In this document: positions 1 to 64,000 of the stretch, in pieces | Layout of the letters: every line of letters begins with the position of its first letter | Position numbering within the stretch: position 1 is the first letter of the stretch | Assembly: GCA_020632095.1 (NCBI GenBank) | Contig: JACKGF010000001.1 | Coordinates: 444,937 to 508,936 of the forward strand | Direction of reading: 5' to 3' | DNA: 64,000 nt | DNA from: Candidatus Nomurabacteria bacterium | GTDB lineage: Bacteria > Patescibacteriota > Minisyncoccia > Phycocordibacterales > UBA918 | Made by a program: the position numbers and the translations under genes | Notes under the pieces: generated by a model | What the model was told of the DNA's origin: nothing | Databases searched by the model: none | Seen by the model: the letters and a program-made list of their open reading frames with translations, nothing else

Positions 1-111
1 TACAGACACAACTGAATTCATTATTTGAATTATACCACCCGACTTAGCACGCTTTTGCTAGTTGTTAAAACTACTTAAATCCTTTTCAAAAAGGAGTATA
101 CTTATCTCCAT

Positions 112-435
112 ATGAAAGAAATAATACTAACCACCACAGACTACGTACCTCATCGCGAAATAACCGAGATTATTGGTATTGCGCGCGGTAGTACTGTAAG
201 AGCCAGAAACGTCGGACGCGACATCACCGCCATGTTCAAAGGAATTGTCGGAGGAGAGATTTCTGAATACACCAAGCTTCAAGCCGAAGCTCGTGAACAA
301 GCTTTACAGAGAATGGTCGCCGACGCTTCAAGAAATGGGGCTGACGCCATAGTCGGTGTTCGCATCACCACCTCAATGATTATGAACGGTGCGGCCGAAG
401 TCGCCGCCTACGGCACCGCTGTTAAACTTCAATAA
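112..435 (+). CDS. YbjQ/UPF0145 (DUF74) family protein
   Basis: 107 aa; family-typical small protein with Gly-rich MFKGIVGGE and AIVGVR segments; ends TAA. Confidence 0.75.
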   Translation: MKEIILTTTDYVPHREITEIIGIARGSTVRARNVGRDITAMFKGIVGGEISEYTKLQAEAREQALQRMVADASRNGADAIVGVRITTSMIMNGAAEVAAYGTAVKLQ

Positions 436-437
436 AT

Positions 438-548
438 ATGCCTATCGAACTAATCTTCTGGGGATTATTCCTCGCCGGTATCATCTACTTCGCCATCAAA
501 CGCTACTACGACAGCCAAAACGAACACCTAGACGACCGAGATAATTAA
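438..548 (+). CDS. small hydrophobic peptide (36 aa), hypothetical
   Basis: ATG 2 nt after the previous stop; one predicted TM helix (LIFWGLFLAGIIYFAI); below the ORF-track cutoff. Confidence 0.3.
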   Translation: MPIELIFWGLFLAGIIYFAIKRYYDSQNEHLDDRDN

Positions 549-554
549 CATTCT

Positions 555-584
555 AAAAGGCGGTCCCGCGGGACCGCCTTTATT
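555..584. terminator. bidirectional intrinsic terminator hairpin
   Basis: perfect palindrome ggcggtcccgcgggaccgcc flanked by A-run and T-run, between convergent genes. Confidence 0.7.
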
Positions 585-1455
585 AATTACTCGACAAATG
601 AACCAGTCCTTCCATTGCCAACCGACAAATCATGAAGAGACCAGAAAGTAGAACCAACTGTTGGTAAGCAGTATCGAGATTGTGACAGCTAAAATCCACG
701 GAATCACTGCATTTCAAACCACAATAATCCACGCCTTCTGGATAAATACTTAGGTCGGTTGCATTACCATATGTCTGCAAGATGAATCTTCCGTCTCCTA
801 ATATTAGGCAACCACAATCATCAGCTGCCCCAGAACCGAAGTCAGACAACTTAAGAAAACTAAGCTTCATTGCCTGAGCAACTAAGTCACTCAAGACATA
901 CTCACCGTCACCACTCTCAACAACCTGCAGCAACCAGTCGATAACTGGCTTGTGGACACGACCTCCGACCGAGTGACAATGAAAACCGGCTTCCCCCAGC
1001 CTTGGGATAAGAGTGTTTATATTAATCAACTCTAAACAGCCTTTATTATCAACCAAGTCATAGGACATACTCTCAAGAGTTTTAACTATCAAGTTAACCA
1101 TCAAACAAGCATGGCGAACTAATTCAGGTTTAACCAGCAAAACCTTCAGAATTACATCGTCACCATCTCTCGAAAAAGTAATACATCTTCCATAACCAAA
1201 TGGTTCAATCCCGAATAGGTCTTGTCCAAGTGGAATAAATTCCCTTTGTTGAGGCAAATATTCTGCCGCCAGACTTATCCCTGCTTCGCTATTCACTTTC
1301 ATCATATTCTGTTCATACACATCTTCAAACAGACTATGATTAAAAACAAAACCTAAAGCTGGTACCCCCTCGATATTTTCCTCTGGAAAAAAGAATGTGG
1401 GCGTATAAACAAACTTAGGAAAAGTATGTGTCACAAGAATCTCCTTTGATTGCAA
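583..1455 (-). CDS. hypothetical protein, Cys-rich
   Basis: 290 aa ORF; no motif I recognise; multiple Cys/His (CHSVGG, CGC, CGLKC). Confidence 0.5.
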   Translation of the reverse strand: MQSKEILVTHTFPKFVYTPTFFFPEENIEGVPALGFVFNHSLFEDVYEQNMMKVNSEAGISLAAEYLPQQREFIPLGQDLFGIEPFGYGRCITFSRDGDDVILKVLLVKPELVRHACLMVNLIVKTLESMSYDLVDNKGCLELININTLIPRLGEAGFHCHSVGGRVHKPVIDWLLQVVESGDGEYVLSDLVAQAMKLSFLKLSDFGSGAADDCGCLILGDGRFILQTYGNATDLSIYPEGVDYCGLKCSDSVDFSCHNLDTAYQQLVLLSGLFMICRLAMEGLVHLSSN

Positions 1456-1549
1456 AAAATGTCACGATTCAAAAAAACAAACCCTGACACTACTATGGGT
1501 CAAAAATTTATTTACGCAAGTTTTAGGCTAAAGAAGTACTCTTGAAGCA

Positions 1550-2233
1550 CTACCTTGAAGCTCGTCTTTGTTCGATTTCGGCGTGATTACCATTGACGAA
1601 AACTGGGGGGACTGGGTATTTCTTTTTCTTGTATTCAAAGACTTCAGGGCGGGTGTAGGTTTCGCCGTTGGTGATGCGGTCGTCTTCTAGTGAATCGTGG
1701 GTACCGAGTACGCCAGCCACCTGTCGCGCTGTCGCGTCAATAATCGAAAGGGCTGGTAATTCCCCACCAGTCAAAATGTAATCACCAACACTCACTTCTT
1801 CCGCCTTCAAAGCTTCCTTTACTCGACTGTCTATACCCTCGTAACGACCAGAAATAATTACTAGGTGATCGTATTTTTTTATATAATCCTTTGCAAAAGC
1901 CTGGGTAAAGACCGTACCGCGCGGAGACATGATCAAAGTCTTCACTTTCTTCTGGTCTTTTTTTCGCCCCACTGCTTTTTGCCAAGCTTTCAGAATTGGC
2001 TCCGCCTGCATCACCATCCCTGGCCCACCGCCGTATGGCTTGTCATCGATTTTTTTATGTTTGTTATTAGAAAAATCACGCGGGTTATAATAACTAACCG
2101 AAATTTTCTTCCCTCGTACTTTAGAACCTTTCCCCTTGTCCGTTTTCTGCGCCCGCCCCAAAACACTAGCATCCGTATACGCCTGACAAACCTCTGGAAA
2201 TAATGTAATTACGTGAAAGTTCATAAAAAGCAC
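1550..2233 (-). CDS. trmD: tRNA (guanine37-N1)-methyltransferase
   Basis: MNFHVITLFPE N-terminus, YGGGPGMVM SAM-binding loop, SVSYYNPRDF; follows rpsP as in the canonical operon. Confidence 0.9.
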   Translation of the reverse strand: MLFMNFHVITLFPEVCQAYTDASVLGRAQKTDKGKGSKVRGKKISVSYYNPRDFSNNKHKKIDDKPYGGGPGMVMQAEPILKAWQKAVGRKKDQKKVKTLIMSPRGTVFTQAFAKDYIKKYDHLVIISGRYEGIDSRVKEALKAEEVSVGDYILTGGELPALSIIDATARQVAGVLGTHDSLEDDRITNGETYTRPEVFEYKKKKYPVPPVFVNGNHAEIEQRRASR

Positions 2234-2662
2234 TTATAGGGGATTGATTTTTAAATTTTTCAATAATTGCGAGTGCAAGGGTGTAGGTAAACTATCAGCC
2301 GTAAACCAACCGATTTCATCGTGTTTATCTGGCTCGTTATTTACTACTTGCTCAGGATCAACCAACACTTTGAAAGCAAAACTTATCCAATGTGTAGAAA
2401 CTCCATCATGTTCCCGAAAAACTTCGCGGTGACCGAGACTCTCTAAAGAAACAATATCCGCGCCATACTCTTCTTTTACTTCACGCGACAATCCGTCGGC
2501 AATAGTTTCGCCAAATTTCAGACCGCCGCCGCCAAAATCCCAGCAACCATGCTCATCTCTACAATTAACATTTCGGCGATGCATTACATAATTACCTTTT
2601 CCATCATGACAGCGAAAAGCCACTGATACACCAATATAATCAATTCCCTTTTTCATAAACAA
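2234..2662 (-). CDS. NUDIX hydrolase
   Basis: canonical Nudix box GGGLKFGETIADGLSREVKEEYG (G-x5-E-x7-REVxEExG). Confidence 0.8.
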   Translation of the reverse strand: MFMKKGIDYIGVSVAFRCHDGKGNYVMHRRNVNCRDEHGCWDFGGGGLKFGETIADGLSREVKEEYGADIVSLESLGHREVFREHDGVSTHWISFAFKVLVDPEQVVNNEPDKHDEIGWFTADSLPTPLHSQLLKNLKINPL

Positions 2663-2742
2663 ATCCTAACATAAAACAGAGTGTGCGACAGCCTTCCTTC
2701 ACACAAGGAGAGGAGTTGTAGATATCATCACTCCGGTAGCGA

Positions 2743-2881
2743 AGCATCATTGTTGAGCGAGCATCTGCAGACATCTGGCCAGTCAAAGAAAAAACCAGAT
2801 GACTATCTGGTTTTTTCTTTGCAGATGTCGAAGCCGAAGTAAAATTCTGCTGAGAATTTTACGGTCGCTCAACAATGATGC
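2743..2881. terminator. nested inverted-repeat element with a 16-bp perfect hairpin, likely attenuator/terminator
   Basis: outer IR catcattgttgagcgag / gtcgctcaacaatgatg; inner perfect hairpin aaagaaaaaaccagat-gact-atctggttttttcttt; second hairpin gtaaaattc-tgctga-gaattttac. Confidence 0.5.
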
Positions 2882-2888
2882 GAGTGGT

Positions 2889-3284
2889 TTATATCTTTAG
2901 GTCGTCGATGGCTTGGTCTAGTGACTTAGGCGCAACCGCAGGATTATCTTCTTTCATCGCTTCTGACATTTCTTGGTTCATTCGCTGTCCACCTTCTGGC
3001 TCGTTAATCTTAAGATTAACTCGTGCGTCATGCTTCATTCCCACTACTCGCAGTAGGGTTCTGATAGCTTTAGCAGTGTTGCCTGAGCGACCGATAATCT
3101 TTCCCATATCATCAGCGTGCACATCAAGTGTGAGCAAAACTCCCATCTCATCAACCGTACGGTTAATTTTAACTGAGTCTGGATTATCAACTAATGCTTT
3201 AACTAGGCTCTCTAGAAATTGCTTATCTTCGTGCGTATCCATATTCTTATCTATAACTGGTAAGCAGTCGTTGCGGTAATGCAA
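2889..3284 (-). CDS. KH-domain RNA-binding protein (YlqC/UPF0109-like)
   Basis: KH core GKIIGRSGNTAKAIRTLL; positioned directly after rpsP. Confidence 0.7.
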   Translation of the reverse strand: MHYRNDCLPVIDKNMDTHEDKQFLESLVKALVDNPDSVKINRTVDEMGVLLTLDVHADDMGKIIGRSGNTAKAIRTLLRVVGMKHDARVNLKINEPEGGQRMNQEMSEAMKEDNPAVAPKSLDQAIDDLKI

Positions 3285-3344
3285 CGCGCTATTAAAATAA
3301 TACGAGAGTGTCGCGTGCTAGTCAACCAACAAAAGTGAATTAAC

Positions 3345-3779
3345 TTAAGCTGCTACCTTTTCTGCTTCAACTTCTTCCTTCGGTGCTTCAACTGTTTCAG
3401 ATTCTGCTTCAACTGGAGTTTCTTCTACAGGAGCACTAGCTTCTTCTGCAGCGGCTTTAGCCTCTGCCTCTTCAGCAGCTTTCTTGATAGCAGCTTCATC
3501 AACAATCGGTGACTTCTTTGGTAGAACGTTAATCTTCTTGCCAGTAATCACTTTTTGATTGATTAGAATATTGTGTACTGTATCTGAAGGTTGTACTCCC
3601 TTAGCCAACCATTCCTTAGCTTTTTCGGCATCAATTTGTACCAAATTTGATTTTGGGTTGTATGAACCAAGACGGTCGACGTGTCGATCGCTTTTAACAC
3701 TGGTTCGTTTGTCAGTTACCACAATTCGGAACGACGGATCGTTCTTGCGGCCTACTCGTTGTAAACGCATCATTAACAT
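3345..3779 (-). CDS. rpsP: 30S ribosomal protein S16 with Ala/Glu-rich C-terminal extension
   Basis: MLMMRLQRVGRKNDPSFRIVVTD...LGSYNP S16 signature. Confidence 0.9.
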   Translation of the reverse strand: MLMMRLQRVGRKNDPSFRIVVTDKRTSVKSDRHVDRLGSYNPKSNLVQIDAEKAKEWLAKGVQPSDTVHNILINQKVITGKKINVLPKKSPIVDEAAIKKAAEEAEAKAAAEEASAPVEETPVEAESETVEAPKEEVEAEKVAA

Positions 3780-3867
3780 AGTGGCGACAGCATATCAGAG
3801 TATGTAAAAAGGTCAATAGCAAGCCTTGTCCAACACAAGAATACACTAACCTAACTGTAGACTTTTC

Positions 3868-3900
3868 ATTAGGGGTCTCATTAGGGGTCTGACCCCTAAT
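3868..3900. repeat. REP-like palindrome copy 1, with 12-nt partial duplicate
   Basis: attaggggtctgacccctaat at 3880-3900 preceded by a partial attaggggtct; followed by a conserved 20-mer aactctgtttttataatatc. Confidence 0.7.
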
Positions 3901-3980
3901 GGGATAATTTATAACTCTGTTTTTATAATATCTCTATTAAAGCACCAAGGAAAGGCCTAGGCGGAATAATCTTAAAGGGT

Positions 3981-4700
3981 GTGATATGCAGGAATTTTAC
4001 AAAAATTCCACCTGTGGTAACGTGCACACAGATCAGAACCTTACACAGGAGAACGCTAGTGAAAAAGACTGAACTCTTTACCAGTACTGGCCATGATGAG
4101 CTCAGTCTTGAGCTCAAAAGACTTCTTACTAAAGCTGGGCTGAAAAGTTTTAGTCAGCTCTCCGAATTTACCCGCCTTGGTCTACTCGAATTAATCCCTG
4201 AGCTCAAAGTTCGCCATTTGGTCAACTTGGAGCTAGCTTTAGAGATAAGAGATCTTTTTTTTCAACCAGACAACAGCATCCAGCTTGATTTGTTCATTAA
4301 TCAAAGGAAGCTTTTTGAACTATGGAAAAAGGGCGTCTACACCTACGAACAACTCGACAAGTTACCTTTTGCAGAGTTTGCCGTAGCAATGGGAGGGCCA
4401 CACTCGCGCTTTTTTAGAAGAAGAGTTGATGCCGAGAGTTGGGCCAAAGAACATGGAATAGCGAAAAAACTGTTCGAGATTCTCTACCTTACCTCCCGAA
4501 CCGCTTGGTTGCTTTATGCCGGCGGCATCACTAGTCTAGAAGAAACGGTGATAAAGAGCGATTTCGAGTTGGCACAGATACTACAGCCCAGTTTTGGTCT
4601 CAACGGGATTAAGCTACTGCCTTTGACCAGAAAAAGACTGCTTGAGATCAAATTCGCTCTTTTAAAAGCAGGTATCCACCGCCCCTGCATGCCGCTCTGA
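3981..4700 (+). CDS. hypothetical protein with helix-hairpin-helix-like motifs (passenger gene between REPs)
   Basis: 239 aa; RBS aaaggg 6 nt upstream; three L-x-x-AG-I/L-x-S HhH-like segments. Confidence 0.4.
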   Translation: MICRNFTKIPPVVTCTQIRTLHRRTLVKKTELFTSTGHDELSLELKRLLTKAGLKSFSQLSEFTRLGLLELIPELKVRHLVNLELALEIRDLFFQPDNSIQLDLFINQRKLFELWKKGVYTYEQLDKLPFAEFAVAMGGPHSRFFRRRVDAESWAKEHGIAKKLFEILYLTSRTAWLLYAGGITSLEETVIKSDFELAQILQPSFGLNGIKLLPLTRKRLLEIKFALLKAGIHRPCMPL

Positions 4701-4863
4701 CTTTTGTCAGAGCTTTTTTTTACAAAAATAATAGGTTCTGATCTATTAGATAATGAGCCAAAAAACACAAAGTATGGGTCAAGGCAGATTTTCAGAATAG
4801 TACAGTTAACTGCACTATTCTTGAAAGGGCTGTTTTGGTGTTTAATTAGGCTTCAAAGAATTC

Positions 4864-4884
4864 ATTAGGGGTCTGACCCCTAAT
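4864..4884. repeat. REP-like palindrome copy 2
   Basis: exact attaggggtctgacccctaat just 3' of the transposase stop; followed by the same 20-mer as copy 1. Confidence 0.7.
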
Positions 4885-4889
4885 AGAAA

Positions 4890-5513
4890 TCACAACTCTG
4901 TTTTTATAATATCCCTCTGTTTTGCAATTGAGCGGGCTAATTTTTGTGCTTCTTTGTAATCATAAGGATTTTCTACTTCAGGCAGTATTATTGAGTGAGA
5001 TTGTTTTTGATAGTGTGGAGAACTGGAATAAAAAACATCATCCCCTCTTTGTACTTTGTGTACATAATGATTTTCATTCACATACACAAAAAGATATTGG
5101 TAATATTCTTGTGTATCAATATGAATCCGCTTAAACCTACCCTGCAATAAAGTGCCAGATCGATCGTAACGATCATTAAAATATGATGTATAACCACCCT
5201 GAAGCCGTTTCATAAATTCACTAACACCTCCATCAGTAAGTTGTTCGACAATAAGATGAAAATGGTTCGACACCAGCGCATACGCGTGAATTTGTACCAG
5301 CTTATCTGAATCCAATCTTTCCTTACTTTTTGCATATTCAAAATTAAAAGTGGGGTTGGAGACATTAAAAACATCAAGAGAATCATAAAACCTTATGTAA
5401 TCATTTTTTGAAGAAAAGATTTTACGTTTATCAACTCCTCGATTATAAACGTGATATCTTTCACCATTCACTAAGGGAATTACTTTACGTGCCATAAGAA
5501 CATCATAACACAT
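4890..5513 (-). CDS. IS200-like Y1 (HuH) transposase, REP-associated tyrosine transposase-like
   Basis: YHVYNRG, IFSSKNDYIRFYDSL, HuH motif SNHFHLIVE, catalytic-Tyr block YTSYFNDRYDRSGTLLQGRFK; flanked by palindromes. Confidence 0.8.
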   Translation of the reverse strand: MCYDVLMARKVIPLVNGERYHVYNRGVDKRKIFSSKNDYIRFYDSLDVFNVSNPTFNFEYAKSKERLDSDKLVQIHAYALVSNHFHLIVEQLTDGGVSEFMKRLQGGYTSYFNDRYDRSGTLLQGRFKRIHIDTQEYYQYLFVYVNENHYVHKVQRGDDVFYSSSPHYQKQSHSIILPEVENPYDYKEAQKLARSIAKQRDIIKTEL

Positions 5514-5515
5514 CT

Positions 5516-5536
5516 ATTAGGGGTCTGACCCCTAAT
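5516..5536. repeat. REP-like palindrome copy 3
   Basis: exact attaggggtctgacccctaat 3 nt upstream of the transposase start codon. Confidence 0.7.
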
Positions 5537-5693
5537 AACACTACAAATTTTGACCCTTTACAAAGGGTTACCCTTGGTAAATTTGTCCTTGGGCGATAAA
5601 GGAGAGCTTTGGGGGGCAAGGACAAAAAGTGTTGTTATTGGGGGTAAAAAAGGTATACTGCGTGCTATGAATAATACCCATGAAGGAGTCATA

Positions 5694-7604
5694 ATGATTC
5701 GCGGTAAGGGCACAGGATTTGTGGCCCACCCAGATTTTACTGAAGATATAGTCATTAAGCGCGAAGCCCTTGGCTTCGCGCTCGACGGTGACATTGTTGA
5801 AATAACCTTAAATCCAAAAGTCCTTGGCCGCCGCCAGGACGGGAAAGTCACACGAGTCATTAAAAGCGCGCACCGCGAGCTAATCGGTGTAGTTAAAGAA
5901 AAAACCGAAAACGGAAAGTCAATAAAATTTCTCCAGCCCGATAACCGCCGGATCCACATTCGCCCGTTACTACCAGAAGCAACTGCTAACGACCTCGGAA
6001 TGAAAGTGGTAGTGGAAATTTCTAGCTGGACGAATCCAACCTCCGACCCAAGTGCCAAAATAGTTGAGACCATCGGCCGCGCTGGTGACCACGAAACAGA
6101 AATGCAAGCAATTATTCGCTCAGGTGGTTTTTCTAAAGAATTTCCTGAATCTGTACAACAAGCAGCACATGAACTTTACGAAAACAAAGAACAAATTTTT
6201 GCTGATGCTCTCAAAGACCCAAAACGTCGAGACGTACGCGGTGTAACTACCATGACTATAGACCCAGCTGACGCTAAGGATTTTGATGATGCTCTATCTA
6301 TTCAAACATTACCCAACGGAAATGTTGAGATCGGTATCCATATTGCTGATGTGTCGCACTATGTAGTTGCTGGCGAACCACTAGATCTAGAAGCGATTGA
6401 ACGCGGAACTTCAGTTTATTTAGTTGACCGTGTAATTCCCATGCTCCCTGAAGTACTTTCCAACGACCTGTGTTCCCTACGACCCAATGAAGACCGCTTA
6501 GCCTTCTCTGCTATTTTTGAACTAGATAGCAACGCTGGCATTATCAACTCTTGGTACGGACAAACCATCATTCATTCCGACAAGCGTTTTAGTTATGAAG
6601 ACGCTCAAGCAGTACTAGATAATAATTCTGGAGAATATCTCGAAGAACTGACAACCATGATGACTCTGGGAAGAATCCTGCGTAAACAACGTTATGCAAA
6701 AGGCGCTATCGCTTTCGAACAACCAGAAGTGAAGTTTGAATTAGATGAGCGCGGTGCCCCTATTCGAGCCTACAAAAAACACCGGACTGAAACTATGCTA
6801 ATGATTGAAGACTTCATGCTCTTAGCTAACCGTGAAGTAGCAACTTTCATTAACAAAAAAGCTAAAGACCAAAACAAGGATCTAACTTTTGTCTACCGCA
6901 TTCACGATGTACCAAATCCCGATAAGATTGAAGAACTAGCAACCTTTGTACACGCTCTTGGCTACGAATTCGAAACTAAAAAAGGAGTGGTTGATGCTAA
7001 AGCTATCAATCAATTAATGAAAGACGTGGAAGGTAAGTCTGAAGAAAACCTAATCAAGACCGCTAGTATCCGTTCCATGGCGAAAGCGATTTATTCCACC
7101 AAGAACATCGGCCACTTCGGTCTCGCTTTCGGCTTCTACACTCACTTCACTTCCCCAATTCGACGCTACCCCGACTTAATGGCCCACCGGATGTTAAGAA
7201 CCCACCTAGACGGACAAACTATCGGACCAAAAGAAACAGCCAAATACCAACAAATCTCAGTTCAGTCATCCGAACGTGAAATGGAAGCAGTCTCAGCCGA
7301 ACGCGATTCAATCAAGTTCAAGCAAGTTGAATACATGTTGAATAAAGTGAGTGAAGAATTTGACGGCGTTATTACCGGCGTAGCCGATTGGGGTATCTAC
7401 GTCCAAGACCAAGAATCCATGTCTGAAGGAATGGTTCGACTAGCTACTATAAAAAGTGATTTCTTCGAACACGAAGCCAAGAAGTATCGTATCAAAGGCC
7501 AGCGTCACGGAAAGGTGTACCGACTGGGTGATGAGGTAAGAGTGAAACTGGTACGAGCCGATAAAGACGAGAGGCAATTGGATTTTGAATTGATTGAGAA
7601 GTAA
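5694..7604 (+). CDS. rnr: ribonuclease R / RNase II family exoribonuclease (RNB plus C-terminal S1)
   Basis: RNB catalytic region DPADAKDFDDALS; C-terminal S1-like GVITGVADWGIYV; start chosen at the in-frame ATG with RBS aaggag (the upstream ORF runs from 5550). Confidence 0.85.
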   Translation: MIRGKGTGFVAHPDFTEDIVIKREALGFALDGDIVEITLNPKVLGRRQDGKVTRVIKSAHRELIGVVKEKTENGKSIKFLQPDNRRIHIRPLLPEATANDLGMKVVVEISSWTNPTSDPSAKIVETIGRAGDHETEMQAIIRSGGFSKEFPESVQQAAHELYENKEQIFADALKDPKRRDVRGVTTMTIDPADAKDFDDALSIQTLPNGNVEIGIHIADVSHYVVAGEPLDLEAIERGTSVYLVDRVIPMLPEVLSNDLCSLRPNEDRLAFSAIFELDSNAGIINSWYGQTIIHSDKRFSYEDAQAVLDNNSGEYLEELTTMMTLGRILRKQRYAKGAIAFEQPEVKFELDERGAPIRAYKKHRTETMLMIEDFMLLANREVATFINKKAKDQNKDLTFVYRIHDVPNPDKIEELATFVHALGYEFETKKGVVDAKAINQLMKDVEGKSEENLIKTASIRSMAKAIYSTKNIGHFGLAFGFYTHFTSPIRRYPDLMAHRMLRTHLDGQTIGPKETAKYQQISVQSSEREMEAVSAERDSIKFKQVEYMLNKVSEEFDGVITGVADWGIYVQDQESMSEGMVRLATIKSDFFEHEAKKYRIKGQRHGKVYRLGDEVRVKLVRADKDERQLDFELIEK

Positions 7605-7608
7605 AGAG

Positions 7609-7672
7609 ACGGGCGGGTAAAGTAAAACGGCCGACGCAAAAAGCGCCGGCCGTTTTACTTTACCCGCCCTCA
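7609..7672. terminator. very long perfect hairpin (23 bp plus a further 3 bp), bidirectional terminator
   Basis: gggcgggtaaagtaaaacggccg ... cggccgttttactttacccgccc, loop acgcaaaaagcgc; between convergent rnr and the PEP-CTERM gene. Confidence 0.65.
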
Positions 7673-7761
7673 CCCCAACCCTGAGACACATTAACTATAA
7701 TATTAAAAAGAGCGGGAAGGAGTCATAGTGACCCTCCCCGCCTTCTGTCGCTCCCAACAAT

Positions 7762-8424
7762 TCAGGGCGATTTCTTTACCAAAACCTCAGACACTTTCTT
7801 CTGCCGAGATTGAATGTAACCCATCCCAAGCAGGCCGAGTGCCAGCAAAACCAGCGACCCTGGTTCCGGAACGGAACCACTAGGTGGATTTCCGCCACCG
7901 CCAGATCCTGAACCACCGCTGGTACTTGGAATCCAGGGGTTGTTTACAGGAGTAAACAACAAAGTAACCGGCAATGTACCACCGTTAGAAATCACACCCC
8001 CACTGGCACCGGTCCATACCATGTTAAAAAAGAAAAATGGATATGTTTGACCAGTAACTTGCACAGTAAACAGATCCGACGGATCATCGAGTATCCAGGC
8101 TGGATCTGTGGGGACCGAAAGAATCGATCCTGCACCATCAAGCTGAGTACTCACCCACGCATAGAATGAATCACCAGCTATTCCCGACATAGATACATTA
8201 TATGCAGGAATAGACAAGTTGGTGCCAAACGCAAACGAATAGACTGGGTTTGTTTGACTCAATCCTCCGTTGAAATTTGGCGTAACTTCCAACGGGTTGA
8301 AGTCACTGACTACGCTTTGATCGTAAATCTCAACAACAGGCAGCGCAGCTGCCGAAACTGGCGCCGTCAAAAACGAAAAAGCGAACAGTACCGAGGCCAA
8401 AATGGCCAAAACTTTCTGTTTCAT
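7762..8424 (-). CDS. secreted protein with PEP-CTERM-like sorting signal
   Basis: N-terminal signal peptide; C-terminal Gly-rich segment then VPEPGSLVLLALGLLGMGYIQSRQKK (PEP motif, TM, basic cluster). Confidence 0.55.
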   Translation of the reverse strand: MKQKVLAILASVLFAFSFLTAPVSAAALPVVEIYDQSVVSDFNPLEVTPNFNGGLSQTNPVYSFAFGTNLSIPAYNVSMSGIAGDSFYAWVSTQLDGAGSILSVPTDPAWILDDPSDLFTVQVTGQTYPFFFFNMVWTGASGGVISNGGTLPVTLLFTPVNNPWIPSTSGGSGSGGGGNPPSGSVPEPGSLVLLALGLLGMGYIQSRQKKVSEVLVKKSP

Positions 8425-8533
8425 TGTACTTCTCCTTGTATAAATTACATAGAGCTTGCAGCAGTCGACGACTGCCCTCCTCCAATTTCAAACCATAACA
8501 TTTATGAAATAATAATCAAGGTGTACAGTCGAC

Positions 8534-9850
8534 TTAAATTGTTTTTTTATTTTCTCTTTCTACCTCAGTCAGAGCCTCGGTTTTAGCATAAACCCTTAAA
8601 ACATATTCCCTTGATTCACTTCCATATTTTTTCAAATCATTTACATCACTCTCTTTTGCAAAATCGGCAATCGCCAAAAACAACTCCTTGCCTTGAGGAA
8701 GCATATCCAAAGTGATTTCACCAGCAATAATTCTTTTGTGTTCATCAATACAATACAGCCTAACAGCCTCTCCTACTCTAGCTGCCCCAACGTTGTAACC
8801 ACTAATTATTAAAGGTGTCATAAAATCCTGCAGAAATGTAGCTTCACTACTAAACCTCTCTTTAAAATATGAAAAAGCCTCTTCACCCATATGATACTTA
8901 ACTTGCTTCCATAAATCAGGGATAAACTCATTAAACGCAGCCACTTGCTGTGGTATTGAAGCATAAAAATCGCTTAAATTTTTTGCATAAGCGTTTGCTG
9001 TATCAGGTACAAACTGAAAAACTCCCCTCGCTTCTTTTTTACTAGATACATTATTATCAAACTTTGACTCATGCGCACATAGACCCAAAACAAGCCTTTT
9101 AACCTCTAAAGCAATTTCTTCCGGCAAACCACTCTCATCAGAAAAATTAAGATTACTCAAAACATAATCTTTTCGACTCAGACCTTGACCAGGGACTGGT
9201 TTATTGGCGAAATATTCTATTATATCAATGAACCTGATAATTTTTCCACATTCAATTCCTGTAGCCAGCTCTGGTTCTCTACCTAAATCATAAGCGCTAT
9301 TAAAATCATTCACTACCGCACAGCGGTCAGCAATTTGACAGTCTGGGTATTTTTCCTGATGCATTTTCTGCACATAGTCCATCCATTCAGTCACAATTCC
9401 ATTCTCCGGTATACCACCAGCATTTAATGTTCCTGGTGTATATTTATGAAGCTCTGCCTGACCATTCTTGGTCTTATAATCAACAAATTCTCGAAACCTT
9501 ACTGGTTTACCAACCGGTCGATTATTTCCATCTAAAAACAAAATTTCATCTTTACGTAACAAAGCCTCAGCTTTATAACCAGCCACCTCATTCGCAAAAG
9601 TAGGGAGAGATTCACCATTTTGGAGAACATTCTCTATATCACTAGCTGATTCATTATTTACAGTTGCTAAAGCACTTGTTTCAAGCCTTTTTCTAGATGA
9701 AGAATCTTCCCCGACCTGAATCAGCTTATCCAACATTTTTGGCAACACAGTTACACCTAAAGCTGCAGCAATAGCCAATCTCAATGATTGCCTTCGTTTC
9801 TCTGACTTTAGATCTTCTGCCTGACCACCCGAGCCTTTATATGCTTCCAT
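8534..9850 (-). CDS. lytic transglycosylase (SLT-domain) protein
   Basis: CAHESKFDNNVSSKKEARGVFQFVPDTA matches the family-1 ES...GxxQ...P.TA core. Confidence 0.6.
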   Translation of the reverse strand: MEAYKGSGGQAEDLKSEKRRQSLRLAIAAALGVTVLPKMLDKLIQVGEDSSSRKRLETSALATVNNESASDIENVLQNGESLPTFANEVAGYKAEALLRKDEILFLDGNNRPVGKPVRFREFVDYKTKNGQAELHKYTPGTLNAGGIPENGIVTEWMDYVQKMHQEKYPDCQIADRCAVVNDFNSAYDLGREPELATGIECGKIIRFIDIIEYFANKPVPGQGLSRKDYVLSNLNFSDESGLPEEIALEVKRLVLGLCAHESKFDNNVSSKKEARGVFQFVPDTANAYAKNLSDFYASIPQQVAAFNEFIPDLWKQVKYHMGEEAFSYFKERFSSEATFLQDFMTPLIISGYNVGAARVGEAVRLYCIDEHKRIIAGEITLDMLPQGKELFLAIADFAKESDVNDLKKYGSESREYVLRVYAKTEALTEVERENKKTI

Positions 9851-9852
9851 AA

Positions 9853-12105
9853 CTATTTTGCCACTGCGGCTGCCTCATCAAATTTAACCGAGAGTATTTT
9901 AGACACACCATCACCACCCATGGTAATACCGTAGAGAATTCCAGCCCGAGCCATAGTTTCACGGTTGTGAGTAATCAGCACCAACTGCGACTTCTTAGCC
10001 AAAGCTTCAATCATATCGCCATAGCGTCGACTATTGGCTTCGTCTAGAGCCGCGTCAGTCTCATCCAAGATAATAAATGGTGGCGGGTTAACCTGACTCA
10101 TGGCAAAAATAAGCGCAATTGAAGTTAGTGCCCGTTCACCACCAGACAACATGTCCAGTCCACGCACCCTCTTATTAGGAAGAGAGATATTAAGTTCTAC
10201 CCCTTCTTCAGTTTCTACCTCCTCCTCACTATCTTCGTTCATCTTATTCTTCAGAGTCACTCTTTCCAGAGAAGCAGAACCACCGCCAAACATAAGGGTG
10301 AAAAAAGTATGGAACTCAACGGTAATTTTCTCTAACCCACCCACAAATTGCTCCTGCAACTTCGCTTGCATATCAACAATCAACTCTTTAAGATTCTCAA
10401 CCGAGGCTTCAAGGTCAGCCAACTCTCTAGCTAAAAATTCGTCACGTTCTTTAGCATTGTTGTACTCCTTAAGTAATTCATCAGTTGCACCGATTCCTAG
10501 CTCTTCAAGACGAATTTTAAGCTTCTCCACTTCCCTACGACGTTCGCGCTGTACACTCCTATCTTCATTTACCATCTCCTCCTGGTTAAGAACTTCGCCT
10601 GACGGAGACAATACTTCATGTGAATAGTAATCAGAGGCACCTCGCCCAAGCAAAGACACTGCTTCTTGCAGTTCATTCTTGAAATCTGCTCTATCTCTTT
10701 CTAGCATAGACAAATCCCTATCAATTGAAACCAAGGTCGACTCCAGTTCACGCTGTCGATTCATCGAGGTAAACATTTCTCGTTCGGCTTCACGATTCCT
10801 TTCGGTACCAGACACCTGTTCTCCGCGTATCCTCTCTAACTCTTCTTTTTTCCTAGACTCTTCTTCAGTCGCATTCAAAACCTGTTCCTCGACTTTTTTC
10901 AAGCTTTTCTGAATAGAAGCCAATTCAGCTTTATCAGCTTCTGAAGTATCTATTACTTCACCTTGTTCGTGTTTTAAAAAGGTTTTTAATTGGTGAACCA
11001 GGTCGTTCAAAGCTCTTTCAAGTGATGACTCTCCTCCACGACTAATGGCTTTTTCGGCACTACTCTCAATCATTAATACCAACTTTTCTAATTGAGTCCT
11101 TGAGATAAGAGAATTTGTCTCAACCGCAGCTTTTGGTGGAGTGGCAATCCTTCTTTCAATAAATGAAATCTGACCGCTGATTCGACTCATCTCTCGCTCA
11201 GCCTCTTGTCTGACGCCTGAAGCCTGCCTAAATTCCTGTTCAGCGTTTTCTAATTCATTAGAAATTGGTTTAGCTTCTGATTCTTTTAAAACCTTTTTTA
11301 TATCGGTCAAACTCTCTCTTACCTTCTCCAATTCTTCAGCCGGACCCCTCCGCTCTGCGGTCAAACGGTCGAAATGAAAAGCAACGTAAGTATCTTCACG
11401 CTTAAGATATTCTGCCAAGTGTGTTCGGAGAAGTTTCTGAACCTCGAGTGAACGCTCAGCTTTTTCAACTTGTTTATGTAAATACTTTAGATGAGGCGCT
11501 GCTTCCCTACGTAAGGACTCTACCTGTAAAATATTTTCGCGAGTTTTTTCAAACTTACGCTCGGTCTCTTGTTTTTTTAATTGATAAACCTTGAGACCAA
11601 GTGCATCCTCAATCATTTCGCGACGTTCTTTCGGTCCAGCAGCTAATACTCTATCTGCCTCACCTTGCGAAATAATATGGTGACCTGTTGAACCAATATT
11701 GGCATTAGCCAGCAATTCGTGTACGTCTTTCAGCCGAACAGTGGAGTCATTTAGTTTGTATTCATTTTGACCATCACGGTGAACGATACGCTCGATTTGG
11801 ACTTCGTCAAAATCAAGCGCAAAAGTCCGGGCTTTGTTATCAAACACCACCTTTACACTAGCTCGATTACCGCGAGACACTTTCTCCGATCCTCCCCAAA
11901 TCAAATCCTCCCCTTTTTTACCGCGCATCGACTTAACAGACTGTTCACCCAAAACAAAACGAAACGATTCAGCAATATTACTTTTTCCAGAACCATTAGG
12001 ACCAACAATAGCGGTAATAGCCGCCGAAAATTCCAACTCGCTTTTTTTAGCGAAAGACTTAAACCCATTAATTGAAAGTTCTTTTAAATACATTTTAATT
12101 ACCAA
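9853..12105 (-). CDS. SMC-family ATPase (shortened SMC-like chromosome segregation protein)
   Basis: SMC N-terminus LSINGFKSFA...IVGPNGSGKSNI, long coiled coil, C-terminal LSGGER signature and Walker B ILDETDAALD; only 750 aa. Confidence 0.7.
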   Translation of the reverse strand: MVIKMYLKELSINGFKSFAKKSELEFSAAITAIVGPNGSGKSNIAESFRFVLGEQSVKSMRGKKGEDLIWGGSEKVSRGNRASVKVVFDNKARTFALDFDEVQIERIVHRDGQNEYKLNDSTVRLKDVHELLANANIGSTGHHIISQGEADRVLAAGPKERREMIEDALGLKVYQLKKQETERKFEKTRENILQVESLRREAAPHLKYLHKQVEKAERSLEVQKLLRTHLAEYLKREDTYVAFHFDRLTAERRGPAEELEKVRESLTDIKKVLKESEAKPISNELENAEQEFRQASGVRQEAEREMSRISGQISFIERRIATPPKAAVETNSLISRTQLEKLVLMIESSAEKAISRGGESSLERALNDLVHQLKTFLKHEQGEVIDTSEADKAELASIQKSLKKVEEQVLNATEEESRKKEELERIRGEQVSGTERNREAEREMFTSMNRQRELESTLVSIDRDLSMLERDRADFKNELQEAVSLLGRGASDYYSHEVLSPSGEVLNQEEMVNEDRSVQRERRREVEKLKIRLEELGIGATDELLKEYNNAKERDEFLARELADLEASVENLKELIVDMQAKLQEQFVGGLEKITVEFHTFFTLMFGGGSASLERVTLKNKMNEDSEEEVETEEGVELNISLPNKRVRGLDMLSGGERALTSIALIFAMSQVNPPPFIILDETDAALDEANSRRYGDMIEALAKKSQLVLITHNRETMARAGILYGITMGGDGVSKILSVKFDEAAAVAK

Positions 12106-12662
12106 TCTTCTGCTCCAGCTGAATAAATTGCGTAAACAGACGGATCAGGCACAGCTCCACACCAACCATTACTATAGTTTTTGGGACAACGAGCAAATTC
12201 ATTTTCAAAACTAGTAACAAATTTTGTTTCTACTGAACCGTTAACTAACACCTTGTATGCATCATGAGTTCCATTTACATGATATATATACCCTTTATCT
12301 ATTTCAGACTCCTTGTTTGGATCAGTTGGCAACTCGCCTATAAATTCAGGAACTAAACCAACGATATACTCAGGACAATCTGTAAGGTTTCCTCCAAATC
12401 CATTCGAATGAGTACCTGGTCCAGTCCAGTATGTAGCTTCACCACACCCTGCGTCTGGATACACGCCATTCTGTGCTTTATAAAGCTTCAAGGCAAGCTG
12501 TAGCGACTTTAAATCAGCCTTACGGATATCATCACGAGCAGCTTCTTTGACACTAGCGTAATTAACAACAACTACCGCCGATAAAATACCGATAATTGCA
12601 ATCACCACCATTACCTCAAGCAAAGTAAATCCAATTTGCAGCAATTTCTTGTTCATTTGCAT
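12099..12662 (-). CDS. type IV pilin/pseudopilin (prepilin N-terminal methylation domain)
   Basis: IG|FTLLEVMVVIAIIGILSAV class III signal. Confidence 0.8.
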   Translation of the reverse strand: MQMNKKLLQIGFTLLEVMVVIAIIGILSAVVVVNYASVKEAARDDIRKADLKSLQLALKLYKAQNGVYPDAGCGEATYWTGPGTHSNGFGGNLTDCPEYIVGLVPEFIGELPTDPNKESEIDKGYIYHVNGTHDAYKVLVNGSVETKFVTSFENEFARCPKNYSNGWCGAVPDPSVYAIYSAGAEDW

Positions 12663-12753
12663 ATCATAACATCTATGTATGAACCATTATCTAAGTAGTG
12701 AACACTGTATTAAACTAAATAATCTATTGTTACAACAGTAACAAAAAAACACC

Positions 12754-13332
12754 TTACATACATTCAGCTCCTGGGCTATAAATAGCAAGCGACGAATAAT
12801 AAACTGGCGCAGTAGGAACACAGTTTCCTCCCACAGGACAAGTGGGTGCACTTGGGCAGCGAGCAAATTCGTCATTTTGATCTATACCGTTAGAAGGAGA
12901 AGTCGCTCCTGCAAAACAATTTTCAGCAATGAGTTTATAGAAAGAGAAGTTAACTTTGTCAACATAATATTTTATATTACAATTTGGATTTGAGGATGAC
13001 TCATGGCTTAATAACTTAGGAATATAATCTGGAGTTAAACCAGTTATATAATCGGTTAGACCACACAATGTACTGTCGGCATAATTTGTTGCGGGATTAC
13101 TTCCACCACAAGGCGCACCAGTAGCAGCGTTTGGGTATTTGCCATATTGGCTTTTATATAACTCTATTGCTAACTGCATCTCTTTCAACTCTGATCGAAA
13201 AGATTTATTCACAGCAACTTGTCTTGCTCCACCAAAATTTGCATAAATCACTACTGACAAAATACCTATTATTGTAATTACAACTAGTATCTCTATGAGG
13301 GTGAAGCCTGATTTTACAGAAAATTTTTTCAT
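12754..13332 (-). CDS. type IV pilin/pseudopilin
   Basis: SG|FTLIEILVVITIIGILS. Confidence 0.8.
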   Translation of the reverse strand: MKKFSVKSGFTLIEILVVITIIGILSVVIYANFGGARQVAVNKSFRSELKEMQLAIELYKSQYGKYPNAATGAPCGGSNPATNYADSTLCGLTDYITGLTPDYIPKLLSHESSSNPNCNIKYYVDKVNFSFYKLIAENCFAGATSPSNGIDQNDEFARCPSAPTCPVGGNCVPTAPVYYSSLAIYSPGAECM

Positions 13333-13357
13333 ATTGTCTTACTTAAGAATTCAAAAT

Positions 13358-14014
13358 TTATTGTATGTCACAAATTATATCTTCTGTATATCTTTCTATT
13401 AAATTATTATAATTACCGTTACTAGGGGATACAGTAGGAGTGATGTATCCACCCCACACTCCATAAGATGTCTTGAATTGTGCATTGGACTCACTACACC
13501 ATGCAGGTAAGTTGTTTGAAGGTAATGTTGTATTACACATACCAACTGAAATAATATTTGACGCGTCACAACTTTTAAAAGGATGACTGTAATCAACCAC
13601 CTCAGACTCGACTGTGTTTTTAGCCATTAACTTATACACTGTTCCCTCAGTATTTACAGTATAAACATACCCAGAATTGCTACCGTTTAATTTTGGATCC
13701 TTTGGTAAAGTTGGAATATATTCTGGAGCTATATTTACAATATAGATATTACTGCCTGATCCACAAGCATACGCTGTGCCAATTTGGCCAGACCAAGTAC
13801 CAGAAGCATTACAACCAGCCGGGTAAACACCATTGCGATTTTTATATAACTCAATAGCTGTTTGTAGCGTTCGTAAATCACCTTGTCTTTGAGCGTCACG
13901 AGAAGCAGCCGAACTATCGCCAAAATTCGCATATAGCACAGCACTGAGTATACCTATTATAGATATAACAACCATTAGCTCAATCAAACTAAATCCCGAT
14001 GAGAACTTTTTCAT
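13358..14014 (-). CDS. type IV pilin/pseudopilin
   Basis: SG|FSLIELMVVISIIGILS. Confidence 0.8.
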   Translation of the reverse strand: MKKFSSGFSLIELMVVISIIGILSAVLYANFGDSSAASRDAQRQGDLRTLQTAIELYKNRNGVYPAGCNASGTWSGQIGTAYACGSGSNIYIVNIAPEYIPTLPKDPKLNGSNSGYVYTVNTEGTVYKLMAKNTVESEVVDYSHPFKSCDASNIISVGMCNTTLPSNNLPAWCSESNAQFKTSYGVWGGYITPTVSPSNGNYNNLIERYTEDIICDIQ

Positions 14015-14113
14015 ATTAAAAGTATATCATGCACCAACTTAAAGACAGTCAGCTACTCACCAAAACTCTTGAATACTACTCAAAAGTTTCACTAAACATT
14101 TATGAAAAATTTA

Positions 14114-14830
14114 TCACTCTCCGTCCCAACCTTTTGCTATTACCGCTTTCTCGGCTGCTTGTTGTTCGGCTTCTTGTTTAGAGCGACCTTGCCCCTCAGC
14201 GACTAATTCACTTTTAAGATAAACTCCAACCGTAAACACACGGTCATGGTCTGGTCCGACTTGATTGATAGTTTCGTAAGTTGGAGTGATAGAGGAGTGT
14301 TCTTGAGCTAATTCCTGGAAACGACTCTTAGCATCTTGCCACAATCGCTTATGAACAATATTTTCAGTTTTGGCAAACAAATGTCCCGCGATAAATTCTT
14401 TCGCTGTTTCATAACCTTGATCAAGATAGATTGCCCCAATACAGGCTTCAAAAGCATTGGCCAAAATATATTGTCTAGCTCGACCAACATCCTTAGCTTC
14501 GCCTTTAGACATTAGTAGGTATTCATTAATACCAAGTTGTTCAGAAACTTGAGCTAATGAAACTGTATTTACCAAGGCGGCTCGTACTGCCGTCAGTTCC
14601 CCTTCGGGCTTTTCTAAATATTTTTTATATAAAAAATCTGTTACCACTAACTCCAAGACAGCGTCGCCTAAGAACTCCAGTCTTTCGTTGTGGTCCCAAG
14701 TAGCTTCACGGTGTTCATTTAAATAAGATCGATGTGTAACCGCGGACAGCAAAATATTTGTATCAGTAAAATTAACACCAATTAGGGTCTGAAGTTTTAT
14801 TAAATCAGTTTGTATATTTCGTTCTTCCAT
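14114..14830 (-). CDS. rnc: ribonuclease III
   Basis: ERLEFLGDAVLELVVTDFLY RNase III signature plus C-terminal dsRBD. Confidence 0.9.
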   Translation of the reverse strand: MEERNIQTDLIKLQTLIGVNFTDTNILLSAVTHRSYLNEHREATWDHNERLEFLGDAVLELVVTDFLYKKYLEKPEGELTAVRAALVNTVSLAQVSEQLGINEYLLMSKGEAKDVGRARQYILANAFEACIGAIYLDQGYETAKEFIAGHLFAKTENIVHKRLWQDAKSRFQELAQEHSSITPTYETINQVGPDHDRVFTVGVYLKSELVAEGQGRSKQEAEQQAAEKAVIAKGWDGE

Positions 14831-14866
14831 ATTTAATTCCTCTAGCGAGGTTTTTAAACACTACCA

Positions 14867-15769
14867 CTATTTACCGCCTCTGCCAACGAGCATCGTTACC
14901 GCCTTAGTTACAATCGGTAAAATATCTTCGTAAAAATTCAAATCCAAAATCTCAGCCACTTTGAACCATTTAGCATCGTCCAGTCCACCTTTTTTAATTA
15001 ATTGAATATCCTGATAAGGTGCGCCAGCTAAAAAGTAGTGCACTTGCTTACGGACCTTTCCAACTTCTGGCTGGGTAGCTACGTATTCGTTTTTACCAAG
15101 TTCAGCTTCAATTTGGACTGGTAGACCAATCTCTTCTAACAAAGCGCGAGTAGCACCCTGCTCAACTGTCTCTTCTTCTTTTACCTTACTCTTAGACAGA
15201 GTCCAGTGACCGAATATATCGTGCACTAGAGCAAAATACATCTGTCCTTCATGTTCTGAATAAACCACTGCGCCTGACAAACGTTCAATTGGCATCTCAT
15301 CAAATGGGACATCTTTCTTTCGACGCTTACTCTGCTCTTCTTTACCTGGTTCGCCAATTTCCTTATAAACAGCTCCCAGTACACCATTTACAAATCGACT
15401 ACTGTTGTCTCCACCAAATTGCTTAGCCAATTCAATTGCTTCATTAATAGCTACTTTGGCTGGTACCTCTGAACGCTCAGCAAAAAGAAGTTCAAATAAA
15501 CCAAGTCTAAGAATATTTCTATCGACCGGAGAGATACGTTCAATTGGCCACTCAGGAGCAGCTTTAGCGATTACTAAATCTAGTTCGGGTTGTTTAGACA
15601 TTACTCCATCAAGGAGCTTTTCCATAAACGGCAAATCTGTCTTGTTGGGTGCAAACTCAGTTACGTTGCGATCCAAAACCTCATGCACAACTTTTCGTTC
15701 TAGCGCATTTAAATCCCACTCAAAGAGGGACTGAAGAACGATACTGCGTGATAAATGTCGATTTGCCAT
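14867..15769 (-). CDS. nusB: NusB antitermination factor fused to a C-terminal Nudix-like domain
   Basis: N-terminal ~135 aa NusB (AINEAIELAKQFGGDNSSRFVNGVLGAV); basic linker; C-terminal Nudix fold with degenerate box RALLEEIGL. Confidence 0.7.
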   Translation of the reverse strand: MANRHLSRSIVLQSLFEWDLNALERKVVHEVLDRNVTEFAPNKTDLPFMEKLLDGVMSKQPELDLVIAKAAPEWPIERISPVDRNILRLGLFELLFAERSEVPAKVAINEAIELAKQFGGDNSSRFVNGVLGAVYKEIGEPGKEEQSKRRKKDVPFDEMPIERLSGAVVYSEHEGQMYFALVHDIFGHWTLSKSKVKEEETVEQGATRALLEEIGLPVQIEAELGKNEYVATQPEVGKVRKQVHYFLAGAPYQDIQLIKKGGLDDAKWFKVAEILDLNFYEDILPIVTKAVTMLVGRGGK

Positions 15770-15885
15770 ATTTAATGTACTAAACTTTTACTACCCATTA
15801 TTGTACCACTAGAAAATGTGTATACAAACACAAATCCACATAAGGAAATTGCTGGACTAAGGTCCAGCAATTTCATGGGATTTGA

Positions 15886-16173
15886 TTACTTAACTTCTTC
15901 TTTCTTTTCTTCTGGAGCTACTTCGGGCTCTACCTCTTCGTGCTGAGCACCAATAGCTTCGCGCTTAGCCTCCAGTCGAGCCTCTCTTGACTTCTTTTTT
16001 GCTGCCATATCAACCACCATTCGTCCCTTGTAGAAACCACAGTCTAAACACATATGGTGAGGACGATGCTTAGCTCCACAGTTTTGGCACGTAGCCAAAG
16101 TGGGCGCTGTAAGCGCATGATGAGAACGACGATTTGCGGTGTGTGACCGCGTGTGACGCATTCGAATTACCAT
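15886..16173 (-). CDS. rpmF: 50S ribosomal protein L32 with Lys/Glu-rich C-terminal tail
   Basis: [36 protein letters not shown]. Confidence 0.8.
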
Positions 16174-16267
16174 AGTGGCGAAACTATAGCAGAATTACAT
16201 AAAAACGCAATATGTTTAACCTAATACTGTGATTTTGCTACTTTAATCGTTGTTTTCTAGAGTTACT

Positions 16268-16876
16268 TTAATCTTTCACAACCTCAATATTTCCACAAAA
16301 ACTTTGTCTATGTGCAACAGAAAAACCATATTTTTTAATCGCCTCACGATGATTTTTAGTTCCATAGCCCTTATGTCTGGCAAAACCATACGATGGAAAT
16401 TCAGTGTCCAGCTCAAGCATATAATGATCGCGGATGACTTTAGCCATAATTGAAGCTAGCCCAATCACCTTTTCACTACTATCACCCTTGATAATAGTTT
16501 CTTGATTAAATTCTGCTGGTGCTTTAAGCGAACCGTCCAGTTTAATAAAACATTCTTCTGGATTAAGTTCCAACTCCACAATACCAGCCGCAATAGCGCG
16601 TCTAATCGCTGATACAATCCCTTTCGAATCAATCGACTGGGCTGAGACAAACTTCACCGAATACTCTAAAAAACCTTGTTTTGCAAGCTCTTTTGCACTA
16701 TTAAAAATTTCCTCCCGTTTTTTTTCACTCAATTTTTTAGAATCATTCACCCCAGGAATCATCGCCCAATCAAAATCCTGAGCAACTTTCACCAACCCTA
16801 CCGCCACAGGCCCTGCGAGTGGACCCCGCCCCGCCTCATCAATTCCAATCAGGTATTTAGCTTTCATATCTCCCAT
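16268..16876 (-). CDS. rnhB: ribonuclease HII
   Basis: YLIGIDEAGRGPLAGPV; internal start chosen (MGDMKAKYLIG); the 5' part of the ORF as given looks non-coding. Confidence 0.8.
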   Translation of the reverse strand: MGDMKAKYLIGIDEAGRGPLAGPVAVGLVKVAQDFDWAMIPGVNDSKKLSEKKREEIFNSAKELAKQGFLEYSVKFVSAQSIDSKGIVSAIRRAIAAGIVELELNPEECFIKLDGSLKAPAEFNQETIIKGDSSEKVIGLASIMAKVIRDHYMLELDTEFPSYGFARHKGYGTKNHREAIKKYGFSVAHRQSFCGNIEVVKD

Positions 16877-16987
16877 TATACCACAGTGTTGACTTTTCAT
16901 GTATTTTATGTATAATAGTAGAGGCAACAGTCCCCTAAATTCACCCATCATATGGGTATCCGCTATATTATAGAGGAGTAAGTTGAA

Positions 16988-17212
16988 ATGACCCCAAACC
17001 GAATGGCGCACACGGTGCTTAGTTGGATGATAGCACTGTTAGCTGTAGGCGCTATCGTTTCAGTATTCGCTCTAAAAAACTATGAGTACTCAACAGTTTG
17101 CCTCTCCCTAGTAGTTATTGGGATGATATTCATCCATCATCTGCTAGAAAGCCCGGAGAAAGTCGAGGCCGAAGAGCGAGCGAAGGAAGTCGAGACTTCC
17201 GACAAAGAATAA
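16988..17212 (+). CDS. small membrane protein, hypothetical
   Basis: 74 aa with two hydrophobic helices and an acidic tail. Confidence 0.35.
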   Translation: MTPNRMAHTVLSWMIALLAVGAIVSVFALKNYEYSTVCLSLVVIGMIFIHHLLESPEKVEAEERAKEVETSDKE

Positions 17213-17226
17213 TGAGCATCACAGCT

Positions 17227-17257
17227 CGAAAACCCTACCTCTTTTGGTAGGGTTTTA
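17227..17257 (+). terminator. intrinsic terminator
   Basis: aaaaccctacc-tctttt-ggtagggtttt followed by a T-run. Confidence 0.6.
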
Positions 17258-17279
17258 CATTTTTACAGCTAATACTCGC

Positions 17280-17600
17280 GTGAGCACTTCCACTCAGAGC
17301 AAGGTCTCGCTTTAATCCTCCACACTGAGCGAGGGTGTACTAGAAACTGCCATTGCGGAGCCAGCTATAAACAGCGAAGGAAAGACAGAAAATCACAACT
17401 GTTTAAACCACACTGAGCGAGGTCTCACTTTAAAACATCACTGCGGAGAGGATTTGTTTTATAGGGAGCTGAAGTAGGAAATTGTGACTGTCTGAGTGTA
17501 GCGAGTTTCACAATTTCCGCTACGTAAGCGACCATATAAAACAATCCTCGTAGCATTATGATGTTTTAAAGCGAGACCGAGCGATGCTATACTATCCCAA
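17280..17600. promoter_or_regulatory. repeat-rich structured leader upstream of dnaE
   Basis: about 25-nt motif gagcgaggtctcRctttaaaacatc in three direct copies plus one inverted copy; 11-bp hairpin ggaaattgtga/tcacaatttcc. Confidence 0.4.
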
Positions 17601-17602
17601 CT

Positions 17603-20600
17603 ATGCCCTACCCCAAACTAACTTCCGACTTCGTACACCTACACGTCCACTCAATGTATTCCCTCCTCAACGCCGTCCCTACCCCCAAGGAACTGGCCGC
17701 TACTGCCAAAGCCGACAGTCAGGACGCTCTTGCTATCACCGACGCTGGCGCACTTTACGGTGCGATAGATTTTTACAAAGCTTGCACCAAAGAAGAAATA
17801 AAACCCATTATTGGTCTCGATGCCTTTTTAGCACCGCGTACGCGTTTTGATAAAGAAGTAAACATCGACCGCCCACGCTCTCGACTAGTCTTACTAGCCA
17901 AGACTTTCAAAGGCTACCAAAACTTAATTCAACTTGTTACTGATTCAAACCTAAACGGTTTTTATTATCGGCCACGCCTAGACGAGGAGTTACTTGCAAA
18001 ATACAAAGAAGACTTAGTTTGTATCATCCCCTCTTTTGCTGGTGAAGTTGCTCAAGCCCTAAAAGATATTAACCCTGATAAAGCCGCCGAGCGACTCGAT
18101 TGGTACCGTAATACTTTCGGTGAAAATTGCTACTTGGAAATCTCTCATCACCCAGAAATTTTTGACCATGAAGAAAACCAAAAAAGAATTATTGATCTAG
18201 CTAACAAGACTGAAACTCCTTTAGTCGCGGCTCATGATGTTTATTATTTGAAACCAGGAGACCGCTTGGCGCGCGAGACGATGATTAAAATTCAGAGCGG
18301 TGGTGTCGTAGACACCACCGCGGACCACGATGGAGGCGAAAATTTCTCTTTTACTACTCAAGCCGAAATGAAAAAGTGGTTTGCTGACACCCCAGAAGCA
18401 ATTAATAATACAGTCAAGATCGCTGAACAGTGTAACGTTGAAATCGAAATCGGTACTCATTGGTATTTTCCCAATTACATTATTGAAAGTGGCAAAACTC
18501 CAGACGATGAACTAAAAGACATGGCCTACAAAGGCGTCGCTTGGCGCAAGCATGACATAACTGACAAAGTTATTAAAGAGCGAATCGACTATGAGCTAGA
18601 AGTCATTAAAAATAAAGGTTATTCGACCTATTTCTTGGCGGTGGGAGACCTACTACGCGAGGCCCGTGAACGTGGCATCTACACCACTATTCGAGGTTCC
18701 GTAGCTGGTAGTTATGCAACTTACGTGCTTGGTATTACCAACGTAGACCCCTTAGAATACAAACTTCCTTTCGAGCGTTTTCTCAACCCGGAACGACCAT
18801 CCGCTCCAGATATCGATATGGACTTTGCCGATAATAGACGCGATGAAATTATCGAGTACGCCAAAGAGAAATACGGCGCTGACAAGGTCGCTCAAATTGG
18901 TACTTTTGGCACCATGATGGCCAAAGCAGCAGTGCGTGACGTGGCTCGTGCCCTTGGTCATTCCTATTCAACTGGAGATCGTATCTCGAAACTAATCCCG
19001 TTAGGGGCTCAAGGTTTCCCTATGACTATCGATCGGGCTATTGAGATAGAACCAGAACTAGCCGAACTATACAAAAAAGACGCCGAATCACGTGAAGTAA
19101 TCGATCTAGCCAAGCAAATTGAAGGACGCGTACGACACTTAGGTGTTCACGCGGCTGGCGTGGTAATTGCCCCTGAGCCACTAAATCAATTTGTCCCTAT
19201 TCAGCCCGACTCGAAAACTGGAAAGTCGATTACTCAATACGAAATGCACAGTGTGGGTGAAGACGGTGTTGGTTTACTAAAATTTGACTTCCTTGGTATC
19301 AAAAACTTAGCGATTCTAGCTGATGCGGTGAAGCGGGTAAAAAAGATTCGTAACATTGATATTGATATCGAAGACATTCCCCTTGATGATCAAACCACCT
19401 TTGACATGTTGGCTCGTGGTGAAACTATGGGACTCTTTCAACTAAACGGTACTGGCATGACTTCGTTCTTGAAGCAACTTAAGCCAACTACTATTCACGA
19501 CATCAATGCGATGGTAGCCCTCTATCGACCTGGACCGATGGAAATGATTCCGCAGTATATTGAACGTAAACACAACCCAACTCTTGTTTCTTATCTCGAC
19601 CCGCGTCTCGAAGAAATTCTTGATCGTTCTTACGGCGTTATTACTTACCAAGACGACGTGATGATGACCTCAATTAAGCTAGCTGGCTATTCTTGGCTGG
19701 AAGCAGACAAACTGCGTAAAGCGATGGGTAAAAAAGTGCCAGAAATTATGGCCGCGGAAAAGGAAAAACTTTTTAACGGTTTTATTGAACATGGCATGAC
19801 GGAAGCCAAAGCGGAAAAACTTTGGGCTTTAATTGAACCTTTCGCTGCTTACGGATTCAACAAAGCACACGCCGCTAGCTATGGTCGAGTTGCCTATCAA
19901 ACCGCCTATATGAAGGCTAATTTCCCGGTTGAATACATGTCTGCGGTCCTAACTGCCGACTCTGGTGATACTGAACGTATCTCCGACAGTATTCATGAAT
20001 GCGAACGAATGGGTATTGATGTATTGCCACCAGACATCAACGAATCTTTTGAAGATTTTTCAGTAGTACCAGGCACACAGACTATCCGCTTTGGACTAAC
20101 AACCATCAAAAACTTTGGGGCTGGTATAGCTGACATTATCATTACCGAGCGAAAAGCCAACGGGGCCTTCACCTCCATGCAAGATTTTTTAACACGCATT
20201 CACGACCGTGGTCTAAACAAAAAATCTATTGAAGCCTTAGTAACAACTGGAGCTTTCGATAGTTTTGAAGAACGTGGCATACTTTTCACCAACATAGACA
20301 ACATGCTTGCCTACAACCGCGAACAGATAGTAGGTAAAGAATCCAATCAAGACTCACTCTTTGGCGGGATGGCTGACGTACACAACTTGTCTCTCCTACC
20401 AGCTGACAAGGCTACTATGATGCAAAAACTACTATGGGAAAAAGAACTACTTGGCATCTACGTATCAGGCCACCCACTAGACGAATATAAAGCTGAGGTC
20501 GATAAGCGTCCTCATATTTCTCAAGTCAAAAAAAGTTATCAGGGCACGACTGTTGTTACTACTGGTTTGATTGAAGTGGTTAAAGAACTCCTGACCAAGA

Positions 20601-20821
20601 AGGGCGACAAGATGGCTTTTATCAAACTATCAGATCAAGTCGATAGTATCGAAACCGTCACCTTCCCTGAGACCTTCACCCAATACCGCGAACTATTAGT
20701 CCCTGGCACCTGTGTGGCCATCCAAGGCAAATTCAACCTCCGTAACGACGAACCAAGTATTTTGATTGATAAGATAAAATTACTAGGACCAAGTAATTTA
20801 AAAATTGAAACTCTTTCTTAA
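17603..20821 (+). CDS. dnaE: DNA polymerase III alpha subunit
   Basis: PHP domain HLHVHSMYSLL; polymerase core; 1072 aa. Confidence 0.9.
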   Translation: MPYPKLTSDFVHLHVHSMYSLLNAVPTPKELAATAKADSQDALAITDAGALYGAIDFYKACTKEEIKPIIGLDAFLAPRTRFDKEVNIDRPRSRLVLLAKTFKGYQNLIQLVTDSNLNGFYYRPRLDEELLAKYKEDLVCIIPSFAGEVAQALKDINPDKAAERLDWYRNTFGENCYLEISHHPEIFDHEENQKRIIDLANKTETPLVAAHDVYYLKPGDRLARETMIKIQSGGVVDTTADHDGGENFSFTTQAEMKKWFADTPEAINNTVKIAEQCNVEIEIGTHWYFPNYIIESGKTPDDELKDMAYKGVAWRKHDITDKVIKERIDYELEVIKNKGYSTYFLAVGDLLREARERGIYTTIRGSVAGSYATYVLGITNVDPLEYKLPFERFLNPERPSAPDIDMDFADNRRDEIIEYAKEKYGADKVAQIGTFGTMMAKAAVRDVARALGHSYSTGDRISKLIPLGAQGFPMTIDRAIEIEPELAELYKKDAESREVIDLAKQIEGRVRHLGVHAAGVVIAPEPLNQFVPIQPDSKTGKSITQYEMHSVGEDGVGLLKFDFLGIKNLAILADAVKRVKKIRNIDIDIEDIPLDDQTTFDMLARGETMGLFQLNGTGMTSFLKQLKPTTIHDINAMVALYRPGPMEMIPQYIERKHNPTLVSYLDPRLEEILDRSYGVITYQDDVMMTSIKLAGYSWLEADKLRKAMGKKVPEIMAAEKEKLFNGFIEHGMTEAKAEKLWALIEPFAAYGFNKAHAASYGRVAYQTAYMKANFPVEYMSAVLTADSGDTERISDSIHECERMGIDVLPPDINESFEDFSVVPGTQTIRFGLTTIKNFGAGIADIIITERKANGAFTSMQDFLTRIHDRGLNKKSIEALVTTGAFDSFEERGILFTNIDNMLAYNREQIVGKESNQDSLFGGMADVHNLSLLPADKATMMQKLLWEKELLGIYVSGHPLDEYKAEVDKRPHISQVKKSYQGTTVVTTGLIEVVKELLTKKGDKMAFIKLSDQVDSIETVTFPETFTQYRELLVPGTCVAIQGKFNLRNDEPSILIDKIKLLGPSNLKIETLS

Positions 20822-21093
20822 GACAGAAAATTGTATTATTAAAACAATTCTTTTCTAGGAAAATTAATTGGGACAATTTCTTTTGTAAAAATACTCATTT
20901 TAAAATAACTTTAACACAGAGATTTAGCTCGAACATTTGACAATTTACGTCTGCGCGTTAGGATAGTAGATATAGAAATTGTGGTGCTTACCAAACACCA
21001 GAGCAATGCTCGAAGTCAATTTGATTTCCTAATCTGTAATAATGAGCGCTGGTTGGAATACTGACCGGAAACTCGGTGGAACCGCGATCAAGA

Positions 21094-21143
21094 TCGTCCG
21101 AGTAAAAATTCAATTTGTTGAATTTTTACTCGGACGATTTTTT
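21094..21143 (+). terminator. strong intrinsic terminator, possibly the 3' end of a small RNA
   Basis: tcgtccgagtaaaaattcaa-tttg-ttgaatttttactcggacga followed by tttttt; about 270 nt after the dnaE stop. Confidence 0.6.
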
Positions 21144-21453
21144 AAATGAGCAAATGCCCTGCGGGCATATTGCGAATTTATGTCTCAATCTGCCCCCCTT
21201 CCTAGGGCAGATTGCTAGACGAACAAAGTCCAGCCCTGTCTATTTATTATCCAGCGACTATTACGAACGTACATTGCTGGAAAATAATGAGCCTGCGAAT
21301 ATATTTTCTGTATGCTTTGCACAAGATTTGCCTAGCCTTAGAGCAAATATAGAGGTAAGTCACTCTAACTCAAAACAATCTCTTTTCTCTTCCGAAAAGA
21401 ATTGCTAAACAAAGTCCACACCCTTTTACCAGAAACACTCAAGAAACTAAAAT

Positions 21454-23199
21454 ATGGAACAAAAAATTGAACACAAACGACACACACTCGCCCACTTACT
21501 GGCGGCAGCAGTATTGGAAAAATATCCTCACGCTAAGTTAACGCTTGGCCCAGCGATTGACACCGGCTTCTACTACGACATCGACTTCACTGGTGGCGAC
21601 ACACCGGGCGACGAAGATTTGAAAGATTTGCAAAAGAGAATGAAAAAACTGATTAACTCCTGGACTGAGTTTTCTCATGAAGAAGTTTCGGTTGCAGAAG
21701 CTAGCAAGGTTTTTGCAGGCAATGAGTATAAACTGGAACTAATCAAAGAAATTGCCGAACGTGGTGAAACTATCACTCTCTACACCTGCGGTAAATTTAC
21801 CGACCTCTGTCGTGGTGGTCACTGTGAGAATCCAAAGGCCGAACTAGCGATGGACGCCTTCAAGCTCGACAAAATAGCCGGTGCTTACTGGCGTGGTGAC
21901 GAGAAGAACCCGATGTTAACCCGTATCTACGGCGTCGCTTTTGATACAAAGGAAGAATTAGAAGCTTACGAAAAGCTACAAGTTGAAGCCCGCGCCCGCG
22001 ACCACCGCAAACTGGGTAAAGAGCTAGATTTGTTTACTATTTCTCCGCTCGTCGGGGCTGGGCTCCCACTCCTGAAACCAAAAGGTATGATCATAAGACA
22101 AGAGATTGAAAATTACTTATGGGAATTACACAAAGACAAAGGATACTCTCGAGTCTGGACACCTCACATCACAAATATCTCTCTTTACGAAACTAGCGGT
22201 CACGCAGAAAAATTTGGTGAAGAACTGTTTCGGGTAAAAGGTGGAGATGAGAACTTCGCACTCAAACCAATGAACTGCCCTCATCATATGCAGATTTTTA
22301 GTGACAATCATTTCTCTTACCGAGACATGCCTGTACGATACTTTGAACCGGCCACCGTATATCGTTATGAAAAATCTGGTCAGCTATCTGGCCTCACCCG
22401 CGTACGAGCTATCACGCAAGATGATGGACACCTTTTCTGTCGAGTTTCACAAATCACTGAGGAGGTATCGACCATCGTTGGTATCATCAGGGAATTTTAC
22501 GGCACAATGGGACTGCTTGATGACTATTGGGTAAGTCTCTCTGTTCGAGGTGGTGACAATATGTATCTCGGAAGTGACGATGTTTGGAAAGAGGCCGAAT
22601 CATCCCTTGAAAAGGCCGCTTTAGACAACAACCTTAAATACAAACGAGTTGAAGGTGAGGCCGCATTCTATGGTCCAAAGCTAGACTTTATGTTTAAAGA
22701 CGCTATCGGCCGTGAATGGCAATTAGCTACTATTCAGTGTGATTTCAATCTACCAGAAAGATTTAAACTTACCTTCACAAATGAGAAAGGAGAAAAGGAA
22801 CAACCAGTGGTTATCCATCGCGCAATCTCTGGCTCACTGGAACGCTTTATGGGGGTAATGATTGAACATTTTGCTGGCAAATTCCCTCTTTGGCTTTCAC
22901 CAGTGCAAATAGCTATAATTCCAGTCGCTGATACTCACGTTGAATATGCCAGTAAAGTGGCCGCCACCTTACGCGAGAAAGACTTCCGGGTTGAACTTGA
23001 TACTTCAAATGAAAGCATGGGCAAGAAAATTCGAGCAGCTAAACAACAAAAACTCCCCTACTTCATTGTTATTGGTGATAAGGAAACTGAGAATCATGAA
23101 GTCACTCTAGAAACTCGTGATTCCGAAACGAATCAATCAATTTCAGTTAAAGAACTTATAGCAAGTCTTTCAGATGAAAGAGACAACCGAGAACTATAG
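21454..23199 (+). CDS. thrS: threonyl-tRNA synthetase, lacking the N-terminal TGS domain
   Basis: class II motifs, HRKLGKELDLF, Zn-binding CPHH; ends TAG. Confidence 0.9.
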   Translation: MEQKIEHKRHTLAHLLAAAVLEKYPHAKLTLGPAIDTGFYYDIDFTGGDTPGDEDLKDLQKRMKKLINSWTEFSHEEVSVAEASKVFAGNEYKLELIKEIAERGETITLYTCGKFTDLCRGGHCENPKAELAMDAFKLDKIAGAYWRGDEKNPMLTRIYGVAFDTKEELEAYEKLQVEARARDHRKLGKELDLFTISPLVGAGLPLLKPKGMIIRQEIENYLWELHKDKGYSRVWTPHITNISLYETSGHAEKFGEELFRVKGGDENFALKPMNCPHHMQIFSDNHFSYRDMPVRYFEPATVYRYEKSGQLSGLTRVRAITQDDGHLFCRVSQITEEVSTIVGIIREFYGTMGLLDDYWVSLSVRGGDNMYLGSDDVWKEAESSLEKAALDNNLKYKRVEGEAAFYGPKLDFMFKDAIGREWQLATIQCDFNLPERFKLTFTNEKGEKEQPVVIHRAISGSLERFMGVMIEHFAGKFPLWLSPVQIAIIPVADTHVEYASKVAATLREKDFRVELDTSNESMGKKIRAAKQQKLPYFIVIGDKETENHEVTLETRDSETNQSISVKELIASLSDERDNREL

Positions 23200-23292
23200 A
23201 ATCAACCAACATGAACCTAGATGATTTGCTAGCGAAATTAAACAAGGAGGTTAACGTATAAGAAGATAGGATGTTCTTGTAGAGTAATAAAA

Positions 23293-23336
23293 AGAAAAGA
23301 CCGGCCACATAGGGCCGGTCTTTTCTTTTTTTACTG
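23293..23336. terminator. bidirectional terminator
   Basis: gaaaagaccggcc...ggccggtcttttc with a T-run; between convergent genes. Confidence 0.6.
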
Positions 23337-23340
23337 CAAA

Positions 23341-26300
23341 CTAATCAACCTCCTTCACTGCTTTCATAATTGCCATTTTCACGGCTGAAGCTTCGTCGTT
23401 GTAGGTTCCGTCTAGCGCAGAAGTTAGAGCATTAATCATGTTCTTGATTTGGTCATCAGATAGCTTTGCTGCTTCGGCAGTCAACATATCAGACACAATT
23501 TCATTGCCGCCAAGTCGATTACGGTAAACTGAATCCAAGTCGGAAGCCGCGTCAGCCAAAGCAAACATTGGTCGGTGTCCAATCATTTCATAGGCAGCCA
23601 CAATGTTACCAGTTACAATTGCTTCTGCTAGTGATCCGCTTCCTTCTGGTATGGTCGAAGGAATGAAAGGATCCTCTACTTCAGTTACTGAATTAGCTAA
23701 ACAAGTATCACACAAACCGCGCATTCTAGTTTCATTAATTACAATCCAACCATCTTCAAGCGGGTAATGCTTTTTTGACTCCTTGATGACATTGTCTAAA
23801 GCTTCATTTCGCTCCACCTCTCCAGTAGTATTTCCCATAAAGTAACGAATAGCGTCACTTGAAAGCAATGCCTTTTGTTCATGCGCTCGATTCTCCAAGG
23901 CTGTTACTACAGCATCAGTGGCTTGATGAGGATTAGTTGTTTCTGGTTCAGACACAACTTCTTCGACATTCTCCTCAACTGCCTCAACAGCAGAATCAGT
24001 GGCATAGTTTGCATAACCAATTACTGGAGCTGCAGTCGGAAGATTTGAAGGTTCAGTATAAACCGGAGCAGAAGCATAAGTTGATGCTGCAGCATAATTG
24101 TTATGTGGAGTTGTTTCCACTACCTTTTCTGACTCAACTTTTTTTACAGCTGTTTCAGTAAATACCACACTGTTAATAGAAGCCTGCTTTCTGATTACCA
24201 ATAAGTAAGTTATGTAGAAGGCCCAAGCAATCAGCAAAGCGTAAAACATGAAAGTCATTATCGGACCAGCTTCAAATCCAGTGTATGGTACTTGACTAAG
24301 TGAGATACCAGCTACCAAAGGTTGTTGATCGCGAGTTTGTAAAACAACAACATTATCTTCAGTCTTAACTGAAACATTACACTCAACATCTCTTGAACCT
24401 CGTTCAGCCAACAATGTGTATTTGGTGTCTCTGGTTGGCCTCAACACAATTGAGCCATCGTAGTAATCTTTCTTTTCACTAGATAGATATTGATCAGTAC
24501 TAAACACTACCTTACCCTTATCATCAGTCAAAGTAAGTTCAGTGGCATTTGAAGTGTTCCAGATTAGAGTAACTTTTTCACCACTCTTAATTTTTGAATC
24601 AGAGATAGTTAATTCACAACGTGGAGTAGGAGTACCCCCACCACCCCCACCACCAGTAGTCACATCAATTGATACTGGACAAGACACACTGTCACTTCCT
24701 CTAGTTGCCTTTAATACGTAAGTGGTGTCAGACGATGGAGAGACTGATTGAGTACCAGATAAAGCAGAAGAATTTATCACACTGATTGATACTGAGTCTA
24801 CATCAGTTGTACTCCAGTTCAGTGTCGCTGATTGACCTCGCTTAATTGAACTAGCAGAAATAGAAAATGATACATTGTCCTTACAAGTCAAAGCTGGTTC
24901 TGGATCAGCTACCACTACTGGAGCTGGACAAGTAACCTTAGTCCCATCAGCGTCAGTTGCTGTTAGCACAAAGTTGGACGATTCGGTAATACCGACAACC
25001 TTTGAATCTACTAAGGCCACCGACCCAACAATTGGAGAAATTGATACAGTACTAGCATTTAGAACCTTCCAGTTCAAAGTCACATCTCCCCCACCAGCTG
25101 GCAAACTACTTGGAGTAGCTGTAAATAATTCACAAACAGGAACTTTTTTTTCAGTTACAGTCACAGGAACCTCACAGTCTACTGTCTTTTCATCAGCTCC
25201 CATTGCTGTCAATTTATAAGTAATGTTTGATAGTGGTGACACTTCAATATTTCCATCCACTGCAACATCACCAATTCCATTATTAATGAACACTCGCGTA
25301 GCATTAGTTGTTTCCCAACTAAGAGTTGAACTAGCACCCACTAAAATAGAACTTGGAGTTGCCTTGAACATGTCACAACTTGGAGCTGGAGTAACTACCT
25401 TCACTGGAGAATTCCAAGCGACACAATAGTATGTTTGATCAGCTTTCAATCCATCAATGTAATCGTGGTTATCATAGTTGATAACATCGTTATGACAATA
25501 AAATTCAGCTGACACATTATCAACGTTGGTGTGTCCATTTTGCCCGTAAGTGAACGGGATGTATCCACTCTTTAGAACTTCACGGAACCAAACTTTTTCT
25601 CTAGTTTTGTCACTCAGATTGATCTGCACAGAAGTCTTTCCAAATGAGCCAGTTGGTCCAAAAGCATACCAAGGTGAATTTGCTTTACCAATAAGAGTAT
25701 CGCCTGGATCTGAGGTGTATGTATCAGTCCATTCAAATTCCCATCCTTCAGCAAACGAACAAGTATCATGAGTCGCTACCCAATTAGCTGCTGTATTAGC
25801 AGTAATATCTGGACCTCCATTACCATAATTTGGCAATTGAGCCTCATCGGTACAAATAATCTTTTGTGCTACAACTGTAGCTTTTTCAATTACTTTTTCA
25901 CTTACTTTAACTTGCGCGTTACATTTTACTTCTCCATCAGGACCAGTCGCAGTCAATAGATAATTAGTATCGGCAAACAAAGCACCGGTGGACTTTGAGC
26001 CACTCTGTGCTACTGCACCAAAACTAGAAATATTTACTGCTGTAGCGTTACTAGAAGTCCAATTTAATGTTGCGGTTCCGCCATAACTAATAGTTTGCAG
26101 AGCTGGAGTAAGAGTACAAGTTGGTGGTTTAGGAACATAACAATCGTTATCAACCATAGTTTTTACCACTGGGCTGTATACCCAGTTCTGATAGTTATTT
26201 AATTCCAGAGCCGTTGCCTTAGCTTGATTCTTTACTTCAAAATCACCACAAATCTCAGGAGTTGCTACTTTAGCAAACACAGAAATAGTACCAGTTTCTC

Positions 26301-27063
26301 CTGGGGTGAAAACGTCACCATTAAAATGTAGAGTTCGATTTGTGTTAGTGTAGACGGGATTTCCTCCATATCCAGCACTCAGATTGCTAGATAATTGATT
26401 GCTCACATAGACTAGATGTGAATCAAGCACATCTTCAATTTTTACACCACTACCAGTACAATCAGCATCACCAATATTCTTTACTGTAATTGTGTATTTT
26501 AGCTCGTCACCAACCACAGCAGTGCTTTTATTTACTGCTTTAGTGACTTCAAGCTCACACTTCTTAGGAACTTCAGGTGGTGGCAGACAACCAACATTCA
26601 CTCTAGCTATACAACTTGAACCGCTTTCATTAAGAGCTGTTAATGTATAGGTGGTATTTTCTTTGATGTTTGTAAAGGTTTTTGAACCCTTGTCACCACT
26701 TACTATCTGACCATTAATACTCCAACTATTAAAACCGGCAGTATCCCAGGAAAGAGTAACGCTGTCTCCAGTGTTCACTGTTTCAGTATTAGCAGTTAGG
26801 TGACATTCAGTAAACGAACCAGAGGATGATTCTGAGGATGCTCCAGAAGTACCTGAAGTACTGGTGACATAACTTGGTGTTTCGCCAAAACCAGTACCGA
26901 AGCTTGAACCAGAGCCAAAACTAGTTCCAGTACCGAAACTTGAATCAAACGCTAACAATGACACAGGGTTAGCTAGAACTGTGAAAGCAAATGCAAACAC
27001 AGCCATTGCGCTAGCAATCGCTTTAAAATATTTATTCATAAAGTGAATATCTGAGTTATTCAT
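23341..27063 (-). CDS. large cell-surface protein (DUF11-like repeats, Ig-like domains, poly-Gly linker, TM segment, cytoplasmic tail)
   Basis: signal peptide; VTKAVNKSTAVVGDELKYTITVKNIGDADCTG DUF11-like repeat; GGGGGGG linker; QVPYTG followed by a TM helix, then a roughly 300-aa C-terminal domain. Confidence 0.6.
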   Translation of the reverse strand: MNNSDIHFMNKYFKAIASAMAVFAFAFTVLANPVSLLAFDSSFGTGTSFGSGSSFGTGFGETPSYVTSTSGTSGASSESSSGSFTECHLTANTETVNTGDSVTLSWDTAGFNSWSINGQIVSGDKGSKTFTNIKENTTYTLTALNESGSSCIARVNVGCLPPPEVPKKCELEVTKAVNKSTAVVGDELKYTITVKNIGDADCTGSGVKIEDVLDSHLVYVSNQLSSNLSAGYGGNPVYTNTNRTLHFNGDVFTPGETGTISVFAKVATPEICGDFEVKNQAKATALELNNYQNWVYSPVVKTMVDNDCYVPKPPTCTLTPALQTISYGGTATLNWTSSNATAVNISSFGAVAQSGSKSTGALFADTNYLLTATGPDGEVKCNAQVKVSEKVIEKATVVAQKIICTDEAQLPNYGNGGPDITANTAANWVATHDTCSFAEGWEFEWTDTYTSDPGDTLIGKANSPWYAFGPTGSFGKTSVQINLSDKTREKVWFREVLKSGYIPFTYGQNGHTNVDNVSAEFYCHNDVINYDNHDYIDGLKADQTYYCVAWNSPVKVVTPAPSCDMFKATPSSILVGASSTLSWETTNATRVFINNGIGDVAVDGNIEVSPLSNITYKLTAMGADEKTVDCEVPVTVTEKKVPVCELFTATPSSLPAGGGDVTLNWKVLNASTVSISPIVGSVALVDSKVVGITESSNFVLTATDADGTKVTCPAPVVVADPEPALTCKDNVSFSISASSIKRGQSATLNWSTTDVDSVSISVINSSALSGTQSVSPSSDTTYVLKATRGSDSVSCPVSIDVTTGGGGGGGTPTPRCELTISDSKIKSGEKVTLIWNTSNATELTLTDDKGKVVFSTDQYLSSEKKDYYDGSIVLRPTRDTKYTLLAERGSRDVECNVSVKTEDNVVVLQTRDQQPLVAGISLSQVPYTGFEAGPIMTFMFYALLIAWAFYITYLLVIRKQASINSVVFTETAVKKVESEKVVETTPHNNYAAASTYASAPVYTEPSNLPTAAPVIGYANYATDSAVEAVEENVEEVVSEPETTNPHQATDAVVTALENRAHEQKALLSSDAIRYFMGNTTGEVERNEALDNVIKESKKHYPLEDGWIVINETRMRGLCDTCLANSVTEVEDPFIPSTIPEGSGSLAEAIVTGNIVAAYEMIGHRPMFALADAASDLDSVYRNRLGGNEIVSDMLTAEAAKLSDDQIKNMINALTSALDGTYNDEASAVKMAIMKAVKEVD

Positions 27064-27237
27064 AAGTTTTATACTCCCACCTACACTTTAAATACGTAAG
27101 AGTAATTAAGCCCACGAAAATACATTTCTGGTTTATTCTATATTCATTTTTGAACAGAGTATCACTCCTAACAACAAGAGAACTTCACTACCTTATCTAT
27201 GTATAATATACTAAAAAGTACCATTTGTCAATGGTAT

Positions 27238-27957
27238 TTAGAGTGACTTAACATTAATTTGCTTAGCTTCTACGATATACCTATCATCTACACTACCAAA
27301 ACTATTGCAGGTCGCCAAAACTAACGTTTTGCCAGTCCCAGCAATTGGTACAGTCACATCTTTAGCCTGCGCCCGATAAACTTTCTCCACCCGATACTCA
27401 AATACTTGATTGTCAGAAAAAACCTCAATTGTATCTCCCCACTCGAGATTTTGAATACCATTAAAAGCTTGGAAATTTTTATTAAATACTGTTGGCAAGT
27501 AACTGGAGTGTCCGAGCATAAAAACTGTCCCCTCTTGTGACATGGTCGCTGAATCAGGATGTCGTACTGCACCATTAAGCAAAGCTGCATCCAAGTCTGC
27601 AATACTTCTTGAGGTTGGATTTGAAACAGACACTACCTTATCAAGTTTTTTTATTGCGATACTAGTTGGCAAAATCACTTCATTGGTTGAACTTGCCTTT
27701 TCATCATCGACAACTTGATCATCACCCGTACCATCAATTTGAATTGAAGTTGACTGGTTTTCTTCATTAGAAACATCAACCACCGGTACAGACTCAACTT
27801 CTTCCGGTTGTTCAGAATCAGAAGTCGGAGCTTCCGGTAGCCAATCCAAAGCCACTAGAACTATATAAGAAACAGTAAACACCAAGAAAAACGTTAGCAA
27901 AAACGCCCACTTTCGACCCCAAATTTGCTCAAAGTTAATTCCCATACTTTTATTCAT
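27238..27957 (-). CDS. sortase-family transpeptidase
   Basis: N-terminal TM; His motif MLGHSSY; catalytic LVLATC (TLxTC-like) and downstream Arg. Confidence 0.7.
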   Translation of the reverse strand: MNKSMGINFEQIWGRKWAFLLTFFLVFTVSYIVLVALDWLPEAPTSDSEQPEEVESVPVVDVSNEENQSTSIQIDGTGDDQVVDDEKASSTNEVILPTSIAIKKLDKVVSVSNPTSRSIADLDAALLNGAVRHPDSATMSQEGTVFMLGHSSYLPTVFNKNFQAFNGIQNLEWGDTIEVFSDNQVFEYRVEKVYRAQAKDVTVPIAGTGKTLVLATCNSFGSVDDRYIVEAKQINVKSL

Positions 27958-28087
27958 AGATAAATTATGCTGTAATATATCACACTTGACCTAAAAGTCA
28001 AGAGTCGTAGGCAATGTTTCAATACCCTTTCATGTTTGTTTTTCATGTCTTGACAATTAGGTTTGAATATGGTAGCTTTTTGGCATT

Positions 28088-29179
28088 ATGGATAATAATG
28101 CGTCACAAGAAAAGAAGACTTCTATTATGAAGTCCCTCGCCATCGCCGGTTTTATTAGTATCATTATTTTAATCGCTTGGTTATCAATTCAGTTAGTTGG
28201 TGTCTTACCTGGAGCTTTTTCTTCACTTGCCTCTTTAGCTGAGAGTGTTAGCGAACCGCAAGGAACATCGGTTGAAACAAAAGAAATAACAAAACTGACA
28301 GTAACCAGTAATACTACTCTAGTTAACCCTGGTGAATCAGTTGATGTAACATGGAGTAAAATAACCGTTCCTGGTAGTTATACTTTCTCATACAATTGTA
28401 AGGAAGGTGTGGCGGTAGATATTCTAAACGTGGACGGCATTAAAAGTATTGCTTGCGATACTAATTATAATGTTGGTGATATCAATACCCTTTCCTTGGC
28501 CATTGATTCTGAAAAAGAACGTTACGCTGACTTAAACTACAAAATTTCTTTCTTGCGTACTAATGAAACTTCTCCGAGTGCTACTGGCGAGGCAACTCTA
28601 ACTGTAGTGAATAGTGCTATTTCTTCACTGGCTATTTCTGATATCGAAACACCTACTGAAACAACGGTTGAAACAGAAACTGTCGAAGAAGTGACTGAAA
28701 CGGAACCAGTTGTCGAAACTCCAGTTGTTACTACACCAGTCAAACCAACTCCTGTAGTAACCACCCCAGCCAAACCAACTCCGACCTACGAACAGGAATT
28801 TATCTATACTATTCCTACCTCTAATCCAAACGGACGAACTGACTTATCAACCCGATTCTTGAATGTTGGTCGAATTACTGGAAACACATTTTTCCCAGGG
28901 GCAATAAAACAAAACGACAACGGAGCAATCCAATTCGAAGTCAAGAATCTTGGAACCAAGACCTCATCTGACTGGACTTATACTGTCAATCTTCCAAACG
29001 GCGAAACTTACACCTCAAATGCTCAAAAACCCCTTAAACCAAATGAACGAGCAGTGTTAACTATCGGCTTCCCTACTGATAACGATTCCTCTCACCTCTT
29101 TAAGGTTGAAATAAAAGAATCAACTGATAATTACACCCTGAATAATCGCTTCTTTGAAACTATTAAGTTTGTTAAGTAA
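28088..29179 (+). CDS. membrane-anchored surface protein with Thr/Pro-rich linker
   Basis: N-terminal TM; ETPVVTTPVKPTPVVTTPAKPTPT linker; ends TAA. Confidence 0.5.
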   Translation: MDNNASQEKKTSIMKSLAIAGFISIIILIAWLSIQLVGVLPGAFSSLASLAESVSEPQGTSVETKEITKLTVTSNTTLVNPGESVDVTWSKITVPGSYTFSYNCKEGVAVDILNVDGIKSIACDTNYNVGDINTLSLAIDSEKERYADLNYKISFLRTNETSPSATGEATLTVVNSAISSLAISDIETPTETTVETETVEEVTETEPVVETPVVTTPVKPTPVVTTPAKPTPTYEQEFIYTIPTSNPNGRTDLSTRFLNVGRITGNTFFPGAIKQNDNGAIQFEVKNLGTKTSSDWTYTVNLPNGETYTSNAQKPLKPNERAVLTIGFPTDNDSSHLFKVEIKESTDNYTLNNRFFETIKFVK

Positions 29180-29201
29180 AAAGAGCTGAATTTAGATAAT
29201 G

Positions 29202-29233
29202 AAAAGTGCGTGGCCTTCGGCCGCGCACTTTTC
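29202..29233. terminator. bidirectional terminator
   Basis: aaaagtgcgtggcc-ttcg-ggccgcgcactttt. Confidence 0.6.
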
Positions 29234-29254
29234 ATTATCTACAACTTAGTAGAC

Positions 29255-31312
29255 CTAAATATCTAGATTCGCCATTTTGGCATTATTTTGGATAAATGAC
29301 TTTCGACTCGGCACATCATTTCCCATCAAAATATCGAACACCTTGTCAGCATTGATAGCGTCATCAACTTCAACTTGCTTCAAAATTCGGTTCTCAATAT
29401 TCATGGTAGTTTCTCCAAGCTCTTCAGCGTTCATTTCTCCTAGACCCTTGTAACGCTGAATTCTTACTCGACCACTCTTCTTAGTAGTTTCTTCCGTCTC
29501 TTCTTCACTATCTTCTTCCTCATTATCATCTTCGCTCACATCTTCTCCCATATCCTTTAAGATCGCAAACTTTTCATTATCATCAAAAGCGTAACGCACA
29601 TCCTTTCCTTTTTGAATCTTGTAAAGTGGTGGCTGAGCAATATATAAGAATCCACCGTCAATCAAAGGTCGGAAATATCGGTAAAATAGAGTCAGCAACA
29701 GTGTTCTAATATGTGCACCATCGACGTCCGCGTCAGTCGCAATAATAATCTTATGGTAACGAAGTTTGGAAATATCAAACACATCACCAATTGCTGTCCC
29801 TAGTGCAATCACTAGATTCTTGATTTGTTCAGAAGCCAACATCTTATCAATGCGAGCACGCTCAACATTGAGAATTTTTCCCCGCAACGGAAGAATAGCC
29901 TGAGTCTTTCTATCTCGACCCATCTTAGCTGAACCACCAGCTGAGTCCCCCTCTACAATAAAGAGTTCTGAGTCCTCCGCCCGTTTACTCTGGCAGTCGG
30001 CCAATTTACCCGGTAATGACATTCCTTCAAGTGCTCCCTTACGCAACACACTATCCTTAGCCGCTTTAGCTGCCTTACGGGCTTTTACTGCAATAATAAC
30101 CTTATTGATTATTGCCTTTGCGTCATCTGGATTCTCTTCTAGATACATTCCAAAAGAGTCACCAAAAACCGACTCTGTAGCACTACGAGCCTCAACCGAA
30201 CCGAGCTTGGCCTTAGTCTGGCCTTCAAATTGAATCTCCTGCATCTTAACCGATACCACAGCAGTAATCCCTTCCAACACATCGTCACCAGTAAATCCGG
30301 CGTCTTTATCTTTAGCGGAAAAGAAATTATTTTTCTTGGCGTAATTATTGAGAGTTCTCGTTAGAGCGGTTTTAAAACCGGTGATATGAGTACCATGTTC
30401 GGGATTGTATATATTATTAGCAAAAGCAGAAATTCTTGGTGCTATGTCATCAACATATTGCAAAGCCACTTCGACTGACATTACTTCTGGTGTAACATCA
30501 TTTTTTTCTACATAGAAAATATTCTTATGAACTGGTTTTTGGTACTGATTGTTGAAAGCAACCAATGAACGTAAACCGCCTTCAAAATAGAAATTTTGGT
30601 GTGGTACTTCCAGATGTTCCTCACTTAAATAAAACTTTCCTTTTAGGTCTAACTTTTTTTGCTCCGCCTCAGTCAATTCTCTCGCGTCAATAACAGTCAC
30701 CTTCATAGCTTTTACCAAGTAAGCCTGTTGTCGTAAACGACTTACAATTCTTTTGTAGTCGTAAATGATTTCCTTGAAAATACTGATGTCAGCTTTAAAA
30801 GTTATGATAGTACCCTTACTTTTTGAAGCACCAACTTTCTTAACTTTAGCCTTGGCTTTTCCAATATTATATTCCTGAATGTAGTACCCCCCATCACGAT
30901 GAACTTCAGCAATGAGATGAGTCGACAAAGCGTTCACTACTGACACACCAACTCCGTGTAAACCTCCGGAAGCTTTGTACCCAGAACCTTCACCACCAAA
31001 CTTACCCCCAGCATGAAGAGTGGTCAAGATTGTCTCCAGGGCAGATACTTTTGATTGCTTGTGAGTGTCGACCGGAATACCGCGTCCATTATCAACCACT
31101 CTAATATAATCATCCGGTAAAAGAGTAATTTCAACTCTATCCGCAAAACCACCCATCGCCTCATCGCGCGAGTTATCAAACACCTCCCAAATAAGGTGAT
31201 GAAGTCCGTCTGGACCGGTAGTACCGATGTACATTCCGGGGCGTTTTCGTACCGGCTCTAAACCTTCAAGGACCGAAATTGCTGATGCGTCGTATTTTTT
31301 CTCTGCTGCCAT
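29255..31312 (-). CDS. gyrB: DNA gyrase subunit B
   Basis: GHKL ATPase N-terminus LEGLEPVRKRPGMYIG, Toprim EGDSAGGSAK, C-terminal tail. Confidence 0.9.
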   Translation of the reverse strand: MAAEKKYDASAISVLEGLEPVRKRPGMYIGTTGPDGLHHLIWEVFDNSRDEAMGGFADRVEITLLPDDYIRVVDNGRGIPVDTHKQSKVSALETILTTLHAGGKFGGEGSGYKASGGLHGVGVSVVNALSTHLIAEVHRDGGYYIQEYNIGKAKAKVKKVGASKSKGTIITFKADISIFKEIIYDYKRIVSRLRQQAYLVKAMKVTVIDARELTEAEQKKLDLKGKFYLSEEHLEVPHQNFYFEGGLRSLVAFNNQYQKPVHKNIFYVEKNDVTPEVMSVEVALQYVDDIAPRISAFANNIYNPEHGTHITGFKTALTRTLNNYAKKNNFFSAKDKDAGFTGDDVLEGITAVVSVKMQEIQFEGQTKAKLGSVEARSATESVFGDSFGMYLEENPDDAKAIINKVIIAVKARKAAKAAKDSVLRKGALEGMSLPGKLADCQSKRAEDSELFIVEGDSAGGSAKMGRDRKTQAILPLRGKILNVERARIDKMLASEQIKNLVIALGTAIGDVFDISKLRYHKIIIATDADVDGAHIRTLLLTLFYRYFRPLIDGGFLYIAQPPLYKIQKGKDVRYAFDDNEKFAILKDMGEDVSEDDNEEEDSEEETEETTKKSGRVRIQRYKGLGEMNAEELGETTMNIENRILKQVEVDDAINADKVFDILMGNDVPSRKSFIQNNAKMANLDI

Positions 31313-31501
31313 GCTGACTAGTATTTACACGTAATAATAAAGTCTATTATACCAGAAAAAGGTACAAAATGGGGCATTTTTTCACAAAATAACACATCTC
31401 CTCTCACCTAGGAACCTCTTCCCTAGGAAGTACCTAGGGAAATGTTAAGCACCCATATAAAACATCCTTAAAATAACAACCTCTTTGTTTTTCAGTCAAA
31501 A

Positions 31502-33436
31502 TTACCGGACTTCCCAATTGTTCTGTTTAGCCACTTCATTGATTTTATCCATTACCTTATTTACTTCTTCGTCAGTTAGGGTTTTTTCAGGAGACTGAAA
31601 TACTAATCTGAAGGCGTAAGAAGTTCGACCGTCTTTGGTAAAGGTGTCAAACAAAGTTTGTCTAACACAGAGTTCACCAGCGGCAGAGACTATAGTCGAT
31701 AATACCTCGTTGTCTGTCTGCCCTTCCTCTACCCATAGAGCAATATCACGAGCAACTGCAGGGTAAGGAGAAATCGAACGGTAAGTAACTGGGTCACTAT
31801 TTGGAAACACGTCGTAAGTAGTTGGAGCCGGCAACTTATCTAGCAAATCTGTCAAATTCATTTCTGCCACCCCCTTTTCAGTCACCCAATCAACTTCTAA
31901 CCCTAAAAAGTCAGATACAGCCCTGCAAGCCGCTTGAACGATTTTTTCATCCTGTCCAGAGTAGCCATTACCTTTGGTTCTAGCACCCAGCGTCAAGGCA
32001 ACATATTCCTCCACCTGCGAATTTACCTTGGTAAAGACAGTACCAATTTCAAATACGCGCACTCCGCTAATGCCCAACAAGTCAGCGTGCACAAAGTTTG
32101 CGTCTAACACATTGTTAATATTTTCAACCAAAGTATTTCTGACATAACTTTTATCTTTGGCTAAAGCGTTATGGAGTTGTATCTCTCCTTTGTTCAAAAA
32201 TGATGTCGTGATGACTTCGGAAAAGCCTTGCTCAAGTAACACCTGTCTCAACTGTTCACTATAATACTGACGAGCATTTACTTCTGATATTTCTCTCACC
32301 GCCGGTACCACAGAAACTATTTTGTTCAGACCATAAATACGGCCCACTTCTTCAATGTAGTCTTCGGCAATATTTAGGTCAGTTCTTTCCCACGGACCAA
32401 TTGCATATATCGTCTCTCCTTCTACTCTAACCTCAGATCCAGTACGTTTAATTATTTCTTGAACAGCTTCAATACTTAAATCCAATCCCAGTAGAGAATT
32501 CACCTGCTTGATTGAAACAGCCACTTCTGTTGATTTTTTTTTGACTAAATATTCATCGTGTACACCTTCAAATTTACCTCCCGCAATATCGACAATTAAT
32601 TTTACGATGTCGCGCTGAGCATAAAGTGGTAACTCTCTTGAAGGTTCATTTTCGAAACGTTTTGAAGCATCAATCACAATCCCTAGACCACGAGCAGTCT
32701 TACGGGTAACAGTCGGATGGAAATGAGCCGCCTCTATGATGATATTTTTTGTTCCAGCGTGCACTTCAGCATAACGACCACCCTTTACTCCAGCTAGACC
32801 AACTGGAACATCGGAAGAGCCGTCAACAATCAAAAGCTCAGAGCCAGTCAACTCAACAATCCTGTCTTCGGTCTTTCCTCCCTCTGCTAGCAAACTAACC
32901 ATTTCACCCACCTTTGCAAAGCGCACATCAAATTGCCATTTTCCATCAACCTGAGGAAATAAATCAGCATCATAGGCATGAAGGGGTTGGCCGATAGCGT
33001 ACATGACATAATTAGTCGCATCGACAATATTATTGATAGGTCTTTGTCCTAAAGCTTTCAGACGAGTCTGCAACCAAGTCGGAGACTCTTTGACTTCAAC
33101 ATCTGTAATTAAAGTAGCGGTGAAACGCGGACAAGCTTCTTGATCAGCAATATTAACTTTGATCAAATCAGTTGTTGCTAAATCGGGTATCACCTGTAGA
33201 GGATCTTCAACCATCTCAACACCTAAAATAGTTGCTAGTTCGCGGGCAATTCCACGATGACAGAGACAATCACTAGCTCTGTTTGGTAGCACATCTACAT
33301 CAATAACAGACTCCCCTTCCACCTCTTCCACCCCATCAACTTCAAAAGCATGGAAGTTCAGCAGCTCCTCTACCTTACGAGCATCAGGCAAGACATCACC
33401 AACATATTCTTTTAACCAACTGTGAATGACTTTCAT
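31502..33436 (-). CDS. pheT: phenylalanyl-tRNA synthetase beta subunit (shortened)
   Basis: B3/4 and B5 domains; immediately follows pheS. Confidence 0.85.
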   Translation of the reverse strand: MKVIHSWLKEYVGDVLPDARKVEELLNFHAFEVDGVEEVEGESVIDVDVLPNRASDCLCHRGIARELATILGVEMVEDPLQVIPDLATTDLIKVNIADQEACPRFTATLITDVEVKESPTWLQTRLKALGQRPINNIVDATNYVMYAIGQPLHAYDADLFPQVDGKWQFDVRFAKVGEMVSLLAEGGKTEDRIVELTGSELLIVDGSSDVPVGLAGVKGGRYAEVHAGTKNIIIEAAHFHPTVTRKTARGLGIVIDASKRFENEPSRELPLYAQRDIVKLIVDIAGGKFEGVHDEYLVKKKSTEVAVSIKQVNSLLGLDLSIEAVQEIIKRTGSEVRVEGETIYAIGPWERTDLNIAEDYIEEVGRIYGLNKIVSVVPAVREISEVNARQYYSEQLRQVLLEQGFSEVITTSFLNKGEIQLHNALAKDKSYVRNTLVENINNVLDANFVHADLLGISGVRVFEIGTVFTKVNSQVEEYVALTLGARTKGNGYSGQDEKIVQAACRAVSDFLGLEVDWVTEKGVAEMNLTDLLDKLPAPTTYDVFPNSDPVTYRSISPYPAVARDIALWVEEGQTDNEVLSTIVSAAGELCVRQTLFDTFTKDGRTSYAFRLVFQSPEKTLTDEEVNKVMDKINEVAKQNNWEVR

Positions 33437-33438
33437 AA

Positions 33439-34161
33439 TTAAAATTGATTAACGAATCTTAAATCTCCAGTATATAAATCACGGACATCTTCAATGCCAT
33501 ACTTCATCACACCCAAACGATCAATACCCATCCCAAAAGCGAATCCAGAATAAACATCAGCGTCAATGCCGGCGGCCCGAAGCACATTGGGATGTACCAT
33601 ACCAGCCCCCATTACTTCTATCCACTTACCCGCCAATTTACTATCGCCTTCCAGTAACTTCATATCAACCTCAACCCCTGGCTCTACAAAAGGGAAAAAG
33701 CTAGGTCTGAAACGGACTTCAGTTTTTCCACTGAAGAACTTTGAGAAAAAATATTCCAAAGTTCCTTTAAGATCTCCTAGACTGATACCTTTATCGACAC
33801 ACAAACCCTCCAGTTGGAAGAATTGAGCTTCGTGGGTAGCATCAGTTGCTTCATTACGAAAAACTTTACCCGGGACAATTATCCTAATCGGTGGTTTATG
33901 ACTTTCCATAAACCGGGCTTGTACTGGACTTGTGTGAGTACGAAGCACAGTCGGTTCTGACACGTCTTGTGACTTGAACCAAAAAGTATCTTGCATATCA
34001 CGCGAAGGGTGATCTTTAGGTACATTTAATTGGTCAAAATTATAATGCTCAGTCTCCGCTTCTGGTCCTTCAGCAAAATCAAAACCTACTTCCGTAAAAA
34101 TACTGTTTATCTCTGCAATCATTTGCGATATAGGATGTTGGTGCCCAACTGGTTGATTCAT
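33439..34161 (-). CDS. pheS: phenylalanyl-tRNA synthetase alpha subunit (short form)
   Basis: FRPSFFPFVEPGVEVD and GAGMVHPNVL class II motifs. Confidence 0.9.
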   Translation of the reverse strand: MNQPVGHQHPISQMIAEINSIFTEVGFDFAEGPEAETEHYNFDQLNVPKDHPSRDMQDTFWFKSQDVSEPTVLRTHTSPVQARFMESHKPPIRIIVPGKVFRNEATDATHEAQFFQLEGLCVDKGISLGDLKGTLEYFFSKFFSGKTEVRFRPSFFPFVEPGVEVDMKLLEGDSKLAGKWIEVMGAGMVHPNVLRAAGIDADVYSGFAFGMGIDRLGVMKYGIEDVRDLYTGDLRFVNQF

Positions 34162-34205
34162 AGACGTCTAGTTTAGCATGTGATTAAAAGCTGTCCAAAA
34201 TATTT

Positions 34206-35360
34206 TTAAGTTGGCTCAATTTCTGTCACCAATTCAAAATACAATCCGTCTTCATGAATAAATATTTGCTCATTTTCTAATACTACTTCAAAGTCACTTC
34301 CCGGATAAATCAACTGTGTATTCTGCCAGGACCGATCATCAATCTCGGTTACATATAACCCATCTTCAAGTTGCAACAAAACTAAATCAGAACTAGTTGG
34401 TAAGAAATCATAAAAATATACATCTTGTCTCTTACGATCAATTTTTATTTCTGGTCGGCAAATTTTATTTCCATTTACAATCATTGGCGTAGTAGTAGAC
34501 AAACGCAAACGCTCCGTCTCTAGCGCCACGTGCTCGCCATATCTTTCAGCTAAAGTACTGGAGGAAACGTCAGTGGTACAAAAATAGTAAGGGATACTAT
34601 TATCTGAACCTTTCCAAACTGCATACAATTCTCCTTTTCTGTCTAAAAGTTGCATACTACCACTTGTAACAATAGACTCAGTATCGGTTGCTACACCACC
34701 CACATTTGTTGATGTGGTAGCAAAACCAAACCGACCAACTTCATCCATAAAACGTTCAAAAACAGATTCTTTTACCGCCGTAGAAGTACTAAACAAACTA
34801 GACACAAAAATATACTCCTCATTTGTCTGATAAGTAGTTGTCGCTTTCTTGGTTAAAATAACGTATGGCGTTGTAGTAGTTGCTTTAGGAAATAAATTTA
34901 TTGTTGTTGATGCCAATATATAAACTTGCTCTCCAGCACTAGTATTATACTTTGCTATTGGCCTCACGTGAGGTATGGTCGGCATATTAAAGGCTGCCAC
35001 CTCTGCCACAATGTAAGAGTCTATCGGGAGAACTTTTACCCAAGTTTGCAGATCATCCCTCTGCACCACCACTCGATGTAACTTAGCTTCGATGTTTTGG
35101 ATGTAATAGGCTGATCTAAATAACCGAGGCCTTTCAACCTGTTCTTCATCTAAATAAACATCTACTTCCAAGTTATCAGTAGTAATGTACATACCCCCAG
35201 TTGTTACAATCGAAGTTTCCTCATTTTCAAAACTTAAACGATAGCCAGTGGTATAGAAAATAAGTGAAGGTAGAGCCACTAAAAAAATCACCACTAACAG
35301 CCAGAAAAAGTATTTTCGACTGTTGCGTGAAAGCGTTTGAATCTGTGGTTCTAAGAGCAT
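34206..35360 (-). CDS. membrane-anchored hypothetical protein, possible partner of the GT2 synthase
   Basis: 384 aa; N-terminal TM; 8 nt after the GT2 gene on the same strand. Confidence 0.5.
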   Translation of the reverse strand: MLLEPQIQTLSRNSRKYFFWLLVVIFLVALPSLIFYTTGYRLSFENEETSIVTTGGMYITTDNLEVDVYLDEEQVERPRLFRSAYYIQNIEAKLHRVVVQRDDLQTWVKVLPIDSYIVAEVAAFNMPTIPHVRPIAKYNTSAGEQVYILASTTINLFPKATTTTPYVILTKKATTTYQTNEEYIFVSSLFSTSTAVKESVFERFMDEVGRFGFATTSTNVGGVATDTESIVTSGSMQLLDRKGELYAVWKGSDNSIPYYFCTTDVSSSTLAERYGEHVALETERLRLSTTTPMIVNGNKICRPEIKIDRKRQDVYFYDFLPTSSDLVLLQLEDGLYVTEIDDRSWQNTQLIYPGSDFEVVLENEQIFIHEDGLYFELVTEIEPT

Positions 35361-35368
35361 AATTTATT

Positions 35369-36928
35369 TTATTTTATTCTTTTCGGAGTTACCCAGAAGC
35401 CCATATAACGACCGAACATCAATCTCGTCTGAGCATCAAGACCAGGAATAGCGCTAAAGAAAATCATTGTCATTGGTACCATAATCCACTGCAATGTCAT
35501 TACTATATACCTGAAACGACTATGTCCATCGGGACGCGGTGGAGTCAAAGAAAGTGAAATAACAGAAGAAACCACCAAACCAAGCATAGCTACAACCAAC
35601 AAGTTACGGACCATGATTGGTAATTCATACGACAGAACGGTCTCGTGAAATTCTCGTGTCCCTAGAAAAATCGGTGCCCAACCGAGAATAAACAACATAA
35701 TAGGATTGGTCACTAGTGACCAATAACCTTCTCCTTGAATCGCCGAAATAGCTAACCGCTTCTTGAGAGGAATCGCTTTGTTTTTGGTAAAGTGATAAAT
35801 CAAGTAACACCAATTCTCTACTCCATAAGTCCAGCGTCGATGTTGACGATAAATATTTTGAACTGTCCCCCACAAAGTTGGAGCTGTAGTAGCGTCCATA
35901 GCAATCGGATATGACAGAGATACGACTTCAAATTTTCCATCGTTAGCCAACAATAAATTCCAGAAAATTCGTGAATCTTCACTCACCACATTGGCCTGGC
36001 CATAGCCAATTTCATACAATGCCTGAAAACTAACTGAGTGTGAAGAAAAAGTTGCTGCTTTCTCTGGGCGTTCCTGCATAATCATCTGCCAAAAAGTACT
36101 AGACATCGCCATCACCCGAGACAGAGCCGTAGCTTCCCATAGGTTATTAGTAAAAAGTGGCACTGGCTGGAAAGCACTTTTGTATGGATTCTCAACTGTC
36201 ATGAAGTGCCAAATAAGACAATTGAAATAATCTGGGTAGATTACTGTATCAATATCAAAAATCGAAGTTAAGATATTTTTGTACGGAATGTTATTAGCAT
36301 CAATTATCTTCTCTCTAACTTGATGAAGTGCGAAGTGGGTATTTGAACCCTTACCAGCTATTTCGCCAACAATGTTTTCTGGATGAATAGTTACTAAAAA
36401 ATGTCCGAATTTCTGACCAAACTTTTTCTCCATTTCATTGGCTAATTTCTTAGCCTCCTCTCCTGCTCTCTCCTCCGCAGCTAAGACGACAATAATTTTC
36501 TTTAAGTCATATTTTGAATCAGCTAGACCTTGTAGGGTCCCCTCAAGTACTTCGCGTGGTTCTTTATAAAAAGGAAAAATTACCAGATGATAATACTTGT
36601 CATAATTAAATCTTTGTACCAAAGATCCCCAATCAAGTTCCATATGGTGTTTTAACCTTTTCCAATTGTGCCGTACATGGACTGATAGAAAAATGGTTTT
36701 AAGTACCCAAAAGACTGAGAAAGCAATAATGAAGTAAGCAGCGAAGAAAGGTGCATACATAGATGCTAAAATAATTCCAACAATTGTAATCCAAGCTGAT
36801 AGCCCAGGAGCAATTTCTAGAAAACGATAAAGCCTCCGATCAGAGCCGGATAGTTCACTGGCACGAGCAACCTTAAAGTCAGGTCGCCTTGCATAAGGTA
36901 GCAGATAAGATGTGTCGTCTTCTGACAT
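35369..36928 (-). CDS. processive family-2 glycosyltransferase (cellulose/chitin/hyaluronan-synthase-like)
   Basis: N- and C-terminal TM bundles; ED (SEDSRIFW) and QxxRW (QHRRW) motifs. Confidence 0.7.
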   Translation of the reverse strand: MSEDDTSYLLPYARRPDFKVARASELSGSDRRLYRFLEIAPGLSAWITIVGIILASMYAPFFAAYFIIAFSVFWVLKTIFLSVHVRHNWKRLKHHMELDWGSLVQRFNYDKYYHLVIFPFYKEPREVLEGTLQGLADSKYDLKKIIVVLAAEERAGEEAKKLANEMEKKFGQKFGHFLVTIHPENIVGEIAGKGSNTHFALHQVREKIIDANNIPYKNILTSIFDIDTVIYPDYFNCLIWHFMTVENPYKSAFQPVPLFTNNLWEATALSRVMAMSSTFWQMIMQERPEKAATFSSHSVSFQALYEIGYGQANVVSEDSRIFWNLLLANDGKFEVVSLSYPIAMDATTAPTLWGTVQNIYRQHRRWTYGVENWCYLIYHFTKNKAIPLKKRLAISAIQGEGYWSLVTNPIMLFILGWAPIFLGTREFHETVLSYELPIMVRNLLVVAMLGLVVSSVISLSLTPPRPDGHSRFRYIVMTLQWIMVPMTMIFFSAIPGLDAQTRLMFGRYMGFWVTPKRIK

Positions 36929-37065
36929 GTATAACAGCGAGTATATACTTATTTTACAATAAAATAAAGGTGATTTTTGCTATTTTAGTGGTATTACACT
37001 TCCAAGGACAAGTGCTAGAATTTTTCTTAAAACCTCTCTATGAATGATTAACCCAATGAATTCAA

Positions 37066-37818
37066 GCCACCTGTATGACAAGCATACAGCGTGGCCTCAC
37101 TCGGAAGTGACCACGTCCGGCGGGGTTTAGGACGTTTGATTTGGTTTAAGTTTTAGAGTTTGTGGCCACCTGTATGACAAGCATACAGCGTGGCCTCACT
37201 CGGAAGTGACCACGTCCGGCGGGGTTTAGGACGTTTGATTTGGTTTAAGTTTTAGAGTTTGTGGCCACCTGTATGACAAGCATACAGCGTGGCCTCACTC
37301 GGAAGTGACCACGTCCGGCGGGGTTTAGGACGTTTGATTTGGTTTAAGTTTTAGAGTTTGTGGCCACCTGTATGACAAGCATACAGCGTGGCCTCACTGG
37401 AAGTGACCACGTCCGGCGGGGTTTAGGACGTTTGATTTGGTTTAAGTTTTTAGAGTTTGTGGCCACCTGTATGACAAGCATACAGCGTGGCCTCACTCGG
37501 AAGTGACCACGTCCGGCGGGGTTTAGGACGTTTGATTTGGTTTAAGTTTTAGAGTTTGTGGCCACCTGTATGACAAGCATACAGCGTGGCCTCACTCGGA
37601 AGTGACCACGTCCGGCGGGGTTTAGGACGTTTGATTTGGTTTAAGTTTTAGAGTTTGTGGCCACCTGTATGACAAGCATACAGCGTGGCCTCACTCGGAA
37701 GTGACCACGTCCGGCGGGGTTTAGGACGTTTGATTTGGTTTAAGTTTTAGAGTTTGTGGCCACCTGTATGACAAGCATACAGCGTGGCCTCACTCGGAAG
37801 TGACCACGTCCGGCGGGG
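37066..37818. repeat. perfect tandem array, about 7.6 copies of a 99 bp non-coding unit
   Basis: unit starts at 37066, 37165, 37264, 37363, 37462, 37561, 37660 and 37759, plus a 60-nt partial copy; one copy has a compensating 1-nt deletion and 1-nt insertion; stop codons in all six frames. Confidence 0.9.
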
Positions 37819-37837
37819 CCGGACTAGCCAATAAAAA

Positions 37838-37885
37838 TAATACCTAAGGAAAAGTTAACTTTTCCTTAGGTATTATTTTTATTGG
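37838..37885. terminator. long palindromic hairpin, 3' of tRNA-Thr
   Basis: taatacctaaggaaaagttaacttttccttaggtatta with A/T runs either side. Confidence 0.6.
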
Positions 37886-37924
37886 CTCTCTTCCTTCGTC
37901 ATCGAGTCACTTCTCTCGTATCGG

Positions 37925-37997
37925 AGCCACCTGTCAGATTCGAACTGACGACCTGCGGTTTACAAAACCGATGCTCTACCAACTGAGCTAAGGTGGC
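37925..37997 (-). tRNA. tRNA-Thr (anticodon UGU)
   Basis: hand-folded cloverleaf: acceptor GCCACCT/AGGTGGC, D-loop AGTTGGTA, anticodon loop TT-TGT-AA, T-arm GTCAG-TTCGAAT-CTGAC; CCA not encoded. Confidence 0.85.
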
Positions 37998-38061
37998 GGT
38001 TGCAGATTATATATCTGCGCACTGAATCCTATCAGATATCAAATTATTTTTCTACCCTTCT

Positions 38062-38505
38062 TTAGTGCTTTCCTTCCAAATTCTTATGGCGTAATTTTTT
38101 CTTTTGGGCTGGAGTCAATTCGGTATCTTCTTTATGAGCGGCCATCTGACTTAAATGATTTGTAGAATTTAATTTCTTCTTTTCAGACCTCAGTTGTTTG
38201 GCTCTAGCTCTATTTCTTTCAAAAATAGTTTCAAAAATAGTATAAAACTTTACCAAAACCTGTAACAGCGTTTTTAGGACCGAATGGATACTGTAATACC
38301 AATGCAGTTGAACAATATATTTAACAAAATGTTCAAGGCTCCTAAGCAACCAATTTCCAAACGCATCAATCTTATCGTCTAACCAATTACGTATTCCAGT
38401 AGCAAAAAATCTCCGTCCACGCTTACCTTCCTTGTATACAATAGTCACAAATACAAGAAAAACAACAATACTGATTACACAATAGATCGCTGCAGTATAA
38501 ATCAT
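38062..38505 (-). CDS. hypothetical membrane protein
   Basis: N-terminal TM helix, basic C-terminus. Confidence 0.4.
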   Translation of the reverse strand: MIYTAAIYCVISIVVFLVFVTIVYKEGKRGRRFFATGIRNWLDDKIDAFGNWLLRSLEHFVKYIVQLHWYYSIHSVLKTLLQVLVKFYTIFETIFERNRARAKQLRSEKKKLNSTNHLSQMAAHKEDTELTPAQKKKLRHKNLEGKH

Positions 38506-38510
38506 TTAGG

Positions 38511-39095
38511 CTATTTTAGAGACATTCGAGAGAATTGAGCAATCGATACATTCTCGCCAAATTTCTGTACAGCACCAGTCACCATCTCTCCAATTGTTTG
38601 ATCTGGATTCTTGATGAAATCTTGCTCCATCAAAATCTGATCCTTAAAGTATGACGCTAGTTTTCCAGCCATAATTTTTTCCTGCATTTCTGCTGGCTTC
38701 CCTTCTACCTCAGCCGCAAACACTTCTTTGGCTTTTTCAATTGATTCAGCTGGTAGCTGGTCTTTACTAACATACCGTGGATCTGTCGCTGCTACATGCA
38801 TAGCAATATCTTTTGCCAACGCCACAAATTCCTCATTCTTTGACACAAAATCAGTTTCACAAGCCAACATAACCATAGCTGCAACTTCGTTAGTGTTATG
38901 AAGATATACCCCAACCGCTCCAGCACCGAGGGTACGGTCAGACTTTTTGTCAGCCGCTTCACTACGCTTTTTCTTTAGAATGATAATGGCCTTTTCCATA
39001 TCACCACCAGCCTCAGTCAAAGCAGTCTTGCACTGCATAACTGAAATACCAGTTTTTTCCCGTAATTCTTTTAATTGAGCTGATGTAATTTCCAT
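38511..39095 (-). CDS. tsf: elongation factor Ts (short form)
   Basis: UBA-like N-terminus LKELREKTGISVMQCKTALTEAGGDMEKA; follows rpsB. Confidence 0.9.
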   Translation of the reverse strand: MEITSAQLKELREKTGISVMQCKTALTEAGGDMEKAIIILKKKRSEAADKKSDRTLGAGAVGVYLHNTNEVAAMVMLACETDFVSKNEEFVALAKDIAMHVAATDPRYVSKDQLPAESIEKAKEVFAAEVEGKPAEMQEKIMAGKLASYFKDQILMEQDFIKNPDQTIGEMVTGAVQKFGENVSIAQFSRMSLK

Positions 39096-39154
39096 AGAAA
39101 ATTTCTAATGAACTAAGATAATGAATATAAAGTGCGACTTAACTGCAAAAGCAA

Positions 39155-39904
39155 TTATCGTCGAACTGGAGCCTTTCTAACTTCTACTGGCTTTGGTACG
39201 TAAGCAGCTTTTCCTTCCTTGTAAGAAGTTGCTAGCTCATCAACCAACAAGGCCACACTGGTCTGAAGTGAGTCGTTAGCAACCACTGGTACCTGAACTT
39301 GCGAAGCGTCGCAATCTGAACTCATGATAGCAATAATCGGAATTTTTCGATCATGAGCTTCTGTTACAGCAATTGACTCATGTCGAGGGTCAATCACCAA
39401 CAGGTAATCAGGTAATTTTTTAATAGTTGAAATACCAAAGAAGTTTGATGTTAATTTGTCAGTTTCGCGACCAATCAATACTCGCTCTTTCTTAGTGTAC
39501 TTTCGCTCCAGCTCACCTGACTGCTTTTCGTTAGTCAGAGTTTCTAGACGGTTAATCCGCTTTTTCATTTCACTGAAGTTTGAAAGCATTCCTCCAATCC
39601 AACGGTTAGTAACATAAGGTGCGTCAGCTTTTTCAGCCGCTGCTTTTACGATTCTCGCTGACTCATCTTTAGTACTAACAAATAGTACTGTCTTTCCTAG
39701 TAACCCAGCTTGCTTGATTGTTTCTTTAGCTATTTCAAGTTGCTCGGTAGTTTTTTCGAGGTCAAAAATATCGTTACCATCCTTAGTTGTAAAAAGGAAT
39801 TTAGTAACAGTTGGATGACGACGTCGCTTCTTGAAACCAAAGTGTGAACCGGCCTTAAACAGGCGGTCGATTATTGATGTTTTATCAGTTGTAATAGTTG
39901 ACAT
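39155..39904 (-). CDS. rpsB: 30S ribosomal protein S2
   Basis: LFKAGSHFGFKKRRRHPTV...; rpsB-tsf gene order. Confidence 0.9.
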   Translation of the reverse strand: MSTITTDKTSIIDRLFKAGSHFGFKKRRRHPTVTKFLFTTKDGNDIFDLEKTTEQLEIAKETIKQAGLLGKTVLFVSTKDESARIVKAAAEKADAPYVTNRWIGGMLSNFSEMKKRINRLETLTNEKQSGELERKYTKKERVLIGRETDKLTSNFFGISTIKKLPDYLLVIDPRHESIAVTEAHDRKIPIIAIMSSDCDASQVQVPVVANDSLQTSVALLVDELATSYKEGKAAYVPKPVEVRKAPVRR

Positions 39905-40093
39905 AAGTAATTATAGGCAAAAAGCGTAAGACCGCTTAGCGACGAGATGGTACCACAGCCACCACTTGAGTGCAATAGCTATGGCTATACTGAAACCTTA
40001 AAAGACAAAGTGAAACTAGCAATAATAGTTGCTCTTAGATGGATTTTTAGCCGTCTTAAATTTTAAGATTGCACATCAACCCAACTTACTATT

Positions 40094-41104
40094 TTATAAT
40101 TCATCATCATTAAGCTCAGCCACCACTCCCTCCTCACCATCACCAGCGGCCACAGACTGTAGAGTTTCAACAATTGGAGCTAAATTACCCCCCAAGGTAG
40201 CTTCTACTGTATGCCATGACTGTTTGATACGGTGATCAGTAATGCGGTTTTGCGGAAAATTGTAAGTACGGATTTTTTCTGAGCGATCACCGGTACCAAT
40301 TTGGTTTTTACGGGTTTCTGCATGTTTACGGACTTGCTCCTCTTCGTGTGCCATTTCTAATTTTGCCACCAAAGCAATCATCGCTTTCTCGCGATTCTTA
40401 AGTTGAGAACGTTCACTTTCACATCGCACATCAACCCCTGTCGGTCGATGAATCAATCGCACTGCTGTTTCCACTTTGTTCACATTCTGACCACCCGCCC
40501 CACCAGAGCGAGAAAATTCCATATCGATGTCAGTCGGGTTGATTTCAATGGTTGGTTTTTTACGCATTGGTAAAATCGCAACTGAAGCGGTCGAGGTATG
40601 AATTCTCCCCTGCTTCTCAGTCGCTGGAATACGTTGCACCCGATGTACACCTGTTTCATAACGCAAATGATCGTAGACGTCTTTCCCCATAATTTCAAAA
40701 GAGGCATCCTTATACCCTCCCGCTTCAGTTGCAGACACGGAGGAGCGTATAGTGGGCCAACCATTAATCTCGGCGTACTTTAGATACATAGAAGCCAGCT
40801 CAGCCGCAAACAAAGAAGCTTCGTCTCCCCCAGCGCCGGCGCGCACTTCGAGCATTACCCCGTAAGGTTTAACCTCTTCTTCCTTGTCGCCTTCAATAAT
40901 TTTCTCCATCTCTTTATAAGATGAATCTAATTGTGCGTCGAGATTGGAAATCTCCTCCTTTACCAACTCAGCCATTTCCGGATCAGCATCAGCCATCTCC
41001 TCAGATTCTGTTCGTTGTTTTAACAGCAAGTCAAACTGACTCGCCAAAAATTGCGTTTTATGATTGTCACGAAATGTTTGTAATATTTCTTCAGAAAATT
41101 CCAT
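40094..41104 (-). CDS. prfA: peptide chain release factor 1
   Basis: GGQ motif [11 protein letters not shown] and RF1 PAT tripeptide ([14 protein letters not shown]); start moved to MEFSEE because the first 14 codons of the ORF as given overlap the rpmE terminator hairpin. Confidence 0.85.
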
Positions 41105-41126
41105 AGAGTTTATAGTACACAAAAAA

Positions 41127-41165
41127 GAGCAGTGTGTCTTCGACACACTGCTCTTTTTAATTATG
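41127..41165 (-). terminator. intrinsic terminator after rpmE
   Basis: aaaaagagcagtgtgtcgaagacacactgctcttttt. Confidence 0.6.
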
Positions 41166-41430
41166 CCTTCTTCTTTCGGCCATCAGTTTTTCCAGCTCGA
41201 GCTTTGAATCGCTCTACTCGACCAGCCATGTCCATCACCTTTTCTTGTCCAGTATAAAACGGGTGTGAAGCACTAGTTACGTCAACGTTAGCCATTGGGT
41301 ACTCTACTCCGTCTGTCCACTTGTCAGTAGCGGTTGTTTCAATGGTAGAACCAATCAAAACTCGCTCGTTACTTGAGTTATCATGGAAAATTACCATACG
41401 GTAGTTTTGTGGGTGAATATCTTTTTTCAT
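41161..41430 (-). CDS. rpmE: 50S ribosomal protein L31, non-zinc type B
   Basis: [10 protein letters not shown]...HPFYTGQ; no CxxC pairs. Confidence 0.85.
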
Positions 41431-41684
41431 ATCTATAATACTTCGGCGTACCCATGAGACTATAAAATAGACTCTGGAATATAATAAGCGGGTACACCTA
41501 ATTTCTTGTGCCAGATACTATAACAGACAATGCCGTTTTCGCAACTTTTCCAAGGCTGTCCTTGGAAAATTCCCGTGGGATACCCTACTCCTCCCTAAGC
41601 CGGTCTTAGGGATTAATAGATTTCAGTATAACTGTATTTTCTTCTTTTAGACTAGCTTCATTTTCCATAAATTAAGCACAACTA

Positions 41685-43046
41685 CTACTGCCCAAGAATC
41701 TTGATGTTCTCGGCCATGTTGGCTTTGCGGTTCATCACTTGGTCACCGTAGAAGGCGTTAGCTGGGTTTGATGCTCCTCCCCAACCAGCGTAGTAACGAA
41801 GGGCTGCCAACCTATCGCCTGAGAAAGTACCGTTAGCTCCATTATCTCTAAGCAATAAGGCAGTAGCGATAAAAGCGTCTTGATTATTAAACGGATTGGC
41901 TGGACCAGAACTCTTATTGATGCGACGAATCGCATCAGCAGACTGACTGTATTCCCAACCATTCCCATAATTAACAATTCCACCGTAAATCGCCCAAGTA
42001 GAAGGAATGAATTGTGAAGGACCCATCGCCCCTCCCCAACCAACCCGGCTGCCATTTTGGATAATTGGACAAGAAACTGTTCGGGAATACGGATCAAAAC
42101 CAAGCACTTTTGCAATCGCTAAGAATACTGGCTCATCTCTATCAGGATGCATTACTGGCTTACTACTGTGACTGTCGGAAAAGAGACAGCTACCGAGGTT
42201 GGAGCCAAGATTTGTTTCTTGTTCGAGAATAGCTAAAATCAAAGCCGCATCTACACCCGTTACTCCAGACGCATACTTAGCCAAAGACACCGCTTCAGGC
42301 AACGGAATATTTCCTCCTCCTCCAAGCAACTGAAAGAGTTGATTACGAAGCTCGGCGGCAGTGCGCTGGTGAGATTCTAATAAAGCTTGGTAGGTTTTTT
42401 CCTCTCCTTTAGTGACAGTAAGAATTTGTTCTTTCTCTTTTTCCTTAGCTTCAATTTCTTTTTTTTGTAACTCCTGAATCCGCTTCATCTCAGCCTCAGT
42501 CTCTTGCTTACTTTCAAGTGAACTTTTTTGTTCGTAAGTATCCTGTCGAATGCTGTGTAAAATTCCTAAAGACTCATTGAGTGACTCTTTGATTGACTCA
42601 TAAGTAGCAACATCGGTAAAAAATTCTGAGAAATTTTGTTTACTCAACATCACCTCTACTAGAGAGTATTCATCCAGTAGCGCAGACTTTCTGATCAGGT
42701 CTGCGAGCGAAGCCTGCTGTTTGCCAAGACGCTCCTGTAGTATATCAAGCACAATTTCTTTATCCCCAATCTGGTCTGTTAGTTGCTCAATTGCCACTGC
42801 CCTAGCCTGAATTCCTAGCTGAGCTTTTTTGATTTCTCCTTCAATCAAATTAATATCGCGTTCGAGCGAACGACGTTCTAGCCGGGTATCTTCTACCAAT
42901 CGCTCTTGTTGGAGCATTTGTCTTTCAACGTTTTGAAGCTTAATTTCAAGCTGTTTTCGGATTTCTGCGTCCGACTGACTTTGTACACCAACAGGCGGCA
43001 CAAATAAAACTAATAGGAAAATACCGACAATCAACTTTCGTATCAT
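41685..43046 (-). CDS. coiled-coil protein with C-terminal MltB-like lytic transglycosylase domain
   Basis: signal/TM; long Glu/Gln/Leu/Lys-rich coiled coil; GWGGAMGPSQFIPSTW (SLT_2-like). Confidence 0.6.
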   Translation of the reverse strand: MIRKLIVGIFLLVLFVPPVGVQSQSDAEIRKQLEIKLQNVERQMLQQERLVEDTRLERRSLERDINLIEGEIKKAQLGIQARAVAIEQLTDQIGDKEIVLDILQERLGKQQASLADLIRKSALLDEYSLVEVMLSKQNFSEFFTDVATYESIKESLNESLGILHSIRQDTYEQKSSLESKQETEAEMKRIQELQKKEIEAKEKEKEQILTVTKGEEKTYQALLESHQRTAAELRNQLFQLLGGGGNIPLPEAVSLAKYASGVTGVDAALILAILEQETNLGSNLGSCLFSDSHSSKPVMHPDRDEPVFLAIAKVLGFDPYSRTVSCPIIQNGSRVGWGGAMGPSQFIPSTWAIYGGIVNYGNGWEYSQSADAIRRINKSSGPANPFNNQDAFIATALLLRDNGANGTFSGDRLAALRYYAGWGGASNPANAFYGDQVMNRKANMAENIKILGQ

Positions 43047-43092
43047 GCCGGTATTATACCAGAGTCAGCAGTTTTTGTAGTCTCGACAGAAA

Positions 43093-43728
43093 CTATTCTG
43101 CAACCTCTTCTTCTTTACCTTTCTTCTCTACTTCAATTGCTTCCATATCTACTTCCGCATTTTCTTCATCCTCTGTAGACACTCTCGCTGCACTAACCAC
43201 CGCTACTGGACTTTCTCCATCCTCATGAATAACCACCCCTTTAGCCACTTTCAAATCAGACACATGAATCTTGTCCTCAATATTAACCAAAACACTAACA
43301 TCAACATCAATATGTGAAGGTAAATCAGCTGGCTTACAAGTAACTTTCACATCCTGAAGAATATGAGTCACTGTTCCACCATGAGTAGTTTCTACTGGAG
43401 CGACTCCAATAAACTCAAGCGGTACGTGAGTGGTGATTTCCTTACCTTTTTCAAGAGCGTAAAAGTCCACATGAATCACTTGTTGTTTCACTGGATTGAA
43501 TTCCACATCTTTAATAAGTACTTCCATCGCTTTGTCTAAACCAGTAAGTTCAATAATGGTAGATTCACCGGCTTCTTTTAGTACTTTATCAAACTCTTTT
43601 TTCTCCAAAACTATTGATAATGGTTCTTGTTTAGGGCCATACACTACGGCCGGCACATTGCCATCAACCCGCAGAGTATCTAAAGATTTCGCTTTGTCAC
43701 GAATTGTGACTGGTAATGTAATTGTCAT
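43093..43728 (-). CDS. rplY: 50S ribosomal protein L25/general stress protein Ctc
   Basis: L25 N-domain with C-terminal acidic extension. Confidence 0.85.
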   Translation of the reverse strand: MTITLPVTIRDKAKSLDTLRVDGNVPAVVYGPKQEPLSIVLEKKEFDKVLKEAGESTIIELTGLDKAMEVLIKDVEFNPVKQQVIHVDFYALEKGKEITTHVPLEFIGVAPVETTHGGTVTHILQDVKVTCKPADLPSHIDVDVSVLVNIEDKIHVSDLKVAKGVVIHEDGESPVAVVSAARVSTEDEENAEVDMEAIEVEKKGKEEEVAE

Positions 43729-43815
43729 GTTGAGTAGATTAGCACAATTTTATGAAATGAAAACAGTTTACAATCAAAAGTGAGTATTCCCCTACCTCTA
43801 ATAATCTGATACGAC

Positions 43816-44841
43816 ATGAGTGATATACTCAAACATATGTCACAACAGTACGATTTTGTCGCCATTGGCGACATTCTAATAGACGCTTTTATTGAACTTA
43901 ACAAAGACGAAGCTGATGTTTCTATCGACCTAGACACCGGCCGAAAAACCCTACACATGCCATTTGGTGGTAAGTTACCTTACAACGATGTGACCGTAAT
44001 CAACGCCGTTGGTAACTCTCCCAACGCAGCAGTTTCTGCTCACCGGCTGGGCCTAGAAACTGGTTTAGTAACTCATCTCGGTAATGACCGAAATGGAAAA
44101 GATTGTTTGGAAGCACTGCGAACAGAGGGGGTCCACACTGATTTTGTGAAGTTACACGAAGATAAAAAAACTAATTATCACTATGTGCTCCGTTATGGAC
44201 CAGAACGCACTATTCTGATTAATCATGAGAAATACCCTTATTCTCTACCAGATTTCCCCGTTGCTCCTAAGTTCTTTTATTTCTCATCCGTTGGCGAACA
44301 CGGCCTACCCTACCACCACGAAATTGCTGAGTACGTAAAAAACAACGAAACTAAATTAGCCTTCCAACCAGGAACATTTCAAATCAAAGTTGGAATTGAT
44401 GCCATACGTGACGTCTACGAAAATACAGAAATCTTTTTCTGCAACAAGGAAGAAGCTCAAGAAATACTAGCTTCAACCGAACAACATATTCCGACTTTGA
44501 TTCGTGGCATTCGTGAACTTGGCCCAGTCATTCCAGTGATTACTGATGGACCAAACGGAGCCTACACCGTCGACGCTGATGATCAAGCTTGGCACATGCC
44601 AATGTACCCAGACCCAGCTCCACCAGTCGACCGTACTGGTGCTGGTGACTCATTCTCATCCACCTTCACCGCCGCCATCATTCTCGGTAAAGACCCTGCC
44701 GAGGCTCTATCTTGGGGACCGATTAACTCCATGAATGTAGTGCAACACGTCGGTGCTCAAGCAGGTTTACTACCCCTCGAAACCCTCCTTAAACACCTAG
44801 AAAACCGCCCAGCGGATTATGTAGCTAGTAAAATTGTTTGA
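43816..44841 (+). CDS. PfkB-family carbohydrate kinase (ribokinase-like)
   Basis: C-terminal DRTGAGDSFSS anion-hole motif; ends TGA. Confidence 0.75.
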   Translation: MSDILKHMSQQYDFVAIGDILIDAFIELNKDEADVSIDLDTGRKTLHMPFGGKLPYNDVTVINAVGNSPNAAVSAHRLGLETGLVTHLGNDRNGKDCLEALRTEGVHTDFVKLHEDKKTNYHYVLRYGPERTILINHEKYPYSLPDFPVAPKFFYFSSVGEHGLPYHHEIAEYVKNNETKLAFQPGTFQIKVGIDAIRDVYENTEIFFCNKEEAQEILASTEQHIPTLIRGIRELGPVIPVITDGPNGAYTVDADDQAWHMPMYPDPAPPVDRTGAGDSFSSTFTAAIILGKDPAEALSWGPINSMNVVQHVGAQAGLLPLETLLKHLENRPADYVASKIV

Positions 44842-44863
44842 GAAAACGAGCTTAGATAATCAC

Positions 44864-44893
44864 AAAACCACCGCTCTGTTGAGCGGTGTTTTT
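44864..44893 (+). terminator. intrinsic terminator
   Basis: aaaaccaccgctc-tgtt-gagcggtgttttt. Confidence 0.65.
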
Positions 44894-45035
44894 AGTGTTT
44901 TAGGCCCCGAAAAGTTTCTTTATCCCTAAATATGTCATAATTCACTAGCTACTTTACCAACCTGTCTGAATGAAATCATATACAAAAAACTCCCTAATTA
45001 TAGTGAGTGTTTTCGTGTTATTTAAAAAATTTTAA

Positions 45036-46019
45036 CTACACCAGTTTCCGGGCTGCAGCTTCAATTCCAGCGGCGTCTAGACCAAAGAAAGAAATCAATT
45101 CCTCCGGCTCACCCGATTGACCAAAGACATCTTTGATACCGACTCTAATCATTTTGGTTGGAACTGTTTCAGACAAATGTTCAGCTACTGCCCCTCCCAA
45201 ACCACCAATCACTTGATGTTCCTCGACTGTTACTAGAGCACCGTGCTCAGCTGCAAAAGCTTCCAAAGCCTCACCGTCAAGAGGCTTGATAGTTGGCATA
45301 TGAAGCACCGAAGCGCCAATACCGCTTTGCTGAAGGGTTTCTGCAGCCATAAGAGCATTATAGAGCAGAGAGCCAGTTACTACGATTCCTACCTTTTTCT
45401 CGTGCTTTTCATCACGCGAATACATCCGCAAAGCTTTCCCGATTTCAAATGGAGTTTCTGGTGTAGTAACTACCGGAGTCGCACTTCGACCAAGTCTAAA
45501 ATAAATTGGTCCTTCATACTTAGCCGCCGCTAAGGTGACCTTACGCGCTTCATGAACGTCAGCCGGAGCAATCACAATCATGTTCGGCACCGCCCTCATA
45601 ATAGCAATATCCTCGATCATTTGGTGAGTTGCCCCATCTGGCCCCACCGACACACCAGCGTGTGCGCCCACAATTTTCACATTGCTATTATTATAAGCAA
45701 TTGTAGTGCGAATCTGTTCCCAGTTCCGACCTGGTGAAAAAATGGCGTAAGAAGCAATAAACGGAATCTTTCCCATCGCCGCCATACCCGAACCAACCGA
45801 CGCCATATTTTGTTCTGCAATGCCGATCTGAACAAATCGTTCTGGAAATTCTTCAGCAAAAGAATTGGTCTTGGTGGATTCTGTTAGATCACAACTTAAC
45901 GCTACCACTCGACTGTCGCGCTTCCCTGCTTCAAGCAGACCTTCACCATAGCCATTTCTAGTTGGCACCTTTTCAACTGAGTCACCAGTTAGATTTTGTT
46001 GTATATAGTCAGCAAACAT
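45036..46019 (-). CDS. transketolase, C-terminal subunit (split transketolase)
   Basis: pyrimidine-binding and C-terminal domains; immediately follows the N-terminal subunit gene. Confidence 0.85.
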   Translation of the reverse strand: MFADYIQQNLTGDSVEKVPTRNGYGEGLLEAGKRDSRVVALSCDLTESTKTNSFAEEFPERFVQIGIAEQNMASVGSGMAAMGKIPFIASYAIFSPGRNWEQIRTTIAYNNSNVKIVGAHAGVSVGPDGATHQMIEDIAIMRAVPNMIVIAPADVHEARKVTLAAAKYEGPIYFRLGRSATPVVTTPETPFEIGKALRMYSRDEKHEKKVGIVVTGSLLYNALMAAETLQQSGIGASVLHMPTIKPLDGEALEAFAAEHGALVTVEEHQVIGGLGGAVAEHLSETVPTKMIRVGIKDVFGQSGEPEELISFFGLDAAGIEAAARKLV

Positions 46020-46020
46020 A

Positions 46021-46917
46021 TTATGAGATATCTTGAGCTTCGATGGTTCCGGCTAAAGTGCGGAGCTTCTGTAGAGCAACGGCTGCTTGTTCTTCGTGAG
46101 TTACTCTATCTTCAGGTCCTTTACCTGGAGGATTGCCATGCCATCTAAAATCTCGCTCAAACACATCAACTCCTTTAGAAGCAATCGTGTGCGCAATAAT
46201 TAGTGATGGTTGACTATAGACCGCCTGTGCTTTTCCAATAGCGTCATTTAAGGCGCGTATACTATGACCATCAACTTCCTGTACATCGAAGTTAAAGGCT
46301 TCAAATTTTTCCGCTAACGGTTCAAGCGGCATTACATTTTTTGTATAACCATCAATCTGAATTCCGTTCCTATCGACAATGACAATTAGATTATTTAATT
46401 TTTCTTTTCCAGCTAATAGTGCCGCTTCCCAAATCTGTCCTTCATTGAGCTCACCGTCACCCGTCAGACAATAAAAGAATTTTGACGAGTAAGGATTATC
46501 AATTCTTTCTGCTAAAGCCATCCCTATCGCTTGAGAAAGACCTGAACCCAGTGGACCAGAACTGGTCTCAATCCCTGGCAAAGCTCCCTTGTGCGGGTGA
46601 CCCTGTAGTCGTGAGCCCAGCTTGCGTAAAGTCATCATTTCCTCCATAGGAAAATATCCAGCGTGGGCTAAAGTAGCATACAAAACTGGACAGATATGAC
46701 CATTAGACAAAATCACTCGATCACGCTCTTCCCAGTCAGGATTCTTAGGGTCGTGTTTTAGAATTCCAAAGTATAGCAAAGTGAACACGTCAGCCATTCC
46801 CAGTGGTCCAGCCGTATGTCCACTACCAGCTTCAGTTAGCATCTCAATGATACTTTGACGAATATCATTAGCCTTGTGTTCTAGGGTTTTTATTTCTTCA
46901 GAAGTAAGATATTGCAT
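46021..46917 (-). CDS. transketolase, N-terminal subunit (ThDP-binding)
   Basis: GHxxxxLG and GDGELNEGQIWEA ThDP motifs. Confidence 0.85.
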   Translation of the reverse strand: MQYLTSEEIKTLEHKANDIRQSIIEMLTEAGSGHTAGPLGMADVFTLLYFGILKHDPKNPDWEERDRVILSNGHICPVLYATLAHAGYFPMEEMMTLRKLGSRLQGHPHKGALPGIETSSGPLGSGLSQAIGMALAERIDNPYSSKFFYCLTGDGELNEGQIWEAALLAGKEKLNNLIVIVDRNGIQIDGYTKNVMPLEPLAEKFEAFNFDVQEVDGHSIRALNDAIGKAQAVYSQPSLIIAHTIASKGVDVFERDFRWHGNPPGKGPEDRVTHEEQAAVALQKLRTLAGTIEAQDIS

Positions 46918-46963
46918 AAATGTACTGATAGTATAACAACGAAATTTGCTAGATGAAACTTTA

Positions 46964-47617
46964 CTAGTTAATAAGTCCTAAAAGTGCTTTATGGGCCACT
47001 TCTGGGTTAGGTTGAAGCACTATAGCTGATCCACAGATAAAACGATCTGCACCGGCATTATAGAGTCTTTCGATAGTGTTTTTATTGACACTACCGTCAA
47101 TCGTAATCGACATCTTTGGAAAAACTCTTTTCAACTCTGCGATCTTAACAAAGACCCCTTCATCCAGTGGCAATCCTTGAGCGCCAATTTCGTAGATACC
47201 CATCAATTGAATATAATCCGCATATTCCGCATATGAGATTAAAGTTTGAAGCGGAGTATCACCATGAGCACTCACTCCAACCGAAACCTTGGTGGTATTA
47301 GCAAAATTCTTAAACGTGTCTAGTGATAATGTCTCCACATGAAAGACCAACATGTCTGCTCCTGCTTCAATCCACTTAGTCGCCGCCTTGATTGGTTCTG
47401 CTACCATCAAGTCAACCTCCAAAGTATAAACATCTAAATATGGTTTTACAGCCAAAGGTTCCCCCACCGGTGCGTAGGGCCAGGAAATAGTTTGTACAAA
47501 ATTACCATCAACGATATCTAAATGGAACTCACCCGAAAAGGCCAATACTTTAGAGAAGTTTTCAACCTCAGCTTGGGACTTTGGTATAACAGCGGGTACG
47601 ATAGGAGAATAGATCAT
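46964..47617 (-). CDS. rpe: ribulose-phosphate 3-epimerase
   Basis: HLDIVDGNFV and TIM-barrel pattern. Confidence 0.85.
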   Translation of the reverse strand: MIYSPIVPAVIPKSQAEVENFSKVLAFSGEFHLDIVDGNFVQTISWPYAPVGEPLAVKPYLDVYTLEVDLMVAEPIKAATKWIEAGADMLVFHVETLSLDTFKNFANTTKVSVGVSAHGDTPLQTLISYAEYADYIQLMGIYEIGAQGLPLDEGVFVKIAELKRVFPKMSITIDGSVNKNTIERLYNAGADRFICGSAIVLQPNPEVAHKALLGLIN

Positions 47618-48078
47618 GTGTGAATTTTTTTGGTTATGACAGAGATTTTTTTATTTCTTCGTTGGTATTTTTCTTCAGTAAAAAAGTCTGTATGCAACCA
47701 CTTCCAAACCATTTTCTTGCAGGTATCAATATCAACAAATCTAGCCCCTATCGATAAAACATTAGCGTCATTATGTTGTCTCGACAAACTAATAATTTCT
47801 TCGTCGCCTCCATAATAAACTGTCGCCCGCACATTAGGAAACCGGTTGGCTACCATCGCCTCCCCTTGCCCCGAACCACCAAACACAATCGCTTTGGCTC
47901 CAGCTGGGTTCTTACTCACTTCAGCCGCTGCTAGTGAAATAAAATACGGATAATCGTCCAACGGATCATCCTCGTATGCACCATGATCTACAATTGTATA
48001 GCCTTCAGATTTTAACCAAGTCGAAACCGCCTCCTTGTGAACGAAACCGGCGTGGTCTGTAGCTAGATGAATAACCAT
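47614..48078 (-). CDS. rpiB: ribose-5-phosphate isomerase B
   Basis: RpiB/LacAB fold (GGSGQGEAMVANRFPNVRA). Confidence 0.85.
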   Translation of the reverse strand: MVIHLATDHAGFVHKEAVSTWLKSEGYTIVDHGAYEDDPLDDYPYFISLAAAEVSKNPAGAKAIVFGGSGQGEAMVANRFPNVRATVYYGGDEEIISLSRQHNDANVLSIGARFVDIDTCKKMVWKWLHTDFFTEEKYQRRNKKISVITKKIHT

Positions 48079-48088
48079 AAGTTTTCGA

Positions 48089-49117
48089 TTAAGATTTAAT
48101 GTGAGAAGCTACGGCGGCCACATGCTCTACCAAAGTCTGAGTGTAACTAGTTTCATTATCGTACCAAGCCAGCACCTTGACTAAGTTTCCGCCGACCACT
48201 TTTGTAAAAGACAAATCAGCAATTGAACCAACTCTTGAACCGATAATATCCGAAGAGACAATCTGCTCATCAGTCGCCGCAAAAATATTAGTCCACCTTG
48301 GGTCAGTCGCTGCCTTAAGTAAAACTTCATTCACTTCTTCGACTGTAGTATCGCGTGAAGCAATAAAAGTCACGTCTACGATAGAACCAACTGGTACAGG
48401 TACCCGCATAGCCAAACCATCAAACTTCCCTTTCAACTCAGGATGAGCTTCAGTCGTAGCAATAGCAGCCCCAGTAGTAGAAGGAATAATATTAAGCGCG
48501 GCTGCCCTACCTTTCCTCATGTCTTTTCCAGATGGACCATCAACTAACGATTGGGTGGCGGTGTAAGCATGGACAGTATTGAGAATCGCCTTTTCGATTC
48601 CAATCGCTTCTTTCAAAATTGCAATCAAAGGACTGGTTGCATTCGTAGTACAAGAAGCATTTGAAGAAATATCACAAGTTGCTAACTCACCTTGATTAAC
48701 CCCCATCAAAACCGTCGCTCCTCTGACCCCAGCTTCCTCAGCATCATTTTTAGCTGGAGCCGAAATCACTACTCGCCTAGCCCCCGCGGTCAGGTGTTTT
48801 TTAGATCCAGAATAAGCGGTGAAGAATCCGGTCGACTCGACTACAATATCAATATTCAAATCGCGCCACGGTAATTTTTCAGGGTCACGCTCTTGCACGA
48901 AAGCAATCTCACGTCCATCTACCACCAACTTGCCGTCACTTACCTTTACTGAAAAAGGGCTACGGCCATAGACAGAATCGTACTCAAGTAGGTACGCCAA
49001 ATTTTCCAGACTGCCCAAATCATTTATCGCCACTACTTGGAAATTCGGATTCCCGAAAGCCAGTCGAATGAAAGTCCGCCCGATTCTACCAAATCCATTT
49101 ATTGCTACTCGTACCAT
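48089..49117 (-). CDS. gap: glyceraldehyde-3-phosphate dehydrogenase
   Basis: INGFGRIGR NAD-binding motif; active site SNASCTTN. Confidence 0.9.
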   Translation of the reverse strand: MVRVAINGFGRIGRTFIRLAFGNPNFQVVAINDLGSLENLAYLLEYDSVYGRSPFSVKVSDGKLVVDGREIAFVQERDPEKLPWRDLNIDIVVESTGFFTAYSGSKKHLTAGARRVVISAPAKNDAEEAGVRGATVLMGVNQGELATCDISSNASCTTNATSPLIAILKEAIGIEKAILNTVHAYTATQSLVDGPSGKDMRKGRAAALNIIPSTTGAAIATTEAHPELKGKFDGLAMRVPVPVGSIVDVTFIASRDTTVEEVNEVLLKAATDPRWTNIFAATDEQIVSSDIIGSRVGSIADLSFTKVVGGNLVKVLAWYDNETSYTQTLVEHVAAVASHIKS

Positions 49118-49175
49118 ATATAAAATAATAACTGATTAACTCCATATACTATACAAGCAATTCACTACACCTTCA

Positions 49176-50795
49176 TCATTCTTTATCCTCACCTTGACGC
49201 CGATAAATTACGTAAATAATAATTAAAATTATCAATAACAAAAAAAATACCACCGAAAACAATACTATTTTTGATGGCCGAAACAACATATCTGGAAACA
49301 CCACCTCACCACTCTCAACCATCGGACCAACAAATGAAATTGGTCCTTGATACTTAGCCACCACCAAGGCTTCGTAGTCATAAATTTCAATAATTAATCT
49401 TGATTTACCAACCACCCCAAGTGATGAGACCATCGCTTCATAAGCAGACTGGTCTTTGTTGATACGCAATAAAAATGAATACTGTTGACGATTGTCAGTT
49501 GGGTCTAACAATGTAACTATGATTGATTTTAAGTTACCAGCGATAGTTTTCTGGGGAATTGATATCTTGAAGGTTCGATCACTTGTGAGGACAATGTCTG
49601 TATCAATCAGTGAATAATTCTGCTCTCCTTGCTCGATGAATATCTGACCAAGTTCGGGCATTTTCATATCAGGTGTCACTCTTTCGACAACCACACTTGA
49701 GGTCGCTTCCTCGGTAATAATTGGTTTACCAATTGGATTATTTACCCCAGAAGGATAACCTCCAATTTCTCCAGTAACACTACTTGAATCAGCAAAAACA
49801 ATGGTCACTGCTCCCGAAGAGACATTACCATAGTTATCGACCACAAAAGCCGTGTAATAAACGGGAGAATACTGACTTAGGATATTTTCATCAAGCACCG
49901 AGGAACCGGTTCCTTGATATACTATCGCACCATCTTGAGGATGAGCTGGAAATCCAATATAACTACGGAGAATTCGAACGTATGAAATATTGTCTCCTTC
50001 CGGTATCTTCCAACTTAATTTAACATTTTCGCCTGTTGCCTCCGCTAAAAACCTAGACACATTAACTGGCGGTAAAACTAAAGCTTTGCTTAAGGTGGTA
50101 AATTGACCATTTTTAACAACCGTCTGGTGACCAGACGGAGTATAGCCAATTATCTGATACTCATAAGTTGTCCCAGGCTCCAAATCTGTCAATAAAACAT
50201 TATGTGACTTTGTATAGGCTTCACGAACAACATAACCTAATTCATACGAAGTACTCTTTCCCCATCTTAATTCAAGCCTGGCCGGAAAAGATGAATTTGC
50301 TTTTATACTTGTAGTAGATACCCCCGGAATGATTTGAAAATCATTTAATACTACTCGAGCTACGGTACTCTCAACTGGATTACTTTCAGGTTCCACTGGC
50401 ACAACTACCACCGGGTTATCTGGTGTTGTAGTCGATAACGAATTAGACGAGGTTGAATAATTAAGAGCAACATCAAAAGCTCTCACAGAATAGGAATAGG
50501 TAGTTGAAGCAGTTAACCCGGTATCGGAATAACTGGTCAAAGTTGTTGTTGCGATTGGTGTACCATCACGAGATACTGAGTACCCAGAAACTGCATAATT
50601 ATCGGTAGACGAAGACCAACTTAAATCAATCTGAATTGGAGCAATTGGGACAGCCGAAAGTAGAGTTGGTGTCGATGGTGGAATAAAATCATCAATTATA
50701 AAAGTCCTGACACTGAAAGAACCCGTATCAACCTGAGCTAGAGCAAGCTGTAGCGGTAAAAAAAATATTAAAAATAAAGCTATTTTTTTCATCAC
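49176..50795 (-). CDS. cell-surface protein with fibronectin type III domains and C-terminal TM anchor
   Basis: signal peptide; FN3-like repeats (LSWSSSTDNYAVSGYSV...YSYSVRAFD); C-terminal hydrophobic anchor and RRQGEDKE tail. Confidence 0.55.
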   Translation of the reverse strand: MMKKIALFLIFFLPLQLALAQVDTGSFSVRTFIIDDFIPPSTPTLLSAVPIAPIQIDLSWSSSTDNYAVSGYSVSRDGTPIATTTLTSYSDTGLTASTTYSYSVRAFDVALNYSTSSNSLSTTTPDNPVVVVPVEPESNPVESTVARVVLNDFQIIPGVSTTSIKANSSFPARLELRWGKSTSYELGYVVREAYTKSHNVLLTDLEPGTTYEYQIIGYTPSGHQTVVKNGQFTTLSKALVLPPVNVSRFLAEATGENVKLSWKIPEGDNISYVRILRSYIGFPAHPQDGAIVYQGTGSSVLDENILSQYSPVYYTAFVVDNYGNVSSGAVTIVFADSSSVTGEIGGYPSGVNNPIGKPIITEEATSSVVVERVTPDMKMPELGQIFIEQGEQNYSLIDTDIVLTSDRTFKISIPQKTIAGNLKSIIVTLLDPTDNRQQYSFLLRINKDQSAYEAMVSSLGVVGKSRLIIEIYDYEALVVAKYQGPISFVGPMVESGEVVFPDMLFRPSKIVLFSVVFFLLLIILIIIYVIYRRQGEDKE

Positions 50796-51556
50796 AAAGG
50801 TAAAGCAGTTATAGTGGTGGTAGCTGTATAAACACCAGCAATTACACCAGCTCCACTACCGATCCCGACCCTGAAACGCACCGTAGTAGTAGCTCCAGCT
50901 GGATGATTTGAACCAATACCTTCTGCTATCGACACTGATGTGGTCGACAAACCATCCCAACAAGTCAGCGTATTGTTATATGAACCTGAGTTACAAGTAC
51001 CAGCATTATCATCCAGAAACTCTTGCACCACATCAACTCCCTCCGGCGTAAAACCAAACGAAGCAGTTCCACCACTGATAAGGAAAGATGGATCTGGATC
51101 AACTCCAGCATTATAGTCAGCAATTGTGTAAGGGCCATTTTGCATCGCTGGATCATTTTGAGCCTCGATCGTTAGACGATACCCAGACGGACTATCTGTA
51201 ATAACAGTAAAGGTAGTTGACCCATTGGAAGTACCCCCAGTTAGACCAGGCAAATCTGGTGACATAACTACATCTCCAGTCGTAGTTAAGCTAACATACA
51301 CTTCTTGCATCTGTTGATATCCCGCTCGCAAAGAGTAAGAAGTACTATCAGACGGACCAGTGGCTATTTCACCGACTGTACTCTCCTGCACATAAGAAGT
51401 TGAAGACGAAAAACCGCCACCGATATTTATACTATCACTTTGTAACTGATAATTAGTACTAGTACGAACCTGCGCTTGAGTAACATTTAATAACAGTAAC
51501 AACACTGTCAGAACTGCGGTAGATACTAAGGAACTGATGATTTGCTTATAGACCAT
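50792..51556 (-). CDS. secreted protein, paralog B of the cassette
   Basis: signal peptide; shares PSFGF, TCW and YTATTT blocks with 52651..53358. Confidence 0.55.
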   Translation of the reverse strand: MVYKQIISSLVSTAVLTVLLLLLNVTQAQVRTSTNYQLQSDSINIGGGFSSSTSYVQESTVGEIATGPSDSTSYSLRAGYQQMQEVYVSLTTTGDVVMSPDLPGLTGGTSNGSTTFTVITDSPSGYRLTIEAQNDPAMQNGPYTIADYNAGVDPDPSFLISGGTASFGFTPEGVDVVQEFLDDNAGTCNSGSYNNTLTCWDGLSTTSVSIAEGIGSNHPAGATTTVRFRVGIGSGAGVIAGVYTATTTITALPL

Positions 51557-51559
51557 ACT

Positions 51560-52633
51560 TTAACCTTTACGCTTAAATTCAAACGTACGGAAAAAGGCTC
51601 TAATACCGAAAATTATAACAAACAAAACAAAGAACATTCCACCGACAATTTTCCAGGGCATCACCCAAAAAGAAACTGATACCTTATCAACAATATCGTC
51701 ATAACCACGGTTAACTTTGGCGGTTGCAGTATACCTACCAAGCAAGAATTCTCTGTCCCAAGTAATCTCTCGCAACCGGAGAGATTTCGGCAAAACAAAC
51801 CATGGTTCAAGTTCAATAAACCCGACTTCTTCACCAAACATATTTTTTATCGACAGTTCACCATATGGGTTCACATGAACAGAACCAGTATTTTCGTATA
51901 AGATACCAAAATCAATTGGACCTTTCTCATACCACCATTTGTTTCTAGTTAGTGAGATATCCGATGTTTTTCCCTCAATTACAACGTCACCTCGCACCCG
52001 TAAAAAGAACAGCGAGCCAACCCTAGCTATAATCGGTGAGCGAGGAGCCGCAGAAACTTCAGAATCAGCCTTACGCACTGTAGAAACTAAAACACTACCA
52101 TAATACCCTCCGGGCGAGGTGTTGGGTGGAACAGTTATTGTAATTGGAATACGAGCTCTTTCACCCAAATCAAGAGTGAAGTTGTCTTCCGGAAAACTAA
52201 TAAAGTCCCTAATGCTGTATGGCCCTACTTTATCACCCGTCAAACTAACAGCACTACTACCATCATCACTACCAGTAATGTCTTCAATCTCAAGCAAAAA
52301 AGATCTGTCAGCACTAATACGGTTTGTAACTGTTATTTCTCGAGTTACAGTCTCTCCTGGACTTACTTCTATCTCCGTTCTACCAGGACCAACCACGAAA
52401 TCACCAACGTCTATGTTTCCTGAGATTCTCTCTGAACGGTACCACAACTCATCATCTTGAGTTAAATCAATCGGTACCACTAACTCGGTAGTTGAAGCGG
52501 TAGACGAAGAAGTTGCTTTAACATTAGTAATATCGTTTTTTTGCTGCGCAAACACCTCTCCAGTGAGAGGTGTAGCAAGAAGCAAAATTGAACAAGCAAC
52601 ACTAATTCTTTTAACAAAAGTAGTCATATCCAT
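51560..52633 (-). CDS. surface protein with signal peptide and C-terminal TM anchor
   Basis: 357 aa; N-terminal signal; C-terminal WKIVGGMFFVLFVIIFGI TM and basic tail. Confidence 0.5.
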   Translation of the reverse strand: MDMTTFVKRISVACSILLLATPLTGEVFAQQKNDITNVKATSSSTASTTELVVPIDLTQDDELWYRSERISGNIDVGDFVVGPGRTEIEVSPGETVTREITVTNRISADRSFLLEIEDITGSDDGSSAVSLTGDKVGPYSIRDFISFPEDNFTLDLGERARIPITITVPPNTSPGGYYGSVLVSTVRKADSEVSAAPRSPIIARVGSLFFLRVRGDVVIEGKTSDISLTRNKWWYEKGPIDFGILYENTGSVHVNPYGELSIKNMFGEEVGFIELEPWFVLPKSLRLREITWDREFLLGRYTATAKVNRGYDDIVDKVSVSFWVMPWKIVGGMFFVLFVIIFGIRAFFRTFEFKRKG

Positions 52634-52650
52634 AATGACTACAGATTACC

Positions 52651-53358
52651 TTATTGGGCAAAGAGTGACAAGGTTGCGGTAGCTGTATAGGTCTGAGCAG
52701 TCGGAACTGGAAGAGCTCCACTTGGCACATTAACTTTAAATTGAATGGTCGAGGTAGCTCCAGTCACAGCAGAAGTCGTCCGATCAACAATTCTGAAAGC
52801 GGTTGTGGCCGGAGACTTCCAACAAGTCTCTGCAGTTTCACTGGTGTCGTTATTACAAACAGCACCGTTGTTATGGAAGGAAGGATCGGTATCACCAATA
52901 GTAGCTGAAGTAACTGTGTAAGCAAACTGAGCCGCTGTACTAGCAGTAAAACCAAATGATGGCTCACCTCCAACATCACTACTGTAGTCGCGAAGAGCTT
53001 CACTAGCATCATTGTCACCAATCATCGCCTCTGGTGTACCATTGTTCTCAAAAGCTATTTCTACATAATATCCAGTAGAATTGTTTGACTGAACAACAAA
53101 ATCTGTTGTTCCTGTAGCATTACCTCCTGTCACACCACTTATACTACCAGCCATAGTCACATTACTTGGGTACACCAAGAAAGAAGTTTCATCGGTGATA
53201 GTTTGGCGAATCCTGAAATCTGGCGCCACCTCATCTCCATAACTAATCATTGGCTCCGCCAGAAAAAAGGAGGCGCATAGTAAAGTAACTATGGTGCCAG
53301 TAGCCGTGAGAGCGTAGAGTGCTGACCGCTTGTAGTGTGTTTGTGTTCTATTTATCAT
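52651..53358 (-). CDS. secreted protein, paralog A of the cassette
   Basis: signal peptide; conserved blocks shared with 50792..51556. Confidence 0.55.
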   Translation of the reverse strand: MINRTQTHYKRSALYALTATGTIVTLLCASFFLAEPMISYGDEVAPDFRIRQTITDETSFLVYPSNVTMAGSISGVTGGNATGTTDFVVQSNNSTGYYVEIAFENNGTPEAMIGDNDASEALRDYSSDVGGEPSFGFTASTAAQFAYTVTSATIGDTDPSFHNNGAVCNNDTSETAETCWKSPATTAFRIVDRTTSAVTGATSTIQFKVNVPSGALPVPTAQTYTATATLSLFAQ

Positions 53359-53466
53359 GATAATGCTAAGTAACTTATAATCTGCTTAAACTTATAACCT
53401 TATTATATCAGCATAATTTTGTAGGGATGTCTGATTTATACAGAGATATGTGTATATCTACTATAG

Positions 53467-54498
53467 TTACGGTAGATAGCTTGTGTTTTTAGCTACCTGA
53501 TTGTCAATATCGTAATTAATAATATCCTTGGCATCGTTAGGGTCCATATTTATAGCCTTTGCCACCAACTCTGCAAAAGCGTCTCGTGCGTACAAATTAG
53601 TATTATTATTGAAGTAGTCATCTACAGCATTACCTTTTAGAGCAGTTATGTAAGGATGGAGCCAGACGTAATATGCTTCCCAGTCATTCCCAAATTGTTG
53701 AGCTACAATATCAACTTCCAATTGGCTTCCACTACTATAAACATCTTCCTTACCACTTAAATTATTGATTACGACTGCCCATCCCCAAATCGGGGTATTC
53801 ATACCAGTAGTTCCATTTCTTTTTGCAAACAAGTGTATTTCATCAATTACGTCAGGAATAACTGTGACAGTTTGAGTGATCATCGCAAATGCAGAAATTG
53901 ACACACCAAAGTCAGTCGCCAATAAATTCAGAACTTCAGTAGTGGTGGTACTGTTGTAACTTTTACTAAAAGAACCATTAGTATTTGTAAATAAAGTAAC
54001 TAATGATTTAGAATTTGGCAGGTCAATTTCAATAGCAATTTTAGTCACACTTGGTAGAGAAACATTTGAAAAATTGGTTACAACCTGCGTTCCAACAGGA
54101 GCTGATGGTGAAGTTAGTAACTGAGTATAATTGCTAGCTATCCACCCCTGCGGACCACCAGCAAATCTAACTTTGTACCACAGTATCCCTCCTGAGACCT
54201 GAGGATCATCTATAATAATAGCCACTTTATCCTTAGGAACAACTTGTCTAACTGGATTAAAAATGCCTGGTCCAGTCCTAACATTTAAATTATCAGTTAG
54301 CTTTACCCAACTAGCAATCAACGGTGATCTGGGGCTTTGTTGTGCTGGTTGCACAGAACCTAGCATCATGTTTGCTACAGAAGAGTAAGCGTCTCCATTG
54401 TCAGCCTTAGCGACACCCGGATTTAAACAAATTAAAAGTGCCAACATGGTTAAAACTGAACCTGTTGCAAGATAGTTATTTTTAATTAAAGCCTTCAT
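53467..54498 (-). CDS. secreted SH3b-domain protein
   Basis: signal peptide; bacterial SH3-like NVRTGPG...YKV segment. Confidence 0.5.
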   Translation of the reverse strand: MKALIKNNYLATGSVLTMLALLICLNPGVAKADNGDAYSSVANMMLGSVQPAQQSPRSPLIASWVKLTDNLNVRTGPGIFNPVRQVVPKDKVAIIIDDPQVSGGILWYKVRFAGGPQGWIASNYTQLLTSPSAPVGTQVVTNFSNVSLPSVTKIAIEIDLPNSKSLVTLFTNTNGSFSKSYNSTTTTEVLNLLATDFGVSISAFAMITQTVTVIPDVIDEIHLFAKRNGTTGMNTPIWGWAVVINNLSGKEDVYSSGSQLEVDIVAQQFGNDWEAYYVWLHPYITALKGNAVDDYFNNNTNLYARDAFAELVAKAINMDPNDAKDIINYDIDNQVAKNTSYLP

Positions 54499-54642
54499 AA
54501 GAATAATGTTATAATTAGATAATTTATAAACTTAGTAATATTATACGCAAAACAATTAATGGTGTTAGCTAAAAATATATTATTTGGGGATAGTCCTTTT
54601 TAGCATCTGATTACTCTAAATTTTTAACGAGTACCTTAATCC

Positions 54643-57600
54643 CTAAATCCCCCCGCCCCCGCCAGCACCACCGCCACCGGCTTGGTGGAATATGCGGACC
54701 TCCAGAGCGTCGAGATTGAGGGTATTGCCACCGGGTTGAGCGGTCACCCTTAGTCTGAAGAGTGCATTGGAGAAGTTGGCTGGAGTCCAACTGCGACCCC
54801 ATTTGTCTGACGCTCCCCCCACGGTGTAGACCACGTCGGTACCAATGAGGGCTGGGGTGGCTTTAGCGGTGGTGTATGAGCTACCACCATCCCAAGAGAG
54901 TGAGACATCGACGGTGCCACTGGCAGTAGTACCGGAAATGTCTAGTTTAACGGCAATTCCTTCGATGGTATTAGAACCAGGGATATTGAAGCCAAAGGTA
55001 TCGTAGCTTTGTTTGAGGTTGATGGTTGCCGCAGTAGCGTAGACACCATCGGAGAGAAAGGCGTTGGATGGATTGGTCCACTCATTGTCTATATCACCAG
55101 TGGCGGTTGGTCGGAAGAAGTTAACGTCAGCGGCGATGTTTTCGCCGTCGACTGGTTGTCCGACTTCCCCACCTCCATCATCGCCACCCCCAAAGACATC
55201 ACCATCACCATCCGGTGGAGCGCCGCCAATGCGGTCAGACTTGCTACCAGCGCCGTGTTGGTTACGGATATGTTGAATATAGTCTACGGTGTTAGTCATG
55301 GCGGTCGAAACATCTGCTGTGATACCAATAGATGGGAGACTAATGACAACCGCGGCGTTACCGTTGATGGAGACAGTGTCTCCGATTAGGAGGTAGTCGG
55401 CACTGGAGGTAGCACTGAAGTCGCTACTGAAAGTGATAGCGCCGTGTTGACCGTTGATGGTTAAGATACCGGACGCATCTATCTGTGTGTCACCACCGTC
55501 TAGGAGACGGTCACTGTTGTTGTCTTTGTATAGTCTGAGATTAATAAGGTCACTAGTGTCTAGCTTCTGGACTCCAGAGAGAGTGAAGACTAGGTCGGTG
55601 ATAGTGATAGTTGATTCGGCTTCGAGGTTGAAGGCGAAGAGAGCGGTGTCGGTTTTGTTTTGGAAACTGAATTCATTGTCGACTTGGCCAAGGGTATGGT
55701 TGGTGGTGGTCGCGTTGACTAAAATTTCGATGAAGTTCCAACAAGTGTTGTTGCCGGCGTCGTAACCAAAAGGATTGTATAGGTCAGCTGGACAACCGTT
55801 ATTATCTTTGACATTTACGTAGTTGACGGTTTGTTGCGTACCTGGTACGTAAAAGTTGGCTTGCGTACCAGGAGTGGAAGAACGGAGCCAGACGTATGAT
55901 CCGCTGGTGCCTTCGAGAGAAATATCTTGGAAGGTGGAGGTGGCACTTGCGGGGAGTTGGAGAGAGGTAGAGGCGAGCATGGTGAGGGTACCGGTGGTAG
56001 TGACTGGGTCGGTGAGGATGACAGATTGAGAACTACTGCCCATACCACTCTGGTTGGTGATGGTTAGACTGGCGAAGGATGAGGTGGCGGTCATGGAGCC
56101 GGTGAGGGTTTGAGGGGTGGTGCCGGAGAGGGTGAGGAGAGATTCGAGGTCATGACGCGGTTGGTGCCTGTTTGCGCCACCGCCACTAAGAGACCGTTGC
56201 CATAGGTGACAGAGGTCCAAGAATTTGCCTCAGAAGCTGCTCGGGCAGTCCAGGTGATACCGTCGGGAGAGGTCATGACGCGGTTGGTGCCAGAGTCAGA
56301 AACTACCACAAAAGGCCGTTGCCGTAAGTAACCGATAGCCATTGGTTTGATTCAGCCGCAGTACGCGCTGTCCAGGTGGTGCCGTCGGGGGAGGTCATGA
56401 CGCGGTTGGTGCCCCAAGCTACCGCCACGAAGAGACCATTGCCGTAAGTGACAGATGTCCAAAAATTTGCTTCTGCTGCAGAACGCGGTGTCCAAGTGAT
56501 ACCATCTGGGGAGGTCATGACGCGGTTGGTGCCATTACCTGACACTGCCACAAAGAGGCCGTTGCCGTAGGTGACAGAGTACCAAGAGTTTGCCTCAGCG
56601 GCGGAGTGTGATGTCCAGGTGATACCATCTGGGGAGGTCATCACTTGGTTGGTGCCGTTACTAGACACAGCCACGAAGAGACCGTTGCCGTAGGTGACAG
56701 ATCCCCAAAAATTTGCTTCCGCTGCGGAGCGGGCGGTCCAATCAATACCGTCAGGAGATGTCATTACCTTTCCGCTTCCCGACACCGCCACAAAGAGACT
56801 GTTACCGTAGGTGACGGAATACCAATCACTTGTTTCAGCCGCTGTACGGGCAGTCCAGGTGATACCGTCGGGAGAGGTCATGACGCGATTGGTGCCGTCT
56901 GAAGATACCGCCACAAAGAGACCGTTGCCGTAGGTTACAGAACGCCAAAGGTTTGCTTCAGCGGCCGATCGCGCACTCCAACTCCTCCCAGCCCCGTTAT
57001 CGAAGGTGCCGTCGGTGTTGGTGTAGTCGCCAGTGACCGAGAGATGTTGAGGGCCACTACTATTGATGAAGTACCAATCGAGAAATCTGAAGTACTGGCG
57101 TTGTTTGAAAAGTCTTAGTCCCTACTCCAGTGAAAGAGACGTTCCTTAGAGCAGAAGTGCCAGTCATGGTGCCAGTGGCGGTTTGGTCGTTGTCGCCATT
57201 TAAGGTGACGAGTGAGTGGGAGGTCATGACGCGGTTAGTGCCGTCTTGTGATATCGCCACAAGTAACCGTTGCCGTAGGTGACAGAGTACCACGTGTTTG
57301 CTTCAGTGGCAGAGCGAGCGGTCCAGGTGATGCCGTCGGGTGAGGTCATGACGCGGTTGGTGCCGGTATTTGAAACTGCCACAAATAAGCCATTGCCGTA
57401 GGTGACGGAGCGCCACTGATTGGCCCCTGCAGCCGAACGAAGAGTCCAAGTGATGCCGTCAGGGGAGGTCATAACTTGGTAGGCGCCAGAATATGACACT
57501 GAAACAAAGAGACCATTACCGTAGGTGACAGATAACCAAGTAACAGCACTAACAGAGTGAGAGGTCCAGGTGATGCCGTCGGGGAGGTCATAACCGTATT

Positions 57601-60600
57601 AAATCCAACAGCCACAAATAAGCCGTTGCCGTAGGTGACGGAATACCAAGAAATCGCAGCAGCAGCCGTACGAGCGGTCCAATTAATACCGTCGGGGGAG
57701 GTCATGACTTGATTAGTACCGTCCCAGGACACCGCAACAAAGAGGCCGTTGCCGTAGGTGACGGAATACCATTGATTTGCTTGTGCGGCAGAGCGAGCGG
57801 TCCAGGTGATGCCGTCGGGGGAGGTCATGACGCGGTTGGTGCCATTTGTAGATACGGCCACAAAGAGGCCGTTGCCGTAGGTGACGGAATTCCAAGAGTT
57901 GGCCGCGGTGGCCGCGCGAGCGGTCCAGGTGATGCCGTCGGGGGAGGTCATGACGCGGTTGGTGCCTGAGTTTGAGATAGCCACAAAAAGGCCGTTGCCG
58001 TAAGCGACGGAACGCCATGAATTTGCCTCCGCCGCTGACTGCGAAGTCCAGTGACTACCTGCCCCATTATTAAAGGTTCCTTCGTTGGTGTAGTTGCCAG
58101 AAATCGCTAGTTGCTCTGGCGCGACGACAGTCGCGCCAGCATTGATGGACACATCATTCGCCAACACCTTCGTCGCCGAAAATGTCTTCGTCCCCGCCCC
58201 GGTGAAGACCGCGTTACCGAGGTGGGTGGTGCTAGAGGCGGTATCACTAATACTCTGCGCACTAGCGCCGTTGAAGGTAGTGGTGCCGGTCTGTGAGGTC
58301 ATGACGCGGTTGGTGCCACTATCTGCAACCGCCACAAAGAGGCCGTTGCCGGATGTGACGGATCGCCATTGGTTTGCTTCAGCCGCCGCGCGAGCGGTCC
58401 AAGTGATGCCGTCAGGAGAAGTCATGACACGATTACCATCTGTTGTAGCATTACACCACGTCGTATTATAACCACACGCCACTGCAACAAAGAGCCCATT
58501 GCCGTAGGTGACGGAGTACCAACTATTTGCCTCAGCGGCAGAGCGAGCGGTCCAATTGATACCGTCAGGAGAAGTCATGGTGCGGTTGGTGCCGTTTTGT
58601 GCTACTGCTACAAAGAGGCCGTTGCCGTAGGTGACGGAATTCCAGCTGTTAGCTTCAGCGGCCGCTCGGGCGGTCCAGATGGTTCCGTCGGGGGAGGTCA
58701 TAACTTGATTAGTACCGCCCCAAGACACAGCCACAAACAGACCGTTGCCGTAAGTGACTGAGGACCATGAATTGGCTTCAGCCGGTGTACGGTCAGTCCA
58801 AGTAATGCCGTCGGGGGAGGTCATTACATCTCCAGTACTAGCCCCATAAGAATCATTATATGGCGCCACAGCCACAAACAGGCCGTTGCCGTAGGTGACG
58901 GAGCTCCATTTTCTTACAACAGCGGCCGAGCGGGCCGTCCAGGTGGTGCCGTCGAGGGAGGTCATGACGCGGTTGGTGCCAGATTCTGCCACCGCCACAA
59001 ACAGGCCGTTGCCGTAGGTGACTGAGGTCCAAGAGTTTGCCTCAGCCGCCGAGCGAGCGGTCCAGGTGATGCCGTCGGGGGAGGTCATGACGCGGTTGGT
59101 GCCAGATTCTGCCACCGCCACAAAGAGACCGTTGCCGTAGGTGACGGAATTCCAAGTGTTTGCCTCAGCAGCGGAGCGAGCGGTCCAAATACCTGCATAT
59201 GCATCATAAGTACTATTATTAGTAAACTGTCCACTCACACTAAGCTCTTCAGCTACAACAACCCCATCATCATTCACTAGATTGGTAGTGGAGGCAGTGG
59301 TATTGATTGTTTTATTATTGGTACCAGTAAAAGAAAGTGTGTTGAAGGCTGATGTGCTTGTGGCTACACCATTAATTATGACTGAATTGTCACCAAGAGC
59401 GGTAACTAGGCTACTGGAAGAAGCAGTCATAACACGGTTGGTGCCGTCAGATGATACAGCTACAAAAGTACCGTTGCCGTAGGTGACTGAAAGCCATGTG
59501 TTTGCTTCAGTAGCAGAACGAGTGGTCCAGGTGATGCCGTCGGGAGAGGTCATAAGTGTTCCACAAGGATCAATATAAGATGAATCTAGATTACATACAG
59601 CAACGAAAAGGCCGTTGCCGTAGGTGACTGATTGCCACTGATTTGCCTCTGCAGCAGAGCGAGCAGTCCAGGTGATGCCGTCGGGGGAGGTCATAAGATT
59701 ATCACAAAGACTGTAAATCAAATCATATGCACACACCGCCACAAACAGGCCGTTGCCGTAGGTGACGGAGTACCAAGCATTTGGTGAGGTAGCAGCCCGG
59801 GCGGTCCAAGTGCTACCGTCGGGGAGGTCATAACTTGGTAGGCGCCAGAATATGACACTGAAACAAAGAGACCATTACCGTAGGTGACAGATAACCAAGT
59901 AACAGCACTAACAGAGTGAGAGGTCCAGGTGATGCCGTCGAGGGAGGTCATGACGCGATTGGTGCCGTCAGCAGATACAGCCACAAAGAGGCCGTTGCCG
60001 TAGGTGATGGAGGTCCATTGGTTTGCCTCGGTGGCAGCACGGGCAGTCCAGGTGACACCATCGGGGGAGGTCATGACGCGGTTGGTGCCGTCAGCAGATA
60101 CAGCCACAAACAGACCGTTGCCGTAGGTGACGGATTTCCATGAGTTAGCTTCAGCCGCTGCACGAGCCGTCCAAGTGATGCCGTCAGGGGAGGTCATGAC
60201 GCGGTTGGTGCCGGTGTTTGAAACCGCCACGAAAAGGCCGTTGCCGTAGGTGACGGAGAACCAGGAGTTTGCCTCCGCCGCACTCCTCGCCGTCCAAACC
60301 GTCCCCTCATTCCCAAAAGTCGTCGTCCCACTATTATGAGTAAAGGTACCATTGTTAGTATAGTCACCCGTAATCGTAATGTTATCGGCCGGAGCGACTA
60401 AGGTAGCGCCAGCGTCGATAGTGATGTCTGTAGTGGTGGCATTGGTAGCAAAGGTGTAAGTACCAGTTCCCCCGAACTTGAGGTTACCAATTGGTTGGGT
60501 AGCAGTGATAGTCTTCCCTGTCGTACTAGCATTAAAGTAGATAGTGCCGTGGTTACCGACTAGAGCCGTCGAAGAAGCTGATAGATTACCAGCGAGTGTA

Positions 60601-61328
60601 GTGGTACCACTAGTGAGATAAGTAGCATCGGTGGCAATATGCATTGAACCGTCTACCCCACTGCCAGCGTTGCCGTAGACAGTAACCTCTCCGCCAGGGA
60701 TGAAGAGTTTGCCAGTGTTTATATATAGTTTATTGCCAGCGTTGACATCAAACGTAGCCGCCGTGGATGAGGCGTTGTATTGAATGTCGCTGTCATTGTC
60801 GTTATCGTAGAAAGCGAGGTCTCTGATACTGGTGGAGGTACTAGTGGTGGCGCCTTCGTGGGAGATGATGACTCTGTTTTGGTAGATATTTAAGTCAGGA
60901 ATACTGTTCACGGTACTGGAAGACTTAGTGAATATAGAGCCTCGGACAGAAGCATTACCATCTACCCAAGCGACCACTGGTGTGCCCGTTGCCAGTGAAG
61001 AGAACGTGAAGTACCAGTCGCCACTGGCGTCAGTGGTGGTGGAGTGGATAGAAGGTGGAGTTGAAGTACCGACCGCTAGCTTGATAGTTTCAGAAGCAAT
61101 TGGAGTAATACCTTCGTCTGAGTAGAGGGTTCCCGAAACCGTGAGAGCATGAGCTTGGGTTGTAAACAAGAAAAAAAGAAGAGTAGTGAGGGAGAATTTG
61201 AAGAAAGTAGACAGAACGGAAGATGTTCCAACTTTATTATCACAAGTTAAAGTGTTTTTGAAACAGCCAAACAAATCAGAGAAAATCTGACTGAAGGTAT
61301 TTTTTAGTTTTGGATTAAAATTTATCAT
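54643..61328 (-). pseudogene. giant Asp-box repeat surface protein gene (~6.7 kb) broken into at least 7 ORFs by frame breaks
   Basis: signal peptide at the 61328 end; dozens of ~37-aa repeats TNRVMTSPDGITWTARSAAEANSWxSVTYGNGLFVAV (S-x-D-x-G-x-T-W); overlapping ORFs 59718-61328, 57469-59742, 57224-57499, 57060-57293, 56303-56914, 56091-56342 and 54643-56220; Gly-rich C-terminus. Confidence 0.6.
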
Positions 61329-61335
61329 AATTTAC

Positions 61336-64000
61336 CTATTGGTTTGATGTTTCAACTACTACTTCGGGGACTTCTGGTAACAATTCTTCGACTTCCATCT
61401 CTGGCTCTTCGACTACTTCCTCTATTACTTCTGGCTCTGTATTTTCCTCTTCTATTTCTATCGGGGTCTCATCCTCAACTATCTCCCCTACTTCCTCAAC
61501 CACACTTTCCTCATTCACCACTTCTACTTCGACTGTTTCCTCCTCGGTCTCCTCGCCAGTCGTGTAACTTTCTTCCTCTGGTATAACTTCTTCAGGTGGA
61601 GGCGGCGGAGGTGTACTATCCTCCACCACCGTCGTTCCACCGCCGCCTCCACCACTCGACTCTTGACTCTTATTAAGGATTTGTCGCAAATCATCGGCGT
61701 TGACACAAACCCCATCGACACACAATTCCTCCCTCACCTCCACCCGCTCCGCCTTCAAAGTAAACACCGACAACACTCCATCAATAAAGTTATTAGCCAG
61801 CTTCACCATGCGTTGCCAGACGGTTTCTTTGGTGTTGGTGGTGATAGCTTGATTAGTGTAATCAGTCGCCGTGGTACTCGCGGTCATCAGAAGTGAAGCC
61901 AACATATTTTGTCCTTGTGCATCAAAGTAACGGTAACCAGCCTGCACAAACATCACCACCTGCCCTACCTGCACTGTTTGGTTGTTGGCGAGTTTGAGTT
62001 TCTGGCTTGGGGTTCTTGCTAATTTATCTAGAGCCGCTTTTTGAGCCGCTGCGAGAGCAAGAGCTTCCGCTTCTTTGATACGGGCGTCAGTGGTGGTGGC
62101 AATTAATGGTACACACGCTTCTTCCCCCGAGGCGTTACCCGCTCCAAAGTAGCAACCGTCGTTGATACGCGGGTCATTGTCACGGTTGATTGGCGTGAAG
62201 ACTGGTTCTACTAGGTCATCACCAAACTGATTAATATATGTATTGGAATATTTACGAGTATCATCAAAGTCTTCCAGCGCAATACCGATAGTGACTCCAG
62301 TACTGGTCGCTTTCATGGCGATACCTGGTAGTGAAGACATCATCAGTTGATCACCTTTCTTGATTGGTCCAGCTTCGGTAGAGAGCTTAACTGGCACACG
62401 TCCTGATAGAGCGACTGGGAAGGCAGTTTCACCGGCGTTGAGTGAAGTGTCGTCTGATCCAAGCAAGAGACCCGGCTTGGTGGAGACGACTCCGAGGATT
62501 GGCGTGGTACTGTCCTTGGTGGCACGATTGATCGAGAGACCACCGGCTAGCGTGACGATTTCACCTGGTTCTAGGTCGGCACTGGAGAAATAGTTTTCAG
62601 CCAAGTCGGAGTTACCGGCGTAGGTAGAGACGGAAGCAATCCGGCCTTTGACGGTAGCTAAACAACTACCATCATCATCAACACAGAGTCCACCGTTACC
62701 AATCTGGAGTCCAGCCCATTTGCTGGTGGTGCCGTCACCAATGGTGGTAGTACCGTGAGCAGAGACGGTAAAGACGGAGGTACCACCGTTTTGGAAGTCG
62801 AGGTATTTGGAGGTGGTACTAGAGAAGCTACCACCGGAGTTACCGAAGTTCATCAGAAGACCAGTGCCAGTGAAGGTAGAGGAAGCGTGGAAGAGTTTCA
62901 TCAGAGCCGCACTGGTGATGTATGAAGAATAACCACGGATAGCGTTACCTTGGGAGGTACCGTCAGTTTGACCGTAGATACCAGCCGGTTCGAAAGTTCC
63001 ACCAGCATCTCCAGCTGTAGTACCACGAACCCCGAAAGTCCGAGCAAAGCCAGAGAGCGCAGTGTTTTCGCCTTGGGTGTTGGTGCCACGGTCGGTTTGG
63101 ACTTCGAGACCACGGATGGTGTTGCCGTAGACGGTGCTGTCTTTGATGCGGAACATGCTACCGACGGTAGTAGTAGTGGCAGTGTTGGCAGTGTTCAAGT
63201 AGAAGCGATTACCGTACTGGACGGCTGAGGCGACGCTGTTTTGCGTGTCGAGGTATTGATCGAGACCGACCACGCCCGCCCCCGAGAAGGCGGTGTTTTG
63301 GATTGATAATCTTGCGTTAGGAGATGAAGTTCCTATCCCAATATTACCAGTTGAAAGAGTAGTACCAGTACCATCAACCCCCGTACCAAAGATAAGGTTA
63401 CCGATATTTAACACATCATCAGCTGTTGTACTAAAAGCGTCGATGTCGTAACCAATGAAGATACCGCGGTCGACAGTGAGGGCATTGTCGGCGGTTTTGT
63501 ATCCGATGGCGATAGTGCCGGTACCGTTGTTGTTGTAGAGAGTATTGTATCCAAGAGCGTTGTTAAACGAACCGGTAATGTTTGCAATTAAAGCTCCGTT
63601 ACCAAATGAGTTGTTGTTGCCTCCTGAAGTGTTTGAGAATAAAGAAGCGTAACCAAAAGCTGTGTTGTTGCTTCCGGTGGTGTTTGAGTAGAGGGCTGAG
63701 TTACCAAATGAGTTGTTGTTGCTTCCGGTGGTGTTTGAGTAAAGGGCTTGTATACCAAAGGCATTACTGGAAGAACCAGTGGTGTTTTGGTGTAGCGTGT
63801 TATAGCCAATAGCATTGTTGAATGAACCAGAAGTGTTTGAATGTAGGGATTCAAAGCCAAGAGCATTGTTTCCTGAACCACTCATACCAACTCCTTGTAA
63901 GGCTTCTAAACCGACGGCGAAGTTATTATCTCCATCGACTAGATTACTCATAGCTCCGTCTCCAATAGCGTAGTTGTAGGTGGCGCCGTTGGTGAAAGAG
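61336..64000 (-). CDS. tail-fibre-like repeat protein (partial; N-terminus outside the window)
   Basis: degenerate ~14-aa repeats (NNAxGYNTLxxNTTGS...); poly-Gly and poly-Pro linkers; acidic C-terminal tail; the frame continues past 63951 to the window edge. Confidence 0.55.
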   Translation of the reverse strand, partial: SFTNGATYNYAIGDGAMSNLVDGDNNFAVGLEALQGVGMSGSGNNALGFESLHSNTSGSFNNAIGYNTLHQNTTGSSSNAFGIQALYSNTTGSNNNSFGNSALYSNTTGSNNTAFGYASLFSNTSGGNNNSFGNGALIANITGSFNNALGYNTLYNNNGTGTIAIGYKTADNALTVDRGIFIGYDIDAFSTTADDVLNIGNLIFGTGVDGTGTTLSTGNIGIGTSSPNARLSIQNTAFSGAGVVGLDQYLDTQNSVASAVQYGNRFYLNTANTATTTTVGSMFRIKDSTVYGNTIRGLEVQTDRGTNTQGENTALSGFARTFGVRGTTAGDAGGTFEPAGIYGQTDGTSQGNAIRGYSSYITSAALMKLFHASSTFTGTGLLMNFGNSGGSFSSTTSKYLDFQNGGTSVFTVSAHGTTTIGDGTTSKWAGLQIGNGGLCVDDDGSCLATVKGRIASVSTYAGNSDLAENYFSSADLEPGEIVTLAGGLSINRATKDSTTPILGVVSTKPGLLLGSDDTSLNAGETAFPVALSGRVPVKLSTEAGPIKKGDQLMMSSLPGIAMKATSTGVTIGIALEDFDDTRKYSNTYINQFGDDLVEPVFTPINRDNDPRINDGCYFGAGNASGEEACVPLIATTTDARIKEAEALALAAAQKAALDKLARTPSQKLKLANNQTVQVGQVVMFVQAGYRYFDAQGQNMLASLLMTASTTATDYTNQAITTNTKETVWQRMVKLANNFIDGVLSVFTLKAERVEVREELCVDGVCVNADDLRQILNKSQESSGGGGGGTTVVEDSTPPPPPPEEVIPEEESYTTGEETEEETVEVEVVNEESVVEEVGEIVEDETPIEIEEENTEPEVIEEVVEEPEMEVEELLPEVPEVVVETSNQ

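What the first reader, a model, noticed from the sequence alone, without database searches (positions are those of the whole stretch)
3868..5536. IS200-like Y1 transposase bracketed by three identical REP-like palindromes with a passenger gene
ORF 4890..5513 carries the full HuH Y1 transposase signature in the RAYT arrangement: YHVxxRG, IFxxxxDY, HxH (SNHFHLIVE) and the catalytic Tyr block YTSYFNDRY...LLQGRFK. The exact 21-nt palindrome attaggggtctgacccctaat occurs 3 nt upstream of its start, immediately after its stop, and about 1 kb away in front of a HhH-motif gene. The first copy has a 12-nt partial duplication and is followed by the same 20-mer (aactctgtttttataatatc) that encodes the transposase C-terminus (DIIKTEL-stop) at copy 2. 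That looks like a footprint of a second, deleted transposase copy. REP/RAYT systems are described mainly in Proteobacteria, so one in a CPR-like reduced genome would be notable. It is also a possible driver of local rearrangement.
Basis: partly seen in the sequence, partly recalled or inferred. Interest (0 to 1): 0.7.

Follow-up and report, generated by a model that had tools for sequence, protein, structure and literature searches.

The report
RAYT-like transposase gene flanked by palindromes
A tiny-genome (Patescibacteria) bacterium carries one copy of a hairpin-cutting "tyrosine transposase" gene, bracketed by two identical 21-base palindromes with a third stray copy nearby; this is a low-copy relative of the REP/RAYT and TIRYT systems known from other bacteria, and the gene lying between the palindromes is an ordinary host gene.

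Summary
ATTAGGGGTCTGACCCCTAAT occurs exactly three times in 64 kb (0 expected), at 3880, 4864 and 5516. Two copies bracket an intact Y1 HUH gene (4890-5495, minus strand).

The protein lies closer to RAYTs than to IS200 TnpA. All 35 relatives tested hit the RAYT HMM, though below its cutoff. The best structural match is E. coli RAYT (4ER8). The Tyr motif is YVNEN, not Y---Q.

In 44 of 47 homologous loci the gene has the same locus-specific palindrome on both sides. The stems covary between loci.

Some copies sit at a fixed chromosomal site. One pair of 59%-identical orthologues shares the same neighbours.

The "passenger" gene is a resident host gene. Relatives keep rpsP | HhH gene | rnr with no transposase. 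The third palindrome, with 35 nt of the gene's 3' end, is a solo right-end copy.

High-copy REP dispersal is not shown: 3 copies in 64 kb here, and 3 exact copies in a related MAG. No GTAG foot and no tnpB are present.

Verdict: a REPtron/TIRtron-like unit from a large, undescribed Patescibacteria clade of class-2 Y1 enzymes. It is a new variant of a known kind, of moderate interest.

The parts
5516..5536 (.). Upstream (promoter-proximal) copy of the 21-nt palindrome. The stem extends to 11 bp with the flanking T/A (5515-5537).
   Evidence: Exact match. ssDNA hairpin of -8.1/-8.3 kcal/mol, z -5.3. Homologues have a locus-specific palindrome at the same position.
5502..5510 (-). Extended -10-like element TGTTATGAT, ending 6 nt before ATG 5495. 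This implies a leaderless or near-leaderless mRNA, and that the first ATG (5513) lies upstream of the promoter.
   Evidence: Read from the sequence. TGnTAnnnT occurs in the 40 nt before the start in 53/79 homologous loci, against 20/79 in an in-gene control. It most often ends 6 nt before the ATG. Function is inferred.
4890..5495 (-). Y1 HUH tyrosine nuclease/transposase gene, 201 aa from the conserved start (the ORF runs on to 5513). HUH is H84/H86 and the probable catalytic Tyr is Y144 (ORF numbering).
   Evidence: Pfam Y1_Tnp 28.1 bits. RAYT HMM hit below cutoff. AlphaFold pLDDT 91.7. Foldseek top hit 4ER8. hhalign to E. coli RayT. 15 synonymous vs 4 nonsynonymous differing codons against L095.
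4864..4884 (.). Downstream copy of the palindrome, 5 nt past the stop codon.
   Evidence: Exact match. Hairpin of -9 kcal/mol. Terminator-like on the minus strand. Present with the gene at the same site in L095.
3880..3900 (.). Solo third copy of the palindrome, in the rpsP / HhH-gene divergent intergenic region.
   Evidence: Exact match. Absent at this junction in L095, L092 and L094.
3866..3877 (.). 12-nt half-arm tandem duplication (TCATTAGGGGTC, repeated at 3878-3889).
   Evidence: D3. The same kind of arm duplication recurs next to palindromes in L039, L056, L073 and L026.
3901..3935 (-). Fragment copied from the element's right end: spacer, stop codon and the last 8 codons of the transposase gene.
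   Evidence: 30-nt repeat at 87% identity to 4887-4916. tblastn 100% to RDIIKTEL. Its spacer GGGATAATTTAT resembles the L095 version AGGATAAATCAC more than the window's own.
3820..3865 (.). Rest of the ~118-nt insertion relative to relatives. Origin unknown.
   Evidence: Host homology with L095 stops at 3819 and resumes near 3938. No blastn match elsewhere.
4059..4700 (+). Context only: resident 213-aa HhH / RpoA-CTD-like host gene, not a passenger. Its own terminator is at 4694-4713.
   Evidence: 11 homologues. Conserved synteny rpsP(-) | HhH(+) | rnr(+) without transposase or palindrome in L092 and L094. GC is host-like at 0.43-0.445. Terminator.

Best explanation
The locus is a REPtron/TIRtron-like unit. 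It is a single-copy class-2 (RAYT/TIRYT-like) Y1 HUH tyrosine nuclease gene flanked on both sides by its own cognate hairpin-forming palindrome, inserted between a resident HhH gene and rnr.

By homology with E. coli TnpA-REP and IS608 TnpA, the protein most likely binds the palindrome as a single-stranded DNA hairpin. It would then cut nearby through HUH-bound metal and Tyr144 (inferred).

The upstream palindrome abuts an extended -10, leaderless promoter, so it probably insulates or autoregulates the gene. The downstream palindrome sits at the stop codon, where a terminator would be (both inferred).

The enzyme or its hairpins occasionally seed extra copies in neighbouring intergenic DNA. 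Here that left one solo right end (palindrome plus 35 nt of the gene's 3' end, with a half-arm duplication) upstream of the HhH gene.

The gene between the palindromes is an ordinary host gene. The unit is low-copy here, not a genome-wide REP population.
For: Palindromes and their link to the gene (shown):
- Three exact palindromes, 0 expected.
- 44 of 47 loci with a palindrome on both sides have the same locus-specific arm upstream and downstream. There are 56 different upstream palindromes and 3-4 Watson-Crick pair types per stem position.
- A 53%-identical homologue in another Kaiserbacteria MAG, in a different context, is bracketed by the identical 21-mer.

Protein class (shown):
- The fold is Y1 HUH. 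The best PDB hit is RAYT 4ER8 (E 9e-6, TMt 0.71).
- 35/35 relatives hit NCBIfam REP_Tyr_transpos; 1/35 hits transpos_IS200.
- HUH and YVNENH align to the E. coli RayT HUH and YIYINP.

Copy number and inheritance (shown):
- The exact protein is found in only one genomic context across 6 contigs.
- P0035 is found in one context across 24 contigs. That context matches L010, with 59% transposase identity against 49-70% for the neighbouring genes.
- 15 synonymous vs 4 nonsynonymous differing codons against L095.
- Gene GC tracks host GC (r = 0.83) while staying about 10 points lower in 52/52 loci.

Host gene and solo copies (shown):
- Synteny without the transposase in relatives.
- Solo palindromes occur in intergenic spacers in relatives: L008, L039 (7 in about 5 kb) and L056.

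Promoter: extended -10 pattern.
Against: - No biochemical evidence exists for this clade. The cleavage site and strand are unknown.
- All HMM scores to the RAYT equivalog are far below cutoff (24 vs 80 bits).
- The Tyr motif lacks the class-2 proline.
- No GT[AG]G foot is present.
- Dyad symmetry and covariation are equally compatible with a dimer binding double-stranded DNA.
- The rest of the ~1-Mb genome was not visible, so neither 'single copy' nor 'low-copy palindrome' is proven genome-wide.
- The unit is absent from the same site in more distant relatives, sits at different sites in different lineages, and is much more similar between the window and L095 than the adjacent host DNA is. So it has moved or been exchanged, which an IS would also do.
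Confidence: 0.68

Rival explanations
1. It is an autonomous IS200-type insertion sequence (tnpA only, about 673 bp between the outer palindrome ends). It transposes as a unit by the single-strand peel-and-paste route, using two identical subterminal hairpins. The solo right end is the remnant of a second copy that was mostly deleted.
For: - The size is close to IS200.
- A hairpin sits at each end.
- The unit is missing between the HhH gene and rnr in relatives.
- It lies at different chromosomal sites in different lineages.
- Its GC is 0.34 against 0.43-0.45 for the flanks.
- A right-end fragment carrying coding sequence sits 1 kb away.
- The unit is 93-100% identical between two strains whose adjacent host gene is only 57-69% identical in its 5' half.
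Against: - The exact protein and P0035 each occur in a single context, and there is no second copy in 64 kb.
- The Tyr motif is Y---N, not Y---Q.
- The IS200 HMM is hit by 1/35 members at E 0.07, against 35/35 for the RAYT HMM.
- The protein is 201 aa with a C-terminal tail, not about 150 aa.
- The ends are identical perfect palindromes, with loop orientation the same in 24 loci and opposite in 18. That gives no left/right or strand asymmetry.
- Orthologues co-diverge with their neighbours.
- Low GC is family-wide and tracks host GC, so it is not a sign of recent arrival.
- Solo palindromes occur without a gene.
Confidence: 0.22
2. The palindromes are ordinary regulatory hairpins of the host (bidirectional intrinsic terminators or an operator). 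They have no enzymatic relationship to the Y1 protein, and their identity reflects local duplication.
For: - They are GC-core stems at gene ends.
- Two score as terminator-like on the minus strand.
- In relatives the solo copies sit just after stop codons.
- Single exact copies in unrelated MAGs sit in terminator-like positions (L011).
Against: - The same palindrome is kept on both sides of the gene in 44/47 loci while differing between loci.
- In 51/73 loci it also occurs in frame inside the gene, at two conserved positions.
- The identical 21-mer flanks a homologue only 53% identical in another genome.
- The host HhH gene has its own separate terminator.
- T-runs after the stems are weak.
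Confidence: 0.05
3. The protein is a domesticated, sequence-specific double-stranded DNA-binding regulator that has lost nuclease function. It uses the dyad-symmetric sites purely as operators of its own gene.
For: - The upstream palindrome overlaps the promoter.
- Perfect dyad symmetry with indifferent loop orientation fits a symmetric dimer on duplex DNA.
- The gene is single-copy at a fixed location.
Against: - HUH histidines, the Tyr of YVNxN and the RSGxLxQGxFK block are invariant or nearly so across 40 sequences down to 40% identity. That argues for retained catalysis.
- Solo and intragenic copies imply that DNA was copied, not merely bound.
Confidence: 0.05

Closest known systems
TIRYT / TIRtron (Di Nocera 2013, PMC3733652), equivalent to TnpA-Y1 subclass 2.1 (Quentin et al. 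2018, PMC6006769) and RAYT Group 1 (Bertels 2017, PMC5581495)
   Same: - Motifs NH[FY]H, a [FL]Q in place of WQ, RSGxLxxGRFK and a Ser-rich tail motif.
- The nearest non-CPR hits (Iodobacter and Skermanella plasmids, 27-30% identity) are of this type: YIELNPVRAG, WSSY.
- The gene is flanked by inverted repeats at short, fixed distances.
- The window's palindrome core GGGGTCAG fits the published TIR consensus GGGGWSAS. It is identical to the core of the 26-nt TIRs flanking the Iodobacter gene.
- The repeats are low-copy.
   Different: - Each flank is itself a perfect palindrome rather than one arm of a long TIR.
- No C-terminal HTH / DnaA_C-like domain is detected.
- There is an insertion of about 25 aa after the FN motif.
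- The Tyr motif is YVNEN-H rather than Y[IV]xLNP.
- The GGGGWSAS core is not conserved across the CPR family.
- Subclass HMMs were not available to test placement.
REP / RAYT (TnpA-REP) systems, e.g. E. coli RayT with REP/BIME (PDB 4ER8; subclasses 2.2 and 2.5)
   Same: - Best structural match and the only NCBIfam family matched.
- Gene flanked by cognate hairpin-forming palindromes that co-evolve with it.
- Apparently single copy at a fixed location.
- Solo palindromes lie in intergenic DNA just after genes in some relatives.
   Different: - Scores are far below the equivalog cutoff.
- No 5' GT[AG]G foot, W replaced by F/L, and no proline after the Tyr motif.
- Palindromes are perfect and symmetric.
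- Copy number is tiny: 3 in 64 kb here, and 3 exact copies in a related MAG. Nunvar et al. 2010 (PMC2817692) state that REPs usually occur at more than 100 copies per genome.
TnpA-Y1 subclass 2.4 (RAYT Group 4): REPs inserted in frame inside tnpA-REP, 'double-foot' REPs
   Same: - Family relatives carry the cognate palindrome in frame inside the gene in 51/73 loci.
- The palindromes are symmetric at both feet.
- Protein length is about 200 aa and the HUH motif is NH[IFV]H.
   Different: - The insertion positions differ. Here they lie before the HUH motif and after the Tyr motif; in subclass 2.4 they lie between HUH and Tyr.
- The window's own gene has no internal copy.
- The WQ and YIxNNP motifs are not matched.
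IS200 (IS200/IS605 family, TnpA-Y1 class 1)
   Same: The Y1 HUH fold, a tnpA-only unit of about 0.7 kb, and a hairpin near each end.
   Different: See the membership test. The Y---Q motif, the IS200 HMM, multicopy status, asymmetric ends and the ~150-aa size are all not met.

Membership tests
Y1 HUH transposase superfamily (Pfam PF01797) | Pfam Y1_Tnp score above the gathering cutoff | tested here: met
   28.1 bits against a cutoff of 23.
Y1 HUH transposase superfamily (Pfam PF01797) | HUH motif plus a single catalytic Tyr on a C-terminal helix, in the HUH fold | tested here: met
   N83-H84-F-H86 and Y144 are invariant. The model has pLDDT 91.7. Foldseek hits 4ER8, IS608 and ISDra2 TnpA at E 1e-5 to 1e-3. 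hhalign aligns both motifs to E. coli RayT.
IS200/IS605 TnpA (class 1) | Tyr motif Y-x-x-x-Q | tested here: not met
   The motif is YVNENH; relatives have YVNLN and YVNGN. Class definitions are from PMC6006769, Table 1.
IS200/IS605 TnpA (class 1) | Match to NCBIfam NF033573 transpos_IS200 | tested here: not met
   No hit for the window protein. 1 of 35 relatives hits at E 0.07.
IS200/IS605 TnpA (class 1) | Several near-identical copies per genome at different sites | tested here: inconclusive
   One copy in 64 kb. The exact protein occurs in one context in 6 contigs. The rest of the ~1-Mb genome was not available.
IS200/IS605 TnpA (class 1) | Distinct left and right ends with imperfect subterminal hairpins on one strand; often a tnpB partner | tested here: not met
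   The two ends are the identical perfect palindrome. Loop orientation is the same in 24 loci and opposite in 18. No tnpB-sized ORF is adjacent; the neighbours are the HhH gene and rnr.
RAYT / TnpA-REP (class 2) | Match to NCBIfam NF047646 REP_Tyr_transpos at the curated cutoff | tested here: not met
   24.4 bits against a cutoff of 80. All 35 relatives hit it, with best E 4e-10, but none reaches the cutoff.
RAYT / TnpA-REP (class 2) | Tyr motif Y-x-x-x-N-P | tested here: inconclusive
   Y-V-N-E-N is present, but H, D, F or N replaces P.
RAYT / TnpA-REP (class 2) | Gene flanked by cognate palindromes (REPtron arrangement) | tested here: met
   Window. 44 of 47 homologous loci have matching upstream and downstream arms.
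RAYT / TnpA-REP (class 2) | Cognate palindrome dispersed at high copy through the genome | tested here: not met
   Three copies, all local, in 64 kb. Three exact copies in the whole GL51 Kaiserbacteria MAG. 15 solo copies in 408 kb of homologous loci. A full-genome count allowing mismatches was not possible.
RAYT / TnpA-REP (class 2) | 5' GT[AG]G tetranucleotide at the hairpin foot | tested here: not met
   The flanks are TC, TC and CT before ATTAGGGG. The family consensus foot is (C)ACTTRG...CYAAGT(G) inside the stem.
TIRYT / subclass 2.1 | Flanking inverted repeats, some with the GGGGWSAS motif | tested here: met
   The window palindrome contains GGGGTCAG. The Iodobacter subclass-2.1-type gene is flanked by TIRs containing GGGGTCAG. 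The motif is not general across the CPR family.
TIRYT / subclass 2.1 | C-terminal HTH / Bac_DnaA_C-like domain | tested here: not met
   No second Pfam domain. The tail is about 55 aa and ends in one long helix.
TIRYT / subclass 2.1 | Placement by the authors' subclass HMMs or phylogeny | not testable with these tools
   The subclass profiles of PMC6006769 are not in the available libraries.

The most novel reading that the evidence does not exclude
Patescibacteria may harbour a large, undescribed subclass of class-2 Y1 HUH enzymes (about 1,000 clusters at 50% identity). These would be chromosomally resident and would co-evolve with a perfectly symmetric cognate palindrome placed at three points: their own promoter, their own stop codon and, in most members, in frame at two fixed positions inside their own coding sequence. 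That would be a self-targeting, self-regulating REPtron that seeds only a few REP-like copies in reduced genomes. It could also be the palindromised evolutionary link between TIRYT inverted repeats (GGGGWSAS) and true REPs.
Probability: 0.35. Interest if true: 0.6.

Novelty: new variant of a known kind. Interest (0 to 1): 0.45.

Why it matters
RAYT/REP and TIRYT systems have been characterised almost entirely in Proteobacteria, Cyanobacteria and Bacteroidetes. The classification papers read here do not mention CPR/Patescibacteria, and literature searches found no description.

Three things follow if the family is what it appears to be:
- A roughly 1-Mb symbiont-type genome keeps an intact, purifying-selected Y1 nuclease with co-evolving hairpins. 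This extends the "domesticated transposase" question to genomes under strong streamlining.
- The palindromes vary between loci while their position stays fixed. That gives a natural covariation data set for working out how Y1 enzymes read hairpins.
- The in-frame internal copies and the promoter overlap suggest testable self-regulation.

For annotation, the practical point is that the HhH gene is not cargo, and that "transposase" here does not imply an active IS.

Tried and rejected
- Passenger-gene idea: rejected. Homologues of the 213-aa protein sit between rpsP and rnr with no transposase or palindrome.
- Chance: rejected.
- Other palindrome families, or degenerate copies of this one, in the window: none found.
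- A second transposase copy or pseudogene in the window: only the 8-codon fragment.
- Low GC as a sign of recent horizontal transfer: rejected. The gene is about 10 GC points below its flanks in 52/52 loci and tracks host GC.
- Sequence search of the PDB with the family profile: only a marginal ISDra2 hit, E 0.3. The structural search was needed instead.
- Origin of the 48 nt at 3820-3867: no match anywhere.
- DnaJ/DnaK-type alternative site in the window: absent.
- Plasmid database: only distant hits (<32% identity), so no evidence that this clade travels on known plasmids.
- A first homologue search used a wrong reading frame.
- Exact 21-mer singletons in Curtissbacteria (inside a CDS), an Actinomycetes MAG and a Eubacterium MAG: left unresolved. 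About 0.27 are expected by chance.
Full report
**1. What is in the sequence**

The 21-nt palindrome ATTAGGGGTCTGACCCCTAAT occurs at 3880-3900, 4864-4884 and 5516-5536. All three copies are exact. None is expected by chance, and no further copy exists in the 64-kb window even at 3 mismatches. A scan for all perfect palindromes found no other repeated family.

As single-stranded DNA, each copy folds into a 9-11 bp hairpin of -8 to -10.7 kcal/mol, with z about -4.5 to -5.3.

It passes the Pfam Y1_Tnp cutoff, at 28.1 against 23 bits.

Alignment with 34 homologues puts the conserved start at M7, which is ATG 5495. Between the upstream palindrome and that ATG lies TGTTATGAT (5502-5510), ending 6 nt before the ATG. 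The first ATG (5513) overlaps this element.

The 12-nt partial duplication is a tandem repeat of TCATTAGGGGTC at 3866-3889. The 20-mer shared by copies 1 and 2 lies at 3913-3932 and 4894-4913. It belongs to a 30-nt repeat of 87% identity. tblastn matches 3935..3912 at 100% to the last eight residues of the protein.

**2. What the protein is**

- Against NCBIfam, the only meaningful hit is REP_Tyr_transpos, at 24.4 bits. This is far below the 80-bit equivalog cutoff.
- All 35 members of the alignment hit that model (best E 4e-10). Only one hits transpos_IS200, at E 0.07.
- An AlphaFold model built on 40 sequences is confident (pLDDT 91.7, pTM 0.88).
- Its best PDB match is 4ER8, the E. coli REP-associated tyrosine transposase bound to a REP hairpin (E 9e-6, TM 0.59/0.71). 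IS608 and ISDra2 TnpA follow.
- hhalign against E. coli RayT, fetched from MG1655, aligns NHFH with EHMH and YVNENHYVH with YIYINPVKH.

The LLQGRFK block corresponds to the RayT IWQPRFW region.

In the scheme of Quentin et al. 2018 (PMC6006769), class 1 (IS200) has Y---Q and class 2 (RAYT-like) has Y---NP. This family has Y-V-N-x-N without the proline, together with NH[FY]H, [FL]Q instead of WQ, and a Ser-rich tail motif.

The nearest non-CPR relatives found are plasmid genes of Iodobacter and Skermanella at 27-30% identity. They show LWEGRFKS, YIELNPVRAG and WSSY, the signature of subclass 2.1.

The clade is large. A profile search of 1.84 billion cluster representatives gave 1,068 hits at E<=1e-30 and 12,768 at E<=1e-10. 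Source names, where present, are Nomurabacteria, Kaiserbacteria, Pacebacteria, Moraniibacteria and "Patescibacteria group". The 100% match sits on a 997-kb contig.

**3. The palindromes belong to the gene**

A scan of one genome per GTDB species for the 21-mer found a Kaiserbacteria MAG (GL51). There, a 207-aa homologue only 53-54% identical is bracketed by the same 21-mer in a different genomic context. One further solo copy lies on another contig of that MAG.

Eighty homologous loci were then taken from metagenomes and analysed by script.

- In most loci a perfect palindrome sits roughly 1-30 nt upstream of the start, and within about 15 nt of (or overlapping) the stop codon.
- In 47 loci with a palindrome on both sides, 44 have the same arm on both sides.
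- There are 56 distinct upstream palindromes.
- The outer stem is conserved, (C)ACTTRG...CYAAGT(G). The window's ATTAGG is a variant of this.
- The inner three to four pairs vary, with 3-4 Watson-Crick pair types per position.
- The loop or centre is in the same orientation on both sides in 24 loci and in the opposite orientation in 18.

The perfect pairing itself follows from how the palindromes were selected. The informative results are the variety of pairs and the upstream/downstream identity.

**4. How the gene behaves**

The exact protein occurs on six contigs, always between rnr and the 213-aa gene.

P0035 (54% identical) occurs on 24 contigs, always between a 160-aa membrane protein and Impact_N-DnaJ-DnaK. 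This is the same context as the GL51 homologue.

Those two orthologues are 59% identical, while their neighbours are 49%, 66% and 70% identical. Their palindromes differ (ATTAGGGGTC against GTAAGGGGTC) in both copies. That is co-divergence at a fixed site, with concerted change of the repeats.

Against the partial copy in L095, the window gene shows 15 synonymous and 4 nonsynonymous differing codons out of 105.

The gene's GC is below that of its flanks in 52 of 52 loci (mean 0.338 against 0.435), and the two are correlated at r = 0.83. The low GC seen in the window is therefore a family trait, not a sign of recent arrival.

These properties match what Bertels et al. 2017 describe for RAYTs rather than for ISs (PMC5581495).

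**5. The "passenger" gene**

The 213-aa HhH protein (4059-4700) has 11 homologues. In two relatives with long contigs the order is rpsP(-) | HhH(+) | rnr(+), with no transposase and no palindrome.

The gene has host-like GC and its own terminator at 4694-4713. It is a resident gene. The transposase unit lies in the HhH-rnr spacer.

**6. The third palindrome**

Relative to L092, L094 and L095, the window has an insertion of about 118 nt (3820-3937), just upstream of the rpsP promoter. It consists of:
- 46 nt of unknown origin;
- the half-arm duplication;
- the palindrome;
- 35 nt copied from the right end of the transposase unit.

L095 shares the downstream palindrome and the transposase at the same site but lacks this insertion. 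It has a different 132-aa ORF at the same junction.

The spacer in the solo copy (GGGATAATTTAT) resembles the L095 right end (AGGATAAATCAC) more than the window's own, which is 3 nt shorter. So the solo copy derives from an older or different version of the right end.

Its flank has diverged by 13%, yet its palindrome is still exact. Whether it is a relic of a deleted full copy or a mobilised end cannot be decided from these data.

**7. Are these REPs?**

Not by abundance.
- The window has only the three local copies.
- The GL51 MAG has three exact copies in its whole assembly.
- In 408 kb of homologous loci there are 15 copies more than 220 nt from the gene.

Those solo copies are intergenic and sit just after stop codons. 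Some genomes show local clusters: seven in about 5 kb in L039 and six in L056. L008 has two different family palindromes side by side.

There is no GT[AG]G foot.

The arrangement fits the REPtron/TIRtron concept. Di Nocera et al. 2013 describe RAYT-like genes flanked by inverted repeats, some self-complementary, some sharing GGGGWSAS, and present at low to moderate copy number (PMC3733652). The window palindrome contains GGGGTCAG. The Iodobacter subclass-2.1-type gene is flanked by 26-nt inverted repeats containing the same GGGGTCAG.

**8. Likely mechanism**

Shown:
- conserved catalytic residues;
- the Y1 fold;
- cognate palindromes at fixed positions;
- occasional extra copies.

Inferred from the solved RAYT and IS608 complexes: the enzyme binds the palindrome as an ssDNA hairpin and cuts beside it.

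Inferred from position:
- TGnTAnnnT lies in the 40 nt before the start in 53 of 79 loci, against 20 of 79 in an in-gene control. It usually ends 6 nt before the ATG, and the TG is often the last two bases of the palindrome. The upstream palindrome would thus occupy the -35/spacer region of a leaderless promoter and could insulate or autoregulate it.
- The downstream copy sits where a terminator would be.

**9. Rivals**

An autonomous IS200-type element remains possible at about 0.2.
- The unit is absent from more distant relatives and lies at different sites in different lineages.
- Window-versus-L095 identity is mosaic: 57-69% in the 5' half of the HhH gene, but 93-100% from 4666 to 5127. The unit has therefore been exchanged recently, probably by homologous recombination.

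Every class-1-specific feature that could be tested failed (see the membership table), and no multicopy evidence was found.

"Mere terminators" and "pure duplex-binding regulator" are unlikely, for the reasons listed under the rivals.

**10. Novelty and limits**

The two classification papers read here do not mention CPR/Patescibacteria. Literature searches found only an automatic K07491 annotation in one preprint. JGI already labels some members "RayT" automatically.

I rate the finding a new variant of a known kind, of moderate interest.

Limits:
- the complete genome could not be read;
- subclass HMMs were unavailable;
- no biochemistry exists for this clade.

Noticed in passing
L017, L022, L027, L030, L048, L051, L059, L062, L065, L069, L081 and others (gene-relative +169..209 and +431..472 nt): In 51 of 73 homologous loci the locus-specific palindrome also occurs inside the transposase gene. 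It sits in frame at one or both of two conserved positions: before the HUH motif and just after the YVNxNxxVH motif. It encodes short peptides such as QLGGETSKLV, and the ORFs mostly stay open. The window's own gene has none. This resembles the in-gene REPs of subclass 2.4, but at different positions.
   Followed up: partly
window 3866-3889; L039:1380-1420 and 3308-3348; L056:4954-4990; L073:2915-2950; L026:819-855: Tandem duplication of one palindrome arm, immediately beside a full palindrome, recurs in unrelated family loci. This suggests a mechanistic by-product, such as slippage at the hairpin or cleavage and rejoining. It is unexplained.
   Followed up: partly
52 homologous loci with at least 2.5 kb of flanks: The transposase gene is about 10 GC points below its flanks in every locus (0.338 vs 0.435). 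It nonetheless tracks host GC (r = 0.83, slope 0.54). This is a persistent compositional offset of unknown cause.
   Followed up: partly
L095:30-540 vs window 3820-3937: At the same junction upstream of the HhH gene, a related strain carries a different insertion. It is a 132-aa ORF with a Tat-like RRKFL signal, in place of the solo palindrome. Window-versus-L095 identity is mosaic (57-69%, then 100%, then 72-75%, then 93-100%). This indicates recombination tracts through the HhH gene and the transposase unit.
   Followed up: partly
L008:3114-3183: In the GL51 Kaiserbacteria MAG, a solo ATTAGGGGTCTGACCCCTAAT lies 22 nt from a second palindrome, AATCTTAGGGGTTTAACCCCTAAGATT. Apart from the centre base, that second palindrome is the cognate palindrome of another family member (L013). 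Both lie between a small gene and hisS.
   Followed up: no
L007:2690-2710; L009:43-63; L011:7186-7206: Single exact copies of the 21-mer occur in a Curtissbacteria MAG (inside an HD-domain CDS, encoding LGVRPL), an Actinomycetes MAG (at a stop codon, at the contig end) and a rumen Eubacterium MAG (between nrdR and a convergent gene). That is three singletons against about 0.27 expected by chance. Whether they are real dispersed copies is unknown.
   Followed up: partly
L107:472-497 and 1317-1342: An Iodobacter plasmid transposase of subclass-2.1 type is flanked by 26-nt inverted repeats containing GGGGTCAG. This is the same core as the window palindrome and fits the published GGGGWSAS motif.
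   Followed up: partly
window 37826-37887: A 62-nt perfect palindrome (AGCCAATAAAAATAATACCTAAGGAAAAGTTAAC...) lies 36 nt from tRNA-Thr(TGT) at 37923-37997 (-).
   Followed up: no
window 21093-21138 and 556-581: A 46-nt hairpin with a 21-bp stem, and a 26-nt GC-rich perfect palindrome AAAGGCGGTCCCGCGGGACCGCCTTT. Both are single occurrences.
   Followed up: no

Follow-up and report, generated by a model that had tools for sequence, protein, structure and literature searches.

The window, by which we mean the whole 64,000-nt stretch of DNA analysed, belongs to a Patescibacteria (CPR, Paceibacteria-like) genome and carries at the locus described here rpmF, rnhB, a 74-aa ORF with a canonical terminator, a repeat region and dnaE, in this order. 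The rnhB gene occupies 16268-17011 on the minus strand. The 74-aa ORF (16988-17212, plus strand) has no Pfam match and is co-directional with dnaE, and its intrinsic terminator, an 11-bp stem followed by a T run, was located at 17229-17256 on the plus strand by an inverted-repeat and terminator scan. The dnaE gene (17603-20821, plus strand) encodes a Pfam-confirmed DNA polymerase III alpha subunit of 1072 aa; a search of 185,579 species representatives gave uncultured Patescibacteria MAGs as its best matches, with at most 84% identity. In most relatives only a short spacer separates rnhB from dnaE, the two genes standing back to back. On the minus strand at 14867-15769, a single 300-aa ORF contains both a NusB domain and a NUDIX hydrolase domain.

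A promoter scan (site 17565-17593, with TG) identified an extended -10 box of dnaE, TGCTATACT, at 17585-17593 on the plus strand. The box is located directly 3' of the hairpin described below and nine bases ahead of the dnaE ATG, and in the same scan the -35 position falls inside the 3' arm of the hairpin. There is no terminator between the hairpin and dnaE. Comparison of the locus sequences shows TGYTATAMT ahead of the dnaE start in nearly all relatives, which suggests that the principal dnaE promoter lies downstream of the hairpin. A dnaE mRNA starting from this box should be almost leaderless, with a leader of only a few nucleotides. A preliminary description of 17280-17600 had seen no credible ORF there, and we find the same: only a 43-aa minus-strand ORF and an out-of-frame 88-aa ORF overlapping dnaE are present.

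Repeat boxes and a long hairpin upstream of dnaE

The preliminary description had counted a motif of about 25 nt three times in direct orientation and once inverted. The full motif occurs once only, at 17415-17439, even when 3 mismatches are allowed. What recurs, at two of the direct sites, is its 13-nt core, GGTCTCRCTTTAA, found at 17303-17315 and 17421-17433 on the plus strand and at 17566-17578 on the minus strand (3 matches against 0.23 expected; none of 100 shuffles reached 3) and nowhere else in the 64 kb. The similarities are real, but the four copies are not equivalent boxes: they are the arms of one hairpin and two relics. The spacings between them are irregular (30, 88 and 150 nt).

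The first relic (17290-17319, plus strand), recognised from direct and inverted repeats, is a partial copy of the 5' end of the element, CCACTCAGAGCAAGGTCTCGCTTTAA. About 26 nt are common to this copy and the motif (17290-17315, 85% identity), and its segment GGTCTCGCTTTAA is a perfect complement of 17566-17578. The second relic (17320-17407, plus strand) is a degenerate left half made of the 5' flank, the left arm and the left apex side (GAAAATCACAACTGTTT), and its partner arm is missing. With the left halves of the elements in the window and at two related dnaE loci, L004 and L011, it shares 65-72% identity. The motif copy near 17323, which lies in this relic, has only CCACACTGAGCGAGG in common before the sequences diverge, with 73% identity over 41 nt. 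The second relic and the full copy might be read as a nested insertion into an older apex; we rejected this reading because what follows the full copy on its 3' side is the ancestral promoter context, which the window shares with L004 and L011.

The complete foldback element, defined by inverted repeats and folding, is an imperfect hairpin of 176 nt at 17410-17585 on the plus strand, with 61 modelled pairs. The plus strand folds with -79.8 kcal/mol (z = -10.6) and the minus strand with -75.0 kcal/mol (z = -10.4). The hairpin consists of three nested inverted repeats, 17421-17440/17559-17578 (20 nt, 95% complementary), 17454-17466/17532-17544 and the inner 11-bp stem GGAAATTGTGA/TCACAATTTCC at 17477-17487/17508-17518. 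The inverted copy and the long-range pairing around an 11-bp hairpin, both noticed earlier, are confirmed by this fold, in which the inverted copy is the 3' arm. The region had also been called structured, and this is upheld by a stability far above that of shuffled sequences, by compensatory changes in two relatives and by covariation among 57 family members (see below). The internal loops of the fold are all small, and a large central bubble is absent. The whole copy is an inverted repeat, from which no distinct terminal motif can be separated.

The apex of the hairpin (17479-17516, plus strand) carries the family signature AAAT-TGTG-ACTGTCTGAG-TGTA-GCGAGTT-(T)CACA-ATTT. Its parts are an outer stem and the conserved CUGUYUGA and GAGUU, between which a 2-bp mini-stem carries a GNA-type loop. 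The hairpin is followed on its 3' side by GAGCGATGCTATACT, without a T run. A direct repeat of GAGCGA flanks the hairpin both in the window and in L011. GAGCGA is also found inside the relics, and the flanking repeat may therefore be internal to the element and is only suggestive of a target duplication. One Logan contig (SRR8206192, L001), the only other assembly with this exact DnaE protein, has its position 1 at window position 17480, inside the apex stem, because the palindrome breaks short-read assembly.

The hairpin at related dnaE loci

We compared 80 related Patescibacteria dnaE loci, 77 of which lack the element. The same hairpin is found at the identical position only in L004 (530-707) and L011 (3804-3983). 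The preliminary description had named a generic scattered repeat, or a lack of conservation ahead of dnaE in relatives, as what would count against it; this is largely what is seen, although the element is kept at this place in L011, the nearest relative, and in L004. The three copies are ~68% identical in blastn, and 27 of the 62 predicted pairs are changed on both sides and still paired. On the plus strand, G·U cells outnumber A·C cells by 10 to 3. The parts conserved in sequence are the apex and the internal loops TTGCGRAR (5' arm) and YGTAGCA (3' arm). The DnaE proteins of the carrier genomes are 78-84% identical. In both L004 and L011, a small plus-strand ORF lies directly upstream of the hairpin and is not homologous to the 74-aa ORF of the window.

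A neighbour-joining tree of DnaE groups the three carriers in a single clade that also contains the non-carriers L002, L003 and L006, and this points to an old insertion followed by losses. This distribution implies that the window organism, L011 and L004 probably inherited the dnaE copy from their common ancestor. There is one apex site in the 64-kb window and none elsewhere in 0.87 Mb of the relatives' loci. Other long hairpins, unrelated to this one, were observed in the same rnhB-dnaE spacer of L002 (3864-3972), L019 (~3880-3975), L018 (~3880-3975) and L016/L017, the last being tandemly repeated units upstream of dnaE. The rnhB-dnaE spacer seems prone to acquiring palindromes or terminators.

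A family of hairpins with a common apex

We defined the family by an AAAT-N4-ACTGTYTGAG-N4-8-GCGAGTT-N4'-ATTT apex on a long hairpin. The pattern was derived from the copies in the window, L004 and L011, which therefore fit it by construction. The search pattern taken from the apex was AAATNNNNACTGTYTGAGN{4,8}GCGAGT, and the apex positions that it fixes cannot be counted as evidence of conservation. Matches were found in at least 120 metagenome contigs and in two IMG/VR contigs, with host contig GC of 24 to 61% among the matches listed. In 125 of 130 pattern hits, the complement of the four free bases followed by ATTT, neither of which is specified by the pattern, comes next. With this complementary partner and a long hairpin in every case, the hits are not chance matches. 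The host range includes CPR bacteria, Bacteroidota and Fusobacteriota. BLAST against plasmids found copies on Aureibacter tunicatorum pAT6, on Ilyobacter polytropus pILYOP01 (seven places) and in Chondrinema, and the family hardly occurs in the 72,556 plasmids or in the 2.9 million viral contigs searched. The pAT6 copy (L204, 1480-1640) lies within a type I-D CRISPR-Cas operon, between cas7d and cas5d, and this sequence also turns up as an IMG/VR 'viral' contig (L203).

A covariance model, R1, was built from the three CPR copies only. R1 finds gut and environmental members over model positions 1-178 with 40-55 bits (E 1e-7 to 4e-11), and its matches include copies that the apex pattern did not select. 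In these unselected copies the closing A-U pair flips to U-A, the Y can be A, and the mini-hairpin reaches up to ~8 bp. In an alignment of 57 members, base-paired cells make up 90.4% (34-49% when the partners are slid as a control), double changes occur at 55 of 61 pairs, and the covariation score is 0.54 against about 0.1; these figures lean towards structure because the alignment was fitted to R1 and the members are related. The apex loop is mostly GNA (C-GNA-G), and all four bases (T, A, C, G) are found in front of AGCG. Elements across the family are 170-400 nt long. To judge from the aligned sequences, the stems differ by lineage yet are complementary, and the apex is a conserved module of ~22 nt composed of CUGUYUGA, a short variable hairpin and GAGUU(U).

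Other recurrent features include an internal-loop module with GTTAAG opposite TA, which occurs on either arm and always on the plus strand. Tandem G·A pairs are possible at the apex, as in a K-turn reading, in which the bulge would be 5 nt. Rfam 15 gave no match for the window at the gathering score and chance hits only at E <= 10, no match for 20 family loci, and none for 12 family loci at E <= 1. In the literature, the apex sequence matched unrelated primers only, and a keyword search returned nothing relevant. The hairpin family is widespread and apparently uncatalogued. We find this cross-phylum family more interesting than the dnaE copy itself.

The folded strand and the nature of the molecule

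The folded strand of the window hairpin is the plus strand, which has the same sense as dnaE and the small ORF. Among family members, the plus strand folds better in 95 of 106. G·U pairs on the plus strand outnumber A·C pairs by 146 to 46 (98 to 41 outside the apex), and this excess indicates that the plus strand is the one that folds. By direct motif count, a T-rich 3' module with overlapping hairpins, TTTTGGTTACTTTT, is found on the plus strand in 50 of 97 members and on the minus strand in 4. The strand preference in folding, the G·U excess and the plus-strand modules indicate a single-stranded molecule of plus sense, and the T tracts, together with placement at gene 3' ends, favour RNA. 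Three points keep a role at the DNA level in view: the GNA loops, the concerted evolution of the arms (see below), and a 9-nt stretch that resembles pT181 ssoA in its CS-6 region. Stable mini-hairpins of DNA are the better-known setting of three-base GNA loops. The association of strand bias with GC skew is weak (52 against 33) and in the wrong direction for a lagging-template signal.

The window copy does not have the T-rich 3' module and is thus not a canonical intrinsic terminator. In the approximately half of members that have it (L082-L203, e.g. L086 ~8700-8760 in minus orientation; L204 1590-1640), the module reads YTTTTGGTNMCTTTTG...CAAAAGNAC and contains two overlapping covarying stems, which may fold either as an H-type pseudoknot or as alternative hairpins. 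On the right, the repeat unit has a sharp boundary at the end of this module; its left boundary is variable.

Placement and signs of mobility

Family copies are intergenic, and contigs often contain two or three of them in both orientations. Neighbouring genes are divergent in 7 cases, convergent in 23 and tandem in 35, so that the divergent arrangement is under-represented. The neighbours are ordinary and unrelated, with 226 Pfam families among 142 neighbouring proteins and no recurrent gene. No transposase, TnpB, RAYT, HUH or Rep gene was found among these 142 proteins, and no parent IS with the same ends was found in the plasmid collection. Since no neighbouring gene recurs, we rejected an identity as omega-RNA of TnpB, IscB-associated RNA, bridge RNA or a RAYT/REP system. 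Copies are often arranged in pairs ~200-350 nt apart, a minus copy and then a plus copy with their 5' ends facing (L123 2238-2729, L106 210-708, L116 7864-8346, L148 4535-5042 and L103 968-1297).

A gut subfamily has an outer terminal inverted repeat of roughly CAATGTCATTTAGATAAG and 8-bp target duplications, whose sequences are unrelated to one another (TTCATGAA in L121, CCAGCACA in L133, and an approximate one in L135). These features suggest that the family is, or was at one time, mobile in the manner of a non-autonomous MITE-like element. Terminal inverted repeats and target duplications are MITE hallmarks and are seen in this one subfamily; for the CPR copies there is only the suggestive GAGCGA repeat. 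Within the gut subfamily, the two arms of L145 share ~10 substitutions relative to L089, L121 and L124 (CCCAGGGAGCGGGGAGCAAAGCAAGG compared with CCAAGGAAGAGGGGAGAGAAGCAACG), which indicates that the arms evolve in concert. This may reflect arm-to-arm conversion, and compensatory change in general could arise from such gene conversion rather than from selection on each pair.

Comparison with known elements

The family resembles MITE or foldback elements such as the Correia elements of Neisseria (CREE) in being non-autonomous, intergenic and multi-copy, with a hairpin over the whole length and no transposase inside or among the neighbouring genes. Correia elements contain a central IHF site, and Correia RNAs act as terminators and as RNase III substrates. 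The conserved central site of the hairpin family recalls this IHF site. Unlike in Correia elements, however, it is the apex rather than the termini that is conserved across phyla, the stems diverge by compensating changes, and the host range is very wide, extending over the GC range given above. With REP, BIME and REPIN sequences, which are thought to stabilise or terminate transcripts, the family shares dispersed extragenic palindromes, enrichment at gene 3' ends and sometimes a tandem or inverted paired arrangement. It differs from them in being five to ten times longer, in the absence of a RAYT among the neighbouring genes, and in having its signature in the loop rather than a conserved 5' GTAG-type terminal motif.

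Like an intrinsic terminator, the window element is a hairpin downstream of a co-directional gene, and a T-rich plus-strand tract comes after about half of the family members. The window copy departs from a terminator in lacking a T run, in having a stem ~six times the normal length, and in not being called by the terminator scan. A rod shape, a length of ~170-190 nt and a largely double-stranded character are shared with 6S RNA, from which the family is set apart by the absence of a large central bubble and by the multiple copies in other genomes. We rejected a 6S RNA identity on the missing bubble and on the lack of any Rfam 6S match even at E <= 10. Hammerhead and other small ribozymes were rejected by inspection: compared with CUGAUGA...GAAA, the apex CUGUYUGA...GAGUU has an extra base and G for A14, there are two helices, and Rfam has no match. 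Coding potential of the apex was also rejected, as the variable loop lengths break any reading frame across it.

The single-strand origins of rolling-circle plasmids offer a further comparison. The ssoA terminal-loop consensus CS-6 is TAGCGT, and the ssoA RSB sequence is TTATGCCGAGAAAATTT (PMC4598088). As in ssoA (palA), the family forms a strand-specific imperfect hairpin of ~150-200 nt with a short motif at its tip, which in the window reads GTAGCGAG; the apex has TAGCGA at 17499-17504 where CS-6 has TAGCGT, and in the family the position of the T before AGCG is variable. In contrast to ssoA, the family is chromosomal, intergenic and nearly absent from plasmids, its loop base is variable, and the window element has no RSB. 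R1 gave no score for the ssoA of pT181 or pC194. Homology to ssoA was rejected, since the local similarity covers just 9 nt and the model gives no score. In pT181 (L207), palA/ssoA at ~3860-3885 reads ACTTGTTAGCGAGTTGG, which is near the apex ACTGTTT..AGCGAGTTT with the mini-hairpin removed; this could be chance.

Proposed role of the element at dnaE

We consider it somewhat probable, judging from the sequence comparisons, that the repeats are one intact and two decayed copies of a widespread foldback element and that the intact copy serves as an insulating RNA hairpin. The most likely role at dnaE would be that of an RNA hairpin with which the upstream transcription unit ends and which insulates the dnaE promoter. 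The element would be transcribed from upstream, where it would form the tail of the preceding unit, or else from a weak promoter immediately 5' of its own sequence. The resulting RNA would fold as a long hairpin, by which the transcript is ended, blocked or processed, and the near-leaderless dnaE promoter at the foot of the 3' arm would thereby be insulated. The apex would be a putative binding site for a widely conserved factor. The position next to dnaE would simply be a place where the insertion was tolerated or useful, and the copy has kept its hairpin form in an organism whose intergenic regions are small. The adjacent relics, which have no partner arm, have decayed, in contrast to the retained hairpin. 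Counting against a terminator role, the upstream small ORF already has its own terminator.

The element could also act as single-stranded DNA, the hairpin forming on a displaced strand or on the lagging-strand template, like ssoA or a hairpin transposition intermediate, and the apex binding RNA polymerase, primase or a transposase. We regard this account as unlikely. It would fit the similarity of the apex TAGCGAG to the CS-6 TAGCGT, where pT181 palA reads TTAGCGAGTTGG, as well as the mostly C-GNA-G loops, the arms evolving in concert and the strand-specific folding. The variable loop base, however, means that TAGCG is not conserved, and the CPR model R1 scores ssoA no higher than generic hairpins. 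The near absence from plasmids and viral contigs, the weak wrong-way strand bias and the lack of a HUH or Rep gene also speak against it.

Another reading, to which we give a similarly low probability, is a selfish insertion without host function, whose palindrome is kept by the rarity of deletion and by arm-to-arm conversion. The MITE hallmarks of the gut subfamily, the decayed relics, the patchy presence in the DnaE clade and a placement typical of tolerated insertions all agree with this reading. Such an insertion does not readily account for the conservation of the apex and of the TTGCGRAR and YGTAGCA loops between genomes with DnaE identities of only 78-84%, while the neighbouring relics decayed. 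In addition, we infer that the approximately three-fold excess of G·U over A·C is more than mutational bias would produce.

A direct role in dnaE expression appears slightly less probable again. Here the hairpin would belong to a structured 5' leader of dnaE or to a small RNA gene, transcribed from a distal promoter; that it would control the stability or translation of dnaE mRNA, for instance through RNase III cleavage or a bound protein, we hold to be just as doubtful. The hairpin shares the sense of dnaE and adjoins the gene with no terminator between, the plus strand is favoured, and compensatory changes are found in three genomes at exactly the same position. Weak -10-like sequences are also seen just 5' of the hairpin in all three on visual reading of the alignment. 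Against these points, the strong extended -10 box between the hairpin and the ATG, found ahead of dnaE in nearly all relatives, suggests that the main dnaE transcript starts downstream of the hairpin, the element is missing from 77 of the 80 related loci, and members elsewhere adjoin unrelated genes in all orientations.

An array of DnaA boxes or iterons that binds an initiator next to dnaE, as the preliminary description had suggested, is hardly credible: only the repeats themselves and their proximity to a replication gene favour it, and the absence of DnaA boxes and of a skew switch, the irregular spacing, the lack of dnaA or dnaN, the loci without the element and the unrelated neighbours of other copies contradict it. 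No TTATCCACA-like DnaA box (one mismatch allowed) lies within 3 kb, the nearest being at 13757 and 28087, and the whole window contains 15 such boxes against 16.6 expected. GC skew stays negative to the left and right of 17 kb; the cumulative skew falls steadily through this point and has its minimum near 54 kb. No dnaA or dnaN gene is found near the region. An iteron array was rejected since there is only one full 25-mer and the others are truncated relics or the opposite hairpin arm. The element has no specific link to replication initiation. From 54000 to 64000, GC rises from ~0.40 to 0.47-0.56, GC skew becomes positive, and large minus-strand proteins with EPTP/DUF6242 repeats are encoded. 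The cumulative minimum near 54 kb may be due to these genes rather than to an origin.

Implications of the family

Returning to the foldback family as a whole, we can put forward a broader and improbable proposal. The apical module could be a portable, strand-specific ligand-binding domain, carried across phyla by mobile foldback elements and domesticated repeatedly. Its ligand may be a universally conserved factor, e.g. RNA polymerase or an enzyme of priming or processing, and the likeness of the apex to the ssoA CS-6 loop is a hint of such a factor. The module may have spread from CPR bacteria to Bacteroidota, Fusobacteriota and gut Firmicutes, with the dnaE copy as one domestication. If the apex does bind a conserved host factor, the family would be a new example of mobile DNA that distributes a functional RNA or ssDNA module, and an undescribed, widespread class of structured RNA or ssDNA element.

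For the window itself the result is mostly deflationary, as the repeats are not a replication-control array. Its by-product is a searchable apex signature and a covariance model for a strand-specific, mobile-looking family without an Rfam entry. Such elements would account for many of the structured but otherwise orphan intergenic regions of metagenome-assembled genomes. They are also a cause of broken assemblies, as in the Logan contig for the window dnaE, which begins in the apex. Ilyobacter polytropus DSM 2926 and Aureibacter tunicatorum NBRC 107587 are cultured carriers, which makes the family experimentally testable.

Other palindromes are present in the window. A perfect 62-nt palindrome with 31-nt arms and no loop is located at 37826-37887, 38 nt from a tRNA gene (37925-37997, minus strand). 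Intergenic hairpins with stems of 18-27 bp are found at 7611-7669, 21090-21141, 23289-23330 and 29193-29241, and they resemble bidirectional terminators.

Follow-up and report, generated by a model that had tools for sequence, protein, structure and literature searches.

A 99-nt intergenic tandem array and a family of structured modules on the 3' side of tRNA-Thr(UGU) in Patescibacteria

Bacterial intergenic minisatellites include the MIRU-VNTR loci of Mycobacterium tuberculosis and VNTR-105/141 of Wolbachia. Integrated elements reportedly carry direct repeats of tRNA 3' ends (attL/attR). Among small-RNA systems, NsiR1 of Anabaena comprises 12 repeats with a separate promoter and terminator for every repeat, whereas in type III toxin-antitoxin systems ToxN cuts the ToxI antitoxin, made up of 36-nt repeats (about 34–36), to unit length. 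CRISPR arrays are built of short repeats (about 23–50 nt) separated by unique spacers. In Borg elements, perfect tandem repeats are pervasive across the element, and many of them create protein repeats (PMC9879509).

We analyzed a tandem array in a 64-kb stretch of DNA (the window) from a Patescibacteria genome that is Nomura-/Kaiserbacteria-like. As in bacterial VNTRs, its non-coding units (about 50–140 bp in those loci) lie head to tail between genes, are near-identical, and bear hairpins. Copy number of bacterial VNTRs is expected to vary among strains by slippage or unequal recombination; the array studied here is known from assemblies only. Unlike such VNTRs, its unit contains a copy of the adjacent tRNA's 3' end and is built on a conserved, structured module that is fixed 3' of one tRNA gene across the family. 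The resemblance to tRNA att sites lies in a direct copy of the tRNA 3' end downstream of an intact tRNA, with identity that sometimes extends beyond the gene, and in a variable locus with other tRNA fragments. In contrast to att sites, the insert measures only 65–90 nt, is constant in size, and has a conserved secondary structure; the core always lies within a hairpin, and no integrase or element genes are nearby. With NsiR1 and ToxI the array shares tandem, near-identical, structured, non-coding units and the putative cutting of a precursor to unit-length RNAs. It differs from both in that its relatives have one copy or none and in having no Rfam match, from NsiR1 in that a consensus scan gave its units no promoters or terminators of their own, and from ToxI in its unit length (99 nt, not 36) and its neighbors, which are a tRNA and a GT2 gene with no ToxN/AbiQ-like gene adjacent. 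As in mitochondrial tRNA punctuation and MALAT1-mascRNA, a tRNA-like helix within a longer transcript could recruit RNase P or RNase Z to set RNA ends here; unlike in those systems, the hairpin of our module is only acceptor/T-arm-like, with no T-loop or cloverleaf, making this an analogy rather than membership. The Borg repeats (PMC9879509) are comparable in being perfect, recent, and fast-evolving in genomes known only from metagenomes, whereas the present array occupies just one intergenic locus, which is linked to a tRNA.

Tandem Repeats Finder placed the array at 37066–37818 with a period of 99, 7.6 copies, and 99% matches (score 1490), and the repeat was confined to this one locus within the window. 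A sequence-only reading of the same DNA had described near-identical, non-coding units at an exact 99-nt period that do not form a CRISPR array, and our data bear this out. A 31-nt hairpin string recurred eight times at exact 99-nt steps (0 expected in shuffles), six of the seven full units were identical, all six frames of the unit contained 1–2 stops, and the seven spacers were all identical, with a repeat block of 60 nt. The compensating pair of indels reported for one copy was also found: unit 4 (37363) carries a 1-nt deletion (CTCGG to CTGG) and a 1-nt insertion (TTTT to TTTTT) that together keep the period. We prefer to describe the array as eight blocks and seven spacers rather than ~7.6 units because both outer flanks are unlike the spacer (Table 1). 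Within each block, the 3' ~43 nt, comprising a CCGAGYG motif and a hairpin (H1), are homologous to a tRNA-linked element of related genomes. A consensus scan of 37066–37818 found no promoter-like or terminator-like sites on either strand. In the same species, contig L001 has 1.6 copies versus 7.6 in the window, possibly through assembly collapse in L001, and contigs L002 and L003 terminate inside the array. The array is thus confirmed as real, with 7.6 tandem copies as assembled, and the earlier suggestion of a recently expanded, homogeneous minisatellite is supported.

Table 1. Features of the array and its surroundings (positions in the window).
Feature	Positions	Strand	Basis
GT2 family glycosyltransferase gene, 519 aa; neighbor, outside the element	35369..36928	-	Pfam PF13632, 27.2 bits; homologues with 77–89% identity
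Conserved GT2 promoter, CTTTATTTT ... TATACT, downstream of array	36940..36969	-	16-locus alignment of 75 nt upstream of GT2
Candidate plus-strand promoter, ATTACA-17-TAGAAT with TG, directed into array	36993..37021	+	Consensus scan
Tandem array (period 99) of eight 60-nt blocks with seven identical 39-nt spacers	37066..37818	- (inferred functional strand, as tRNA)	Tandem Repeats Finder and unit listing
Hairpin H1, first of 8 copies (+99 per further copy)	37066..37095	-	Read from sequence; homologous hairpins in relatives
Small hairpin P3 (GTCCGG-CCCCG-CCGGAC), start of tRNA-proximal block	37808..37824	-	Read from sequence
Perfect 60-bp palindrome, center GTTAAC, A-tract and T-tract	37827..37886	.	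Read from sequence
tRNA-Thr, anticodon UGU, no encoded CCA	37923..37997	-	ARAGORN; Rfam tRNA 71.1 bits
Promoter-like site of tRNA, CTGATA-18-TATAAT, ends ~9 nt before tRNA	38006..38035	-	Consensus scan

On the minus strand, tRNA-Thr(UGU) is followed by the perfect 60-bp palindrome, the array, the GT2 promoter, and GT2; the flanking genes encode S2, EF-Ts, RF-1, PheRS, and GyrB. The tRNA-Thr previously placed beside the array is indeed there, as tRNA-Thr(UGU) on the minus strand (37923–37997). The TCTGATAGGAT motif upstream of the tRNA is also present upstream of the tRNA in L061 and L075, and a shorter form, TGATAGGAT, occurs in L064. The palindrome is likely a bidirectional terminator of the tRNA-Thr unit; a simple terminator scan did not flag it (37827–37886). 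At the other end, the array had been thought to fill the interval up to the GT2 start, and 137 nt (36929–37065) in fact remain between them. These contain a GT2 promoter, CTTTATTTT-N12/13-GTATATACTCGC, conserved in 14 of 16 related loci at about 10–40 nt before the ATG and ending ~12 nt before it. Since this conserved promoter sits between the array and the ATG, the GT2 mRNA is expected to start ~5–10 nt before the ATG. Its position also speaks against the earlier reading, in which the array would serve the GT2 operon as a repetitive 5' leader or binding platform. The candidate promoter at 36993–37021 is relevant only to the antisense-RNA alternative considered below.

On the minus strand, H1 reads GCCAC-G-CUGUAUG-CUUGU-CAUACAG-GUGGC. 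The 12-bp hairpin described earlier stands, with 12 pairs (13 in internal copies) and one bulge, after correction of its sequence, in which a C had been doubled; the corrected plus-strand form is GCCACCTGTATG-ACAAG-CATACAG-(C)-GTGGC. The H1 3' arm, ACAGGUGGC, is identical to the final 9 nt of the tRNA-Thr body, and ACAGGTGGC(T) is common to H1 and tRNA-Thr. Across modules, the 3' arm repeats the final 9–11 nt of the tRNA, and therefore every module ends in the same core as the tRNA (the core is also given as ACAGGTGGCTC; in L075, tRNA and H1 both read ACAGATGGC). On the tRNA strand, the module thus runs from a terminator-like or small hairpin through a CCGAG(Y)G motif to the 12–14-bp H1, whose 3' arm repeats the final bases of the T-stem, the 3' strand of the acceptor, the discriminator (the T that follows the arm in most copies), and often trailer bases. 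H1 loops are 3–6 nt long (CUUGU, GGA, UUU, AAAU, CAAG, GCAAGU), and a 7-nt T-loop of the UUCRANY type is absent. Because the loop is this short and lacks the T-loop consensus, and because the array units have no U-tract, H1 conforms neither to the canonical tRNA minihelix nor to the canonical terminator. The upstream hairpin is more variable. Internal units have a weaker CGUCC...GGACG hairpin, formed partly from the spacer, in place of P3, and L034, L075, and L088 have hairpins of unrelated sequence at the equivalent position.

Comparison of copy number with related genomes showed that related species carry 0–3 modules. The element is present in at least nine related genomes, with 1–3 copies each, and H1 with the CCGAG motif was located 3' of tRNA-Thr(UGU) in L015/L053, L024, L034, L060, L070, L072, L075, L080, and L088–90; modules are absent from L061, L064, L067, L081, and L091. 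Module-bearing loci are syntenic (S2, EF-Ts, a 147-aa gene, the tRNA, and GT2), with GT2 identities of 66–89% among related loci. These comparisons establish the homology and common architecture of the modules, which measure 77–80 nt from core to core in six genomes. They also establish linkage to the tRNA: in L015, L024, and L075, whose tRNA has the opposite orientation with respect to its flanks, the module still lies 3' of the tRNA and on its strand. The module in these inverted loci accompanies the tRNA and not GT2, contrary to the association of the array with GT2 proposed before, and several genomes without a module retain both GT2 and its promoter. The locus itself is variable. HNH endonuclease genes occur in the same intergenic region in L070 and L081, partial tRNA-Thr copies are found in L064, L067, L072, L081, and L085, L091 has a truncated tRNA, and L085 is a further genome with an inverted one. 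A direct repeat runs from the core into the trailer for 30 nt in L060, 19 nt in L015, and 16 nt in L075, and the spacing within H1 varies as CTGT-N8, N11, or N12-ACAG. L034 has a two-block form with a spacer different from that of the window; no homologue of the array spacer was found outside the species. In collection scans the element occupied one locus per Patescibacteria genome and was not dispersed.

An alignment of seven modules had 90.2% of cells paired, versus 36–43% in slid controls. Ten pairs were changed on both sides, and none of 500 shuffles matched the observed values. This established covariation falls mostly in P2, a terminator-like helix of a kind that could accompany any tRNA gene; in H1, whose sequence is largely conserved, only two pairs had changes on both sides. 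A strand bias was also evident. The tRNA strand gave the better fold in all seven whole modules and in 12 of 14 H1 hairpins, and changes in the H1 5' arm were nearly all transitions, mostly yielding U.G on the tRNA strand, the remainder being G-to-A at the outermost pair. The sequence-only reading had folded the plus strand, and this comparative evidence points to the opposite strand, that of the tRNA (minus in the window). In the unit of the window itself, the plus strand has the slightly more stable fold (−36.6 vs −31.3 kcal/mol); the strand call for the array rests on homology. We also built a covariance model (R1) from the relatives only, excluding the window. R1 detected the tRNA-proximal module at 37758–37934(−) with 38.7 bits (E 1e-7) and internal units on the minus strand with ~23.6 bits (E about 8e-4 in 199 kb; 23.7 bits with filters off), compared with 13.6 bits on the plus strand. 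The palindrome core was placed on P2, scoring 19.3 bits on both strands. As judged from these sequence comparisons, covariation and strand asymmetry favor an RNA hairpin on the tRNA strand. The earlier idea of an array of small structured RNAs survives only in modified form, on the minus strand and without promoter-like sites in each unit.

The 99-nt unit matched no known family in an Rfam/Infernal search of 36000–39000 with E up to 10, as previously proposed: only the tRNA passed, and other matches were far below gathering, all on the palindrome. Likewise, only tRNAs passed the gathering threshold in ten related loci. Two units searched with BLASTN matched none of 72,556 plasmids or 50,697 phage records, viral contig scans gave no match save one coding chance match (L071), and a metagenome scan with the 22-mer TGGCCTCACTCGGAAGTGACCA returned 0 matches. 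A further metagenome scan yielded 44 matches, mostly to one human-gut coding gene. In a genome scan, the 20-nt hairpin core also matched a Hyalangium repeat family and a Lachnospiraceae terminator; we take these as chance because ~1 random match per 20-mer is expected in 596 Gb, hairpins are over-represented, and no tRNA is nearby. A literature search found nothing on elements of this kind, and we take the tRNA-linked structured module to be previously undescribed.

Several other identities were considered and rejected. A dispersed repeat (REP, MITE, or IS end) disagrees with the single locus in the 64-kb window, the single locus per Patescibacteria genome, and the lack of a plasmid or phage match, and a cyanobacterial NsiR1-like array, initially suggested by the GC content, disagrees with gene content, which is that of a Patescibacteria genome. 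A LexA/SOS-box-like operator (CTGT-N8-ACAG) would suit the N8 spacing of L072 and L075 but not N11/N12 elsewhere, and the GC-skew turn of a replication origin or dif site is absent at 37 kb. The 77–80-nt core-to-core distance is tRNA-sized, yet ARAGORN and Infernal call no degenerate second tRNA gene, and the direct junction of the acceptor 5' strand with the T-like stem in modules also counts against one. Finally, an alternative helix (CGTGG/CCACG), hinted at by compensatory G-to-T and C-to-A changes in the L002 unit, is missing in L034 and L075.

A different account would place the module at the DNA level, with no RNA role. Elements directed at this tRNA, such as integrases or cassettes with a homing endonuclease, would have left or would use its cores as att-like copies of the 3' end of tRNA-Thr; H1 would then be a recombinase site with dyad symmetry, and the array would have arisen incidentally from recurrent recombination. 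We regard such a scar or site as possible, if on the improbable side. It would explain the core-insert-core form, as at integrated elements, the direct repeats that enter the trailer (most extensive in L060 and L015), the patchy distribution among close relatives, and the character of the intergenic region as a rearrangement hot spot with HNH genes and partial, truncated, or inverted tRNAs. The H1 inner stem is moreover kept as sequence (CTGTAT/ATACAG), like a protein site. On the other hand, integrases and transposases are absent within about 8 kb on each side, and the element is confined to one locus per genome in the collection scans and to this locus in the window. Constant module size, compensatory changes, and a U.G strand bias are not shown by double-stranded protein sites, and a fixed-spacing dimer site could not tolerate the variable H1 loop length (N8, N11, N12). 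It is also conceivable, but quite unlikely, that the array gives rise to plus-strand small RNAs or one long repetitive transcript, antisense to the tRNA and running from 36993–37021 to the palindrome. A sigma-70-like site with an extended −10 does lie 45 nt ahead of the first unit, the symmetric palindrome could terminate in this direction too, and the better plus-strand fold of the unit has a z-score of −2.4. However, by eye this site has no counterpart in L034 or L088, and six promoter-like sites occurred in 2.1 kb versus 3.6 expected by chance. In L075 the antisense H1 begins 4 nt past a strong terminator, leaving no room for a promoter. The preference of homologues for the tRNA strand and the low plus-strand R1 score argue against it as well, and the extra stability is due to G.U pairs in the T/G-rich, non-conserved spacer.

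Copy number might also have been inflated or invented by the assembler, as the 1.6 copies in L001 and the −1/+1 indel pair of unit 4, which resembles a long-read consensus error, could suggest. We consider this very unlikely. Three independent assemblies contain at least 1.6 copies, the short-read and k=31 contigs stop exactly at the repeat, as a longer array would predict, and by reasoning 7.6 identical copies can shrink to 1.6 in a k=141 graph. The source protein is on a 997-kb contig, suggesting a long-read or closed assembly, and relatives independently have 2–3 chained modules. Least credible of all, to the point of being barely worth entertaining, is the view that the array regulates the GT2 operon in cis, as a leader or as a platform for protein binding. 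The array adjoins GT2 in the window and in L034, but the intervening promoter, the inverted loci in which the module follows the tRNA, and the genomes that keep GT2 and its promoter without a module all tell against it.

We lean, with moderate confidence, towards the view that in this Patescibacteria family the tRNA-Thr(UGU) gene has a small structured module of its own, and that the array is a VNTR-type amplification of this module specific to one strain. The direct repeats that flank modules would permit deletion, chaining, or multiplication via unequal recombination or slippage, and expansion of a two-block ancestor would be expected to produce the pattern of eight blocks and seven identical spacers. 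When transcription of the tRNA strand continues past the tRNA terminator, the module may act as RNA; transcription of the array would require read-through of the palindrome's perfect 30-bp stem. H1, which would imitate the acceptor/T-arm minihelix of the tRNA, might form a second barrier or a structure at the 3' end, and might also be a substrate of the tRNA end-processing enzymes RNase Z and RNase P, with the read-through transcript cut to unit-length pieces. On the sequence evidence, a trailer element that mimics the tRNA acceptor arm and a recombination scar are both candidates for the function of the module, and the patchy distribution, HNH genes, and tRNA fragments at the locus fit a selfish or recombinational origin equally well. 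The eight-fold amplification is most likely neutral or merely a change in dosage, since it is recent and not common to relatives. A bolder proposal, which we hold to be rather unlikely, is that the modules represent small RNAs of a new, tRNA-linked class, with ends set by a built-in acceptor-arm mimic, and that amplification acts in dosage or as a decoy or sponge. RNase Z or RNase P would then cut read-through tRNA-Thr transcripts at every H1 to give 77–99-nt RNAs, resembling a polycistronic tRNA-guide array of natural origin, and the target of a decoy or sponge would be a factor that binds the tRNA-Thr acceptor stem.

Patescibacteria genomes are very small, with little non-coding DNA, and for this reason a 750-bp non-coding array probably does more than fill space, which applies even more strongly to a structured element retained beside one tRNA gene throughout a family. 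Should the module prove to be an RNA, it would add to the non-coding RNA candidates of Patescibacteria, few of which have been described to our knowledge, and if that RNA borrows the tRNA end-processing machinery, it would represent a new and simple bacterial route to defined small RNAs. If it is instead a recombination scar, tRNA-Thr(UGU) would be a hot spot in these genomes for competing selfish elements, among them HNH cassettes equipped with a tRNA allele of their own. Under either reading, the array would provide a strain marker for long-read metagenomics.

The array is an eight-fold, strain-specific amplification of a conserved, structured module linked to tRNA-Thr, whose terminal hairpin copies the tRNA end. 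Tandem Repeats Finder recovered a single non-coding array (period 99, 7.6 copies, 99% matches, score 1490), and every reading frame of the unit holds one or two stops, as the sequence-only reading had claimed. A 31-nt hairpin string recurs every 99 nt exactly, eight times in all, and is absent from shuffled sequence. The seven full units are identical except for unit 4, in which one C is deleted and one T added with the period unchanged, a pair that the unit listing confirms, and the identity of the copies bears out the recent expansion proposed from them. The hairpin described in each unit is present, but its sequence is corrected here to GCCACCTGTATG-ACAAG-CATACAG-C-GTGGC. Similarly, the period stands, but the array is better described as eight 60-nt blocks with seven identical 39-nt spacers, because the flanks at both ends are unlike the spacer. 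As expected for a unit matching no known RNA family, Rfam gave only tRNA above threshold in the region around the array. Two array units had no match in plasmid and phage collections, and nothing comparable in Patescibacteria was found in the literature.

The array is flanked by minus-strand genes, with a short PheRS alpha chain, PheRS beta and GyrB on one side and EF-Ts, S2 and RF-1 on the other. The tRNA-GT2 pair, GT2 being the adjoining glycosyltransferase gene, lies between genes for a 147-aa and a 384-aa protein that are conserved in every related locus and match no Pfam family. Perfect palindromes of 34–60 bp directly follow the tRNA-Thr trailer in the window and in two related loci, L034 and L075. 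Their sequence differs by genome and the centre is itself palindromic in all three (GTTAAC in the window and L075, AGCTAGCT in L034). Since an RNA hairpin loop needs no palindromic centre, this suggests symmetry maintained at the DNA level. Elsewhere in the window, a stretch of coding tandem repeats has a GC content of 0.55 versus 0.41 window-wide, and its large minus-strand proteins match EPTP and DUF6242.

Features of the tRNA-Thr locus in the window, in minus-strand order, followed by features elsewhere in the window and in related loci
Feature	Locus	Position	Strand	Detail
147-aa protein gene	window	38062-38505	-	
Promoter-like site of tRNA	window	38035-38006	-	CTGATA-18-TATAAT
tRNA-Thr(UGU)	window	37923-37997	-	sole tRNA in window
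tRNA-Thr trailer	window		-	36 nt, between tRNA and palindrome
Perfect palindrome	window	37886-37827		60 bp, between trailer and array
Array	window	37818-37066		read on minus strand
GT2 promoter	window	36969-36940	-	CTTTATTTT-N12/13-GTATATACTCGC, downstream of array
GT2 gene	window	36928-35369	-	
384-aa protein gene	window	34206-35360	-	
Coding tandem repeats	window	56146-60282		123 nt (41 aa)
Palindrome after trailer	L034	~2527-2586		
Palindrome after trailer	L075	~2283-2316		
Non-coding, tRNA-Thr to GT2	L075	2445-3000		~560 nt; also L076-L079
HNH endonuclease gene	L070	2412-2843	-	PF01844
HNH endonuclease gene	L081	2519-2905	-	PF01844
Partial/interrupted tRNA-Thr	L034	~2700-2800		
Partial/interrupted tRNA-Thr	L064	2423-3000		
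Partial/interrupted tRNA-Thr	L067	2569-3000		
Partial/interrupted tRNA-Thr	L072	2571-2760		
Partial/interrupted tRNA-Thr	L081	2265-2440		
Partial/interrupted tRNA-Thr	L085	2750-2900		
Truncated tRNA-Thr	L091	1-60		ends within T-loop

Scanning the genome collection for the 20-nt hairpin core gave one relevant match, in a Patescibacteria metagenome-assembled genome (L015). Matches in Hyalangium (L005-L007, L009, L010, L013) place the 20-nt core CCTGTATGACAAGCATACAG within a REP-like repeat family of a GC-rich myxobacterial genome, which we judged to be chance convergence. L024, L034 and L060 came from a degenerate scan of metagenomes, and L061-L092 from contigs of GT2 homologues (77–89% identity). 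According to tblastn, the homologous loci all represent one syntenic locus, each with exactly one tRNA-Thr(UGU). Where a single module follows the tRNA (L015, L024, L060, L072, L080), it reads on the tRNA strand ...ACAGGTGGCTC (core) - CAAGTGAG - P2 - GACCGAGCGCAGAG - H1, P2 being a terminator-like helix and H1 the main hairpin, which ends in ACAGGTGGCTC again. Six genomes show a core-to-core distance of 77–80 nt and L060 one of 87 nt; L070 and L075 carry chains of two or three of these modules. The version seen in the window, also present in L034, L075 and L088-90, places CCGAGTGAGG-H1 after a long perfect palindrome and the small P3 hairpin. L034 has two blocks at a distance of 92 nt, and its spacer shows no relation to that of the window. 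Over its final 43 nt, the window block aligns at 86–88% with L090 and L070, and the array spacer has no homologue outside the species. The non-coding stretch between tRNA-Thr and GT2 in L075 matches no Rfam family at the gathering threshold.

Pair counting for the P2 and H1 structure over seven single modules found 90.2% of cells paired, versus 36–43% with the partners slid, and ten pairs changed on both sides (eight in P2, two in H1); none of 500 shuffles reached the observed values. P2 and P3 differ in sequence in every genome. The H1 inner stem (CTGTAT/ATACAG) is mostly conserved in sequence; compensatory variants occur in L080, L075 and L034. In the outer 5' arm of H1 nearly all changes are transitions, most producing U.G on the tRNA strand and the rest being G-to-A at the outermost pair. 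The tRNA strand was more stable than its complement in 7/7 modules and 12/14 H1 hairpins, these instances being partly non-independent. A covariance model, R1, built from the seven single modules only, scored 38.7 bits (E 1e-7) against the tRNA-proximal module of the window (37758-37934, minus strand) and 39.5 bits against the corresponding L034 region. Internal array units scored ~23.6 bits on the minus strand (E ~8e-4 in 199 kb; 23.7 bits with filters off), and the array plus strand 13.6 bits, with H1 alone covered. Fold energies of the window unit (-31.3 kcal/mol on the tRNA strand versus -36.6 on the plus strand) do not discriminate between the strands; G.U pairs in the T/G-rich spacer, which is not conserved, account for the extra plus-strand stability.

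The H1 3' arm, CATACAGGTGGC, usually followed by T, duplicates the nine bases at the end of the tRNA body and the discriminator. The direct repeat, measured from ACAGGTGGC onward into the trailer, extends over 30 nt in L060 and 19 nt in L015, each with 2 mismatches, and over 16 nt in L075, where the tRNA reads ACAGATGGC and both H1 copies are identical to it. In L015, L024 and L075 the tRNA is inverted relative to the flanking genes; because the module still lies 3' of it on the tRNA strand, comparison of these loci indicates that the module belongs to the tRNA and not to GT2.

Since the sequence just before each module recurs at its end, direct repeats run along the locus, and unequal recombination or slippage between them could lose or multiply modules. 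Module counts range from zero (L061, L064, L067, L081, L091) through the single-module loci to two or three (L034, L070, L075) and eight in the window. Simple duplication of a single-copy segment would give an integer unit number; eight blocks with seven identical spacers would be the product of a two-block ancestor, as in L034 and possibly L001, and the expansion is very recent, given the identity of the copies. The tRNA-Thr intergenic region, 266 to 1134 bp long across relatives, is a recombination hot spot. HNH endonuclease genes (Pfam above threshold) directly follow tRNA-Thr in L070 and L081, accompany a distinct tRNA-Thr allele (T arm CCTCGG/CCGAGG) and look like a mobile tRNA-plus-homing-endonuclease cassette; upstream, L081 also retains the 5' remnant of a further tRNA-Thr copy. 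Partial or interrupted copies lie beside the intact gene in six loci. In these copies a hairpin insert recurs after the D arm (loop e.g. TCTGGGAGA or CCGGGGGAC), and ARAGORN and Rfam called none of them. In L091, unrelated sequence follows the truncated tRNA-Thr, a possible integration junction.

The identical GT2 protein occurs in four further assemblies. The L001 contig is continuous across the array with 1.6 copies and one SNP, while those of L002 and L003 end 1.2 units and 30 nt into it, the usual behaviour of short-read graphs at a longer perfect repeat. Because same-species assemblies carry the array or end within it, the repeat is real, and an assembly artefact is very unlikely; the copy number is given for the window only, as 7.6 copies can shrink to 1.6 in a k=141 graph and the L001 figure may reflect such a collapse. 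From the 997-kb source contig on record and the unit 4 indel pair, which looks like long-read consensus noise, we infer a long-read source assembly, which would support a count of about eight. In L002 (1-110) the unit differs from that of the window at six positions; two of these changes, a G-to-T and a C-to-A lying 22 nt from each other, are mutually complementary and would preserve an alternative helix, CGUGG/CCACG, competing with the H1 outer stem.

DNA-level recombination or att-like scars would agree with the arrangement of core, insert and core, with the hot spot and with the patchy distribution, and in layout the array resembles att repeats at tRNA genes. However, the constant module size, the compensatory changes and U.G bias, the variable H1 loop (3–6 nt across copies, which also argues against a fixed-spacing protein operator) and the lack of an integrase within 8 kb make this explanation unlikely. 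Still less probable is a plus-strand RNA from a promoter-like site at 36993-37021, since by eye this site has no counterpart in relatives and L075 has no room for it. As for the 5' leader or platform for GT2 suggested by the sequence-only reading, the GT2 promoter, which ends ~12 nt before the ATG and is kept in 14/16 related loci, lies downstream of the array, so the array is not a leader of the GT2 mRNA; we consider such a role scarcely credible. Nor does the array fill the interval up to GT2, as 137 nt separate it from the start codon.

Strand bias and covariation instead support a module selected as RNA on the tRNA strand, which would therefore be transcribed by read-through from the strongly promoted tRNA gene. 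On balance, we lean slightly toward the joint claim of a real array, amplified from a conserved tRNA-linked module that is an RNA-level element. H1, a 12–14-bp helix ending in the acceptor 3' strand and discriminator, could act as an acceptor/T-arm-like minihelix and might provide a second barrier or protective 3' structure after the terminator-like hairpin. RNase Z and RNase P accept minihelix substrates; if H1 were one, their cleavage would cut a multi-unit transcript into 99-nt pieces, a mechanism that we regard as rather improbable. As a possible RNA, the array recalls the tandem small-RNA arrays NsiR1 and ToxI but lacks their defining unit promoters or toxin gene, and the module recalls tRNA-like punctuation (mitochondria, mascRNA), although H1 has no T-loop. 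The amplified element appears to be undescribed. Its amplification, which behaves like a bacterial minisatellite of the MIRU/VNTR type, is real and recent and ordinary in mechanism, and is itself probably neutral or a dosage effect.

What the first reader, a model, noticed from the sequence alone, without database searches (positions are those of the whole stretch)
49176..54498. Five-gene co-oriented secreted/anchored protein cassette with two diverged paralogs
Five consecutive minus-strand genes all carry signal peptides: an SH3b protein, paralog A (235 aa), a 357-aa protein with a C-terminal TM anchor, paralog B (254 aa), and an FN3-repeat protein with a C-terminal TM anchor. Paralogs A and B share ordered blocks (G..GG...G.T.F.V; PSFGFT; C...-TCW; ATxTxxFxV; a YTATxT ending) despite low overall identity. 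The topology is two secreted subunits, one anchored mid-size protein and one large anchored FN3 protein. That resembles surface-complex or fimbria-like loci, for example WxL/DUF916-type clusters in Firmicutes, but I cannot assign it to any known family. It is a candidate novel surface appendage or adhesion module adjacent to the giant repeat adhesin-like genes.
Basis: partly seen in the sequence, partly recalled or inferred. Interest (0 to 1): 0.55.

Follow-up and report, generated by a model that had tools for sequence, protein, structure and literature searches.

The report
Compact CPR pilus-like assembly operon
This is a four-gene operon, conserved across a large group of ultra-small (CPR) bacteria, that most likely builds a thin surface fibre from two small pilin-like proteins, using a membrane-anchored chaperone and a membrane-anchored base protein; it is a stripped-down relative of the "Pam" pilus first described in 2026.

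Summary
The five minus-strand genes, their signal peptides, the two C-terminal anchors and the paralogy of the 235-aa and 254-aa proteins are all real. The conserved unit has four genes, not five. The order 235-aa, 357-aa, 254-aa, FN3 protein recurs on one strand in about 80 species-level Patescibacteria genomes, always ahead of GAPDH. The SH3b gene is a lineage-specific insert.

The 254-aa protein is a distant homologue of PamT (NCBIfam E 9e-14, far below the equivalog cutoff). Its model is a chaperone-usher-pilin-like β-sandwich, preceded by a nearly invariant 60-residue N-terminal extension that AlphaFold leaves disordered. The 357-aa protein has two Ig-like domains and a TM helix. Its best matches are the enterococcal WxLIP (DUF916) and pilus chaperones (CsuC, CfaA, FimC). 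The FN3 protein with a TM anchor matches the PamR role.

Independent chaperone–pilin gene fusions, and adhesin-domain–pilin fusions, support a functional link between the parts.

Best reading: an usher-less, chaperone-assisted, donor-strand surface fibre. It is a compact Paceibacteria variant of the 2026 Pam pilus, and it also links that system to Firmicute WxL loci. Polymerisation is inferred, not shown.

The parts
52651..53358 (-). g2, 235-aa secreted pilin-like protein ('paralog A'). It has a signal peptide and a short conserved N-terminal strand (consensus F-T-[IV]-R-Q-T-I-T-D-E-I-S-F, residues 48-60), followed by an Ig-like domain (about residues 61-235) with a conserved Cys168/Cys179 pair.
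   Evidence: ORF; hydrophobic N-terminus; 457 homologues, all from CPR and none with a Pfam domain; hhalign to the g4 family at 100% probability, E 1e-42; N-terminal consensus; first gene of the conserved block. No structure was predicted for g2 itself, so its fold is inferred from the paralogy.
51560..52633 (-). g3, 357-aa membrane-anchored chaperone candidate (WxLIP / PapD-like). It has a signal peptide, a variable Ser/Thr-rich linker, two β-sandwich domains (residues 66-185 and 203-325) and a C-terminal TM helix (residues 327-355, window 51569-51655), with a nearly invariant cytoplasmic tail RAFFRTFEFKRKG.
   Evidence: AF2 model. Foldseek against PDB gives WxLIP 9i1y/9i25_C at E 2e-12, then CsuC, CfaA, EcpB, Caf1M and FimC. 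Sequence matches to EfmWxLIP1 at E 3e-4 (single sequence) and 7e-5 (profile). 34 of 42 orthologues match Pfam WxLIP_PGBD. It is fused to the g4 module in 15 of 150 representative clusters.
50792..51556 (-). g4, 254-aa secreted pilin-like protein ('paralog B', PamT-like; MCB9814233.1). It has a signal peptide (cleavage after the invariant Ala28), an N-terminal extension (residues 29-87) and an Ig-like pilin domain (residues 88-254).
51296..51472 (-). The g4 N-terminal extension (residues 29-87), a triple S-x-N-Y-x-L repeat ending in L-R-A-G-Y-Q-Q-M. It is the candidate donor or linker strand region.
   Evidence: It is the most conserved stretch of the protein (mean column conservation 0.74-0.80; many columns at 95-100%), yet has pLDDT below 50 in the monomer model. 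In 24 of 150 representative clusters another domain sits N-terminal to it, which gives an NTD-linker-CTD layout. In 6 a domain is inserted after it. The donor-strand role is inferred.
49176..50795 (-). g5, 539-aa FN3-repeat protein with a C-terminal TM anchor (residues 503-535, window 49191-49289). It is the candidate base or terminator protein, analogous to PamR. A conserved N-terminal strand (D-F-x-[IV]-R, residues 26-30) precedes the first FN3 domain (residues 38-133, window 50397-50684).
   Evidence: Pfam fn3 at E 1.6e-9 and Pur_ac_phosph_N at E 3.7e-7; PDB FN3 matches; TM segment; N-terminal consensus with F27 at 90%, [IV]29 at 95% and D36 at 100%; last gene of the conserved block, overlapping g4 by 4 bp. 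The likeness to PamR/RbmA was not tested structurally.
53402..53410 (-). Extended -10 element TGATATAAT, 44 nt upstream of the g2 start codon. It is a candidate promoter for the four-gene operon.
   Evidence: Read directly from the sequence. The generic promoter scan was not above chance for the region, so this is only a consensus match.
53467..54498 (-). g1, 343-aa secreted SH3b-domain protein. It is co-oriented with the cassette but is a lineage-specific insertion, not part of the conserved cassette.
   Evidence: Pfam SH3_3 at E 2.4e-8. It is present only in loci of the same species (L004, L005) and as the C-terminal part of a 778-aa protein in L006. It is absent between the large upstream gene and g2 in the other loci.
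54643..56220 (-). C-terminal module of the giant repeat protein upstream (g0). It is a possible cargo or adhesin partner. Its conserved domain ends ...LDALEVRIFHQAGGGGAGGGGGI-COOH.
   Evidence: A homologous C-terminal module (g0 residues about 164-517) with the same poly-Gly end closes giant proteins lying directly upstream of g2 in about 30 of about 70 related loci. Neither Pfam nor NCBIfam matches it. A functional link to the cassette is inferred from adjacency only.

Best explanation
The core is a four-gene operon (g2-g3-g4-g5) for an usher-less, chaperone-assisted surface fibre of a monoderm CPR bacterium (Ca. Nomurabacteria, Paceibacteria/Parcubacteria group). It is a compact relative of the Pam pilus.

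Proposed mechanism (all steps inferred):
1. All four proteins are exported by Sec.
2. g3 stays in the membrane through its C-terminal helix. Like WxLIP and the PapD/FimC chaperones, it lends a β-strand to the incomplete Ig-like domain of the newly exported pilin-like proteins g4 and g2.
3. The conserved N-terminal extension of an incoming g4 replaces the chaperone strand in the previous subunit (donor-strand exchange), so g4 polymerises head to tail.
4. g2 has only a short N-terminal strand. It acts as a minor, adaptor or tip subunit, possibly coupling to the large adhesin encoded upstream.
5. g5, anchored by its own TM helix, inserts its conserved N-terminal strand into the last pilin. This stops growth and ties the fibre to the membrane, the role proposed for PamR.

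Shown here: the genes, their topology signals, the paralogy, the folds, the homologies and the conservation of the block. Inferred: strand donation, polymerisation, subunit order and the role of each N-terminal strand.
For: - Homology to a Pam component: g4 and all 42 tested orthologues match NCBIfam CPR_pilus_PamT, with the best E 1e-14.
- Chaperone: g3 has two Ig-like domains plus a TM helix. Its best matches are WxLIP (E 2e-12) and the pilus chaperones CsuC, CfaA, EcpB, Caf1M, DraB and FimC. It also has reproducible DUF916 sequence similarity. In the published AlphaFold2 complex prediction, a WxLIP strand completes the WxL β-sandwich (PMC10599100), and PDB entry 9i25 holds WxLIP bound to a long WxL. 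PamC/PamD are described as FimC/PapD-like with a C-terminal TM helix.
- Donor-strand candidate: g4 residues 29-87 are the most conserved part of the family but are disordered in the monomer model. In relatives this segment sits as a linker between an extra N-terminal domain (DUF2341 / Laminin_G_3 lectin-like; one protein is 2187 aa) and the Ig domain. That matches the NTD-linker-CTD layout of PamA/PamB.
- Rosetta-stone fusions: 15 of the 150 best representative clusters encode chaperone-TM-signal peptide-pilin in one protein.
- Anchor: g5 has FN3 domains, a C-terminal TM helix and a conserved N-terminal strand, like PamR.
- Operon: gaps of 17, 3 and -4 bp. The order and strand are conserved in about 80 species-level genomes.
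Against: - Strand exchange is therefore untested.
- The PamT match covers only g4 residues 10-134, which includes the signal peptide, and scores 51.5 bits against a 240-bit cutoff. g2, g3 and g5 match no Pam model.
- The locus has no two-domain PamA/PamB-type shaft pilin. Troman et al. describe PamT as a tip subunit without a linker strand, so a PamT-like protein need not polymerise.
- g3 also matches RbmA (E 2e-9), so assigning g3 as chaperone and g5 as anchor is not forced.
- The very high conservation (g3 and g4 at 60-80% identity across many genera) is unusual for host-contact adhesins.
Confidence: 0.6

Rival explanations
1. A WxL-type, non-filamentous surface-display complex. The membrane-anchored g3, acting like WxLIP, holds the small β-sandwich proteins g2 and g4 at the cell surface by strand complementation, and through them perhaps the large adhesin encoded upstream. 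No head-to-tail polymer forms. g5 is a separate anchored spacer or adhesin.
For: - The best sequence and structural matches of g3 are WxLIP, not a classical pilus chaperone.
- The composition parallels a WxL cluster, which has one WxLIP plus a short and a long WxL protein (PMC10599100). Here there are two small paralogues and, elsewhere in the family, large proteins carrying the g4 module at their C-terminus.
- The only Pam match is to the non-polymerising tip protein PamT.
- No shaft pilin of the PamA/B type is present.
Against: - g2 and g4 have no WxL domain match. No WxL chain of 9i25 appears among the top 50 Foldseek hits, which are dominated by polymerising pilins.
- The 60-residue, nearly invariant, monomer-disordered N-terminal extension of g4 is hard to explain without a binding partner such as a neighbouring subunit.
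- DUF3324, the second WxLIP domain, is not detected by sequence.
Confidence: 0.25
2. A housekeeping envelope structure rather than an adhesive appendage, for example a cell-wall or S-layer-associated scaffold. The proteins would be conserved because they bind the cell's own envelope.
For: - Sequence conservation is unusually high across many genera.
- The position next to GAPDH and the pentose-phosphate genes is invariant, which suggests vertical inheritance as a core trait.
- The Pfam family of g3's first domain is named a peptidoglycan-binding domain.
- The cytoplasmic tail of g3 is conserved.
Against: - The peptidoglycan-binding label for DUF916 rests on docking prediction.
- The fold matches of g4 are fibre subunits, not S-layer or wall-binding modules.
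- Relatives fuse the g4 module to lectin-like domains and to giant repeat proteins, as expected for display of adhesins.
Confidence: 0.1
3. A classical chaperone-usher pilus or a TasA/camelysin-type fibre acquired horizontally.
For: Chaperone-usher pilins and chaperones, and TasA, TLP and CanX, appear among the structural matches.
Against: - There is no usher-sized β-barrel gene in or next to the block in any locus, and the chaperone is membrane-anchored.
- g2 and g4 match no Pfam model at E up to 0.1, which excludes PF12389 (Peptidase_M73/TasA), SCPU and Fimbrial.
- Every named homologue in the three homologue searches carries a CPR name; most hits are unnamed. In the genome scan, all but two record titles are CPR or unclassified, and the two others look like binning errors.
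Confidence: 0.03

Closest known systems
Pam pilus operon of Candidatus Mycosynbacter amalyticus (Saccharimonadia): PamA/B/E pilins, PamT tip, PamC/D anchored chaperones, PamR anchor (Troman et al., bioRxiv 10.64898/2026.03.03.709456)
   Same: - The host is a CPR bacterium and there is no usher.
- All components are Sec-secreted.
- The pilin-like protein has a truncated-Ig / chaperone-usher-pilin-like fold. PapE 1n12, the top Foldseek hit, is the same reference structure the preprint uses.
- The two-Ig-domain chaperone carries a C-terminal TM helix.
- An FN3 protein carries a C-terminal TM helix and an extra N-terminal strand.
- g4 is a detectable sequence homologue of PamT.
- A large fibre- or adhesin-like gene lies next to the operon.
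   Different: - It sits in a different CPR class (the Paceibacteria/Parcubacteria group). [quoted passage not shown]
- It has only four genes. There are two single-domain pilin-like paralogues and no two-domain PamA/B/E, and one chaperone instead of two.
- g4 scores 51.5 bits against the 240-bit PamT cutoff, and g2, g3 and g5 match no Pam model.
- The neighbourhood is GAPDH and the pentose-phosphate genes. No ATP-synthase genes were seen among the ORFs that were annotated (not all window ORFs were scanned).
- g4 carries a 60-residue triple-repeat N-terminal extension.
WxL gene clusters of Firmicutes (short WxL, long WxL and WxLIP = DUF916-DUF3324-TM; Hassan et al. 2023, PMC10599100; PDB 9i1y, 9i25)
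   Same: - g3 has the WxLIP architecture of signal peptide, two Ig-like domains and a C-terminal TM helix, at a similar size (357 aa against 337-365 aa).
- g3 is the best sequence and structural match of WxLIP.
- The cluster logic is the same: one anchored partner plus two small secreted β-sandwich paralogues, with family members that carry the small module at the C-terminus of large adhesins.
- The partner is predicted to complete the client's β-sandwich with a strand.
   Different: - g2 and g4 are not WxL-domain proteins. They have no PF13731 match and no Trp-x-Leu motifs.
- The DUF916 match of g3 is below the gathering threshold, and DUF3324 is not detected by sequence.
- An FN3 anchored protein is present, which WxL clusters lack.
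- The host is CPR, not Firmicutes.
- WxL complexes are not known to polymerise.
Archaic and alternate chaperone-usher pili (Csu, CupE, CFA/I) of Gram-negative bacteria
   Different: There is no outer membrane and no usher. The chaperone is tethered to the cytoplasmic membrane. There is no detectable sequence similarity. The base is an FN3 membrane protein.

Membership tests
Pam (CPR-type) pilus system | Sequence membership of a component in the curated model (NCBIfam NF058579 CPR_pilus_PamT, equivalog, cutoff 240 bits) | tested here: not met
   g4 scores 51.5 bits, E 8.9e-14, over residues 10-134 only. All 42 of 42 orthologues match but none comes near the cutoff. g2 does not match. This shows homology, not equivalog membership.
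Pam (CPR-type) pilus system | Pilin with a truncated Ig-like, chaperone-usher-pilin-like C-terminal domain | tested here: met
   The AF2 model of g4 matches CsuA/B, CupE, FimH/PapG pilin domains, FimG and CfaB, and PapE 1n12. g2 shares the domain. Whether a strand is really missing could not be inspected.
Pam (CPR-type) pilus system | PapD/FimC-like two-domain chaperone carrying a C-terminal transmembrane helix | tested here: met
   The g3 model has two β-sandwich domains plus a helix at residues 327-355. It hits CsuC, CfaA, EcpB, Caf1M, DraB and FimC. A direct comparison with PamC/PamD was not possible because their sequences could not be retrieved.
Pam (CPR-type) pilus system | RbmA-like FnIII protein with a C-terminal TM helix and an N-terminal β-strand (PamR) | tested here: inconclusive
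   g5 has Pfam fn3 domains, a C-terminal TM helix and a conserved N-terminal strand. Its structure was not predicted. It has no sequence match to RbmA or to any Pam model.
Pam (CPR-type) pilus system | Two-domain major pilins (NTD, linker strand, CTD) of the PamA/PamB type in the operon | tested here: not met
   The cassette holds only the 235-aa and 254-aa single-domain proteins. Two-domain relatives of g4 exist elsewhere in the family, but not in this locus.
Pam (CPR-type) pilus system | Filament assembled by donor-strand exchange | not testable with these tools
   This needs multimer modelling or cryo-EM. There is only indirect support: a conserved but monomer-disordered N-terminal extension, and the fusions.
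WxL cluster (Firmicutes) | WxLIP protein: DUF916 (PF06030) + DUF3324 + C-terminal TM helix | tested here: inconclusive
   PF06030 scores 22.3 bits against a gathering score of 27.3, E 1.4e-4. 34 of 42 orthologues match at E up to 0.01, the best at 3.9e-6. EfmWxLIP1 matches at E 7e-5 by profile and is the top Foldseek hit at E 2e-12. DUF3324 is not detected by sequence. The TM helix is present.
WxL cluster (Firmicutes) | At least two WxL-domain proteins (PF13731, dual Trp-x-Leu motif) in the cluster | tested here: not met
   g4, its orthologues and g2 have no WxL Pfam match at E up to 0.1. No WxL chain appears among the top 50 Foldseek PDB hits.
Classical chaperone-usher pilus | Outer-membrane usher gene in the operon | tested here: not met
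   The conserved block has four genes and none is usher-like. The flanks are a large adhesin-like gene and GAPDH.
TasA/camelysin (Peptidase_M73) fibres | Match to PF12389 and a linked SipW-type signal peptidase | tested here: not met
   There is no PF12389 match. No peptidase gene lies in the block. TasA appears only as a weak fold hit.

The most novel reading that the evidence does not exclude
The block is a class-wide, minimal (four-gene), usher-less donor-strand fibre system of Paceibacteria whose chaperone is a WxLIP homologue. If so, the CPR Pam pili and the WxL clusters of Firmicutes are two branches of one ancient monoderm assembly principle: a membrane-anchored strand-donating chaperone plus small incomplete-β-sandwich clients. 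The g4 N-terminal triple repeat would be a new kind of multi-strand donor. The giant upstream adhesins, with their conserved C-terminal ...VRVYHQAGGGGxGGGGI end, would be loaded onto the fibre as cargo.
Probability: 0.3. Interest if true: 0.75.

Novelty: new variant of a known kind. Interest (0 to 1): 0.55.

Why it matters
CPR/Patescibacteria are thought to depend on host cells, yet how most of them make contact is unknown. The only fibre of this type described so far, Pam (a 2026 preprint), was reported mainly in Saccharimonadia and Microgenomatia.

This locus would show that a simpler four-gene version is a conserved, vertically inherited trait of a large part of the Parcubacteria/Paceibacteria group. 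The pattern scan found relatives in 133 species-level genomes, and the g4 family has 1120 clusters at 50% identity.

It would also give a minimal system for testing usher-less donor-strand assembly: one chaperone, two pilins and one anchor. In addition, it provides a sequence and structure bridge (DUF916/WxLIP) between CPR pili and the poorly understood WxL virulence clusters of enterococci, lactobacilli and Listeria.

Tried and rejected
- **Sequence searches that found nothing useful.** Pfam and NCBIfam scans of g2 and of the upstream g0 module gave nothing. PDB sequence searches with g2, g4 and the g4 family profile gave nothing meaningful.
- **Families ruled out for g2/g4.** The WxL domain, TasA (PF12389), SCPU and Fimbrial families gave no matches.
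- **SH3b gene (g1).** It was rejected as a cassette member because it is absent from nearly all related loci.
- **Small ORFs upstream of g2.** I tested whether the small ORFs upstream of g2 in other genomes are a third pilin paralogue. They are not: HMM searches were negative, and about ten of them are HTH proteins.
- **Other copies.** No further copies of the four genes occur in the window.
- **Promoter and terminator scan.** The numbers were not above chance, and the only terminator-like hit inside the block lies at the g3 start, where it is probably fortuitous.
- **Direct comparison with Pam proteins.** I could not retrieve the M. amalyticus Pam sequences. Genome scans were capped, and distant hits were cut from the lists. 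The Pam filament structures are not in the PDB copy used.
- **Complex modelling.** The chaperone-pilin and pilin-pilin complexes could not be modelled because the structure-prediction cap (2 jobs) had been reached.
- **Literature.** A search for donor-strand systems in CPR found only the Troman preprint and a passing mention of TasA homologues in Patescibacteria.

Full report
**1. Observation**

The region holds five co-oriented minus-strand ORFs exactly as described:
- g1: 53467-54498, 343 aa
- g2: 52651-53358, 235 aa
- g3: 51560-52633, 357 aa
- g4: 50792-51556, 254 aa
- g5: 49176-50795, 539 aa

A hydropathy script shows an N-terminal hydrophobic segment in all five, each followed by an Ala-ending cleavage-type site. 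Only g3 (residues 320-353) and g5 (residues 503-535) have a C-terminal hydrophobic helix. Pfam confirms SH3_3 in g1 and fn3 in g5.

g2 and g4 are true paralogues. BLASTP gives E 7e-17. hhalign of the two family alignments gives 100% probability and E 1e-42. That similarity is confined to the C-terminal domain of about 170 residues (g2 61-234, g4 90-253), and the N-terminal parts differ. The gaps between g2, g3, g4 and g5 are 17, 3 and -4 bp. g1 is separated from its neighbours by 108 and 144 bp.

**2. Source and conservation**

g2, g3 and g4 are 100% identical to hypothetical proteins H6784_02340, _02335 and _02330 of a Candidatus Nomurabacteria bacterium genome with a 997-kb contig. Every homologue that carries a name has a CPR name and none has a Pfam domain; most hits are unnamed. 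At E up to 1e-3 there are 1582 hits for g4, 1181 for g3 and 457 for g2, with 60-80% identity among the top 120.

A pattern scan of one genome per GTDB species found 133 genomes that encode a g4 relative. In the 80 loci fetched, plus five from contig look-ups, a BLASTP synteny script found g2-g3-g4-g5 in the same order and on the same strand in essentially every locus. The exceptions are almost all cut by contig ends. The block is nearly always followed by GAPDH, RpiB, Rpe and a split transketolase.

g1 occurs only in the same species and, fused to something longer, in one other locus. So the conserved unit has four genes.

**3. What the proteins are**

*g4.* It matches NCBIfam NF058579, 'CPR-type pilus protein PamT', at E 8.9e-14. 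The match scores only 51.5 bits against a 240-bit cutoff and covers residues 10-134 only. All 42 orthologues tested match the same model, and g2 does not. The AlphaFold2 model is confident (pLDDT above 90) for residues 84-254, a β-sandwich, and is disordered (below 50) for residues 26-83.
- Foldseek puts PapE (1n12) first.

*g3.* The model shows two β-sandwich domains (residues 66-185 and 203-325) and a long C-terminal helix.
- Foldseek ranks the Enterococcus faecium WxLIP first (9i1y, and 9i25_C 'bound to long WxL', E about 2e-12). Next come RbmA and the pilus chaperones CsuC, CfaA, EcpB, Caf1M, DraB and FimC. The chaperones and WxLIP superpose better (target-normalised TM 0.45-0.55) than RbmA (0.37).
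- By sequence, g3 matches EfmWxLIP1 at E 3e-4 as a single sequence and at E 7e-5 as a family profile.
- It also matches Pfam WxLIP_PGBD/DUF916 just below threshold, and 34 of 42 orthologues hit that family.

*g5.* It has a clear FN3 domain (residues 38-133), at least one more FN3-like domain, and the TM anchor.

**4. Link to described systems**

Troman et al. (bioRxiv 10.64898/2026.03.03.709456) solved two filaments of Ca. Mycosynbacter amalyticus. They defined a pam operon with these parts:
- pilins PamA/B/E, built as an N-terminal domain, a linker strand and a truncated Ig-like C-terminal domain, and assembled by donor-strand exchange;
- a single-domain tip protein, PamT;
- two FimC/PapD-like chaperones, PamC/D, each with a C-terminal TM helix;
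- PamR, an RbmA-like FnIII protein with a C-terminal TM helix and an extra N-terminal strand, proposed to terminate and anchor the pilus.

There is no usher. The present block has the same cast in reduced form: g4 and g2 as pilin-like proteins, g3 as the anchored chaperone, and g5 as the anchored FN3 protein.

The preprint does not mention Paceibacteria/Parcubacteria, WxL or DUF916. Separately, Hassan et al. (PMC10599100) describe WxL clusters as one WxLIP (DUF916-DUF3324-TM) plus a short and a long WxL protein. AlphaFold2 predicts there that a WxLIP strand fills a gap in the WxL β-sandwich, which is chaperone-like strand complementation. So g3 ties the CPR system to WxLIP. However, g2 and g4 are not WxL-domain proteins.

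**5. Evidence on mechanism**

*The g4 extension.* Residues 29-87 form three S-x-N-Y-x-L repeats and end in L-R-A-G-Y-Q-Q-M. This is the most conserved stretch of the family, with many columns at 95-100%, yet it is unstructured in the monomer model. That is the pattern expected of a segment that folds only against a partner.

*Architectures of relatives.* An exhaustive profile search of 1.84 billion representatives found 1120 clusters at E up to 1e-3. Among the best 150:
- 104 are stand-alone proteins.
- 15 are single polypeptides reading g3-like ectodomain, TM helix, short basic loop, signal-peptide-like segment, g4 module. This is a topologically sensible Rosetta-stone fusion of chaperone and client.
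- 24 carry another domain directly N-terminal to the conserved extension. These include DUF2341 plus the Laminin_G_3 lectin-like domain, and a 2187-aa protein. The result is an NTD-linker-CTD layout like PamA/B, or like a tip adhesin.
- 6 have a domain inserted between the extension and the Ig domain.
- 1 carries g5-like FN3 repeats N-terminal to the g4 module.

*N-terminal strands of g2 and g5.* Each has a short conserved strand shortly after the signal peptide. g2 has F48-T-[IV]-R-Q-T-I-T-D-E-I-S-F. g5 has D-F27-x-[IV]-R. The pattern of an aromatic residue, any residue, an aliphatic residue and then Arg also appears in g4 as Y74-x-L-R.

*Working model.* From these points I infer the following.
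- g3 caps newly exported g4 and g2.
- The g4 extension displaces g3 from the preceding subunit and builds the fibre.
- g2 is a minor, adaptor or tip subunit.
- g5 terminates the fibre and anchors it.

None of these steps is shown.

**6. Operon features**

An extended -10 element (TGATATAAT, window 53410-53402, minus strand) lies 44 nt upstream of the g2 start, in the g1-g2 spacer. The generic promoter and terminator scan was not above chance. The g3 stop and the g4 start are 3 nt apart, with an AAAGG inside the last g3 codons, and g4 and g5 overlap by 4 bp. This is consistent with translational coupling.

**7. Surroundings**

Upstream lies a giant repeat gene with Asp-box-like 'SPDGITWT' repeats and Pfam EPTP/DUF6242 matches. 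Its GC content is 0.54-0.56 against about 0.41 elsewhere. In the window it is split into at least six stop-free stretches in three frames. A sister assembly reads through one of the breaks, so sequencing frameshifts are likely.

Its C-terminal module (g0) recurs at the end of giant proteins directly upstream of g2 in about 30 of about 70 loci. It always ends ...[IL]-[QE]-V-R-V-[YF]-H-Q-A-GGGGxGGGG-x-I-COOH. Other loci have different giant proteins there, such as Beta_helix and Peptidase_S74 proteins, or an HTH protein of about 260 aa. A large, variable adhesin next to a conserved assembly block fits a display system, but the link rests on adjacency alone.

**8. Classification and novelty**

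The block works like a Pam pilus and shares homologous parts with both Pam and WxL systems, but it fails strict membership of either.
- Against Pam: there is no PamT equivalog score, no PamA/B-type pilin, and no Pam model hits for g2, g3 or g5.
- Against WxL clusters: there are no WxL domains, and the DUF916 match is sub-threshold.
- Against classical chaperone-usher pili: there is no usher, so it is not one.

I therefore rate it a new variant of a known kind: a compact four-gene form that is widespread across the Parcubacteria/Paceibacteria group.

Main caveats:
- Polymerisation is unproven.
- The PamT match partly overlaps the signal peptide.
- The fold scores for g4 are modest.
- The chaperone and anchor assignments of g3 and g5 rest on fold ranking and on Pfam FN3 hits.
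- The high conservation and fixed position beside central-metabolism genes leave room for a housekeeping envelope role.

Noticed in passing
window 54646-63999 (minus strand): The giant Asp-box/EPTP-like repeat gene upstream of the cassette is broken into at least six stop-free stretches in three reading frames. Its GC content is 0.54-0.56 against about 0.41 for the rest of the window. A sister assembly (L004) reads through window 56660-54643 as one 672-aa ORF with four gap columns, so assembly frameshifts in the repeats are likely; a pseudogene is the alternative.
   Followed up: partly
window 54643-54720 (C-terminus of g0); L007, L008, L015, L019, L024, L025, L031, L038, L039, L042 and others: Giant proteins directly upstream of the cassette in about 30 related genomes share a C-terminal module. 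It always ends in a β-strand-like motif plus a poly-glycine tail, ...DA[IL][QE]VRV[YF]HQAGGGGxGGGG[AGE]I, followed by the stop codon. No Pfam or NCBIfam family matches it, and its function is unknown. It could be a sorting, attachment or strand-donation signal.
   Followed up: partly
P0369, P0376, P0382, P0384, P0390, P0391, P0393, P0396, P0409, P0435, P0437, P0477, P0499 (representative proteins): In 15 of the 150 best representative clusters, the chaperone (g3-like) and the pilin (g4-like) are one polypeptide: ectodomain, TM helix, short basic loop, second hydrophobic signal-like segment, pilin. Whether these are true fusions or read-through gene calls was not checked at the DNA level.
   Followed up: partly
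L010 6297-7079, L020 1121-1867, L023 6302-7033, L028, L033, L037, L057, L075, L080, L084: In about ten related genomes the gene directly upstream of g2 encodes a protein of about 250-290 aa. It has an N-terminal helix-turn-helix-like motif (YSRDYVTRLAREGKI..GRQWFVD.DSL) and a C-terminal ...FVVVPV end. It may be a regulator. No such ORF was found in this window.
   Followed up: no
window 45036-49117 (minus strand) and the same position in L001-L084: GAPDH, RpiB, ribulose-phosphate 3-epimerase and a split transketolase (N- and C-terminal halves as separate genes) follow the cassette in nearly all related genomes. Such fixed synteny between a surface-structure operon and central carbon metabolism is unusual.
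   Followed up: partly
window 51560-51600 (g3 residues 345-357): The short cytoplasmic tail of g3 (RAFFRTFEFKRKG) is nearly invariant across the family. Part of this may reflect the ribosome-binding site of g4, which lies inside these codons (AAAGG, 3 nt between stop and start). It could also mark an interaction on the cytoplasmic side.
   Followed up: no
L040 (JBLIMJ010000003.1, labelled Acidimicrobiales) and L078 (JBLHGD010000009.1, labelled Azotimanducaceae): Two contigs assigned to non-CPR MAGs carry the full CPR cassette followed by the CPR-type GAPDH. They are probably binning contamination. Many loci labelled 'uncultured Candidatus Saccharibacteria' also look like generic labels for Patescibacteria.
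   Followed up: no
window 23341-27063 (minus strand): A second large candidate surface protein (1240 aa, Pfam DUF11 repeat) lies about 22 kb from the cassette. The rest of the window that was sampled is housekeeping: DnaE, GyrB, PheT, ThrS/ProS-type synthetase, SMC, RNase R and two SLT-domain proteins.
   Followed up: no
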